DNA of 64,000 bases from Azolla caroliniana (GCA_043228905.1 JBHGNT010000001.1:17050001-17114000), one strand, 5' to 3'. Shown: positions 1 through 64,000, counted from the stretch's first letter. Notes: a model not told the origin generated them from the letters alone. Made by a program: numbers and translations.

Positions 1-170
1 GTCAATCTTTGGGAGACATGGTTGGCTTCCCATGTTTGGAGGAATGCGTACACGTGTGCCTCCGCGTCGGGCTCATCCCGGTACTTTGGGTATGGGTACG
101 GCATCGTGTCGTCCAACTAACTCTCCTGCTCTCTTCGCTCTCTGTCCGTTGTCGGCGTTGGTGTGAGAAC

Positions 171-295
171 CTTCGGTTCCTCCGCGGTTGGTGCCGGTAT
201 CCCCGCCTTCAGTTCCTCCGCGGGTGTTGCCGGTGTCCGGTCCTTTGGTTCCTCCGCGGGTGTTGTCGGTATCCGCTCCTTCGGTTCCTTCACGG
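171..295. repeat. 36-bp coding minisatellite (about 3.5 copies) in element B gag, encoding a PTTPAEEPK-type linker
   Basis: Units cttcggttcctccgcgggtgttgtcggtatccgctc start at 171, 207, 243 and 279. The fourth unit resumes at 6940 after the insertion. Confidence 0.85.
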
Positions 296-754
296 TGTCG
301 AGGTATTCCTCGCGGATGCGTGGAATGAGGCGAGGCCTCGGGGGTCTTGTACTGAAGAGCAAGAGACAAAGGAGAAGGGAAGGGACCCAATACTTGTGGG
401 CGTAGATTCACCGGGGCACGGCCCTTCGACACAAAGACGCGAGTGGGACACCGACGCAGAGAGACACGAATGTATGTATATATATATTAACAAGGACAAA
501 CAACAAGAAGCACGAAGTTGGTTACAACCGAACAGGCCGGCGAACAGATGCCGATGCCTGTTCGTAAACGCTCAGAAAGAAAGGAGTAGGTTGGAGGTGC
601 TGCCGGAAGCACTCGGGCATTCCTCAGAGCAGCGCAAGCCTCCCGAAAACCTGCACAGAAAGAAGCTACGGAGTATGGAAGAGAGAGAAGCCTTCGGCTG
701 ACAACCCGACAGCACTTCGTCCTCTCTAACCGCGATCCTTCCCCCCTTCTCGTC
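296..754 (-). repeat. 3' LTR of element A, lacking the U3 end and PPT
   Basis: Matches 6337-6754, then joins directly to the integrase C-terminus at ttctcgtc|gtcgtga. Confidence 0.88.
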
Positions 755-3700
755 GTCGTGACGCTTCTTGAGCGCTTTGATCCGCTTCCCAGCTACCGGT
801 ATCGCCATTCTCGTGCCGTCGAGTTCCGCCAGATGGTACGTCCCGTTGTTGTTGGCGCTTTGTACCACGTAAGGCCCGAACCATCTTCTTGCGAACTTCC
901 GTGTCGCTCGGTGCTGGTTGTCGAGGCTGCTGTCGTAGACTAGCACCCAGTCGCCTTCCTCGATCTTCTTTGGTCGGAGCCGGTGCGTCCAGTCGAACCG
1001 GGCTTTGTTCCTCGTCCTTGCCACCCGAAGCTTTTCCGCAGCCCGCTCCACGTCCTCCGGCCTTCGCTCGAGCTGTCGTATGCGCGCCGCCAATAGTTCC
1101 TCCCGGCTCATCTCGTCTCTCCAGTCCACGGTTGCCCATGAGGAGATCGTACGTTCCATCGGCATGATCGGCTTCTGCCCAAACATGAGCTCTGCCGGCA
1201 TGAATCTGGTTACCGAACTGTGCGTAGTTCGGTCAGCCCACAACGCGTAAGGCAGCAGCCGCGGCCAGTTCCCGACTTGCCCTCCGCATGCCCGAACTAA
1301 CGCCTTGACGATCGGTCCGTGTCCGCGCTCCACCTTCCCATTCGCCTCCGGATTGTACGCAGTGGTAAGCGAGAGCTTGACTCCTAGCCGGTCGAACAGC
1401 TCCTCGGCCTCTTCCGCGTCCAACTCCCCGCGATCAGCCATGATCTTCCCGACGCACCCGTACCGGCATATCACGTCCTCGATCAGGAATCGACATACGG
1501 CCGCGGTCGTTTTGTTCTGAAGGGCTCGGCCTTCCACCTGGTTCGTCAGATCCTCCCGAGCCAGGACCAGATACCGCATCTGTCCTACTCCCATCGGCAT
1601 CGTCACCAGATCTACCATCCATTTGAAGTGGATGGTCGGAGGGTACGTAGGGTGAAGCTCGTCCCGAGGTCGGACTATGGAGTGCATCTAACAGCTCTCG
1701 CAAGTTGTCACGAACCGATGCACGTCCCGGTACAGTCTCGGCCACCAGTACTTCCCCTTTATCTTCTCGAACGTGGCCCACGTTCCACGGTGTCCAGCCC
1801 AAGGGCTGTCGTGGTAGGCCGTCAGCAACTCCTCCTGTTCTTCCTTCATCGCCACCACCTGGAGCGGGACTCCGTTCCTCTTCTTCGGGTGCTTCCATAA
1901 GTATCTGTCCCAGAGAAAGAATCGGTATGCTTTCTTCCGGATCCGGTTGGTCTCGTCCTTCGTCCATGACTCATCCGGCGTCATTGTCCTCAAGAAACCA
2001 CCGATCTGTAGCCACTCGTCGTCGTACTTGCTCTCGTCGAAGCCGTTAAGCGCCGGAGTGCTCATCCCATCGGTCGTCACGTACGCTGCCTTGAAGAAGT
2101 CCACGCCGACTTCTTCGTCCTCCGAAACCATGCTGCCCTCGTCATCAAACCTCGCCCTCGAAAGCATGTCGGCCATGGCGTTGTCCTTTCCGGAAATGTG
2201 TCGTATTTCCGGGTCCAGGGACTTGATGTACGCTATCCACCTGAGCATCGCCAGGTCTGGTGTCGCGCATCCGGAAACCATGCCGAGAATTGGGAGGCAA
2301 TCCGTCTCGATAATCACCTCTATCCCGATCAGGTAGTCTTTGTCGGCCTTTACTGCCGAAACGATACCCCAGAGTTCGCGTTTAACCTGGGCGTACCCTC
2401 GCTGTCGCTCACTGAGGACCTTCGCGCCGAATCGGATCGGGAACCGAATGCCGTCCTCGTCTTCTTGGTTGACGACCCATCCGATCCCGGTCGGACTCGT
2501 ATCCACCGTTATGTATACCGGGGTACCCTTCCCGTAGACAGCCTTCTGGAGCGCCGGTGCTGCCGCAAGAGCTTCCTTCAGCTTCCGAACCGACTCCGTG
2601 TGGTCGTCTCGCCACTCGAATTTTCGTCCCTTCTTCAGCAACCCGTATAGCGGCTCCGCAACGTGGGCGTAATGCAGGATCCATATGTGGTAGAATGCGC
2701 ATGCCCCCAGGAACCTCCGAACCTCCGTAACCGAGCTACAGTCGGTCTTCATCGCGGAGATGGCTTCTACCTTTGCCGGATACGGCTTCCGGCCATATGG
2801 TCCACATAGGTGTCCGACCACCAGGATTTCTGATTGCCCGAAGGCCGATTTCTCCCCGGAGAAGGAGAGCCTCGCATCCTCTAACCTTTGTAGCACCTTC
2901 TCGCAGTCGTTGATGTGTGTTGCCACGAATCGCCGGCACCCATCCGGCCCAAGTGTCTCGTCCTTCTCTTCCACCGGGCACCCTTTGATCGGGATGTCGT
3001 CTAGAAATGGCATGGTGATGTCCGGGATGCAATCCCTCAGTACCTTGTTCATTGCATTCACCATGTGGGCCACCGAGTTGGTCCTTGTGGCAGGGTACAC
3101 ATTCGCACTAGGCCGAGGGGAGTTCGCATCGTCGTAATGTCTCTGCTCTCCACGGCTAGCTGGAACTAGTCGTACCCCGAGTACAGATCACCGACCGAGT
3201 AAATCGACCTTCCGGCGAAGGCCTCCGTGAACTCGTCTATGGTCGGTCCGATTCCTGCGTTCCGAATGGTCACTCTGTTGACCGGCTGCAGGTCTTGAAT
3301 GAAGCGCAATGTTCCGTTTTTCTTTGGTACGGTAAACCATCGGTTCGAGTATGGGGCACTCGACGGTTCGAGAATGCCCATATCGACTTTCTGCCTCAAT
3401 AGCTCCATCAACTTCGGGATGTGAGCTCTCGGTACTGGAATCGGCTTGAGATTCCACGGCACATGCGGTACCGTGAATATCACCATCGGCTCCACGATTG
3501 TCGGGTCTACGCACCCGATTTCTTCCGGTGAGAATGCGAAGGCTTTCCCGTGCCTTCCGAGCATTCTCCGAAACCAGTCTTCCTCCGTCGGCAGTAGGAA
3601 CCCGCCCCCACCGATTTTGAGCTCCCGGAGCGTCCCGTCGGTGAAGGTGTGTCCTATGCAGACCGGATCTCGTAAACTGGGATCCGACGCAACCCCTCTG

Positions 3701-6293
3701 ATTCGGGATTCGCTGCCCTCCGGTAAGGGTGCCGCGACTGGCCTTACCTTCCGGTCCACAGTCTTGTACTTCGTGCTAACTCAGGCCGTCCGATCCGACC
3801 CGAGCCCCTGACTGAAGTTCGCGATGACTTCGTACATCTCTTCGGAACATACCGGTATCATCCGGTCTTCGTTAAGGTCTTCTCCAACTACCTTCCTCAG
3901 CATCCCCAAGGTGTCGTCGAAGGAGACCGCCTCCACGGCTCCGCTGATTTCCTCGTCCGGGCCGAGAACTCCGCACTCTCGAAGTCGCTCCTCCGCCCTT
4001 GCCTTTTCTCAGCCAACGATGCCGACTATCATACACCCTCCGTTGTTGGAGAAGAAAAATTTTCTACCTATCGTACAAGGTTTCTTCGGTTTCGGTTCTA
4101 TCGTACAGCTGTGGGGTCTTTCCCGAGTGTCCGGACTGTCTCGGCCCCACGCCTTGGCAGCCCTCTCTAAAAATCCTCTCGGTTCTCGTCACCAAGGGAT
4201 TCGCGGTTTCGCTCGTGGTTCGGCCACACCGTCAGAAATTGGACCGAATGGCGCCCGTCCTGGCTTTTGACCCTCGCGTAGGCCGAACCGTTGTCCAGCA
4301 CCTTGGTCTCCATTCATGCCGCCGTGATGTATGGTTCCCCTAATATGACCGGGTGCGAGGACGTCTCCTGTACGAAGAAGTGCTGGTCAATCTCGACGTC
4401 GCTGATCTTGACTCGCACGTTCGGGCAGGCCCCATGCAGTTCCTCGGTGGCGCGCGTCGCCGCCCGTATCTTCCACCCGTGCTTGGTGTTGATCGGCCAC
4501 TTTCCCTTCTTATAGAAGTCCATGGACATCAGGTTTATTTCCGAACCGTGGTCCACCAGTGCCACCACCGGTTCCTGAACATCTCCGATCTTTACCGGGG
4601 TCTCCGTGGTCGCTCGGGCCCACTGTGGCCTCGAATAGTGGCTCTCCGCCCACTCATCTTCCAGCGCCAAGTCGTCGATGTGCGTCGTCCGCACCTCCAC
4701 CGGTCTTTCCAGTTCCGTCTCCGTCGACAGCCTCTTCCGCTTCACCAAGTCCACAATGGAGTCGTGGAACTCCTTCTTAGCGATCCCTAGCACCTCCCGC
4801 AATGACAGCTCCACTTTGCTATCGAGGATCCGTTCTTCTAGGACCTTTCGTAGGTCCGTGGTCCTTTCTATTTCCGTCCCCAGTCGGTATCCGCCCTTCC
4901 TAGGGTTATCTTGCGCGCTGGACCCACCGGCATCGTTCCGTCGTTGCCCGAATCGGGTCTCGTATCGTTGTGAGGGCCCGGCCGCTCCGGCTTTCCCTAC
5001 TCGTTTGTCTTCTACCAGAGCCTCGTAGTTCCGGCAGGCGGCTTCTACGAAGCCCGTCTTCTCCTCAACCGGGTCGCTCCACCCGGTTATTTCCCGGACC
5101 CGTCTCTCAACGTGGTCCGCTTCATCTTTCCTCAGTCGTGCGCCGGCGAGGCCTTCCAGCATTGCCGACCAGAATCCGTCTTTGCTCTCCTTTCGGGCCT
5201 TGCTGCCCCCGACCCGAATACCGGCCGACGCCGAGTAGTGGATGGCCTCCACGTGTCGGGCCGCTGCCTCTTCCATCAGTCTCTTCATACCTCCTCGCCC
5301 GTCGTTCCGGTTTAGGGCCCTTCTGGTATCGCCGGCGTGCACCCGGCCTTCCCATAGGTACACCACCCGGTTCTTCAACGCCTCTGCGAAATCGCCGCAG
5401 TCCTTCCGAATGTGGCCGACCTCGTCGCACCACATGCACTTGTTCCCTGCTACCGGTCGTCGGTCACGAGCCGGTTCGCCGCCTTCCCTTCGAGCCTGGG
5501 AGATCTGGAGATCTTTTATCGCCCGCGTCAACTCCTCCAGCGCTGCTCCTCAGGACGAGCCATTGACCATGCCGGTCGAAGCCGAACCGGTTTCGAGCCA
5601 CTCCCGGGTCTCTTCCCTTCGCCCTTGCGGTGCCGGTTCAAGCTTCCTTGTTGTGACAGAGCCCGCACCGGCCGCCCCGTTATCAGCCCATTCTCGTCGT
5701 TTGTCGAAACGGCCACAGACTCTCTTAACCGCAGCCCAGTCGGTCGTCAGCCCGTCTTCGGTTTCCAGCAAGGAGCCGACTTGATCCCGGTCCCGCTCGT
5801 CCACCGACTTGACGAACAGTAGGACCCGGCTCGTATCCAAAATGGTTCGGTCAAGCGCCGAAAGGCGCGCAAAGCGTTCTTCAAACTCCCGGAGGAGTGC
5901 CGACGCGTTTCTTCCCTTGCCGGGGGCCTCCACCCATTCCATGAAGTCCCGTTTCGAAAGCCGGAGCGCGTCGTCCAGCCCGTATTTTTCTAGGAGTCGG
6001 CCTTCGAACTCCTCCCAGGTACGACTCTCCGCCCGCACCTCGAGCACCTCCGCATGGATGCTCGGCATCGCCACTCGAGGGAACCCGGCAAGACGCCTCT
6101 CTTCCGGAATGTCCCGCATCAGCATTTCTACCCCGTAGGACGCCAAATACTTCGTGGCATCCTTTCCGCTGAACCGGCCGATCGTACCGACGACCGCCTC
6201 AATGGCTCTGTCGAGGGCGCCGGTGCCCTCGCGTGCGCTCAATATCCGATCCACGGCTGAAGCCATGGCCTCTGCAAGATCCGACCCCCTCAT
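755..6293 (-). pseudogene. gag-pol of element A, broken by stops and frameshifts
   Basis: Zinc knuckle CMWCDEVGHIRKDC, protease LVDHGSEIN, RT DLYSGYD...PFLDDIPIKG, RNase H TVDTSPTGIG, integrase HHCC (HDSPWAGH...CESC), core DRGE/NGKVER and GPY motif (WFGPY). Confidence 0.92.
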
Positions 6294-6315
6294 CTTCTGC
6301 TCTTCTGCCGCCTCT

Positions 6316-6333
6316 TTCACGTCGGGTTCACCA
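6316..6333 (-). promoter_or_regulatory. Primer-binding site complementary to cytosolic tRNA-Trp(CCA)
   Basis: TGGTGAACCCGACGTGAA lies 3 nt from the LTR end. It is the complement of the plant tRNA-Trp 3' end ...TTCACGTCGGGTTCACCA (from memory). Confidence 0.88.
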
Positions 6334-6336
6334 AGA

Positions 6337-6939
6337 TGTCGAGGTATTCCTCGCGGATGCGTGGAATGAGGCGGGGCCTCGGGTGTCTTGTACCGAAGAG
6401 CAAGAGACAAAGGAGAAGGGAAGGGACCCACTACTTGTGGGCGTAGATTCACCGGGGCACGGCCCTTCGACACAAAGACGCGAGTGGGACACCGACGCAG
6501 AGAGACACGAATGTATGTATATATATATTAACAAGGACAAACAACAAGAAGCACGAAGTCGGTTACAACCGAACAGGCCGGCGAACAGATGCCGATGCCT
6601 GTTCGTAAACGCTCAGAAAGAAAGGAGTAGGTTGGAGGTGCTGCCGGAAGCACTCGGGCATTCCTCAGAGCAGCGCGAGCCTCCCAAAAACCTTCGGCCG
6701 ACAACCCGACAGCACTTCGTCCTCTCTAACCGCAATCCTTCCCCCCTTCTCGTCTCCCTCCTTTTATAGGCAAGGAAGGAGCCGTTTCCCATTAACTTCC
6801 TACCTACCGAATCTACCTACCTAGGATCTTCTATGTACCTAATTCTCTCTTATGTACAACATAAGGCGTACGTGCATGAAGAGCCGGTTCCTACGCTCCG
6901 GTGCACCGATTCCGCTTGTGGACGGTTTTCTTCACGACA
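6337..6939 (-). repeat. 5' LTR of element A (603 bp)
   Basis: TGTCG...CGACA termini. TATA-like CCTATAAAAG on the minus strand near 6765. Adjacent PBS. Confidence 0.9.
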
Positions 6940-7449
6940 GCGGCTGTTGTCGGTATCCGGTCAGCCTCCCTTGGCGATTGCCGGTCACCGAACTCCAAGG
7001 TTATTTCTTCCTCTGGCTCCGGTGTTACTGAGTCTTCCGACTCCTCTTCCCCCGGGTCATTTGGTGTGTCGTGGCTGCTTTTATACCGGGACGCAACGCT
7101 TCCGTCGCTTTCCGACTCCGCCTCGAGTGTTGCGAATGCTTCCGAGTCCCCGTCGCCACCGGCGAGCGTCTGTAGTATCGTTTCCGCCTCTTGCAGGCTT
7201 GTTATGCTACTGCCTTCGTCGGGGACTTGCAGAACCCGGACCTGCAGTGCTTCTTCTGCGACTCTCCGAAGAGTTCTGGAGAATGACCGATCTCGCCGGA
7301 TCTCGTCGACGGCTTGTTGTAGGGCTTCCCGTCGTTGCTCTCGTTCGGTGTATCGTCTCCCTCGTTCGGTGATGTGGTCGTCGTTTGGTCTAGACATCCA
7401 TCCCCCGGTTGTCCTCTGCACTTTGCAGGAATCGTGGTCGCCAAAATAG

Positions 7450-7839
7450 TGTTGTCTGCCTGGCCGGACTAGCCACAACACAGGTGTCTATCCGACACTT
7501 CTCCAAAGGGGGTGGTAAGGATTGGATGCTAGGTTACACGCGTAAGATGATTACACTAAGCACAGACGGTAAAACAATACAAAGACAAAGATAAACACGC
7601 AATAAGTATAATTGTATTACTTCCGTAAAGCATTTACAAATCATCGGATCCTTTTATAGGCATCCGGCAAGGTTACAATCGGTGCGCTTAGGCAACCGGC
7701 ATCCGAATCGGTCCGGATCCGGATCGGTACAACTGTACCGGATCCGTCCCTCCGAATAATAAATATACTATTATTTACTTCCTATTATTCGATCCGACTC
7801 CGCCTTCCCACTTGTCCTTGCTCTTCTGACCGGCCAACA
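7450..7839 (-). repeat. 5' LTR of element B (390 bp)
   Basis: TGTTG...CAACA termini. Shares blocks with LTR 20290-20753 (gtgtc..gacactt, catttacaa, ttttatag, gatccggatcgg). Confidence 0.85.
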
Positions 7840-9559
7840 GTAATGCTTCCTGTGCGGCCAGGTCTTCTTTGAGAACGGCAAGCTCTTGTGCTTGCGTTGT
7901 AATTATATCCGGGTTTGTTCCCGGCACCGGGGTCGTATTATTATGTACATTTGCCGGTGTTTCATTATTCTATACATGTAATGGAGCCACCGGTTCCTGT
8001 TCCTGGGGTCTTGTGATGACCTTCTTAGCCAATTCTTCCTTGGCTATTTCCACTTCTTGTTCCAAGCTCCGGATCCTTGACCGGGCCTTCTCTAGTTCTC
8101 TAGTTGTGGCTAGAAACTGATCCACTTGTGCTTTCTCCTCTGCCTCCATATAATGGACCACTCCGGCTATTTGCTCACCGATCCACCACAACCATTGGCT
8201 GTCGGTGCCTTGTGGTTGTGTCAGCACAAAGGGTTGGCCGATTTCTACGCTTGTCGGTGTTCGATCATGTCTGGTTGGCAACTCTAGCTCTGGTTGGGTA
8301 CCACTTGGCAGTACCGGCTTTGGTTGTGCCTCAGTCGGCTGTTCCAGCTCTGGTTGGTCCTGGTGTGCCGGTGATGTAGACAACTGAATCACCGACTCCT
8401 GAATCACGAGTCTTGTCATGCTCTGACCCGCCGGCGGAGCCTGCGGCGCAAGGACTTCTGTGACCGGTTTTGTTTGAACCGGTTCCACTTCCACCCTTGG
8501 CTTTGGGTCCTCAGTGCGGGGTATCGGCGTCCTATCATTTTCTGAACCCGATTGCTGCCCGGCATGGTCTGCAGTGCTCTTCTTTTGGCGCCGCTGGAGG
8601 TGCTCGTTAGGCTGCTCTGCTATTTCCTCCTCCTGAGTCCCAAGATTGATTTTCATGGCCAAGGGATTTGGCTCCTATTGACCCGGTCAGCGAAATCTAA
8701 TTTTTATTAGCCATGCCGGTGTTTCCTCCTGCGTCTCCGCCTGGTTAGGCCGCTCGTTCGTCGTTTTCTCAGTGTCAGCCTCCTTCCCCTTGGTTGCCTT
8801 AACAACCAATAGCTGCTACCATTTTGAAGCCGGTTTGGAGGTTCCTTCGGCTGATCTTCCCCGCTTCTTTGCCATGTTGCGCTCCACTAGTGGTGCTAAC
8901 AGTGTGAGCCATTGCGCCATCGCCGACCATATTTTCCTTCCATCCTTCCCTCTTACCGAGTCGATGGCTACGCGCAGTCCGTCGGCGATCAGCACCGACC
9001 AGTCCACCTGTAGACCTTCATATGTGGCGATAATTAACCCGGCTCTGTTCCTAGGCATTGTCGGGGGTCGAGGGTACACATGGCCATACTCGTGCAGTAC
9101 ACGAGCAATCTCTCGAAATAAGCCATCCTCGCCGCCTTGTGTGCGATATGCCTTGCTGGCAAAAGAACACTCACCGAACTATTTCGTGAGCTGCTCTGGG
9201 GTAAGGTTGTCGATGGTGAAGATGCCGCCCTCGGGTAGGCCCGTCAGGGCATGGATGGCCTCCTCTATGATTACTTCTGTGTCGATGGCTCTGACAACCC
9301 TTTCCGCCTCTTTGTGTGGTGGTGCCTCCATGATGCTCAAGAATCCTTCCAGTCTGTGTTGCTTTAACCACTTCTTGGATGCCTTAGAGTGCGTCATGCA
9401 GTCCATTTCTCCTTCTGAGTCGGTAGTTGCTGGTGAGGTAGGTGCGTTAGGGAGCTCTAGGTGCTCACGTCTGATTATCTTCAATCGCTTGTGTGCGTTT
9501 GCAATTCTCTGTTCGCGAAATGAGAAGGCCTCCATGCGGTGTAGGTTTTCCTTCTGCAT
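7840..9559 (-). pseudogene. Extra ORF 3' of pol in element C (env-like position), degraded
   Basis: Collinear ORF pieces at 9179-9559, 8816-9079 and 7970-8662: a globular N-terminal part (...LIIATYEGLQVDWSVLIADGL...), a P/Q/E-rich linker and a coiled-coil-like segment. Cut at 7840 by element B. Confidence 0.7.
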
Positions 9560-10170
9560 GTTCGCGCCTTTCTTGATTCTTGCGCATGCGCACGTCGTGT
9601 ACTATAATGGTAATGAAGTGCCACGTGGCGGCATTTTAATGCGTTATAAATAGCCCACTACTTGGCTTTTCAAAGTGCCCGTTCACCCCTCCTTTTCATT
9701 GCATGTGGTCGTTCGCTCCTCGCCATTGCATAGTTTGGGTTCGATTTTTATTTATTTATTTATTTTTTTTAATTCGATCTTGTTAATATGTATCCAGCAC
9801 AAACGGACCCTTCTCCGGATTGTGCTTGCCGATTGCATGACCGGTTATCGTCTCGTCGTGCTTACTGGTGTCGCGAAAATACGACGAGGACACGTGAACT
9901 TGAGGCAGGACCAGGGGCCTCCGACTAGAGGATATTAGATTCGTATGTTTATATTAAACAATTAATAGAAATAAGAAAGATTGACAAATTTCATTAACAA
10001 ATAGAAAGAAAGATTACAATCAATCCCAAGATTGGGATTACAAAAGTTTAGCTTATGGAGATTGCTAGAGTAATAGATTAGAAGAATTTGAGATATGGAT
10101 TCGATAGAAAATTGGGGTTTTTGGCTTTGATAAGAGATTTTAGATTTTGAGAGATATGGCTTCCATAGGG

Positions 10171-10338
10171 AAAATTAGGGTTTATGGCTTCCGTAAGGAA
10201 ATTTAGGGTTTTTGGCTTGCGTAAGGAAATTTAGGGTTTTTGGCTTCCGTAAGGAAATTTAGGGTTTTTGGCTTGCGTAAGGAAATTTGGGGTTTATGGC
10301 TTCCGTCAGGAAATTTAGGGTTTATGGCTTCCATAAGA
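10171..10338. repeat. 28-bp tandem repeat x6 containing the TTTAGGG/telo-box motif
   Basis: Unit aaatttagggtttttggcttccgtaagg, with starts 28 bp apart from 10171. Confidence 0.9.
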
Positions 10339-10721
10339 TAAGAGAGCTAAGAAGGAAAAGAAAAATAATGGAGAGAGCATGAGTGTAGGAAAAAAAATGG
10401 AATATATATGGACTTCTCCGTTGATCATAGCCTTCAATGTTACTTTGTATGTCCACTTTTAGTTGCATAGCCTCTACTTTTAGTTGCATCCATTTTTAGT
10501 TGCATGGCTTTTTCTTTTAGTTGCATGCGACCGTCCACATGACCTTTACTTTAGTTTTCTTTACTTTACTTTAATTAGCCACATGATCCTATCATCTGTT
10601 TGTCTTGATCGCTGCCCATCCAATTCGTCTGGTCCGTGTCCAGCCTCGTCCGGTCGCCGGTTTCGTCCAATCGCCGGTTGTCGGATCCGCCCAGTTTCCG
10701 ACACCATCCAATTCTGATTTC

Positions 10722-10965
10722 TCCGGTTCCAGTTTGCTTACCAGCCAATTCCGGATTGCTTACCGGCCGGTTCCGGTTTGCTTACCGGTCGATTCCGGAT
10801 TGCTTACCGACCGGTTCCGATTGTCTTACCGGCCGGTTCCGGTTGTCTTACCGACCGGTTCCAATTTGTTTTCCGGCCGGTTCCAGTTTGCTTTCCGACC
10901 GGTTCTGGTTTGCTTACCGGCCAATTCCGGATTGCTTACCGGCCGGTTCTGGTTCCATTACTGGC
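10722..10965. repeat. About 20-bp CCGG-rich tandem repeat inside the solo LTR
   Basis: About 12 degenerate copies of ccggttccggtttgcttaccgg. Confidence 0.85.
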
Positions 10966-13900
10966 TGATTCCATTTTATTGCAAGTCGGTTTTTGGGAAC
11001 CTGGCCACATTCATCCATCTAGACAAAGTGGCCAAAGTGCTCTTAGCACAAATGAAAAATGAGGGATCTCAATGTGCTTATATAGTTAGGGCCTTAAGTT
11101 TCCTATCTATGTGGGATACTTCAAAATTCTATTTTCCCTATCTTCTCAAACTTCATGTCCACCTAACTTGATATATAGTTGTCTATTTTGTATGTAGTAA
11201 AATGCGTTTTGAAGCTCTTGAGTACATCCATATTTCTATAACAAGCTACTAATCTAATCTAAAATAATTATTTCATTATTTTTTTACATAGTTTTCATAT
11301 TGTGTGAAAAACCACACGACACTGGTATCTGATGCGGTGTCAGCCTTTGTCTGCTCAAACGGGTTCCTTGGCATGGGTCCATAGTATGGTTTGAGTCGAA
11401 ACCCATTGACCCATTTACCCATAACTTCGTCGGCGAGTGTCCCTAGCTTGTAAGAACCGTTGAACTCTTGTGTAATCCAATATGGTCCGGTCCACCGAAA
11501 CCGTAGCTTCCCCGACATCTTATCCATCCAGGTCTGGAATACAAGTACTGGCCTACCGATCCCAAACCTTTTTCCGTTACCTTTCCGGTGTCGATCGACG
11601 AACGTTGTCCTTCTCCATTGCTCCAGTTCCATGTGCATCAGGCTGGCTATCCGGTGTTCCTCCAGTTCGCATAGTGTTGCTAGCCGAATTGTTTCCGACT
11701 CCTTCTCGTTCAGGCGTTCCCTAACCTGTAACCGCAAACTAGGAACCTGGAATTCGATCGGCATTACTAGTTCCAATCTAAATGCCAATCGGAAAGGCGT
11801 TGTCCGGATACTTGTCTTATATGTTGTCCGGTAGGCCCAAAGTGCACTATGCAGCTTTGTATCCCAATCCGACTGGTTCTCATTGACGATTTTCTGGAGG
11901 ATGTTTTGTAGTGTCTTATTTGTGGATTCGGCTAATCCGTTGTCTTGTAGACATCCATACCGGCACTAGATATATTCATATAAAAAAAATTTCGTGGATG
12001 CCCCGGTGTTGTCTCGTAATGCTTTAGCCTCCACCCACTTGGTGTAGTAGTTCATAGCGACAATCACGTATCTGTTGTCGGTTCTCATTGCTGGTGGTTT
12101 AAATGGCCCGACGAAGTCCAACCCCGATTTCTAAAATGGTTCCAATGGCAGCACCGACTGGGGAGGCATTCTTGCCTGTTCCATTGCTTGGCCCATCCAC
12201 TGACACAAATCGCATTCTTTAGCATACCGAATGGCGTCTTTTAATGTTGTTGGCCACCATAGGCCACTCTACCATATTTTCCTTGCCATAGCATCCCCAG
12301 CATAATGCCCTCCGGCAACGCCGCAGTGTGCTTCACGCATTATTTGGTCTTTTTCGTCGCTACGCACCGCGCGCTGCCATATGCCATCCACGCCTTTATG
12401 GTATAGTGTGTCCTGTAGTAGGCAGAAGTGCCGGCTTTGTATTGCTAATCTTTTCCGCTCGTCTTTGTTCATCTCCTCTGGAGGTAATCCAGTGCTCAGG
12501 AATTGGTGTATGTTAGTGAGCCACTTGTCCTCCTCGGCGATCGTACCATCTGTTGTTGTTTCGGTTGTGACCCTAAACAAGTCTGCATCCGGAAATTCGT
12601 CTGCGATTCCGTCACCGGTTTCTCCGGAGTCTAACCGGCTCAAATAATCCGCAACCGCATGTTGTATGCCTGGCCGGTGAAATATCTCGAACTCAAATTC
12701 TTGTAATAATAGCGTCCACCGGGTCATCTTACCCGTGAGTCATGCTTTTGCGACCAAGTAAAGTAGCGCCGAATGATCTACATGAAAGGAAAATTTCCTC
12801 CCCGATAGATAGTGTCGGAACTTGGTGACGCTATAGATCATGCCCAAGGCTTCTCTTTCCGTCGTAGAGTAATTACGTTCTGCCTGGGACAGCTTCCGGT
12901 TGGCATGGGCCAGTACCACTTGGGTTCGGTAAGCTGCATTAATGCACTCCCTATTGCTATGTCGGACGCGTCTACGAATACATGGAATTCTTTAGACCAA
13001 TTCGGAGGTTGCACCACCGGTGCTTGTGATAGTAGTACTTTTAATGCCCGGTAAGCCTTCTCTTCTGTGTCCGTCCATTGAAACAGTGTCCGGTGCACCG
13101 CGGCATGCAATGGTGTGGCCAGGTCTGCTAGATACTGGAGCATCCGGTTATGCCACCGGATTTGTCCTAGGAACCGACTCAATGCTTTCGCCATGGGGTC
13201 GAAGCACGCTACGCAGCTAGTCCCATACAAATGGTATGTACGTCCGGTACCACAAATTGCGTAGCATCATAAACAGACATTCCGGCTGTGTACCAGAAAA
13301 GTACTGTTTTTGGCCACAAAAATTGTCAATACTTTCAATACTGTTAGTACTGAATAATTCAGAAAAAAAATTAGAGAAAAAGAAAATCGATTTTGGAGAG
13401 TGGGGTGACTGTAGTACAAGTGTCATTTACTGTAGAAGGAGTGGGGGGAACACGTGAGGAGATGTTCTTCCATTTTGGGGGCTATTTTCCCCTCACGTCG
13501 ATTTTGGCGCTTCCCCTCATACTGCTCTTCCTCTATCCCTCTAAGCTTTTCATCACAGACATCCATGTCACGTTTCTGATTTTCCTTCAATCTAAATCTC
13601 AGACATCCATGTCTGGTTGGAGAGTTTGAGTTGAGGATTTCTGATTTTTTTAGGGTTTCTGTTTTTGTTAGGGTTTAGGTTGAGGTACAGAGATTGTTCT
13701 GAGGGTTTAGGTAGCAGCCAATAGTGACTTCTTCGACAACAACTTTCTTACTTCCACCGATTGCAGTTGATGTCGTGGTGGTTTGGGGCTTTTTCCACCA
13801 AATCGAGGCGGCATTGGAGGTTCCTTCCACCAAATCGAGGCTCCTTCCACCAAATCAAGGCGGCATATCCAACGCTCCCTCCACCATTGGAGGTTCCTTC

Positions 13901-14172
13901 CATCCATTTTTTTATTTTCAATACTAAAATGTTTCATTTCTTCAAATTTCAGTACTAAATTTTTAGAATTGACATTTGTCATATTTGATATGTAATTCTA
14001 ATGTTTGAAACAAAATATTTCTCACTTTGCAGGCCACATTTAAAAACATTTGATTGTGTTTTCTTGGTTGAGTCTATATAACATTAACTACTTTCGCAAG
14101 ACACTTAATTTTTGTGGATAAATCTAGTGACCGAATGGGGGTTCCTAACAAGAGTGAGTTGTCAAGTAACTT

Positions 14173-15085
14173 ATGCAATCTGAAAGGACTAAGAGACGAG
14201 TGGTTCTTCACATAGTCCGTTATTTGGTAGAAATAACGAAGAGATTTAGTGAAGAGGATCGTAGGGATATTATCTGTAGAGTGTTACACCATCAAAGTTT
14301 GAATGAAGACATGGAGAGAATAAAATTTAGGGACCAATGTGTTTCAGAAGAGATTGTGGAGTCTATGAAGTCATCCCTAGACTTAGTGAAAGGTGTAGAG
14401 AGCTTAGACAAACTTGCTGCAAAGAGGGCAGCCCTACACATGGTTGTGAACGGTGCGAGAGAAAAAAAATATAGTGATACTAAAGTTGCCTTAGCCCTGG
14501 GTATTCAAAGAAGGAACTTGAGGAAACATCGCCGAAATATACACTCAAGCAAATTCAAGTGGTTGGGGTCGGGACGTAGACGACGATGTGATGCCTTATC
14601 TCAAGAGATTATTGAGAAAGTGGATTCATTTTGGGCCAAAAATACGCGTGTCTCACCAAATAAGAAGGACGTGTGTAGACGACAAATAAGTCAGGGTAAG
14701 TACCAGATTCACCCTAGACACTTCTTGGAGATGACAGAGGTATTCCATTTTTTTATATCAATTCACATTCCATAACTTTGTGTTTTGACAAGTGTATATT
14801 AATGTTTGCTATATATATTGGTTGATGTAGGCTGAATTGTACATGAACTTTAAAGACCAACATCCAAGCTTGACTGTTGGATTCCGCAAGTTCCAAGGTT
14901 TGAAACCATTTTATGTTAGAAAATTAAATGAGAGGAATACATGTTGTTGTGTGTACCATGTGAAGATGGACATGTTAAGGCTAGCAGTGAATGCAATGCG
15001 TACTGATTCTAAGGGTATACACGGGGAATTATGTGTCTGCACTTGTGAGATTTGTAGACCAAATGGGTCTCTCATATGTGAACCT
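14173..15085 (+). pseudogene. N-terminal part of a Sola2-type transposase, 2 exons (intron 14740-14830), with the catalytic DDE domain missing
   Basis: Spliced ...HFLEMTE/AELYMNFKDQHPSLTVGFRKFQGLKPFYVRKLNERNTCCCVYH: an F..LKP..V...R.TCxCxxH motif as recalled for Sola2 transposases. The same 91-nt intron is in the copy near 29.9 kb. Confidence 0.65.
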
Positions 15086-15753
15086 AATTGAGTGCCCATA
15101 TTGTTCAGCTCTTTCTTCAACTCCTCTTTCAACACCTCACTTTCTAAATTTTGGATTGTCGATGCAATCCATTCATATGTAGTTTTTATTGAAGAAAATT
15201 TCTTTTCTGTCTGTATCTCAGCTGATTTAACTTCTTCCAAATCAGCAAGTAGTGTTTGTATTCTTGAGCTCATAGAAGCTATGCAACCGGCCATCATCTG
15301 TTCATGCTTTTCAGTCATTGTGGCCCGTACCTTTGCCTCTAGAACTTGGTGGACAGGTGTTATAGCTAGAATATCCACATGAGAGGTTCCAGATGACTTC
15401 AAGCCAGTGTTGGTACTGGAGGACCCTTTGTAATGTTCTGACCGGTGCTGATTAAAATCTTCCCAATTTACGTCAATGCCACCTTGAACTTCACATGCAA
15501 AAGCACGTGCAAAAACGGTACCCACCTCATTGTTAGTGATTTGATTTGTATCATAAACATGTTTGTATCTCGTCTTCAATAAATTCATGTATTCCCTCTT
15601 CAAACCACTTATGTGGAATCCTCGCCTTGTGTCGGGATGTGCTGACCCCCAGGTTTTTAACAACCACTCTCTCAGCTCTGGATAAACGTCAGGTCGTGCT
15701 CGAAGGAAATAATTCCATCCAAGAGGTGTGTCTCGACTAATGGAGTGGTACAT
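15086..15753 (-). pseudogene. Second, convergent gene inside the DNA transposon, 3'-truncated, function unknown
   Basis: About 220 open codons (MYHSISRDTPLGWNYFL...FARAFACEVQGGIDVNW...) followed by a coiled-coil-like tail that collides with the transposase exon at about 15085. Confidence 0.55.
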
Positions 15754-18700
15754 CTTCTTTCTCTATGTTGATGAATTCATCACCCTTTCTCTCATAGCAA
15801 CTCCTTTCTCTGTGTTGATGTATAATCTCACTAGTTTTGTAAATCTTCTTTCTCTGTGTTGATGTATAATCTCACTAGTTTTGTAAATCATCATAGCCAA
15901 CTCCATCGCATCGCATGTACAAGCCATGTCAAACACACAAAAACCCAAAATAGTCAGAAAAACACTCATCCATGTCAAACTTACACAAAATAAAACAGAT
16001 GGACAGGAAACAAGAACAAAACGAAAACATAGCAACTCATCATAGCCAACTCCATTTACGTTGCATGTACAAACATGTCTAAAACACAACCACCTCGATC
16101 AAAATATTGTCATACATTTTTAAAAGAAACACAGAGAAACACAGAGAAAACAAAAACATACCAATTGGGCATGCAACACATAGACTATGAATAATCAAAC
16201 CCTAAAAATGGCCATACACATGCAAATAAAAAATAGACAGACAGGAAACATTCAGAAAAAGAAAACATACCAGTTGGGCATGCAATACAGAGAATACCTC
16301 GAGGTCGTACAACTTGCAGAGGTACCAGACCGTGTTGATTTCGACACCTTGGGAGCACACCAAGCCTTCAAAATCACCTATATGCAAGAGGTTGTTGACG
16401 AGGCTGCTGCAGAGGAGACAAACGAGCATACACAAGGAAGGAAAATCAACAACACATACAACGAGCAGGGGAAACAAAAATCTCTGCGTATACAAAGTTC
16501 AGAGATCGAACCTGGCACAGAGGGGAACACAAGAACAGCTATGCGGGGAAATAGAGAATCGAAGGTGGAGTGAGAGAGAGAAACAGAAAGAAAGAAAGAA
16601 ACAGAGCTTCGAAGGTGGAGTGAGAGAGAGAAAGAGAGAGATAGACCTGTAATAGATATGTCGTCTTTCTTTAACTTTCTGCCATTGTCTGTCTGACAAC
16701 TTCGAGACAGAAGAGAGAGAGAGAGAGTGAGAGAGAGAGACATACCAATTGACACGTTCGACTACCCATACCAGAGAGAGAGAGAGATACTGAGACTGAC
16801 CAACTGTCACAATGGATACCTTCTCCAGGTGTGCTTTCGTACAACTCTACCTAGGAGACTGGGGCAACAATTAATGTATTAAATATGGCCTAGGGACATT
16901 TCGAGTGTGACGTATAATATCTTTGTGCATTCGAGTGTGACGTAATGAATTTGTTTTTTGTTTTTTGAAATTTATTTACAATTTTTAATGTTTATTTTCT
17001 TCTTCGATTTAGTACTAAATTTTTGGCCAAAAGTTGGTACACCGTAGCATGCTTCGACCCCATGGTGGGTGCCGGTGCCTCCAAAATTGCTTTAACCTTG
17101 TCCAGGTCTACTGCAATACCGTCCTTGCTAACGATGTGGCCTAGTAATGCACCGCTTGACACACCGAACACGCATTTCGCCGGGTTAAGGCGTAACCGGT
17201 AAACCCTACATTTCTCAAGACATAGTCGGAGGTATTGGAGGTGTTCCCCTTCCTGGTTGTACACGGCGAAATTGTCTAGGAACACCTGCATGAATGCTAG
17301 AATAAATTCTCCGAAAATCTCCATGATTATCCACTGAAAGGTTGTCGACACCGTTTTAAGTCTGAACATCATGACTAGGGCGACAAATACTCCCCATTCG
17401 GTAACAAAAGCGGTTTTCTCCTGGTCGTCGGGGTGCATCCGGATCTGATTGTAGCCGTTGAACCCGTCCAAGAAACTATAAACTTCGTGACTAGCTATTG
17501 CATCTAGGACTCCATCCGTAAAAGGGAGTGGGAAGGCGTCGGTTACCGTTGCCGCATTCAATTTTCAGTAGTCGACACATACCCGGATTTTTCCGTTCTT
17601 TTTCGGTACGACGACTATCGGGCTCAACCATGTTGCCTTTTTGACCGGTCGGATGAACCCTACCCATAACAATTTGTTGATTTCATCCTTTACTTTGGCT
17701 GCATAGTTAGGGTTCATCCGGTAGCGCCGTTGCGCCACCGGCTTGGTTTCCTTACTTAGATGTATTTGGTGTTGATACAATTGAGGAGCTAGGCCCCGTA
17801 TGTCCTCGTAAGACCACGCGAACACGTCCCAGAACTCCTTTAATAAGGTGATTGTTGTCGTCTTCCTTTCAGGAGTCATTTCTTTGGCGATGTGAACCGG
17901 TCTTGCGTCTTCTGCGGTGCCTAGGTTTACCTCTTCCAACTGAGAGGCTTTTACGCATTGGGATACTGCCAATTCCTTCTCCAAAGCTTCCTGCACGTGT
18001 CGTAACTCTCTGATGGCTTCTTTATCTGGTTCTTCATCGGCATCCTCCGGTTGTATTATATATGGTGCCACTGCTTCGGCGACATCAACTTCAAATAAGG
18101 GTACATTTTTTGGATTCTCCTGTAAGTACTGATCGACCTCTTCATCAGCCAATCCTTCAAGCATGTTGACACATTCTGCATATAGCGGTGTCAGCTCCTT
18201 GCCGGTACTCAAACATGGTTGTGTAGGTACTCGTACTTTCGCTTTGCCGCGCCGGAAAGTGATTATGTTTTTCTTCCAGTTTTGCTTTATGTGCGTTGTT
18301 TTTAACCATGGTTGGCCCAGCAACAGTGGGTATGCCCCTTGTGCATTGAGCTGGAGGACTATTGCCGAAATGCAGAATGCGTGACCTCCGATAGTCACTT
18401 CCAAATCTCGTAACAATCTGGTAGGTCTTACTGAACTTGTGTCCGCCATCCGAAGCCAAAACGGGCACGGCTCCCAGTCCTGGATTCCTAGGGTATTACA
18501 AGTTCAGAGGCTAATCACACTCATGCCGGATCCTCCGTCTATAATCGTTCCGGGTAGCTCTCATCCCTTGACGATGGTTGTGATAGCCGGACTACTCGTG
18601 TCAACTACCGTCGGTCCTTCCTCCAGATTAGAAAAGAATGTCGGAGCCGGTGGCGTGCCGACCGCAGTCATTCCCGTCTTCAGTCCTTCCGTAAACTGAG

Positions 18701-20289
18701 CTACTAACTGCAATAGCCGACCTAATGGTAGCGTGATTTGGCATTCTTGCAACGCCTGCCATATTGGGTTTTCCGCTTGGCTATTGTCAGTTAGCTCCTC
18801 TAGATTCTCCTTTTGTTGTTCCAGTTCTGCTACATTCTGCTCATTTGCCTTCTTTACCCATTCGGTGGCCTGCTTCCAGATGGTTTTATGGGTTTCCCAC
18901 TCCGTTGCTTTTCCTTTTGCCCTCGTGGTCACTTGTTGTATGTCCTCCTGGTTGCTCCGTAGTTCGATTTGCCGGACCGGTGGTGCTTGCCGATTCAGCA
19001 AGTTATACTCGCACTGATCCATTGTGTGGTTTCTGGAATGGCAAAGCAGGCATTGAGAACGCATGGTGCACTCCAGCGCCGAGTGTCTGGCATTCAGGCA
19101 AGTCGTACATTGAATTGCTTGTCGAAAGCGGAGGTCTTCATTAGTTGGTAACGTTCGTTGGAGTGCCCCCATCGTCAACCATGAGTTGGAGTTTTCCATT
19201 TCCCTGACTCCATCTATGACCTGGTCGACGGAACTCGTGCGGAAATCAATGACTATGCACACCGTTCGTAGGGGTTCCCAGAGTGCTACTAGGAATATTG
19301 CCCTAGTCTCTTCCTCCGGTGGTGTCCGATTGAGCTGGTTGTGCATTCTCTAGAATCGGATTACAAATTGTTGAATGTTCTCTGTGGGCTCCTACCTGAT
19401 GGTATAAAATAGGCCGACCATTTCCCGCTGATCCACCTCTTTGTGAAAAAAGTGTAAGAATTTAGTTTTCAAGGTCTCAAACATCGTGATGGTACTGGGA
19501 TCTTGCGTTAGGCGCCATCTGGCGGCGGGCCCTTCCAGGGTCATGCCGAACTCCGCCATCTTGGAGTGTTCTGCTTCGGCCGCGGTTAAGCGTTGCGACA
19601 CATGATTCGCTTCCCAGGTCTCCTGAAATGCATAGACGTGGGCCTCTACGTCCGGATCATCCCGGTACTTGGGATATTGAAACGACATGTCGTCGTCCGG
19701 TGTTGGAACACAAGCTGGTGGTGTCAGAGGTCTCTCCTCCTCCGTCGGAGGTCTCTCCTCTTCCTTTGTCGGAGGTCTTTTCGTCTCTACTTCGGGTGTT
19801 GGGGTTTGCTCAGTCCTTGGCCATTCTGTGGCTTCCAGCTCTGTCAATTCTGGTTCCGGTGTTAGTAAGGTATCTGATTCCTCGTCCGCCGGTCCGTCTG
19901 GGGTGTCCTGACTGCTGTGGTAATAAGAATGAGCGCTATATTTGCCGTCCGAGTCTGATTCAAAGGCCGAAAATGGTTCTGAATCGCCGTCTCCTAGAGT
20001 TAATCCCTGTAGAAGGGATTCCGTTTCCCGAAGACTACTTAAATTGCTTCCTTCGTCGGGGTGGAAATCTTGTTGCAAACGGAGTGACTCCTCGGCCACT
20101 CGCCGGATCACTTTGGAAAATGATTGATCTGAACGAATTTCTTCCACTGTCTGCTGGAAGGCCTCTCACTTCCCAGCCGCTCAGCGAGTCTCCTTGCTCG
20201 ATCCGTAACCGGTCCGCTCGTTGGTCTAGTCATCCATTCCCGCCGTTGTTTGCTACGCTTATGCAGGAATCGTGGTCGCCAAAAAACTG

Positions 20290-20753
20290 TGTTACTCCTT
20301 CGGGCTGGACAATAGCCTAACACAGGGTGTCTGCAGAAGACACTTCACCAAAGGGTGTTACGGTGAAACAGAGTTAGACCAATGATTAATCAGACCTTAA
20401 TCGGTTACTTAAGCAACATATCCTTAATCTTAATACACGTGTAAGATAGAAAGTAATTAGCACAGAACGGTAATCAATACACAGAGATAAGACAATAGAG
20501 CTTTATTAATTATCCGTCGTCATTTACAATGTAACCGAGCCTTTTTATAGATCACCGGCTCTGCATACAAAACGGTGCCAACTGGCACACTAATATGAAC
20601 CGGTCCAGATCCGGATCGGCATACCGATTCCGGTCTGTCCATTCACTTCTCTAAAATCTTACTTAATTACTTAATATCCTAATAACAACTTCCGATTATT
20701 TCTGCCCCTTTCATATTCTGGACTGTCCTCCACTCCTTGCCGGCTGGCTAACA
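20290..20753 (-). repeat. 5' LTR of element C (464 bp)
   Basis: TGTTA...TAACA termini, adjacent PBS, and similarity to 7450-7839. Confidence 0.85.
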
Positions 20754-20788
20754 TATAAATGGGCACTGCTAAATACAATATTTATAAT

Positions 20789-21249
20789 CATAGGTTGACC
20801 CATGTGTGATATTCGTGAAATTCCGCATTCATAATATTCGTAATATTCGAGAATGAAAAAAAAAAGCCTCAATGGTATTATAAAACCATTCGTTTCAAAT
20901 TTATAAAATAAAAATGATTTAATTCACTAAAACATTAATTAAATCACTAAGACAATAATTAAATCACTAAGAAAATTAGGATGTTTACTAAAATTAGGGT
21001 TTCAACTGAAACCCTAAGTTTTTGGTCGAGGACAGGATGCAGAGGGAGGCGAGGGTGTAAGCATGCACTGGGAACAGGGTGAGGATCCTCGCTTGTTGCT
21101 TGCCATTCGCTCGTTCCCCCAATTTGTTTTTCCAAAGAAAACTTTTTTTGAAAAAAAAGAAAGAAAACGAATACATTTAAATGTATTCGTATTCGCATTC
21201 ATATGCATTCGTGGGGCAGGCCCCAGGAATGCAAATATGTCAATCTATG
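20789..21249. mobile_element. Non-autonomous hAT-type element (461 bp)
   Basis: TIRs CATAGGTTGAC / GTCAATCTATG (10/11). Perfect 8-bp TSD TTTATAAT (20781-20788, 21250-21257). Subterminal (T/C)ATTCG repeats. Confidence 0.88.
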
Positions 21250-21679
21250 TTTATAATGTAGAGCTTATATTATTAAAGCATTCTTATATTTATACATTCA
21301 TTTGATGCATAGTTTGGTGCATGGAGACATATTGATGTTGGATTTGAGCATGGTTGAGAAAGATAATTTAATGGGTTAGGTTCAAATTATTCATACAAAA
21401 AAGGTTTAACTTTATAGCGAGCATAAAAGTATTAGTTGACATACGTTCTAGTGGGAATAACAATGATTAGAACCCGTGAAGAAAATTTCTCTTTCAAAAG
21501 GAAGTTTATGGACCACCTTTTCAAAATGAAAATCGGAACATGATTTCTAACTTTAGCCTAAGGGTTATTATGGATTGATGAAGCATAGAAGACATTTTCC
21601 CAAGCTTTACATCAATAAAAGGATAATTGTATATGTCATGCATGGTTATAATTGACAAACTCCCTACAATAGAATGAAT

Positions 21680-22240
21680 TCGATGATAGACACAGTGTTA
21701 ACCCCAATATGAAACTATTGCGTTGATAAATCACATATAAGAAACTTTAGGCATTCTCAAAAAAGTTCACTAGTAGTTTGATATGGTTAACATAAGAAAA
21801 TTCCCAAAATTGAATGTGCAAACATGAAGTAGCAATAAGTATTGTGCTTCACAACATTGTGATTATAAAAATGTTTCGTAATTTTAATTTAAGAATAACT
21901 TTGAAAAACTGCAATTGGGAACGTGTCCTTAGAACAAGAGCGAGGAGATGACAAGATGGGTCGATGATAGACACAGTGTTAACCCCAATATGAAACTATT
22001 GCGTTGATAAATCACATATAAGAAACTTTAGGCATTCTCAAAAAAGTTCACTAGTAGTTTGATATGGTTAAAATTAAAATTCCAAAAATTGAATGTGCAA
22101 ACATGAAGTAGCAATAAGTATTGTGCTTCACAACATTGTGATTATAAAAATGTTTCGTAATTTTAATTTAAGAATAACTTTGAAAAACTGCAATTGGGAA
22201 CGTGTCCTTAGAACAAGAGCGAGGAGATGACAAGATGGGT
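21680..22240. repeat. Tandem duplication of a 281-bp unit upstream of the WSD gene
   Basis: tcgatgatagacacagtg... starts at both 21680 and 21961, and the two units are nearly identical. Confidence 0.92.
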
Positions 22241-23662
22241 TGTAAAAGTATGTAAATGCTTAGGTACGATGCAACATGTACTGAAGTTTGATTGTAAGCA
22301 TTGACAATAATGCATGAATTCAACAAAACACAGTTTTCCATGCATATTAGATTGATCACATTTTCATAAGAAAATTCAACTCCACAAAACACTTGTAGGT
22401 ATTCTAGTCATTGTCATGAAGGAAAAGCATAAGATTTGTGTCATTTAGGATAAGAATAACACTTCATAAATTCTAATGAAATGGGTTCCAAACTATGTTA
22501 GTTGGAAAGGTACCAAAAAAGTGGCTTTATACACTAAATTCACATCAAAACATTTTAACTTGATGTAGAAAGAGGCGTGGGGGTCCTAACTAAAAAGGTT
22601 TCAAAGCATGTGTTTCGCTAAAACATTGGTATCATGTTTGAATGTGGGTATAGTAAGGGTGTACAAATCTAGTCTAAATATGTACGATGTTTACAAGAAG
22701 GCAATCTCACTCTCACTCCTATTCTCAACCTTTTATGTGGGTGATTTTCTTTTCCAGAAAATTCAATAGAGATATATAGACATCCTATCAAGTTTTAGGT
22801 TTGGAATGTCTTCAAAGGAAAATTGACAATTTACAAAGGTGGACGAATTTTGATTCTTATTCATTAAAAAAGTACATTGAATTATTAAAATTGATACGTA
22901 TGAAGGGATACGTATTAAAATTTAGACATAAAATCTCTCCTAAAGGTTCGCAGTATGGTTGAGTAGTTGCTTGCACCCAAGTGTGGAGTGATTTCAATTT
23001 TCGAACAAAAATTGACGGGGTGCAAAAAGGTGGGAGACCAAGAAAATATATATTAATTTCTCATAAGAATTCTCCAAAAGTAGGTAAGCCTCATGGTATT
23101 CAAGGCTAATATATAATTAATATCAAATATGATTGCACACATTAGAAGTTCTTTTTGGAGTTTCGATTCTACGACGTGGACCATTGGAAAAGAAAGAATC
23201 ATGCATTAATGGTCGTCTTCTTATTTTCAAAAGCAAAGAAATGATGGACAAGTGGCAAATTTCCAAATTACGACCGGAAATGATTAGGAACCATGAATAC
23301 AATACAATGAATGAATAGCAGATGATGGCAACAAGATAAGAAGATACACGGGAACATTGACCTATGTATGTATGTATACATATATATATATATATATGTG
23401 TGTGTGTGTTCAGTCTCATGTCATCAATTCCTAACTAAGTTACAAAAGGGAAAGGCAAAGAAAGAAAGAAAGAAAGAAAGAGGATTATTATTATCCATAA
23501 TCTTTCCTTCCCGCATACAATGTAACATATCTATGTATATAGATAGATAGATCTATACATACATACATACATACATACATATTCCTGACCCCTCCTTCAT
23601 TCATTATTATTATTATTATTATTTTGGGGTTTGGTTTGTGAGGCAAGGAGGAGGGTGTCGCC

Positions 23663-26600
23663 ATGGCATCTGATTCTGCCCATCATGTGAGACTGAGACC
23701 CATCCGAACGACACCCACTAAGAAGCCGCCGCCGCCGCCTTTTTGTGCAGAAGAATTAGGTCGTGGGCTCCATTCCCAATCAGAAGAAGATTCAGAGAAT
23801 GTTTCCGCTGTTCATGATGCGGATGATGCTGATTATGAACCACTTACCCCTGCTAGTAGAGTCTTTTGTAGCCCTTCTCTCAACATGACCATTCTCGTTA
23901 CCTTTGGATTGAAGACCTCTTGTAATATCGATGCTCTAAAAGAAGGCCTGAAGAGTACTCTGCTCAGACACAAGCGTTTCTGTAGTGTTGTGGTAAGTGA
24001 GCTTTCCTTCTCTTCATTGTTTTTATCATTCAGCATCCTCTATTTACATGCGAAAGAAAAAAGAAGAAGAGAAGGTAGAAACGTTATTGTATTAGTTAGG
24101 CTATGGTTTTCCATAGGAAATAACCTCCGAGATACCCCCGCATTTTGCTTTATTTCCTCTAATGCTCCTGAGTTTTTCTTCATTTCCCTATCAAATGCCA
24201 TTTTTCAATGGCCTCTCTCTCTCTCTCTCTCGTGTAAACTGTATATGCTATTTGAGCCTGTGTTGTCTGGTCCATTCATCCCCGTTCTCCCTTTTTGGGG
24301 GGTTGATCATGAGCATTTGAATAAGAACTTTTTTAGAATTTCTCCCTTCTCAAGTTTTTTTTTTTTCCATTTTTGATAAGAAGTTTTTTGTTATGTCGAA
24401 GTCTAAATTGTTTTTGAAGTATGAGCGTGATAATGAGACACAGTCCTTAGAAAAATAAGCTTCCCTTTATATGATGAAAATTCTATGGCTGGAATTTTTG
24501 ATAAGAAGTTTTTTGTTATGTCAAAGTCTAAATTGTTTTTGAAGTATGAGCGTGATAATGAGACACAGTCCTTAGAAAAATAAGCTTCCCTTTATATGAT
24601 GAAAATTCTATGGCTGGAATTTTTGATAAGAAGTTTTTTGTTATGTCGAAGTCTAAATTGTTTTTGAAGTATGAGCGTGATAATGAGACACAGTCCTTAG
24701 AAAAATAAGCTTCCCTTTATATGATGAAAATTCTATGGCTGGAATTTTTGATAAGAAGTTTTTTGTTATGTCGAAGTCTAAATTGTTTTTGAAGTATGAG
24801 CGTGATAATGAGACACAGTCCTTAGAAAAATAAGCTTCCCTTTATATGATGAAAATTCCCTTTACCTTCATTCTATGTGAAAGAGTAAGACATAATTTAG
24901 AATTTATTTTTCTTTGATAATGAGGTTTGTATTGGACAATCTGCTTCATTCTCTAGGAAGAAGCATCATTAAGAACATAATTTAGATAAATAAGCTTGGT
25001 GCTTTTTATGTCATGTGGAAGATCTCTTCACTCCAAGACAAAGCATAAGCATCATCAAGGTATGGTTTAGGAAGTAACATTTGTGATGAATCATGATGAA
25101 TTTTGAATCTTATCTTGTTTGTGATTTTCAATTTACAGAGGAAAGGAAACGGAGATGAATTTTATTGGGCACGTACGAATGTCAATGTAGATGATCATGT
25201 CATTGTTGTCACACCAAAAGGTGCTGATGTGAGTTCAGCGACCTTTGTGGAAGACTATGTAACTGATCTCATGCAGGGCCCCCCTCTTGATATGGCCAAA
25301 CCACTTTTTGAATTTCACATTGTGAAAGCAAAGCTCGGGGATGCAATGGAAAACATGATTATGCGAGTGCATCATTCGATGGGCGATGGGATGTCTCTTA
25401 TGTCGCTTGTGCTAGCATGTACAAGAAGAGTCGATAAACCTGACACCATGCCAACCCTTCCAACCTATAAACAAAAGAACAGAATTAAAGAAGGGTTTTG
25501 GAAAAGGCACTTTCTGCTCCTATGGAGCGTCCTTCTCATGCTGTGGTTTACCCTACAGGACATATTTATCTTTACAGCTACATGTTTCTGGTTGAAGGAC
25601 AGCCAGATCTCTCTCAAGGGTTATTCTCGGCTTGAGAACTTACCCAAAAAACTTGTGCACACGACAATTTCGTTGGATGATATTCGCAGTGTCAAACAAG
25701 CAGTAAATGCTGTAAGTTCCTTATCAAGAATCATTGTGTGTACACTTTTATATCCATATCTATATTTTGTATATTCTTGGTTAGATTATAGGGGAATTGA
25801 CCAAAATACTCTGAATGTTTCACAAAAATCTTAAATACCCCTAGCAGTTCAGAAATTCGCAAAGTACCTCTGCTTCAAAATGCCAGCAGCGTTTTTGGAT
25901 TTTTTTGAACAATGGAGGGTAGTCTGGTAAATTAATGCTTGCTCCCAAAATCTTCACCCTGTAGAGAATTGGTATTATTAATATGTCAAACAACCACAGT
26001 TTTGTTAGGGTCTCTTAGAACCTTCATGTGCACATTATCTCTCAAGGGCATCAAGTGTTACACATCTACGAGCATGTAAAGCACATGCAAAGTTCCGCAC
26101 GGAGAATCAGGGCCCTGTGCATGGTACTTCCATAGAGATAAAAAGATTCTTAAGGTCAAAGAGACTGAATAAGTTCCATCTGATGAAACCGAGCAGAGAC
26201 CAAAAACTCTTGCATTGAGTCACTACATTCCAGAGTGGTATCTAGTGACTGAGAGGGATACCAAAATCTTTTGGTCAACCCCTACATTCTACAATGTCAT
26301 CATTAAACTAATGTAATAATGAAATTTGAATTCTTATGCATACATTTATAAAAACATGTTTTTTCTGATTGACAGACTGTAAATGACGTCCTATATGGAG
26401 CATTTGTGGCTGGATTTTCACGTTACTTATGGGAGCATCATGGTATGGTGAAGTGCAATCACTTGTCTCACTCATCTTAATAAGCTTCGATTTAAAACTC
26501 AGAATTAAGTGTGGTATCATCTTAATCACTTTTAATCAGGTTTAATGTACAACATTCTGTTAAGAAGTGTACTGACTGAACATGGCTTTATTTTCTGATT

Positions 26601-28627
26601 TTAGTAGGATAAATACATATATCTTGATTAGACTTTCTAACTTAGTTTAAAATTAAGCTTTACAGAGAAAAATAGGAAAAAGTATGACAAAGGAACCTTT
26701 ATCTATCAGATCTTTGCCTAGTTAGCCTTGTCGCTACCAGTTACATTCTTAGCATTTTTGTCCTCCAACATTGATGTTAGTATGGAATATGATGTTTTCT
26801 AATGCTTACTTTTATAGGTCTTCTTGCATTTTTAGCCCTTTCAATCTCTCTTGAATTAGAAGAAGGAATGAAAGATATTTTAACATATCTTAAAGACGAT
26901 AATAGCCTATGATACTTGACAAGTATTACGACTGTTTATGCTATAACTAATAAAAGAAAATATCAAAAGTAAAACGTGTTTCTACTTTTGCTTTCTGAAA
27001 CCAAATGGCTTGAAGCGTAATGATGAACAACCAACAATTAATACCCTACAGATGAGAAATCTGAAAATTTGTAGAATCTAGAAGAAAATAATATGTTAAA
27101 GCGCTCTGTATCATGCATCTATTTTCTTTCAGTTGATGATACAATAGATCTGAGTAAGAATTTGAACTCGAAGCATATGGAAAAGCATCCCAAAAGGAAG
27201 GCATCGCCTTTTTTCAATAGGCGGATCCGAGCAAGTGCAATTGTAAATACGAGGCCAGCACCAGGGCTACATGTGAGTTGCATTAAAAGTTTGTGTTTGT
27301 GATTTGTGAATCCAAGGACACCGATTTGATGGTTGTCAGGTATTGTCAGGAAATAGAAAACATGATGAGGAGTGGATCTAAGATGAGATGGGGGAATGAA
27401 ATTGGTTATACCATTTTGCCAATCCAATTATCTGGATTTGAAGATCCCTTACAGTGTGTACATGAAGTGAAAAAGTTGTTTGACAAGAAAAAACTCTCAT
27501 TAGGACCATTATTTAGCTATAGAAGTGGCTCATTGATAATGAAGCTCGCTGGAGTAGAGGTAATCCTTTCTCGTGCTATTTGTTTTCCCTCTCTTTACAC
27601 ATTGGGTTCTTTCTTTTATTATTTATGCATATTTTACAGACTATGGCTTCATCTCCATACATAAAGCCCATTATGGGTGTACATACTGTAGAAAGTCCAT
27701 ACTACCAGCAAGAAAGTAATGGAAAAGAAACTTAAAACATTGTAGATAAGCTTAATGGTAGTGATATTTAATATGTAAGGGTTTATGAACAAAATGAGTG
27801 TCTGTGATAGCGTTTTGGGATAAGGGAAAAAACTTTCCTGGAGTCATTATTGGCTAATTTTCAAGACTTCAAATACATCTTAGCTGCATTGTTTTTACTG
27901 TTGATATTATCTTCGAAAATATTTGTTAAAAGATATATAAAGTGGCTGCTCAATCATCTACACATAGAGATGGGTTTTTCTGTTTGGTCAGATTGCAACT
28001 AAGCTCACATACAAATGCGTGGAGAACACCACATTGTCATTCTCGAATATGATTGGGCCACTTGAAGAAATCCAATTCCTCGGCCTTCCAATCACTCACA
28101 TCATTCCGACAGTCACTGGTCAGCCTCAAGTAAGTATCGCATTGTAGAGTACTGTATGTATATTGAATGGAGTGGCATGGTATTGCATTGTATACTATTG
28201 TATTGTATGGTGTTGTATATGCTCTCGTAGGATGGATGTTTGTTTACATTCAAGTATTGTCTCGCTGACTCTGGTAGCATGGATGTTTTTATAAATTAAA
28301 GTGTTGTATGTATTCGTCGATAGTAATTTTTAAGCATGTATATACGTAATTCTTGTAGTTTGTATTGTATCATTTCAGTTTGCATATTGGTAGTATTGTT
28401 TTGTATATAATTCTAAGTAGGATAATAATATTCATGGATAAATCCTTACCTAAATATAAATATTTGGTTTCTATGTACAGGCACTATGTGTGCACATCCA
28501 AAGCTACATGGATGACATAAAAATTGTTTTGTCTGCAGCAAAAGAAATTATTCCTGATCCAGACAAAATCTTGAAATACATGACTGATGCCCTTGAAGAG
28601 ATGAAAAACATGATTAATATGCAATAG
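23663..28627 (+). CDS. WSD1: Wax ester synthase/diacylglycerol acyltransferase (WS/DGAT, WSD1-like), about 534 aa. Exons 23663-23992, 25139-25711, 26376-26442, 27133-27272, 27350-27559, 27992-28129, 28481-28627
   Basis: All introns are GT-AG with consistent phases and no internal stop. Catalytic HHSMGDG (HHxxxDG). Family motifs EPLTPASRVF, PLDMAKPLFEFH, TVNDVL, WGNEIGY, FSNMIGP and IPDP. The symbol is family-level and orthology is untested. Confidence 0.93.
24369..24858. repeat. 125-bp tandem repeat, about 3.9 copies, in intron 1
   Basis: gataagaag recurs at 24375, 24500, 24625 and 24750. Only one substitution was seen among the copies. Confidence 0.95.
25791..26282. mobile_element. Degenerate MITE (Mutator-like) in intron 2
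   Basis: Ends GGGGAATTGACCAAAA / TTTTGGTCAACCCC. Flanks TAGATTATA / TACATTCTA (7/9, possible 9-bp TSD). Confidence 0.5.
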
Positions 28628-29374
28628 TGGATGGTGTAATTCATAGAGAGTTAACGTTGTATATTACTGTACATTATTGCTTAAAAACCTATTTTACATT
28701 TTTTTTTCACAAAAGAGAAGGCATAAAAATAACCTCTACATTTATTTATTCAGAATGAATTGATCTTTGTAACTAAATGTGGTAACTCATGTTGAAACTG
28801 AAGTTCACGTTTGGAATTCAAAATTAATAAAGCATGTATTTTGATATACCATTGTATTTTCAAATGTTCTAGAATGTTTGTAAACGATGGCAATACTTAA
28901 TGATGTATTCCTTACTACTTTCCAAACTAAATTCAGTTGAAAACACTACCAATCCTCCACCTTCCAAAGATAGTGTGTTACATGGCAAACATCCTATCTT
29001 CAAAAACGCGAATGTGGAAACAATCCTATGAAAACCGATGGAGCTTACTATGAGGAAGTCTTGAGATATGACCCTCAACCTTGGCTTCATGTTCTTCAAC
29101 GAGTGTATATGGACTTACATGGAAGGCATGGGGAACCTATGATGTCCATCCATCACGTAGGATGCTCTGAACTACAAAGATTGGACATGTTAGTGGCCAC
29201 ACCCACACCTTTCGAAGTCAATGATGCTAACTCCACACTCCTTGTGATTGTATTTAGTTTGTTGGACCTCTTAATAAGGTATTGGTTAGTGTTAGTTGAT
29301 TGCAAACTGGTAATATTATAGCATGCGTAGCTTGCATTTCACACATAAATCTATTGAGAATGGTAGTCGTCAAT

Positions 29375-30657
29375 GAGAGTGAGTTGTTGTGTAGCACATC
29401 TATATTTGAAAGGAGCAAGAGATGGGTGTTTCTTCACATAGTTCGTTATTTACTAGAAATAACTAAGAGATTTAGGGATATTATCTCTAGAGTGTTACAC
29501 CATCAACATTTGAATGAAGACATGGAGAATATCAAGTTTAGGGACCAATTTGTTTTAGAGGAGATTGTATAGTCTATGAAGTCATCCCTAGACTTAGTGA
29601 AAGGGGTAGAGAGCATAGATAAGCTTTTTGCAAAGAGAGCATCCCTTCACATGCTTGTAAACAAGGTAACAAAAAAATAAATAGTGATAGTAAATTTGCC
29701 TTAGCCCTAGGTATTCAAAGAAGGAACTTGAGGAAGCATCATACAAATATATAGTTAAATCAATTTAAGTGGGTGGGGTTAGGCCGTAGATGATAGTGCG
29801 ATGCCTTTTCTCAAGAGATTTTTGAGAAAGTGGATTCACCATGTCTCACCAAATAAAAAGGAAGTTTGTAGACAACGAATAAGTCGGGGTAGGTACCAAA
29901 TTTACCCTAGACACTTATTGGACATGACTGAGGTAATTCATTCTTTTCTATCTATTTGGTTTTACATATTTCTTTGTTTACTAAAGGCTTCTATTAATGT
30001 GCACTATATATTGAGTGATGTAGGTTGAATTGTTCATGAACTTCAAAGACCAACATCCAAGCATCAACCTTAGATTTCGCAAGTTCCGCGGTTTGAAACC
30101 GTTTTTTGTTAGAAAGTTAAGGGAGAGGAACACATGTTGTTGTGTGTACCACATTAAAATGGACATGTTAATGCTTGGAGTGAACACCATGCGTATTGAT
30201 TCTAAGGGTATACACGGGGATGGGTGTGGGGATGGGTGTGTTTGCACTTGTGAGATATGTAGAACAAATGGGAAGGATAAATAGGTGTAATGCGCGAAAC
30301 ATGATTTATGCATCAATTTCTGAGTTATGGAGGTCTTTTGTTTGTGAAAAACAACCATCATCTGAGTGCTATAGTCTTCCATGACTTCTAAGAACGTGTA
30401 CAGTTTGCCCACAACCATTATTTTGTAGATGTGAGTTGGATGTGGGAAATAATCATATTGTCAAATGGAAATATATAGAGTATGTGACAGAAATTTTAAG
30501 GTAGGGACTCGTTAGGAAGCATATCAAGGATGTATATAAGGAGACATGTGTTGTTACCATGGTCTTAGAGTTTAAGAAGCAACTTGGGGAGTTCATTCCA
30601 CAAAACTTTAGGAATTATTGGCAAAATTCACAATTCAAGGAATATATAAATAATTTA
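29375..30657 (+). pseudogene. Second, more degraded Sola2-type transposase fragment
   Basis: Homologous to 14150-15065 with the same intron (29933-30023). Extends further (VKWKYIEYV...KDVYKET...FIPQNFRNYWQNSQFKEYINNL) and stops before any DDE motif. No TIRs found. Confidence 0.75.
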
Positions 30658-30941
30658 TGTAAATAATTTTGTGTGTAATTATATAGTGTGGAAAATAGAT
30701 TAGAGATGTGTGTGTGAGAGAGAAGATAGGAAAAACAGAACAATGGCATATTCACAAGAATAAAATAACAACCAATAGTTACAAATGAGAGAGGAGGGTG
30801 CTTATAAGGTCACCCTCTCTCTACATTCTCTCATTGAAACATTGTAAAAGAATATGTGCGGAAGCGTATGCGTAAGACACTAAGTACACGTTCGGAATTA
30901 CGACAGTTCGATAAAACACAAAAATCACAGAGAAAGAGAGG

Positions 30942-30996
<55 letters not shown>

Positions 30997-33867
30997 TAAA
31001 AAACGTAACTATATTCAAAAATAATTCTCTATATGTTCTCTGAGTACATACTTGGTGCTCAACGAGCACCTTTTATACAAGCCCTGACTATCGGGCTGAC
31101 ACAAGCACTTACAGTACCTGACTGCTCATAAATGAGCATCCTACACTTACCCCCAAAATTATTCCTTACGAGGAATAACATTCTAACGGCCTCTCGGTTT
31201 ACATACCGCTACGACCATATTTTGCGCACGGTTTTATGCACCCAGTCTACGCACTAGGTTGCGCACCCGTTTATGCTCCCAATGTTGACCTTGTCTCTCA
31301 ACAGTCCCCCTTAAGCTCAACTTGAGGTTCCATATGCTTTTCCTGATCTTCGCTCTGGCCTCTCCTGGCTTCACGCCTTGCTCACGCTCCTCGACCCGTT
31401 CAATTCCGCGCGCTTCGACCCTTCCGATTGGCTTGTCTGCTCATGCGGCCTTTCTCAGCTCCCTTGTTGTCGCGATGTTGGCACCTCTTCCGCTGCCCTT
31501 TTCTCTGCTTGAACCTCAGTTGATTCGGCGTATTCGAATTGAACATTACGATTGAATCAAACATTTCAGATTCATTCTCGCTTTCACCCGAATTGACTGT
31601 CTCCAATTCGTCTTCTGTCTTCAGGCCCTTAACTACATCCGACCATGTCTTAGTCTTGGCCTTTACGCCTTTCTTGGCTTTGTTTCCCCTTTGTTTGGCT
31701 CTTCCTTGTGATTACGGCCCCAGTTTTCTTCTTCGGCTTCTTCAGCCGGCCCGAAATTGAATTCTTCATCCGATTCGGCATTGCGGTTACTACCGCTCCT
31801 TTCACGCTCTTGTTCTTGTTCCTGTCTCCCCCTCAAGTTCGGCGTGTCACTGAAGGTGTTTGATCGTGGGCTGCGACATAAATTGACTGATCATTCCGAC
31901 CGGATAGCTGAGGTCTAGCCGAGTGATTGTCAAGTAGATGAGGCTTCCGACAATCTATCGAAACCGTGTCGGGTCACACACCTTTCTCGAATCTCGAGGA
32001 AACTTTACATTTCTATCTAGAGGGGTCAAGATGGGCTTACAGTCTGCCATCCCGAACTTGAAGAGCATATTCAGCGCGTGATGACGCTGACTAATTAATA
32101 TGCCTTTGGGGGAACGGATCACTTCGATCCCAAGGAAGTAATGAAGGTCACCAAGATCCTTCATTTCAAAAGATGCCGCAAGCTGAGACTTTACGCAGCC
32201 GATTTCTTCCAGATCGGCACCGGCGATGACTAAATCATCAACATAAACTAAGAGACAAACCGGTCCATATTGACCTTGCCGAACGAACAACGAGGAGTCC
32301 GATTTGGACGTTGTAAACCCCATTCTACGCAACTGTTGCGTAATCTTCGCGTTCCAAGCTCACGGGGCTTGCTTAAGGCCGTATAACGCCTTCTTCAATT
32401 GGTAGATTGCCGAAATGTTCTGTTCAGATAGAAATCCGAGGGGTTGTACCATGTACACCTGTTTCTCAAGATCACCTTGTAGGAATGCATTCTTTACATC
32501 CATCTGATGTAGATGCCACCCCTTCGCCGCAACTACGGCTAGCAGAACTCGCATGGTAGTCATCTTCGCGATAGGCCTTTCGCAACCAAACGGGCCTTAT
32601 ATCAGTTGACCGAGCCGTCGGTGTTGTATTTCACCTTAAACACCCATCTACATCTGATAAGCTTAACTCCTTTAGGTGCGTCAACCAGGTCCCAAGTCTC
32701 GTTGTCCGATAATGTGTGCATCTCTTCCTCCATCGCGGCATGCCAATTTGAATCTTCCGCCGCTTCTGCGTAGCTCTCCAACTCACGCACTTCCGCCACT
32801 CGTGTCATGTATTCAAACCTTTTCGGTTGATTTCTACCCCTTCCACGGAGGTTCCTTTTCGATTGGCCCGAAGTCAGATTCACTCCGATTTGACTCGACA
32901 TTGCCGAAATCGTATTCCGACATTTTCTTCTTCCCTTTTTCTTTATGCGTGAACCATCTCCTCGGTTCTTTACATGGGGACAACATGACCGAGTCACCAC
33001 TACTCGCCGACTCTTCATTTGGTTGGCCATCTCGGCCCGCTTAGCCGAAATGAGATTGGACTCTCTGTTAGAGCTTTGATTTCCTCATCACGTGGAGGCA
33101 GCTCGGCCTCGCTGATCTCTTCTTCAGAATTTGGAATGGAGTCAGATGGTATTGGAGGTGAAGGCAAGTACCATGAAGCAGAATTGTCAAATACGACATC
33201 TTGGCTTACGCGAACTTCCTTTGTTCGGGGGTTATAACACTTATACCCCTTCTGCTCATCTAAATAGCTGACCAAGATGCACTTCTCAGCTTTGGCATCA
33301 AGCTTCCTTGTCTTCTCCTTTGGCACACGAACTTACACAACGTTGCCGAAAATCCTCAAGTATGCCAAGGGCGGCTTCTTTCCGAAATACAACTCGTGTG
33401 GCGACACTCCTCCATTAGCAGAAGTCTGATTCTGTAAATAAATAGCCATCCTCACGGTTTCGACCCAATAAAACTTCGGCATATGCTTCTCTTCAAGCAT
33501 TGCCCTAGCCGCTTCTTCCATTGTCCAATTCTTCCGCTCGGCCACGCCATTCTGTTGCGGCGTGTATCTACACGAGAATTCGCGTCCAATTCCTTCCTTC
33601 TATCAAAGCTCTCTGTAAGTTCACTCCGGCCATCGTTTTCTACGTTCTATAGCTCGTTGGAAAGCTCTTTGAGAGAGCTTTCTAAAGAATGTTCATTTAC
33701 TGAATTCCGTTACCGTGGCGAGAAGTTATGAGCATTTTCATCCGCAGCCATCTTTGCCCCACGGTTCCTCAAACGGAAGGTAGATTTTGAAGCCCTAAAT
33801 CGAGTGAAAGGTACATTCTCTCTCCTTCCCTCTTTGTCTCTCTTTTCCCGTACGGTTTGTCCCTACA

Positions 33868-34737
33868 ATGGCAAATACTCGTAAAACCGCCGCAAAGTTT
33901 GGGGGTATGATTGATAATGAGCCGAGATCACCAACAAATCTCGATTCTAATGCAATGGACAAAATGCTTATGAGTCACTTGATTTCTCTTCAAGAAACCA
34001 TAAACAAGCAAGGTGAAGAGATTAGGATGTTAATGAAAGAGAATACTAAGCTCCAAAGTGTTGTCATTGAGAATGAAAGTCTTAAACAAGTGGTTGCAAA
34101 ACTTCAAGAAGAGATTCAAGAATGTAAAAGAGCTTCATTTGAAACAAATGAGCGCCTTAACAAGATTGAGTTAAAGGAAGCATTAAAAGAAGAAAAATTG
34201 GATACGATGAGGCGGGATGTAAGTGAGATGAAAAATGTATGTACAACGAAGTCATGGGCCGATGTATGTGGTGGGGATGTGTTATCAAACTCATCTAATA
34301 TGCATGTGATGCATCAAGAGAAGAATATAGAAAGCATAGATGTCCGAGAATTGAAAGAACGCGAACGACGATCAAAGAACATTGTCGTCCGTGGGATTAA
34401 AGAAGAGAGTATGGAAACACCCGCATCCCTTGGAAAGGCCATTGGTGAATTTTTTAGCATGCATTATGGGATGTCAGATGTGAATGTATATGGGGCACAC
34501 CGAGTTGGGAAACATGGTGTTACTCGCTCCGGAGAAAGGCCTATTGTATGCACAATGACAGATGATACAAAGCGGCGGATCATACTCGAAAATAGTTGGG
34601 TATACCTCAAAGGTACACAATGCTTTGTGAGTGAAGATCGTACTATCTCACAACAAAATGCTCGTCGTAAAGCATATGAAGAAAGATTGAAAAACAAGGT
34701 TAAGGATGTGCCTAAAGATGGAAATGTAGGCAAATAG
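33868..34737 (+). CDS. LINE ORF1 (coiled coil plus RRM-like domain), intact, 289 aa
   Basis: Heptad-rich N-terminal half. ERERRSKNIVVRGIKE...HRVG...RPIV...LKGT..FVSED.T pattern typical of LINE ORF1. Confidence 0.8.
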   Translation: MANTRKTAAKFGGMIDNEPRSPTNLDSNAMDKMLMSHLISLQETINKQGEEIRMLMKENTKLQSVVIENESLKQVVAKLQEEIQECKRASFETNERLNKIELKEALKEEKLDTMRRDVSEMKNVCTTKSWADVCGGDVLSNSSNMHVMHQEKNIESIDVRELKERERRSKNIVVRGIKEESMETPASLGKAIGEFFSMHYGMSDVNVYGAHRVGKHGVTRSGERPIVCTMTDDTKRRIILENSWVYLKGTQCFVSEDRTISQQNARRKAYEERLKNKVKDVPKDGNVGK

Positions 34738-34743
34738 GGACAC

Positions 34744-37700
34744 GTGATCTATGAGACTAACCCACCCCTTTTACGACTATGCTTTTGGAATTGCAATGGA
34801 TACCCATGGAATGCGGGATTTGGCATAGAGGAGTTCACCAATGACTCGGATATCACACTTCTTGTTGAAACATGGGAGCATGATACTCAAAGGATTCAAG
34901 GTTTAGGAAACTATAATGTACACTCTTTGATATGGAAGAAAAATCCAAGACAAAGAAGAGGACAAGGAGGGGTGGCATGTTTGATTAAGAAGGAAATAGA
35001 GAAATATGTGTCAATCATAAAAAATGATGAAAATAAATGCTACATATGGCTCAAAATAGAAACACCTAATGATTTGCCCACTTTTGTTGTTGGATGTTAC
35101 ATTCCTCATCAAGATTCTAACTTTTATGCTTGTTTGGATAAAGATCAACCGTTTGCCAATCTAGAAGATGATATTGCTTATTTCAAATCCAAAGGGGAAG
35201 TTATTGTCTTTGGTGACATGAATGCTTGTACAAGAAGTTTCCAACTTGATTCACAAGAATCTTTCATGCCACATATCTCAAGGATGCAAGAGGATATGCA
35301 AATGTATAACCGCTCTTCTAGCGATGAAAAAGATCCGGACCAATTTGGGAAGTTACTCCTACAAATGTGCAATAGTACCGGATTGCTTATTGCAAATGGT
35401 ATTTCCTTATGGCCCAACACTAATGGTTTTACATGTAGAAAATACAACGGAAATAGTGTGATTGATTATGTGCTACTTTCCGAAGGTATTTTTGATCGTA
35501 TACATAAATTCTCACTTGGTGAATGGACACCGGAATCAGATCATAGGCCTTTATGTATTGATCTCAAATGTATGCATAGGTTTGATTGTGAGAAGGCTAT
35601 TGAAGATAATAAACAACCGCTCTTGAGCATGAACCTTAAGCGAGCACCCATGTATTCCAAGATGGTTGAGGATATGTTACAAATGACAAAGATACAACAT
35701 GGTGCCACACTAGAATGCAAATGGGAAGCTTTCAAGAAAGTCATTCTCTCATGTACAAACAAATGTTTTTCGACCAACCGCACATCTTGGAAATGCACCA
35801 AGAAACTTAGGAAAAAATGGTTTGATAAAGAATGTCGTGAAGCTCGAAAGTGCCTTATGGTTTTGGATGTAGTTAAGGATAAAGAGAATTACCAAAAGCA
35901 TTTGCATGAGTATAAAAGGCTTATTCAAAGAAAGAGAAGAATATGGGAAGTTACTCAACAATTTATCCAAACGCAAGAGAAAGCACATGCATGTGCTAAA
36001 TTTTGGGGAAATCTAAAGGGAAAACGTGTTGAGAGTTATGGTGACTTAACTCTTCACGACTTGTCTATGCATTGTAAGAATTTATATGAGTTATCTCTTG
36101 CCGGAAAGATGATGTGTTATGGTTCTCTTTCACATATGCCTTCCTTCTTTACAATTGAAGATATATGCATAGGACTTAAGAAATTGGCCTCTCGAAAGGC
36201 AAGCGATCTTCAATGTATAAAGGCTGAAATGCTCAAATGGACAGGAAAGGAAGCACATATATGGATAAGCGATATGTTTAATGATGCATTGCAACATGGT
36301 ATGCCGTACGATTGGACTACAAATTGGATCAAACCTTTACATAAAGGTGGAGATATAAATAATGTAAACAACTATCGAACCATCATGGTTGGCTCATTAA
36401 TGGCAAAACTATTTGGATGTATAATGGAATCAAAGATAAGTGTATGGGCTGAAAAAAGTGGTAAGAGAGCTTATGGACAAGCTGGCTTTCGGAAACACCA
36501 TAGCACCATTGATCACCTTATCACCCTTCGAGTATTAATGGAGGAAAGTCGCCTTAGAGGTAAAGGTTTATATTGTTGCTTTGTAGACTTCAAGAAAGCT
36601 TTTGATATGGTACCTCGTGAGCATCTTTGAATGGAAGAACTTGAGGTGCCAAGTGAATATATGCTTGCAATTTCCCGAATTTATGAGAAGGTTATATGTT
36701 GTGTGCGCATGAAAGATAAACTTTCAGATTTTTTCAAAAGCACTATTGGTGTTAAGCAAGGATGCCCACTCTCACCAACACTATTTGGTCTATGCATTGA
36801 TGAATTGGAAGAAATGGTTACCAAGTTTGCAAAGGAAGAATGTGTTGAAGAAGTTGCCATTGGGAATCTTGTGATTATGCTTTTGCTATATGCAGATGAC
36901 GTAGTGCTTTTTGCAAATACTTTAGGAGATGCACAAAAGCTTATGAAGGCATTGGAAAAATTTTGCATGCATACTAAATTAAGTGTCAATAGCTCTAAAA
37001 CAAAGATTATGCTTGTGAAGAGCCAAAAAAGAGATAAACCATGCATTATGTACAACAATGAGCCACTTGAATGTGTGGAAAGCTTCAAATATCTTGGCCT
37101 TGAAGTTCCTTCAAATCATAGATGGAATGAATGTGCTACACGCCGCTTAGAGGCGGGCAAATGAGCATACTATGCATTTGAGAACACATGCAATCTTGGA
37201 GATATTAAGTGTTGGGTCCTCAAGAAATATCTTTTTGACACTTTGGTGACACCAGTTCTTCTCTATGGGGTGGAAGTATGGGGTGGTAGCATCCCTAAGT
37301 CTATGTGGAAAGAGTTTGAAAATGTCCAAAAGCATTTTCTTACCAAGTTTCTACAAGTTAAGAAACAAACGCCCTACACCCTCCTCCTCCTTGAGACGGG
37401 ATCGCTTCCCATTGAGATCATGGCCATGGAAAGGGTTGTTGAATACATGCTTAAGGTTCAAAAAAGTCCCTCACATCGACTTCCTAGAATTGCGTGGGAA
37501 GCAAGCAAAAAGATCCAAAAGACGCATAAAAGCAAAATTTTATGTTCCGGTTGGATGCAAGATATAGAAAAATGGTTTGGTAGATGGGATGCGAGACACT
37601 TGCTTCATGATGCATCATTAGATTCCTCTGTAAATGAGGCATTTTTGCAACGCCAATGTATCATGACATGGGACAAATGTGGAGGCTCACGCTTCACACA

Positions 37701-38112
37701 TTATACTACACATGTTGCACCTAACTACAAAACCATATTCTTTGCGGAACGGGGAAATCGTACACATCCATACATGTTAGAGCCCATACCGTTATCTGCC
37801 ATTCGAACCATTGCTTCCATGCGACTTAGCTCACATGCATTGCGATGTGAAACAGGGCGTTGGGGTACAAGTGATGAGAGTGGTCGGCTATGCACACTTT
37901 GCCCTAAACAAGTTCGCGAGTCTGAGTATCACACTTTGATACAATGCTCTGCCTTTGATCATATTCGACCATGCTTTCCACATCTCTTCGATCGAGCCCA
38001 ATCTTTGCATGAATTCCTCTCACAACCACAATGTGCACTCTCGATTGCAACATTCATTGGTAAAGTTCTTGAACATCGAGAGTCACTACTCACTTTCACA
38101 CGTATCACGTGA
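34744..38112 (+). pseudogene. LINE ORF2 (AP endonuclease, RT, C-terminal CCHC) with two premature stops
   Basis: WNCNG, ETW, GDMNA, IDY, SDH; QAGFR, DFKKAFD, GVKQGCPLSP, YADD, KYLG; RLSSHALRCETGRW...CTLC...ESEYHTLIQC. Stops at 36628 and 37162. Confidence 0.92.
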
Positions 38113-40748
38113 AATGTAATATTTTTGGTCTCATAGGTCATATTTGATCTCCGAAGACGATAATATAATCTATCTATCTATCTATCTATAAATAAATTGT
38201 GAACTGGTCGGAAAAGTACTACTTCTTGCCATTAGACCGTAGGCATTTGATCTTATGCCATGTTTCCCTTTCGGCAAGGTTCTTTACCTTTAGGAACTAT
38301 GCGAAGACTTCGCTCTTCTTTGCGATTGTAAATTGCCCAGGTATGCCGAGTGAAGTCATCGATAAAGGTTACGAAGTAACGGCTTCCACCGAGACTCACG
38401 TTCTGTGCCAGTCCCCATACATCTGAATGGATTAAGTCGAGCGGATTTTGACTCCGATTACGCCCGTTTGGGAATGGAAGTCGGTGCTGCTTCCATAGTT
38501 GGTAGGCTTCGCAGACTTGGCCATTACGGCCCTGAAATTTCGGTAATTCGAAAACAGTGTTCTTCGTCTGCATTTCAAGAAGCCGTGGGAAGCGAACGTG
38601 GCCAAACTGCTTGTGCCATAGGTTGATATCCAATTCGACCTTCTGTCCTTTCGTAAACAGCGCGGTTCCGGCTTGGTTGGTGTCGAGGATGAACATCCTC
38701 CCTTCAGGGCGCCCGCGCGATAACTTGCCCATCCTCTTCAATGTAGCACCCAAGGTGCGTGAATCGAACTTGCATCCCCTGGTCGACGATCTAACCAATC
38801 GACACCAGGTTTTTGGTTATTGTTGGGACATGCAACACGTTCATAAGTTTCCCTTTTTGCCCGACGTGGCTGAGAGGAACTTCTCCGACATGTTCGATGG
38901 TATGCGGAGTGTCGTGTCCCATTTCAACCACTCCTTGTTTTTCCGGTTTCTCCAAGTACGAGAACCATTCCTCATTACTCATCATATGATTTGATGCTCT
39001 GGAATCGACATACCACACCTCGCTCGATTTCGAGGTGTTCACGGCCATCGAATTGGCCTTGTGCTTCATTATGAAGGTTGGGCCCGATCCATTTACGGCT
39101 TGTTCAGAGCCTTCGGCATAGTGCGATTTATGACGCCTTCCTGTGTCTCTTCTGCTCGATTTGGCTTTGTCCGAATCGGCTCTCTTCTTCCATAACTCAC
39201 TCTCCCTGTGGCCTTTCTTGCCACAGTACCAACATTCCGTTGTGGCCTTCTCTTGCCGGCTTCCGGCGCCGCTATGACTTCCCCTACTTCCGGAGGGTTC
39301 GGATTTGCTTCCGGCATTTCGATTATGCCGCAGGTTCTGCTCTTTTCGGCCGCCTCCATTGCGCGCCGATCTGCCACGACTATGGGGCCTATCTTCCTCT
39401 ATGTACATCTTGATGTCGGTGTGCGTACTTGTTGACGCACCTGCATGATTTTCTTCCACGAGCAACATCGACTGAAGCTCGAAGAACGAAGGTGTAATCT
39501 CCCTTGTGTAGATCGCCGTTCGGAACGCTCCGAACTTTGACGCTAACCCACCAAGACAAAACTGCACCATTTCGTCCTCCTCAACATTCACGTTGACGGA
39601 GGTGAGGGAATCATAGATCTCCTTGATTCGGGCCGTGTAATGGGCCACAGACAGATCTTTCTGTCGGACATTGTTGAGCTCCTGTCTGAGCTGCAGCTTC
39701 CTGGCCGTTGTGCTAGCGACAAAAACCCTCTTGAGATTCACCCTCGCGTCCTTTGGTGTCTTAGCATCCTGAATGTAGCTGAAGAGCTGGTCGCTCACAT
39801 AGGATGAGAAGCAGTAGAGAACTTTGCATGCCACTTGTTACCAAGCCGAAAAATCTTTGTGTTTCGATTTGGGTGCTGCATCATTAGCTCCTTCAACATA
39901 ACTCTAGTAACCATGACCAAGCAGATGCTGGTGCATCTTGTACGACCAAGATGCGTAGTTGCACCTGTCGAGCTTCCCATTCCTCTATCCATATTGCTGT
40001 CTTATCCTTTTTGACAGAAAACAATAACTGTCATGATATGGCAAGACTCGAACCCATGACCTTATGTTACATGGGCCGAGCTCTTGACCATTAGATTATA
40101 AGTTGTAATATAAAAGTTATTTAAGTTTTACTATAGAAAATAGATGTATATTCCAGATTTCTTTGGAACATTCTAGAAACTTCAGCAGTACTCCTGAGAA
40201 CACTATAAAAGGAGGCACAAGGCATTATTTCGAACCAAATCGGTTCAACACCAGTCTTAAGCCTCCTAGCTACTATTGTATATTCTCTTAACATAATATA
40301 TATCTTTTGTTATCATCATTCTCTCTCACTCTCTCTCACTCTCTCTCACACTCACTCTTTCCTTGTCTCGAGAGTTCTACACCTCCCTTAGTACTAGTCC
40401 TCATATTTTAGTACTAATTCCTTTTTTGTCTCAGTACTGTTCCTGACAATACTTCTCTATCTTAGTACTGCTCCTAACAGTTTGAACCAACTTTGGTCTC
40501 CTTCGTTCTCTTCATTTATCTTCTTACTTCTCCGTCCCTTTATACTAATATCTTATTCCTCTTTTCTCTCATACTATGACCACTGTTAACGCTCAAGAAT
40601 ATCAATCCATTTTTTCGGAGTTGCAATGCTTGAAAGAGAAGTTTCTTGCATTGGAACAAGAAAATCAACAACTATTGGGGGAGTTTCAACAAATCGCCTT
40701 AGAGAAGCAGCATACGCAACAACAACACGGGGAACTAACATTACGTGT

Positions 40749-41481
40749 TGTCGTGCCTTTCGGCTCCAGATCATTGCGTGAGTCGGGCGGGAAGCATAGA
40801 GGTTTTGGACTAGGAGAAAAGGAAAATCTAAGGCAATGAAGAATATGAAATATGTTGTAAGAAAGAAAGATATGAAAAACTCGTGAATCCCACGAGTATA
40901 ATGTATTAGAGAGTACTCAGATTAAGAGAGAGAAAAAAATAGTTAGCAAATTTGTGAATCCCACGATTATATTATATTAATCCACCTTTGTAAAATAAGC
41001 AACAACCCCCCATACATCTTTCTCTCCTCCTTATATAAGGATGGAAGAGGCTAAGCATAACTTCATGCTTTTTCTAAAGTGTTCATGCACACTAAATGTG
41101 CATGAGTTGCCTTTTTACACTATGCTTTTATTTCCTAAATATAGTGCTCATGCTCGCTAGATGTGCATGAGTCATTTTTTTATTGGTGTACATTTTTCTT
41201 ATAAATAAAGTATTCACGCATTCTAAAAAATGCATGACTTACCTTTTAATAAAGGTAGGCGTAAATAAAGGTCTTATGCGTATTAAATCTACATTTAAAA
41301 CACTTAGGATAAGTTAGTACAATGGTAAGGTTGGGGTTTGTCTACGTGGAGGTATAGGGTTTGAATTTTGCCTTATGCATGTAATAAATATTTTTAATAT
41401 TTTATTTTATTTATTATACGTACTTTAAATCGGATATAGTATTTTACATATTTCACGTAGTGTGTGATTCACATTATGACA
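40749..41481 (-). mobile_element. Solo LTR (733 bp), TGTCG lineage, in Tcn1 gag
   Basis: TGTCG...TGACA termini. 4-bp TSD GTGT/GCGT. Removing it restores gag ELTLRVQQLEE. Confidence 0.85.
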
Positions 41482-43068
41482 GCGTGCAACAACTCGAAGA
41501 AACCATAGTAACAATGCAAGAACAAGGACCCAGTACGCAATAAGTTTATAAAGAACCCAAGATCCTCCTTCCCATGAAATTTGATGGAACGCGATCGCAG
41601 TTTAGAGGATTCCTTAATCATGTACGATTAGTCATTCAAATGCATCCTTCTCGATATCCCACCGATGCATCACGAGTGGGTTTAGTAGGCATGTTGTTAA
41701 GTGGCTTAGCTTTGGTATGGTTCGCTCCGTTGTTAGAAAAGGAATCTCCTTTACTAAACAATTTTGAAGAGTTTTTAAGTGAGTTTAAAGCCTGTTTTGG
41801 AGATACTGACAACATAAGGACAACAATCAACAAAATCCGACGATTACGTCAAGGTGATTGTCCAGCCTCCGCATACGCTGCAGATGTCTGCCTACTCGCC
41901 TCCGATATCCCTTGGGATGACCATGCACTTATGGAGCAATTTCGTTATGGTCTACGTAACGATGTCAAGGATTTATTCTTGACCTTCCCCGAAGAACCAA
42001 AGTCATTGACAGAAGAAATCAGTCGCGCGGTGAGATGTGACAACCATCTTTTCGAATGACGTTCAGAACATAAGTTCTAGATGCCAAGGGCAAGATCAGA
42101 GCCCATCTACATGTCAGTGGTAGCAAAACCTTTTCCAAGGGAGTCATATAATATGTCTCCAGTGAATACTCCAACTCCGTTGGAAATTGACACTACACGT
42201 CATCACAGACCATTATCGGAAGAAGAAAAGCAGTGACGCCGAGGAAATCGACTATGTCTTTATTGTGGTGGACTAGGGCATATTGTAGTGAACTGTCCCC
42301 ATAGGCCAAGAAGACAAGTGAACCAAATAGTTTCTAGTTCTAATTGTACTAAACCCGAGACTATTTAAGTAGTAATATCTAATAGTCCTAATAGTACTAA
42401 TAGCCCAAATCTATCGAACAAATTTGATGTCCTTAGTTAGTTAGAAGAAGAGTTAAATGACTAAATCCAACCAAAATAGGAGTCGATTGGTTGGACAACC
42501 CTAGATCTGTGCAGCCCATTAGTGGTTCCATTCCCACTAAGCAAGTTAGCAACGTGTTCTTAGCCCAAGTAACCATTAGTACTAAAAGTACCCCTCTAGT
42601 ACATGTCTCAACACTCCAAGATTCCGGAGCTAATTCTTGCTTCATGGATAGGAATTTTGCCCAAGCTCATCAGATATCCCTAAGAAAACTCCCGTGTCCA
42701 GTCTCTGTAGTAGTCATTGATGATCATCCCATTGCTTCCGGAAATATCATAGAAGAGTCAGAGTGCGTTAATATTGTCCTAGATAATTTAGCTTGTGTAG
42801 TATCCTTTAATATAATTAGTATCCCAGAACATCCCATTGTTTTGGGATTACCATGGTTTGAATTACATAACCCAGAGATAGATTGGAGAAGAAGGGAAAT
42901 CCGGTATCGACAAACCTGAGGATCTACTCATAAGATTGCAACAATTTCGCTACATCAGTTGCATGGGGAAGGACGCAAGGAATAAATGTTCTCTTCGTAG
43001 TATCAGTAAAACCCTCTAACACCACTAAAGAGGAGTCCACCGTTCAACTTCCAGAGAAGTATTGTCAT

Positions 43069-45976
43069 TGTTGTAAGTTTTAGGGTTAGGGTTAAGGACG
43101 ACGACGATGATGAATGATAACTATGATGATTGGTAATGAAGATAGACATGGTGATGGAGAGTATGATGGTGAGAGAGATCATATAGAGAAGCATTGCGGG
43201 GTGGGGGGTGGTGCCTAGAATGGCTCCACCCCCCTCCCAAGGGGGTTCAACATGAGAGAGGGAGAGAGAAGAGAAAAGGTGTCAAAGAGAGAGAGATTAG
43301 AGAGAAATGTTCATTCATGTTTCATTCATTCCCCATAAGGGGTTAAATAGTACAAGAGGGGGTAGATACATAGGGGTGTAAGCCCCATTGAGCATTCATA
43401 CTGGACACTCACTCACACCTCCTCGTATCCATCCACATGCACACACGTGTGCATGTGTTCACATACGTATAGACTCACAATTACATTTATGCCTCCTACA
43501 CAGACACAACAACATCATGATAACATTCGCTCCTCGATCATCACACTTGACTCTCCGTACATCTCGTACGGGGTAACACAATATGGCACGCCCGTGGGAA
43601 AGTGCCTTGCACGTCGATCCCACATGCCTTGATGATGATATTTCTTTGACCGGAAATTCCATCGGTCCTTTCAACGATCGACTCCCTCGATCAGAGTGCT
43701 TGACTCGAACATCTTTGTCGGTCAACGAATCTTCCGCGACACGAACCTTCTCGTTCTGTCGGCTTACGAACTTTGGTAACATCATTCGGGTCGTAAAAAA
43801 GACGTTGTATGTATGTTTGTTCTTCTTTGTATCTTGTGAGTTGTGTGTGGATCACGTCCATTTCTTTTAGGTAGATGAGTTTTCGAAATTTCCTCGTTGC
43901 CCTTTGGTTATTAAAACTCTAATATATACCCTCGAACTTTTGAATTTGCAATGGGTACCCTCAAGGTTTTGAAATTTGTTGCCCTTGTCTTTGTCTTTTC
44001 CTTTCTCCTTTCTGTTTTGTCTTCCTCTCTTTCTTCATTTTTTCTCTTCTTCCTGTCTGTTGGTCCCTTTGTGTCTCCTTCTCTTCTCTTTCTTCATTTC
44101 TACTTCTCTGTCTCTCCCGGTTGCTTCTTTGTCTGTCCGTGGTTTTTGGTGTCTTTCTCTTCTTCCATGACATCTTTTTCTTCCTTCACTGTTCTTCTTC
44201 TTCCTTTCATTTCTCTTCTCTCTTCTTCTTATTTTCTGCATGTCTACCTCTTTCTTCTCTGTGTTGTCTTTGTTTTGGTTGTCATGGTTTGTCGTCTGTC
44301 CAGCTTGTTTGGCCACTCCGGCCACTGTTCGGCTATTACGGCCGCTTCGGCAGTTCCTCGGCCACTCTTTGGTCGCTCGTCCATCTCCATCTCCTGCCGT
44401 GGCCATCTCCAACCACTGATGCCGTCCTTGTCCAGCTGCCTCCGTTCGGCCACTACGACCGCTCTTAGGTCACTCTCCGGCCTCTCCTCCGTCTCTGTCG
44501 GTGTTCGGTTGTTGTCCTCCTCTTTCGACCGTGCGTTCGGTCCGTCGTCCCGGCCGTCTCGTCCACTGTTCGACAATCGGTGTGGCCGCGCCCTTTCGGC
44601 CTCACCGGCCTTTTCCATCATTGTCTCGGCCGCTGTCCAACTGCCTCTATTGCGGACTCCATCACCATCTCTATCGGTTCCCGTCCATTTGAGTCCGCCT
44701 CTATGTCTCCGGCTCCGTTGCTATCTCTGTATGGCCATAGTCTAGTGTTGCTGCTTTTTGGCCGCTCGTCCGTCGCCTTGTCCGGCGTGTTCGTCCGTTC
44801 CGGTCATCCTCTCGTCGTCTATCCGGTCATCAGTTGTCTGGTCCGGCCGCCTCCGTTTTGTCGTTGTTCGGCTGTGTCTTTTCGGCCGCCTTTGCAACCT
44901 TTTGATCATCCTTGCTATTTTGTCCGTCGCCTTGTCGCCGTCTATTCGGCCTGGTCATTGTTCGTCTGTGTCTTTTTTGTTGTCTCTCACACCACGCTTT
45001 CTGGCACATGCACTATGTCATTAACTGCACATTTGCACATTCTCGTTTCCATTCTTGCACACTCACGTAACATCCTCATTCCATAACTTCCTCTCAACAT
45101 TGTCATCGTTTTCGTACATCTTTGGCACCATTTCTTGGACATTTACACAAAACAGACCAAACAAAACATACACATATAGAGATTAATTCGCTATAGAATT
45201 ATGCGGCAGTTAATCTTCCATTTTGGACTTCTTTCGCACATTGTTGTCGCCTTTTGCACAACATCATCGATTCCATTTTTTTCTTTTTTTCTTTTTTTTT
45301 GCACATCTTCATTGCTTCTCCCACATCGTCGTTGCCATTTGGTGCATGTCATCATCATTTCTTGCTCATCTCTCCCATATCATCGTCACTATGCCTCGAA
45401 TCGCCGCGTATTATTGTTTGACTCCGTCTCCAAAGGGGGGTTGCCTTCGTGGTCGCCATAAGGTGTTGTACGTTTTAGGGTTAGGGTTAAGGACGACAAT
45501 GATGATGAATGATAACTATGATGATTGGTAATGAAGATAGACATGGTGATGGAGAGTATGATGGTGAGAGAGATCATATAGAGAAGCATTGTGGGGTGGG
45601 GGGGTGGTGCCTAGAATGGCTCCACCCCCCTCCCAAGGGGGTTCAACGTGAGAGAGGGAGAGAGAAGAGAAAAGGTGTCAAAGAGAGAGAGAGATTAGAG
45701 AGAAATGTTCATTCATGTTTCATTCATTCCCCATAAGGGGTTAAATAGTACAAGAGGGGGTAGATACATAGGGGTGTAAGCCCCATTGAGCATTCATACT
45801 GGACACTCACTCACACCTCCTCGTATCCATCCACATGCACACACGTGTGCATGTGTTCACATACGTATAGACTCACAATTACATTTATGCCTCCTACACA
45901 TACACAACAACATCATGATAACATTCGCTCCTCGATCATCACACTTGACTCTCCATACATCTCGTACGGGGTAACA
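43069..45976. mobile_element. Non-autonomous LTR retroelement (2908 bp) with a PBS at both LTRs
   Basis: LTRs 43069-43578 and 45464-45976 (about 98% identical by eye, TGTTG...TAACA). Perfect 5-bp TSD GTCAT. 1.9-kb CT-rich interior with no gag or pol. PBS-like sequences at 43584-43599 (+) and 45444-45458 (-). Confidence 0.92.
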
Positions 45977-46935
45977 GTCATTATGCCGATGTGTTCGATA
46001 AAGTACAACCGAATACGCTTCCTCACCATCGACCGTATGATTGCCCCATTGATTTACAACCGGGAAAAGAGCCACCATGGGGACCGATCTACAATTTGTC
46101 ACCAACCAAGCTAGAAGTCCTTCGAGCCTATATAGAAGAGAATTTGGCAAATGGTTTCATTCGACATTCAAAATCTCCAACCGGCACACCCATCTTCCTC
46201 GTCAAGAAAAAGGATGGATCACTTCGTCTCATTGTAGATTACCGTGGCTTGAATAAAGTCACCATCAAGAATAGGTACGCACTTCCCCTTATCTCGAGTC
46301 TCTTAGAACGGATCAATGGTGCAATGTTCTTCACAAATATGACTGCGTTTCGCACCAGATATGGGCACTTTGAGTATACGGTCATGCCATTCGGCATCAC
46401 TAATGTGCCAAAAGTCTTCCAACACATGGAAAATGATATATTCCGAGATCTCTTGGATGTTTGTTTGATCATGTATTTGGATGATCTATTGGTTTATTCG
46501 AAGACCCAACAAGAGCATGATTCTCACGTATTGTTAGTACTAAAACGACTTCGAGAACATGGTCTTTATGCAAAGTTGGAAAAATGTAGTTTCGAGTGCA
46601 ACCAGGTAGAATTTTTGGGCTACGTCATTTCCTCGGAAGGCATCTCCATGGATCCAACTAAGGTCAAAACGGTGGTAGAATGGAAGACTCCACGTTCGTT
46701 GCGAGATGTGCAATGCTTTTTAGGCTTTGCCAATTTCTGCCGCAAGTTTATATAGGATTACTCAAAGCTTGTTCTGCCTCTCACACAACTCACTAGGAAG
46801 GGACAATCCTTCATTTGGTCTAAAGAAGCAGACATGGCTTTTGAGGGTCTTAAGAAGGCATTTACATAATCTCCTATTTTGACTCATGTTGATCCGGAAA
46901 AACCATTCATCATCGAAGCAGACACGTCAGATTTT

Positions 46936-49900
46936 TGTTGGCATAAAAGGCCGACTCCTTCCAAATTGTATCCGTCCTAGTGTGAACTCGTTAATAAGTT
47001 AGGGCTTAGTATATAAGAGAATACCTAACATTGTAATGAGTGATGATGAGTGTAATTCTGAGAGAGAGAAAACGCTTTGTGCAGAAACAAGAAGCTTTCC
47101 ATTGAAGCTCGTATCTGTGTAAGTCTCAATCAGCCCTTTCTACTTTCTGTTTACATTGTTTGTTGTTCATAGCCAAAAGATCCGAACAAACACTTCCGCA
47201 TAAACACCGACATATTCCACAACTGATATCAGAGCCGAATCTTTGCTTTTCGGCGGCAACAGACAACAGAAGAAGCTGAAAGAAAATACTAGGTCAGAAA
47301 TCTCAAATCTACAGATAGAATATGGCTTCAACATTCGGAACAGAAGTTGAAATAAAAAAATTCGATGGCAAAAACTTTGCCCTGTGGAAGGAGATGATGG
47401 AGGATGTGTTGATCATTCGAAGACAGGTCGAAGCCATTTGGCACAGCGAAAAACCTGCTTCAATGACAACTGAGGAGTGGAGATCAACGGATGAAATCGC
47501 ACGCTCCACTATCCAAATGCATCTGGCTGAAAACGTTTATTTCAGCATGGCAAGAGAGACGACAACGTTCTCATTATGGGAGAAATTACAGGCCGTATAT
47601 TAGAAGAAGTCCTCATCCTCAAAACTGATATTGATCAAACAATTGTTCAACATGAAGATGAAAGAGACTGATTCGGCAACCTCCCACATCAACACCTTCA
47701 GCCGGGTGTTGTCAGAGCTCTCGTCACAAGGGATCAATGTCAAAGAAGAAGTGAAAGCCCTTGCCCTCCTATCGAGCTTGCCGGCGAGTTGGGAGTTATT
47801 CTATATGACTTACGCCAATAGCCGACCAATCCTAATTCTGGACGAAACAACCGGCCAAGTCCTCACAGAGGACATCAGGCCAAAATCGATGGGACTAACC
47901 ATTGATGAGTCGGTAGAAGCCCATCACTCGACCGACAGAGTCGAACAAAAGAACAAGCTGACATAACCGATCATCACTACAGCCGATCGAAAACAAGGGG
48001 TGACCGACAACGGTCGAAGTCAAGAACGGGCCGAACAAGTGAGTACTGCACACAGTGCAGGAAAGCTGGCCACAATGTTGCCGATTGCTGGTCAGTAAAA
48101 AGAAAAGAGAGTGGTCGGCGATTCGAGTGGAACCGGGGACGTTTCGACTCGGACCACTCTCTAGTTGGCAACCAGATCAATGTTGCCGACACCCGATCCG
48201 GAGAAATCCTCTCCCTAGAGGATTCGATGATTGGAGAAGTCCTCTATAGTGCACAAGTTGCACACACGTGTCTACTAGACTCTGGTGCCACATTTCACGT
48301 GACCCCCAACGTTGAATGGTTCTCGAACTATTCAACCGACGCCAATGGCACAGTCCGACTAGGAAACGGGTAGGAGTGCAAGATAGCCGAAACTGGGGAG
48401 GTTCCCATTAGATTGCCAAATGGCAACACAATAACCATGCACCGAGTTCAGCACGTACCCGATCTAAAGAGGAGTCTAGTCTCCATCGGCATGTTAGCCG
48501 AAGACGGGTATCGAACGACTCTACACGAGTCGACATGGGTGATTAGCCCAGGAAACCTCAAAATCAGTAGTGGGCATAAGTATAATAATCTATACCCATT
48601 GATGGAAATCAACCTTGAAGGGGCCGTGAACGTAGCCGAGAAAACCGACACGAACTTATGGCATGGCCGACTTGGCCACACATCTCAAGCCGGACTTGAT
48701 CGGTTGATGTCAGTTGGCTACATCCCGAAACTCCAGGCAAAGACGGACTTTTGTGAGCACTATCGATATGGGAAATAGACTCGAAGTCCGCACTCTCTTC
48801 ACTACGAGACGATACGACAACGCCTATAGCTTGTGCACACAGACATATGTGGGCCCATGCTAGAGTGATCACTAGGAGGCTCCCAGTACTTCATCACATT
48901 CGTAGATGATTGTACATGGAAAGTTTGGGCATACTCCATCAAGTCCAAAGATGAAGCGCTCGAGGTCTTCACTCGATGGATATTTGAAAAGGAGAACCGT
49001 TCGGGACACAGAGTGAAGACACTCCGATCCGACAACGGAGGTGAGTACACCTCCAGAGCCTTCAAGCAGTACCTGCCCGAAAAAGGGATCCGGCATCAAA
49101 AGACCGTTCCTTACACACCCATGCAGAATGGGGTGGTTGAATGGATCAACCGAATGATCCAGGAGAGGGTGATTGCAATGCTCCAGCAAGCCGGATTGAA
49201 GCTGGAATTTTGGGCCGAGGCATTGCAGATGGCAGTGTACCTGATAAATCTGGTGTCGTCAAGAGCAATTAGGCTCAAAGTGCCACAGGCACTATGGTCA
49301 GGAAAACAACCGACCTACGATAGGCTCCGGATATTCGGATGCGAAGCCTACACATTCATCCCCAGGGGCAAAAGGACGAAGTTGGCACCCCATGCAACAA
49401 AGTGCATATTTCTCGGTTATGGAACCGATGGGAACTTCGACTATTGGCTATGGGACCCTAAGAACCGAAAATTGATCCGGAGCAGCGACGTAGTCTTCAA
49501 TGAAGACTCTATCTTTTCTCAGCGGAACCAACAGAAAATAGTTGGTAAGAAGGTATGCTTCAAAGATGACAACATTGTCATAGAAGGACTGACCCAACGG
49601 GTCGAATCGGAGACTTTACAAATAGTCGAACTCCAACAAGCTGCCAACTTCCCTGCTGACACCGAATCAACAACAAGTCTTATTGTCAAACCTAAAGAAA
49701 AAGTCTTCAAAGACACAACCGAATCGACAAGAGTCGACAAAGGCAAAGTTACTAAGAGACAAGTTAGAATTGAGTCGACAACAACCATAGGGGAGAACAA
49801 CCAGACACCGCCGAAATCCCAAACTGAGGGCGGGACACCTAACAAGAATCCTGAGACAATTGGTTCAACAAATACCGATCGTCAATCCGAACCGATCGAA

Positions 49901-52024
49901 GAATCTGAACAAGATATTACGGAACCCAGGAGATCTGGATGAGCTTGAAGGCAAACGAAGTTTTATCAACCGGGCCTCAACTACGTCCACTACATGGATG
50001 CAGGCAAACCACACACATATGACAAAGCTATGGCCACACCGGACGCTGAAACATGGCTGCAAGCCATGAAATCCGAAATGGACTCGATTCATTAGAATTA
50101 GACATGGGAGCTGGTCGAACTACTAGCAGGAAGAAAACCGCTACCTTGCAAATGGGTGTTCCGATACAAGTATGTATCCGACTTAGAGAAACCCAAGTAC
50201 AAAGCTTGACTTGTTGCGAAAGGATTCAAACAGGAATATGGGGTCGACTATGACGAAATATTCTCACCAGTAGTCAAGATGACCACCCTCCGACTCCTAC
50301 TAGGAGTCATGGAGATAGAAGATCTACAACTTGAGTAGATGGATGTAAAGACGACATTCCTACACGGAGATATGGAAGAAGACATATACATGTCTCAATC
50401 GGAAGGCTTCACGGTGACGGGGGAGGACAGTCACCTCGTATGTCGACTAAAGAAAAGTGTATATGGCCTAAAACAAACACCGAGAATGTGGTACTAGAAG
50501 TTTGACTCCTACATATGGTAGCTTGGATACAACCGATCAAACTCTGACCCATGCATCTATGTTCGGCAATAGGCCGATGAGTCAAGGATCTATTTGATCC
50601 TATATGTTGACGACATGTTGATTGTAGGGAAAAATCAAGCAGAGATCGGTAAGCTGAAGCGAAGCCTTCACACAAAGTTTGCGATGAAGAAACTCAGACA
50701 AGCTCGACACATACTAGGCATGAGGATAGAGCAAAATTGGACAACCAAAAGTCTTCGACTCTCCTAGTCCAAATACATTCACAAGGTGCTAAAGCAATTC
50801 AACATGGAGAATGCGACGCCAACACTGACACTGTTTCCGATGTCGATCAGACTATCGGATAGAGACTCTCCTGCAACGGACAAGGAGAGAGAGCTTAATG
50901 GAAAGATACCCTACGCATCGGCAGTAGGAAGTATCATGTACGCAATGGTGGCGACCCGACCCAATCTAGCTTATGCCATAGGGGTGGTCAGTAGGTACAT
51001 GTCAAACCCAGGAAAGAAGCATTGGGAGGCCGTCAAGCACATCCTTAGGTATCTGAAAGGAAGCATGGATGCACAGCTGACATTCGGTTCGACAACATCA
51101 ACCGAAGTCGAAGGCTACACCGATTCTGACTATGTCGGAAACACGAACAAGCAGAAATCGACATTAGGCTACATATTCACCTATGGTGGTGGTGCGATAT
51201 CATGGAGGTCGAAACTGTCTACCACAGAAGCCGGGTACATAGCAACATCGGAAGCAACGAATGAAGCGATCTGGCTTCGAAACTACAAGCCGAACCAACC
51301 GACCAACACCGACCATCTATTGCGACTCACAGAGAGCAATACATCTTATCAACAACCCCATCTATCATGCGAAGACGAAGCACATTGAGGTGCGGTATCA
51401 TCATATCCGGGAGCTCATCACCGAGAAGAAACTCAAAGTCTGGAAGATCGACACCGAGGTGAACATCGCCGATTGCCTGACGAAGCCACTCCCAGATCAA
51501 TGCTTCGGAACGCTAAGGACGAAGTTGGGGCTACGACAAGCGAGCGAGCAAAAGAAAGCCGAACGAGGAGCAGAAGGTAAGAGCTGACCGACAACTCATA
51601 CTATACCTCTGCCAACTCGGCTACTTGCCGACAGACTTGTAACATAAGATCTAGTTAAAATTGTAATCTAGGTTTACGAGGGAGAAAACCCCAAGCACTT
51701 GTACATGCAAGAAAGACTAGTCCTTTTACGGGGGAGTTTGTTGGCATAAAAGGCTGACTCCTTCCAAATTGTATCCGTCCTAGTGTGAACTTGTTAATAA
51801 GTTAAGGCTTACTATATAAGCGAATACCTAACATTGTAATGAGTGATGACGAGTGTAATTCTGAGAGAGAGAAAACTCTCTATGTAGAAACAAGAAGCTT
51901 TCCATTGAAGCTCGTATTTGTGTAAGTGTCAATAAGCCCTTTCTACTTTCTATTTACGTTGTTTGCTGTTCATAGCAAAACGATCCGAGCAAACACTTCC
52001 GCATAAACACCGACATATTCCACA
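46936..52024 (+). mobile_element. Full-length Ty1/Copia (Tnt1/Tork-like), degraded ORF, in Tcn1 RNase H
   Basis: 286-bp LTRs at 46936-47221 and 51739-52024 (about 19 differences). TSD ATTTT. tRNA-iMet PBS TGATATCAGAGCC at 47224-47236. PPT GGGGGAG. Domain order gag-PR-IN(RSDNGGEY)-RT-RH. Confidence 0.95.
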
Positions 52025-52858
52025 ATTTTGCGTTGGGTAGCATTCTGTCACAACAAGGCGATGATGAAAAGCTCCATCCTGTGGCTTTCCACTCACGCAA
52101 GTTTGACGCCACCGAAATCAACTATGAAATTCATGATAAGGAGCTATTAGCAATAGTGGACTCTTTTACGCAATGGAGGCCTTTTCTAGAGGGATCTTAT
52201 CATCAAGTCACTGTACTCAGTGATCACAAAAACCTTGCCTACTTTTAGAATGCTCATGTGTTAAATCGACGTCAAGCTCAGTTGGCCCAATTCCTCACTC
52301 ATTTCGACTTCAAAATTACATATCATCCGGGGAAGCAACAAGGGAAGGCATATGCATTATCACGACACTTGTATTTAGCACTGCGTCTTGGCGATCCGGC
52401 TTTCGATCACCAAAAGCAAGTAATCCTAGGACTAGCACGACTGCAAGCAATGCAGGTCTTCGGAATGCCCTTGGATTCCCACGTTATCGATACCATACGT
52501 GAGGACTTGAAGACAGATGCTTTCGCCCAAGCCATTCTAGCATAAATTGGTCCCTCTCGAGCATCTTGTTCACAATCGTAATAACCAGGTACGGACTATC
52601 GACAATTCCAATGTCATGCTGGATTACTATTCTTTAAGAAACTCTTGTATGTTCCTAATGTTTCTTGTCTCCTTCAAGTAGTCCAAAAATTGTCATGACA
52701 CATATACAGCTGGGCATTTTGGTAGTACTAAAACATTAGATTTAGTACAACGATCATTCTGGTGGCCCCATATGCGACAATTTGTCGAAGATTTTGTTGA
52801 GACTTGTGATACATGTTGCTGAGCAAAAATGCCAAGGCATCATCCGTATGGTTTATTA

Positions 52859-55800
52859 GAAACAAGTTGTTTTCAGTTTGCCAAAGTTTAGTGGTCGGAA
52901 GGCTCATGTATGTGAGGCCTTCCAACTCGGGAAGCAACACCGGCTTCCATTCCCCATCGAACGAAACCGGAGCCTTAACAAGCTCGACCTTATTCATTTA
53001 GATGTATAGGGACTGACACAGAATGGTAGTCTTGGCGGGTGTCGATACTTCATCTCCTACATTGACGACTATAGCCGGCACACATGGATCTATCTCATCG
53101 AGCGGAAGAGCGAAGTCTTCAAGTGTTTCTGGAAACGGAGAGGAAGATCAAGTGCCTGTAGTTGGATGGCGGAAAAGAATATTTTTCCGGTCAATTCAAC
53201 ACTTATCTACAGCAAAAAGGAATTCGAAGAGAGTTCAGCTGCAGATACACATCGGAGCAAAACGGTGTGGCCGAAAGGAGGAACTAGTTGCTTATTGACG
53301 CGGCAAGGGTGATCCTGGAGGAGAAGATTATGCCTAAATTCTACTGGGCTGAGGTGGTCCGAACGGCCGTGTACATCCAAAACCGGATTGGTGACAAGGT
53401 GTCCGCGCATGAGTTGTATTTCGGGCACAATCCGAATTTCAGACACCTTCGGATATTCGGTAGCATTGCATATGTGCATGTGCCGGATAAAAAGCTGAGG
53501 AAATTGGATGCAAAGTTGGAGATGTGCATCTTAGTCGGTTACTCACATGAGCAAAAGGGGTATAAGTGTTATAACCCCCGGACGAAGCAGGTCTGAGTTA
53601 GCCAGGATGTTGAGTTTGATGAGACGGCATCATGGTATGCCTTACCGGCTCCGACTTCCGACCCCGACCCGATACTAGAGGATGAGGCTAGTGAGCCTGA
53701 ACCGGTCTAGTTAGAAGATGAAGGGTTTGAGACTCTTGATGAGTCCGGAATCGTTTCGGTTGAGCGGGCCGAACTAGTGGCTGAGTTAGGATGACCAGTC
53801 GGATGAGGAACCAACGAGTAGTGGAGACTCTGTCGTGCTCTCCCTGTGCAAGGAACCGAGGAGATGGTTCACGTGCAAAGAGAAGGGGAAGAAGAAGATA
53901 CCAGAATACGAAACTGGCAACGTTGAGTTGGATAGGAGCGAATCCGACTCTGGAAAGGATAAAGGTGGATCTTCGGGAACGAAGTTCGAAGCGGCCAAGA
54001 AGGGCCTCAAACCGGGTAACGATAGATTATGCCAGTCTTCCTGCCAGAAGAACCCTGTGAAACGGTACGGGTACAATGAGTACATGGTGCATCACTATGT
54101 GTACATGACCAAGGTGGCGAAAGTGCATGAGCTGGAGAGCTACGCAGAAGCGGCAAAGGACGCGAATTGGCGTGTCGCTATGGAGGAAGAAATGCAACTA
54201 CTTGATGCAAACGACACATGGGACCTAGTTGACCCTCCCCAACACTGTAAACTGATCGGATGTAAGTGGGTGTACAAGGTAAAGTAAAATGACTCCCCGA
54301 CACTGTAAACTATTCGGTGAACCGGTACAAGGCCCGGTTAGTGGCAAAGGGATACGCACAAACCCACAGAATCGACTAGGACGAGACCTTCACTCCGGTA
54401 GCAAAGATGACGACGGTTCGTGTGGTGCTGGCGGTTGTAGCGGCAAGGGGGTGGAATCTTCACTAGATGGACGTGAAGAATGCATTTCTTCAAGGTGATC
54501 TTGAAGAAAAGTTCTTTATCATCCAACCCTCGATTTTCAGTCGGAGATGAACAAGTCGGTGGTATGCCGGCTGAAGAAGTTACTTTATGGCTTAAAGCAA
54601 GCCCCTCGAGCTTGGAATGCGAAGATCACGCACTGGTTGCATAAGATGGGGTTTGCGGCCTCCAAGTCTGACTCTTCCTTGTTCATTCGACAAGGTCCAG
54701 ATGGTCCAGTTTGCATCTTGCTATATGTTGATGATCTAGTCATCACCGGACCCGGAGTTGATGAAATCAGCCGAGTCAAGTCCAACTGTCCGATGCATTT
54801 GAGATGAAGGACCTGGGGGACCTTCATTATTTCCTTGGGATCGAGGTGATCCAAACCCCCGAAGGCATATTTCACTCACAAAGACACTATGTGTTGAATA
54901 TGTTGTACAAGTTCAGCATGAAGGAATGCCAACCGATCTCCACACCCCTGGACCGGAACCAGAATCTTCGTCCCGACTCTGGACCAACCTGCGATGAGAA
55001 GCGGTTTCGACAAATCGTTGGAAGCCTTATATATTTGATAGTCACCCGACCCAACATCGGTTATCCAGTTGGCGTGATCAGCCAATATATGTAGAAGCCG
55101 ACCGTGGAACACCTTTTGTGCGCGCATCGAATTTTGCGATATGTGAGTGGCACGGAGGACCGAGGACTGTTATACCAGCATTGTATAACCGAAGAGCTAG
55201 TCGGCTACACCGATGCCGACTGTGCCGGCAATGCATCAGATCGCCGATCCACCTCCGGCTATATGTTTTCCCTTGGTAGCACGGCTGTTGCGTGGAGCAG
55301 CAAAAAGCAGCCAACAGTGGCCCTTTCGAGCACTGAGGCTGAATACCGGGGCAGTATCGTTGCCACCTATGAAGCCATTTTGCTCCTGCGACTCCTACAT
55401 GACCTACGGATGGAGGTGCCGACCCTGATCCTGATCTACTACGACAACATCAGCAGCATGCAACTCGCCAAGAACCCCGTAATCCATGCTCACACAGAGC
55501 ACATTGAAGTGCACTACCACTTCTTGTGTGAGCGTGTCCTGAGCGGCGAAGTCGAACTTCGGTATGTTCATACGGATTGGCAAGTTGCCGACATCTTTAC
55601 GAAACTGCTCGGATCGGACAAGTTGCAACACTTCACCGAAATGCTTGGTGTTCAGCATCTCAACGTGCCACACTTGAGGGGGAGAACGGGCAAAGACACC
55701 GAAATAGGCAAAGGCAAAGAAACTGCCGATTGCGCCGGTGAGGGAAGAATCGACAAAGGGAAAGACAAGAAGAAGAAAGGAGCCGAGTAGACAAACAAAG

Positions 55801-56745
55801 TTGACACATTTGAACAAGTCGGAAAAAGTGGCAGTGGCAGTAGAGTCAAGAAGGATAGAGCTAACCGAGAAGAAGGCCAAGACCTGGACATGGTCCGATG
55901 TGGTGAAGGGCCTAGAACCGGAAGACGAATCAGGAGCGACCAATTCAGACAAGAGCTGGAACAAATCAGAGACAATTGATTCGGTTCAACAAACAGATTC
56001 GGAAGAACCGGATCAATTCAAGGCTAAGAGGACGAGAAGGCAGCGAAAGTCGACACCAACACGTAGGAATCAGCGAATCGGCAAGAGCCTAAGTCACAGC
56101 TGTGAGGGAGCTTAATCGGGCCTGTTGAGCAGACAAGCCGACCAAGGAGGTCGAGGTGCGCAGAATCAGAAGGGTCGCGGCAAACGGGACTACACCGGAC
56201 GAGGAGCGCGAGCGAGGCGGAGTGACGCCAGAAGGAGCCGGGTAGAAGGACCGACTACTACGGAGATTGACACTACGATCCGAGCTCAAATTGAGCTTGA
56301 GGGGGAGTGTTGAGCAGCAAGCTCAACTGGATCTGGATCGGCTGAATAAGCCTAAGCCGGATCGGCATCCGGAAGGATGAGCCGGATCGGTGAGCCGGTG
56401 AGCAAGTGGGCCGGTGAGCTATGGAGCCGGTTAGCCGGATCCAGTAGTAACCGGAAGCCTAGCAATAGCCTAGACTACTAGGTAGTTAATGTCTCGTAGT
56501 TAGTGTCAGACGCTTGTGTGAGCATTGAAGTACACCGTACTTCTGTCAGTCCTTGTAGGACTTTTATAAATAGTGTTGTTTAGCATGTTGTATGTACAGA
56601 GAATTTTATAGGGTTGTTATGAATAGATTTAAGTTGTTCTAATCTTTCTTTGTTTCTCCTGCGTACTCTGTATATTCAAGCTCTCCATTAAACCTACGTT
56701 TCTGTGTTTGGTTTTCTATTGCTTCCGCACGCTATTCCTTTTACA
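52859..56745 (+). mobile_element. 5'-truncated Ty1/Copia (related to 30843-40028 and 59772-64000)
   Basis: IN, RT (YVDD) and RH (KKQPTVALSSTEAEY). PPT GAGGGGGAG. 3' LTR 56308-56745. Confidence 0.9.
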
Positions 56746-57347
56746 AGAGGGAACTTGCCAGACAACTCTACACAACATACCAGGAAGCCAACGAAACCAT
56801 CCCGCAATTTATAATCCAGTTTTAGACATTGTACAACCAGCTCACAAGGGCATTCCCAGAGGACAAAGCGAAGACAATCTTTTTGGCTACACTCTAGGAA
56901 CCACTCCAAACGATGCTAGTTGTGCTAGATTTCCGTACGAACACCATTGATGAAGTCATTGACCTGATTCTGGAATTGGATCAGGCTCAAAACGGAAACT
57001 ACATGGCGATGAGGGCCTTCCAACGCGTGTTGCCAAGAGAGGAGGACCTGTGATTCCGGAAGGTAGTACAGTGCACAACGTGTCTCAACCCTGTTCATTC
57101 CAATGTGGAATGTACGATGAGGACCCAATGTATGTTGTGTCACTCTTGGTCACACACCATAGACCGGTGTGAGTATAATTTATTAAATCGATAAGCAACG
57201 CTGGTCTGAGAAATTGAGCCCCGGGATGATCGATGACCGGATGAGGAGTGGTTCCGACGAGAGGGTCGTTACAGTCCAGAACATGGATACCAGTACGATG
57301 ACCGACAAAGAGAGGATTATGTTTGGGACCGCAATGAATGAGATTAC
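56746..57347 (+). pseudogene. gag fragment of the element B/C family
   Basis: Translates through stops to ...QCTTCLNPVHSNVECTMRTQCMLCHSWSHTIDRCEYNLLNR, matching 18561-19346. Confidence 0.85.
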
Positions 57348-57434
57348 TGTCAAGTATAGTATTGAAATAGAGAGGAAATTAGTATTAAGAGATGAAGATT
57401 AGTATTAAGAGGAAAAGAGGGTGCAAAACAATTC
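57348..57434 (-). repeat. Terminal stub of a Tcn1-family LTR
   Basis: tgtcaagtatagtattga...ttagtattaaga resembles the reverse complement of 40380-40448. Confidence 0.55.
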
Positions 57435-57919
57435 AGATAGATTCTATTATCATCTTGGAAGGTCAAATATGACCTATGAGACCAAAAATATTACATTTCA
57501 CGTGATACGTGTGAAAGTGAGTAGTGACTCTTGATGTTCAAGAACTTTACCAATGAATGTTGCAATTGAGAGTGCACATTGTGGTTGTGAGAGGAATTCA
57601 TGCAAGGATTGGGCTCGATCGAAGAGATGTGGAAAGCATGGTCGAATATGATCAAAGGCAGACCATTGTATCAAAGTGTGATATTCCGACTCGCGAACAT
57701 GTTTAGGGCAAGTGTACATAGCTGACCACTCTCATCACTTGTGCCCCAACGCCTTGTCTCACATCACAATGCATGTGAGCTAAGTCGCATGGAAGCAATG
57801 GTTCGAATGGCAGATAAAGATATGGCCTCTAAGATGTATCGATGTGTACGACTTCCCCATTCGCCAAGAATATGGTTTTGTAGTTAAGTGCAACATGTAT
57901 ACTATAATGTGTGAAGCGT
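57435..57919 (-). mobile_element. 3' end of a second RTEX-like LINE copy
   Basis: Reverse complement of about 37689-38175 (ESEYHTLIQ...LLTFTRIT) with a short ATCT tail. Cut by the LTR at 57920. Confidence 0.92.
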
Positions 57920-59697
57920 TGTCGTGAAAAATACATCACTACATGCGGATCATGAGGCGAAATAGCCGGGGTTCCGAGGTTCTGGATCGGAAGGATTCAA
58001 AGTTTGCACTAGCTTTAGCGAGAAAGTATTTAAGATAGATTGAAAGAGAGAGAGATTGAGATAAGATAGAACGCTTGACTTTAGATTGAGAGAGATTGAA
58101 ATGGAGAGAGTGATTAAGATAGAATCCTTGACTTTAGATTTCAGGAACAAGATATATCATCAAATGAATTTTCTTCTTCTTAAATTCTTGATTAATACCT
58201 AGCCCCCTTTTGATCTTTTTCATCCACTCTTCTATAGATGCCCCCATGCATATGATACATGTGAGGGTACAAGACATGCATACAATGCATGGAATGCATG
58301 TGCATGCATGTTTGTTACTTGGTGCTCATGCATTACATGTGATGCATGATAACCATGTCACTCATTCAAGCTCTAATATGAGAATTTACATGTGAAAATA
58401 TAATGATAGAAAAAACATTTCTAGAGAAATGACTTGTCTTAGTGGTAAGTTTATTGGCTCCAATCTTGGAGGTGCAAGATTCAAGCCTTGCTTGCATCTC
58501 TTTGAATACAAATTTTTACTAGGTTTTTTAGTCTAGATGATTTTGTTCATTTCACACTGAAATTGGCACGATCAACCTATCTGATCGATCCGTCTATCCG
58601 GACCATCTAGTACGCATCTAACTCGGTGATCCGATCCGGTTTGGTTTTGGTTCCGTTGCCGTCCGTCCGGTCCGGTCCTCCAAAACCGTTACGAGTAGTT
58701 AAGCCACAGTTTAGACCAAGAACATTTTGTGCTCCACACAGAAAAAAAGTAAGAAGTTCTTTTTCCCAAACTTCACATTCACATAACTTGACATTTAGTT
58801 GTCGTTTCAAATGTAGTAAAGTACATTCGGAATCTCTTGAAGACATCCATCTTTTCGTACCAATATATTAAACTAATCTAAAATAGTATCTTTACTATTA
58901 TTGGTTCATATCATGTGTGAAGAACCACACTTGATTTTGTATGTTCCTTGCAATTTTCACACCATTGACGAAAATCTTCACGACATCCACCCCCACCAAA
59001 CCGCACGTCCTCCGATACAGGCCAAGAAGAGAGAGTTTGAGATTTCAGCTACGATGATTAATCAGATTCCTCCATGTCCTCGTTCACATAACTCAATTCT
59101 TCATCGTCAAGGTGATCGAGGTCAGGATCCTCGTCTTGTCTTTTCTTGAAAATCTTTACTCTTTTTCTCGGAATGGGTATGGCCAACCTTGATCCGTCTA
59201 GCTCCGCAAGGTGGTATGTGGCATTGTCCTTGACACTTGTCACCACATATGGTCCAAACCATCTTCTTGCTAACTTTCTTGTTGTCCTGTGTTGATTGTC
59301 AAGGGTGTTGTCGTAGAACAATACCCAATCTCCTTCTTTGATCTTCTTGGGACATAGTTGATGTGTCTTATTGAACCGAATCTTGTTCTTCACTTGGGCT
59401 GCCTCCATCATCTTTCGCAATTTTTCTAGATCTTCAGGCCTTCTTTCACGCTGCCTTATCCGTGCCGCCAATAATTCTTCTCAACTCATCTCGTTCTTCC
59501 ATGGTATCGCTACCCATGAGGCGATCGTCCTTTCAATGGGCATTACCGGTTTCTGTCCATACATAAGCTCTATTGGCATATACCATGTCATTGAACTGTG
59601 TGTAGTTCTGTCAGGCCACAAGGTATAGGGCAATAGTCGTGGCAAGTTTCCAACTCGACCGTTGCATGCTCGTACGATGCCCTTGACAATTGGTCCA
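57920..59697 (-). mobile_element. 3' end of a Gypsy of the element A lineage: integrase C-terminus, PPT and 3' LTR
   Basis: LTR 57920-58985 (TGTCG...CGACA). PPT-like GGTGGGGGTGGA at 58986-58997 (-). Integrase ...ARRWFGPYVV...YHLAELDG is homologous to 755-1330. Confidence 0.9.
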
Positions 59698-59771
59698 TGT
59701 AATAACCAACATCATTAATCCTAAAATAAAGATATAAATGACACAATCATACTGAAAATATGCGTTACCAC
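59698..59771. repeat. Possible LTR stub between the integrase and the Copia
   Basis: AT-rich 74 bp starting TGTAATAACC that matches neither neighbour. Confidence 0.35.
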
Positions 59772-62700
59772 TGTAAAAGGAATAGCGTGGGGAAGCAATA
59801 GAAAACCAAACACACAAACGCATGTTTAATGGAGAGCTTCAATATACAGAGTACGCGGGAGAGACAGAGAAAGATTAGAACAACTTAAATCTATTCATAA
59901 CAACCCTGTAAAATTCTCTGTACATACAATGTGCTCAACAACACTATTTATAAAAGTCCTAAGAGGACTGACAGAAGTACGGTGTACTTCAATGCTCACA
60001 TGAGCGTCTGACACTAACTACGAGACATTAACTACCTAGTAGTCTAGACTACTGCTAGGCTTCCGGTTACTGCTGGATCCGGCTAACTGGCTCCCCAGCT
60101 CACCGGCCCACTTGCTCACCGGCTCACTGATCCGACTTAGGCTTATTCAGACGATCCGAATCCGGTTGAGCTTGCTACTCAACACTCCCCCTCAAGCTCA
60201 ACTTGAGCTCGGATTGTACTGTCAGTCTCCGTAGCAGCCGGTCCTTCCACCCGGCTCCTTCTGGCGTCACTTCGCCTCGCTCGCGCTCCTCGTCCGGTCC
60301 GGTCCCATTTGCCGTGACCCTTCTGATTATGCACACCTCGACCTCCTTGGTCGGCTTGTCTGCTCAACAAGCCCAATTCAGCTCCCTCGCAACTGTGATA
60401 TCGTCGCTTGCCGATTCGCCGATTCTTTCGTGTTGGCGTCAACTTTCGCTGCCTTCTCGTCCTCTTGGCCTTAAATTGATCTGGTTCTTCCGAATCTGTT
60501 TGTTGAACTGAATCGACTATCTCCGATTTGTTCCAGCTCTTGTCTGAATCGGTCGCTCCCGATTCGTCTTCCGGTTCCAGGCCCTTCACTACATTCGACC
60601 ATGTCTGGGTCTTGGCCTTCTTCTTTCGGTTGGCTCTGTCCTTGACTCTGCCAACGCTGCCGCTTGTTCCGACTTGTTCGGATGTGTCAACTTCCTTTGT
60701 CGACTCGGCTTCTTTCTTCTTCTTGTCTTTCCCTTTGTCGAATCTTCCCTCACCAGCGCAATCGGCAGTTTCATTGCCTTTGCCCATTCCGGTGTCTTTG
60801 CCCGTTCTCACACTCAAGTCTGGCACGTCGAGATGTTGAACACCAAGCATTTCGGTGAAGTGCTGCAACTTGTCCGATCCGTATGAACATACCAAAGTTC
60901 AACTTCGCCACTCAAGACATGCTCACGCACGAAGTGGTAGTGCACTTTGATGTGCTTTGTGCGAGCATGGAATACGGGGTTCTTGGCGAGCTGCATGCTG
61001 CTGATGTTGTCGCAATAGATCAGGATCGGGGTCAGCACCTCGATCCGCAAGTCTTGCAGCAGTCGCCGAAGCCAAATGGCTTCACAGGTGGAAATGGTAG
61101 CGCCCCGTTATTTAGCATCAGTGCTCGAAAGGGCCACTGTTGGTTGCTTTTTGCTGCTCCATGCAACAGTCGCGCTACCAAGGGAAAACATATAGCGGTC
61201 CCCAGACATCTGATGCATCACCGGCCCAGTTGGCATCGGTGTAGCCGACTAGCTCTTCAGTTATACCATGCCGGTATAACCGTCCCCGGTCCTTCGTGCC
61301 GCTCACATATCGCAAAATTCGATGCGCGCACAGAAGGTGCTCCACGGTCGCCTTCTGCATATATTGGCTGATCACGCCAACCGGATAATTGATGTTGGGT
61401 TGGGTTATTGTCAAATATATAAGGCTTCCGACGATTTGTCGGAACCGCTTCTCATCGCAGGCCAGTCCGGAGTCGGGACAAAGCTTCTGGTTCCGGTCTA
61501 GGGGCGTGGAGATGGGTCGCCATTCTGTCATGCCGAACTTGTACAACATATTCAACACATAGTGTCTTTGTGAGAGCGATATGCCGTCGGGGGTTCGGAT
61601 CACCTCAATCCCAAGGAAATAGTGAAGGTCCCCCAAGTCCTTCTTCTCAAATGTGTTTGATAGTTGGGACTTGACTTAGTTGATTTCATTGAGTCTGGGT
61701 CCGGTGATGACTAGATCATCAACATATAGCAAGATGGAAACCGGACCATTTGGACCTTGCCGGATGAACAAGGAAGAGTCGGACTTGGAGGCCGCGAACC
61801 CCATCTTACGCAACCGGTGCGTGATCTTTGCATTCCAAGCTCGGGGGGCTTGCTTTAGGCCAGAAAGTGACTTCTTCAGCCGGCATACCGCCAACTTGTT
61901 CAGGTTCGACTGGAAACCGGGAGGTTGGATCATAAAGAACTTTTCTTCAAGATCTCCTTGAAGAAATGCATTCTTCACGTCCATCTGGTGAAGATGCCAC
62001 CCGCATGCCACTGCAACCGCCAGCATCACACGAACCGTCGTCATCTTCGCTACCGTAGCGAAGGTCTAGTCTTAGTCGATTCCGTGGGTTTGTGCGTATC
62101 CCTTCGCCATTAACCAGGCCTTGTACCGGTTAGCCGAACCGTCGGCATTGTACTTTACCTTGTACACCCACTTACATCCGATCGGTTTATAGTGTCGGGG
62201 ACGGTCAACTACGTCCCCTGTGTCGTTTGCATCAAGTGCCCGCATTTCTTCCTCCATAGCGGCATGCCAATTTGCGTCCTTTGCTGCTTCTGCTAAGATC
62301 TCCGGCTCACACACTTCCGCCACCTTCGTCATGTACGCATAGTGATGCGCCATGTACTCATTGTACCTGTACCCCTTCACGGGGTTCTTCTGGTGGGAAG
62401 ATCGCGTAATCTATCGTTACCCGGTCTGAGGCCCTTCTTGGCCAGTTCGGACTTCATTCCCGAAGATCCACCTTCATCCTTTCCGAGGTCGGATTCGCTC
62501 CGATCCGACTCAATGTTGCCAGTTTCGTATTTCGGCATCTTCTTTTGCTCATGTGAGTAACTGACTAAGATGCATATATCCGACTTTGCATCCAACTTCC
62601 TTCGCTTTTCATTTGGAACATGCACATATGCAATGCCGAATATCCGAAGGTGTTCGTCTTGCGCCCGAAATACAGCTCATGCGCGAACACCTTGTCACCG

Positions 62701-64000
62701 ATCTGGTTTTGGATGTAGATGGCCGTTCGAACTGCCTTAGCCCTGTAGAATTTGGGCATGCTCTTCGCCTCCAAGATCGCCCTTGCTGCGTCGATAAGCG
62801 ACTGGTTCCTCCTTTTGGCCACACCGTTTTGCTCCAGTGTGTAGCTGCAGCTGAACTCTCTCCGAATTCCTTTTTGCTGTAGATAAGTGTTGAATTGACC
62901 GGAAAAAGATTCTTTTCCACCATCCGATAGTAGGCATTTGATCTTCCTCTCCATTTCCCGTTCAACCAGGCTTGGCAGGTTCTAGAAACACTCGAAGACT
63001 TTGCTCTTCCGCTCGATGAGGTAGATCCATGTGTGCAAGCTATAATCGTCAATGAAGGAGATGAAGTATCGACTCCCGCCAAGACTAACATCGAGATTGT
63101 TATGGCTCCGGTTTCATTCGGTGGGGAATGGAAGCGTCACCTACTTGGGCCTTCCAGCCACTAAACTTTGGCAAACTAAAAACAACTTGTTTCGTTTGCA
63201 AGGCTTGAAGCCTTCGGTAATTGACGTGGCCGATCCGCTTGTGCTAGAGATCAATATCCGATTCAATCTTCGGTCCTTTGGTGAGAAAAGCAATGCCTAC
63301 GTCATTGGTGTCGAGGATGAATATCCTCCCATCTCTACACCCTTGTGCAATAATTTGGCCCTCTTCCTCGATGAAGCACCCAAGGTGCGTAAACCACACC
63401 TGCATCCCTTGGTCAATGATCTGACCGACTGACACCAGGTTCTTCATGATAGTTGGAATGTGTAATACGTTCATTAGCTTCCCCCTCTGTCCGATGTGGC
63501 TCAAAGGGACTTCTCCGACATGCATGATTGGGTGAGGAGTGTCGTCTTCGGTTTCGACGACCCCCGGTTGTTTCGGTTTCTCCAAGAAAGAGAACCACTC
63601 TTTGTGGCTCGTCATGTGATTTGACACACCAGAATCAACGTACCACACTTCCTCCAATTTGGAAGTGGTCTTCTTCATTGAGTTAGCCTCATGTTTCATC
63701 ACAGAGGATGGTCATTTACCGGCTTTTCCGGTTTTGGATCTTCCCGATCCTTCTACGTACTGTGAGTATTGCCAGTTCTCTCTGTCGGCCTTGCCGGATC
63801 TAGATCTGTCCGAATCAGCGCACTTTTGCTAGCATTCGCTTTCTCTGTGGCCCTTTTTACCATAGTACCAACATTCCGTGTCGCCCTTTGCTTGCCAGTC
63901 TCCGGCGCTGCCTGGACTCCCCCTGCTTGTGAAGGGTCCAAAACTATTGTCGGCACGTTCTCTGTGCCTTCGTGTTGAAGACGAGGCCGTGTCGATGCGG
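59772..64000 (-). mobile_element. Ty1/Copia running off the right edge
   Basis: 3' LTR 59772-60184 homologous to 56308-56745, with PPT. RH, RT, IN, PR (WYVDSGVSNHMT) and a gag knuckle. Confidence 0.92.

Follow-up and report, generated by a model that had tools for sequence, protein, structure and literature searches.

An LTR element of Azolla caroliniana derived from Ty3/gypsy, with an inverted tRNA-Arg(UCU) site at the position of the polypurine tract and a putative second-tRNA route to the plus strand

Priming of the plus strand from a polypurine tract (PPT) is described as general for retroviruses and LTR retrotransposons in the available text of PMC5371799 and PMC12789967, and the accessible portions of 10.1101/2022.12.06.519325 and PMC7472051 present canonical PPT priming only. 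The window analyzed here, a 64,000-nucleotide stretch of Azolla caroliniana DNA, contains at 43069-45976 a 2.9-kb, non-autonomous, LTR-type element of the Ty3/gypsy lineage that is read on the minus strand. No PPT was found before its 3' LTR in either of the orientations checked. A first-pass annotation made from the sequence alone had likewise seen no purine tract abutting the downstream LTR, and 9 of the 20 nt ahead of that LTR are purines whichever orientation is taken. This raises the question of how the second strand of such an element is started.

The element consists of two direct LTR copies with TG...CA ends around a non-coding internal region, bounded by the target site duplication (TSD) GTCAT, and it is inserted into another element with matches to the Pfam families Ty3_capsid, RVP_2 and RVT_1 (Table 1). 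The positions that the first-pass annotation had given for the LTRs, the TSD, the spacers, the two tRNA-like sites (here sites A and B) and the TATTTAA motif were all found in the sequence as described. Its claim that the element integrated recently and as a unit holds for the GTCAT duplication and for LTRs that are 98.05% identical; the LTRs are nevertheless not identical, as they differ by 7 substitutions and by 2 small indels within simple repeats, with a divergence of 1.4%. All three of the internal ORFs tested were without a Pfam match. LTR1 is oriented as the 3' LTR on the basis of the homology of its U3 start and of site A to the 3' junction of the coding elements described below.

Table 1. 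Positions of features in the window, counted from its first nucleotide
Feature	Position	Strand	Remarks
TSD, left, GTCAT	43064..43068	.	
3' LTR (LTR1), coding sense	43069..43578, 510 bp	-	U3 starts at 43578
Spacer, CCA of site A to U3	43579..43583, 5 nt	-	CAATA as read on +
Site A core, TGGCACGCCCGTGGGA on +	43584..43599	-	Sense tRNA-Arg(UCU) 3' end, terminal CCA
Hairpin insert in T-loop of tRNA copy	43601..43613, 13 nt	-	4-bp stem; covariation, alignment A2
Site A distal part	43614..43633	-	Resembles variable loop and T-arm 5' strand of tRNA-Arg(UCU)
Internal region, non-coding	43634..45401	-	Purine-rich on minus; common to other family copies
Site B extension	45402..45446	-	Complement of tRNA-Arg(UCG) D and anticodon arms; includes AAAGGGGGG
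Site B, minus-strand PBS for tRNA-Arg(UCG)	45447..45458	-	12-nt perfect match
Spacer, U5 to PBS	45459..45463, 5 nt	-	CCTTA on minus
5' LTR (LTR2), coding sense	45464..45976, 513 bp	-	
TATA-like TATTTAA in U3	45741..45747	-	Position 230/513 of LTR on minus; putative
TSD, right, GTCAT	45977..45981	.	
Host of the insertion, Ty3/gypsy-type element	41544..46755	+	gag and protease left, RT right
Element B, PBS Arg(UCG) and 5' LTR	7432..7839	-	PBS 7432-7443; 5' LTR 7450-7839
Element C, PBS Arg(UCG) and 5' LTR	20270..20756	-	

The identity of the two sites was examined against the tRNA genes of the genome. A genome pattern search gave 12 loci for tRNA-Arg(UCU) and 6 for tRNA-Arg(UCG), of which ARAGORN identified 5 and 3, respectively, as genes for these tRNAs. 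Site A matches tRNA-Arg(UCU) perfectly for 11 nt from the CCA and, after a 1-nt gap, for 5 nt more, and because of this gap only 11 nt pair perfectly. Beyond this core, a 13-nt insert interrupts the T-loop and is followed by about 20 nt that resemble the T arm and variable loop. Site B, which reads TGGCGACCACGAAGG at 45458-45444 on the minus strand beyond LTR2 and the 5-nt CCTTA, matches tRNA-Arg(UCG) perfectly for 12 nt. The local alignment scores of the cognate pairs, 44.5 for site A with UCU and 51.5 for site B with UCG, were reached by none of 2,000 dinucleotide shuffles, whereas the scores of the crossed pairs, reached by 597 and 568 of 2,000 shuffles, are those expected by chance. Taken alone, the distal parts score 29.0 for site A (5 of 2,000 shuffles as high) and 33.0 for site B (4 of 2,000). 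The first-pass assignment to two arginine isoacceptors, one UCU-like with a 1-nt gap and one UCG-like, is thus confirmed against genomic tRNA genes, and site A (43584-43633) reproduces the 3' half of a genomic tRNA-Arg(UCU), with a hairpin splitting the copy.

The tract AAAGGGGGG, found on the plus strand at 45432-45440 and 23 nt from the LTR, was considered as a PPT and rejected, as it lies on the non-coding strand, is absent from 4 of the 13 copies of site B, and can be aligned to the tRNA-Arg(UCG) anticodon arm. Because it forms part of the longer likeness of site B to that arm, a tRNA origin is the better reading of the tract.

We then asked how the two sites fare in other copies of the family. 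The 523-Mb genome was searched with the LTR, 40 matches out of 1,673 candidates were scored, and 30 loci were fetched. On the inner side of the LTR, 14 of these loci carry site A, 11 carry site B and 2 carry both, in tandem; the other 3 are solo LTRs. Wider stretches resolved into LTR pairs in 10 of 20 cases. Counting the element at 43069-45976, both sites are present in all 11 paired copies, and 10 of these have distinct perfect TSDs; the check proposed in the first-pass annotation, whether both sites are kept in copies with independent TSDs, thus came out in favor of the two-site structure, and the reading of the locus as a one-off chimera is rejected. The 5-nt spacer between site A and U3 is identical in all 16 copies of site A in the family, 14 of which retain the 11-nt tRNA match. 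The tRNA match of site B is between 4 and 18 nt long, with the full 18 nt present in 2 of 13 copies. Contigs of four sequencing runs cover both ends of the element, and X14 and X20 have one contig each that bridges LTR1 and site A; these contigs were not counted as proof of conservation.

One element, L031/L032, joins LTRs of the 43069-45976 family to a coding body. It was rejected as a clean autonomous member, because a coding-family LTR lies inside it and marks it as recombinant, and the exact LTR family is therefore left without a clean autonomous copy among those examined. The recombinant suggests co-packaging with coding relatives.

Such relatives were sought with an RNase H query, for which 150 matches were listed out of 16,653 candidates, and 10 elements were fetched, mostly for their long open frames. 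Their coding capacity fits the order GAG-PR-RT-RH-INT, with Pfam matches to gag, RH and INT in L032 and a single frame in P0001, and relatives carry RT, RH and rve domains. Site A stands 2 nt ahead of the 3' LTR in all 10 coding elements, and an Arg(UCG) PBS precedes the gag-pol frame in 9 of them. No purine tract was found before the 3' LTR in any of the 10: in the last 40 nt, the longest purine run is 4, and 9 of 20 nt are purines. The possibility, noted at the outset, that sister elements might have a normal PPT is thereby answered, as they keep both sites and have none. A perfect 5-bp TSD is present in 6 of the 10, and LTR identities range from 97.9 to 100%. The placement of the sites in these elements makes site B the ordinary 5' PBS, sets the coding sense on the minus strand, and puts site A at the position of the PPT. 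The LTRs of the coding elements gave no blastn match to the LTR of the 43069-45976 element at an E value of 1e-10. In the coding families, the spacer measures 2 nt next to U3 and 6 to 7 nt next to U5. Symmetric 5-nt spacers are a peculiarity of the 43069-45976 family, and their interpretation as a sign of symmetric processing was dropped for this reason.

Elements B and C, which the first-pass annotation had named as sharing a PBS and TGTT...AACA ends with the element and as possible helpers, carry the Arg(UCG) PBS behind their 5' LTRs. Their 3' LTRs lie to the left of the window, at distances of about 14 kb and about 16 kb, respectively, and site A is present before both, intact in element B (TSD GTAAT) and decayed in element C.

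The core of site A followed by TGT has 2,299 matches in the genome, some of them counted twice, and a reversed control has none. In 45 genome matches, the penultimate base is changed, mostly giving CTA. Most of these are in a CCAGG (CHG) context, and the change would fit later decay of methylated C, but CTA also occurs in two metagenome copies. Site A is conserved throughout the lineage, in coding and non-coding elements alike, always 2 to 5 nt from U3. Its hairpin insert was aligned for 27 distinct variants (27 of the 34 found). Across these, 96% of cells are paired; 14 cells are changed on both sides, both-side changes occur at 2 of the 4 pairs, and the stem exists in several versions. None of 500 shuffles gave covariation as high, and slid controls were lower, with the reservation that shared ancestry inflates the shuffle test. 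No covariation was found in the outer, T-stem-like helix in the same alignment.

In an RT-RH tree, whose clades are unlabelled by REXdb references, the lineage forms its own clade (100/100), separated from a contig with an Asp PBS that groups with conifer proteins and from angiosperm proteins. The lineage stands closer to contigs and to proteins of liverworts and ferns, at about 50% identity, than to those of angiosperms, at about 40%. In metagenome data, a site-A-like junction was found in 5 of 80 loci, most of which are too short to include a 3' LTR, and the ENA ones may stem from the same host plant or from related ones. One of these, L259, is together with L263 sister to the families of the genome in the 100/100 clade, the L259 row of the tree being partial and of low identity; the L114 row is a distant wrong match and was ignored. 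Separately, contigs outside the 100/100 clade (L223, L232, L234, L236 and L283) have purine runs before a TG downstream of pol.

If a tRNA primer is left on the plus strand, real tRNA sequence is expected outside U3, and if the primer derives from the element's own RNA, the template form is expected there. Exact matches to GTCCCAC(C/T)GGGCGTGCCA, the last 18 nt of the tRNA with its CCA, number 32 in the genome. Eight of them, at five independent places, represent real tRNA-Arg(UCU) at the 5' end of plus-sense DNA, and these footprints share their end point, the CCA and spacer, with site A. At L157, which has LTRs of the 43069-45976 family, real tRNA with slippage extends over about 50 nt outside the 5' LTR, while the template form is retained before the 3' LTR of the same copy. 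At C2 12.0 Mb (L154-156), 57 nt of real tRNA precede U3 in three copies. An insertion at C16 17.53 Mb (L177/178, TSD AATAG) has two identical junctions consisting of a U5 end, exactly 18 nt of real tRNA, the spacer and U3, and its internal site A differs in sequence from these junctions. At L322, whose family has an Arg(UCG) PBS, 18 nt of tRNA-Arg(UCU) are attached to a U5 end and lead, in the plus sense, into gag, and at L160 the footprint forms the 3' junction of an inverted recombinant. Three of the footprints stop at exactly 18 nt, a length that we take to fit the known stop of RT at m1A58. Among the other 24 matches, 20 were interpreted as conventional 5' PBSs, in families whose primer is Arg(UCU), and the rest are L161, L164, L169 and L176.

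Two junction searches are less informative. For the main coding family, 2 matches (L309 and L310) were obtained, and these cannot separate the primer models because the CCA or microhomology is common to both; for the 43069-45976 family, the search gave one match against one in the control, and this was set aside as chance. The footprints are rare and aberrant, with 8 matches against about 2,300 template-form sites. They establish that tRNA-Arg(UCU) can be joined at the start of the plus strand, not that it is used in every cycle, and they are compatible with a minus-strand DNA template and an antisense RNA template alike. The proposal of the first-pass annotation that a tRNA takes the place of the PPT is backed by these footprints. 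Together, the missing purine tract, the conserved arginine-tRNA tail and the real-tRNA footprints indicate that a second host tRNA likely starts the second strand.

On this comparative evidence, we regard it as probable that the sense transcript is replicated by dual tRNA priming, with tRNA-Arg(UCG) starting the minus strand at site B and tRNA-Arg(UCU) starting the plus strand at site A. The core at 43584-43599 would then be an inverted PBS at the PPT position and the putative primer site of the plus strand. In such a cycle, the RNA of the element would be packaged with the proteins of coding relatives, and the minus strand would be primed at site B by tRNA-Arg(UCG). After the first jump, RT would copy site A, RNase H would clear the RNA, and the minus-strand DNA would display the complement of tRNA-Arg(UCU). 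This tRNA could anneal in parts, first with 11 nt of its acceptor end and next with the T arm, while the 13-nt hairpin is looped out; from the CCA end of the tRNA, plus-strand strong-stop DNA would be extended across the spacer and into U3. Both primers would normally be removed, and the spacers would be trimmed by integrase; should removal fail, the minus strand may copy the plus-strand primer, leaving real tRNA outside U3. Annealing to the minus-strand DNA, removal of the primers, what the hairpin does and mobilization in trans are the parts that we infer. The rarity of the footprints, the limit of 11 perfect pairs, the outer helix without covariation and the 45 matches with a changed penultimate base count against this reading, as does the lack of a clean autonomous copy of the exact LTR family among those examined.

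The lack of a PPT in either orientation would also be expected of a replicon without fixed orientation, in which sense or antisense transcripts are copied, both sites are ordinary PBSs, and the two tRNAs swap roles; copying from transcripts of either strand was the other proposal of the first-pass annotation. This reading, which also implies dual tRNA priming and overlaps with ours, is consistent with the footprints, which fit either template, and with C3 8.09 Mb (L159/L160), where an inverted body lies between LTRs of the same type with a perfect TSD. However, the gag-pol frame and the TATA-like box point one way, and the variation of site B, which reaches the full 18-nt match in 2 of 13 copies, is as expected of a regenerated PBS, whereas site A keeps its gap and insert, about 2,300 sites having the template form and real tRNA occurring internally once (L160); as an account of the elements, we consider it unlikely. 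A related proposal, that a PPT-free lineage using two host tRNAs is for that reason an orientation-free replicon, which copies transcripts of either strand and packages inverted bodies such as the one at C3 8.09 Mb, seems to us rather doubtful.

Site A might instead act at the RNA level, as a tRNA mimic within the element transcript that is spared by RNase H and cut after the CCA, and thus as a non-purine PPT, with the hairpin conferring resistance to RNase H. Its position and 2-nt spacer in the coding families are like those of a PPT, a covarying hairpin could work in RNA, and the template form is stably inherited; moreover, according to the available text of PMC5371799, the PPT of Ty3 is unlike those of retroviruses, and every RT is suited to the PPT of its own element. 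Against this, all 8 primer-side footprints are real tRNA, without gap or insert and up to 57 nt long, even where the internal site differs, the template form joined to a U5 end has no match genome-wide (in one narrow pattern), and tRNA-Arg(UCU) at L322 starts plus-sense DNA away from site A, so that we judge a mimic quite improbable. That site A is a relic of an old tRNA read-through, or a chimera, with the plus strand primed elsewhere (at AAAGGGGGG or an upstream purine run) and its end trimmed, is hardly credible: both sites do resemble long decayed tRNA copies, which is a plausible origin, and chimeras are common in the lineage, but across families with LTRs that cannot be aligned, site A stays 2 to 5 nt from U3 and shows compensatory changes, the tract lies 23 nt from the LTR on the wrong strand and is lacking in 4 of 13 copies, and real-tRNA footprints end at the CCA and spacer of site A.

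Dual tRNA priming can be compared with known systems. No description of a tRNA-primed plus strand was found in the literature searched, with subscription papers, Repbase and preprint supplements outside the search, and the element at 43069-45976, an LTR element derived from Ty3/gypsy, would thus start its plus strand by a route absent from that literature. In hepadnaviruses, the minus strand is protein primed, and a translocated piece of viral RNA serves as the primer of the plus strand. The likeness is that the plus strand starts from an RNA that is annealed to minus-strand DNA and is not a PPT; in the present elements, a tRNA of the host would take this part. With the canonical Ty3 and retroviral scheme, as given in the accessible parts of PMC5371799 and PMC12789967, the elements share TG...CA LTRs, a 5-bp TSD, a tRNA-primed minus strand and, in the coding relatives, gag-PR-RT-RH-INT; they differ in having an inverted tRNA-Arg(UCU) site for a PPT and in the real tRNA sequence that marks rare plus-strand starts. 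The bipartite PBS of Ty1 and Ty3, as outlined in the available text of PMC5371799, likewise pairs with a tRNA in two segments, the acceptor stem and the T arm, with a loop between; it serves the minus strand on RNA, whereas site A, oppositely oriented and in the place of the PPT, would have the tRNA pair with DNA of the minus strand.

The plant Ty3/gypsy lineages Athila, Tat, Phygy and Selgy, all non-chromoviruses, resemble the lineage described here, as far as the accessible portions of PMC6317226 and 10.64898/2026.03.20.713144 describe them, in a 5-bp TSD, a length of about 10 kb, a single gag-pol frame with an extra ORF after pol, and an AT-rich spacer of several nt from the LTR to the PBS. 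The same portions give Athila an Asp or Asn PBS (PMC6317226; ATHILAfinder, 10.64898/2026.03.20.713144) and a conserved PPT at the junction of the internal region and the 3' LTR (ATHILAfinder, 10.64898/2026.03.20.713144), whereas the lineage has an Arg(UCG) or Arg(UCU) PBS and lacks the PPT. For Phygy and Selgy, they give a 4-bp TSD and a Trp or Ala PBS, in contrast to the 5-bp TSDs and Arg PBS of the lineage (PMC6317226). Tat elements (TatI-III, Ogre and Retand) are described there as carrying an additional, archaeal-type RNase H, aRH (PMC6317226); the pol pieces that we scanned matched RT_RNaseH families only among the Pfam profiles used, and P0001 has no evident room for a second RH. The extra ORF after pol had no Pfam match; its Atlas score of 0.86 to the PF03078 and PF20167 clusters is a lead only. 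Helenus TRIMs are also non-autonomous LTR elements holding tRNA-like sequence (PMC10886601). In the available text of that source, this part lies inside the LTR, is a proposed Pol III promoter and is stated not to prime, and the elements have a normal PPT and measure under 1 kb. Unlike Helenus and TRIMp3, the 43069-45976 element is 2.9 kb long, has its tRNA copy outside the LTR and is without a PPT.

The lineage is present in high copy, with about 2,300 junctions and LTR pairs up to 100% identical, and replacement of the PPT by a tRNA site in such a lineage suggests that this step of the replication cycle can change. Dual tRNA priming predicts that RT or Gag would anneal a tRNA to DNA and that RNase H would remove tRNA from both ends, and it would offer a route to primer switching and to inverted recombinants. 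For 3' tRNA fragments, the target would be doubled. Annotation tools that rely on the PPT will miss or mis-orient such elements.

In some families, tRNA-Arg(UCU) serves the 5' primer-binding site as well as site A, the copy of its 3' half that occupies the polypurine tract position. An element with an inverted body on contig C3, whose LTRs are 99% identical and which is flanked by the target site duplication CTTCA, carries Arg(UCU) sequence at both junctions; its body is a coding element, inverted and joined via site A. The U5 end of the main element's LTR holds telomere-like TTTAGGG/TTAGGG units.

Mature tRNA-Arg copies of 36 to 56 nt, CCA included, adjoin LTR ends in several loci (L051, L059, L060, L061, L065, and L066). 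One of these copies was wrongly called an intron-containing tRNA-Tyr gene by ARAGORN, and such footprints can therefore inflate tRNA annotation. In locus L068, two U5 ends lie head-to-head in a fold-back around a long tRNA-Arg(UCG) copy with CCA. A tRNA-Gln(UUG) call in locus L064, the body of which is nearly identical to that of the adjoining tRNA-Arg(UCG) gene, is possibly an anticodon-shifted copy or a pseudogene.

The coding elements contain an extra open reading frame downstream of pol, for which no Pfam match was obtained in the pieces scanned and for which Atlas gave weak leads to clusters of ATHILA ORF1 and a plant transposon protein. The gag of element B, a second element with an Arg(UCG) primer-binding site, is interrupted by a different Ty3/gypsy element with a truncated left LTR and a primer-binding site that we take to be of the tRNA-Trp type. 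The window also includes tandem arrays and a large inverted duplication of retroelement sequence (~87% identity over 2.9 kb).

Locations of the features described (window positions unless a locus or contig is named)
Feature	Location	Remark
Ty3/gypsy insertion	296-6940	in gag of B
Inverted duplication	52859-63193	
Tandem array	10107-10350	period 28 bp
Tandem array	10679-11016	period 22 bp
Tandem array	24244-24983	period 125 bp
Extra ORF	7970-9653; L031:6289-7107; L042:5664-8675	~1,000 aa
Telomere-like units	43080-43095; 45475-45490	
Head-to-head U5 ends	L068:1-170	
tRNA-Gln(UUG) call	L064:2443-2516	
U5 stretch complementary to tRNA-Arg(UCG)	7450-7520 (B); 20290-20360 (C)	also U5 of L099-type LTRs
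Arg(UCU) anticodon-arm-like stretch	L161, L169, L176	about position 1460-1520
Arg(UCU) as 5' primer-binding site and site A	L228:5017-5530; L170; L308	
Inverted-body element	G000:C3 8.087-8.095 Mb (L291/L292)	LTRs of main element's LTR group

Within U5 of element B and of element C, which is built on the same plan, a short stretch is complementary to two parts of tRNA-Arg(UCG), the anticodon stem and the variable loop. It lies 40 to 60 nt off the LTR end, in L099-type LTRs as well, and may be an accessory primer-pairing element. An Arg(UCU) anticodon-arm-like stretch adjoins the Arg(UCU) site in loci that probably represent non-coding families with that site, and the UCG version is present in Arg(UCG)-primed families. 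The identity of the accessory stretch appears to track the primer tRNA, UCU or UCG.
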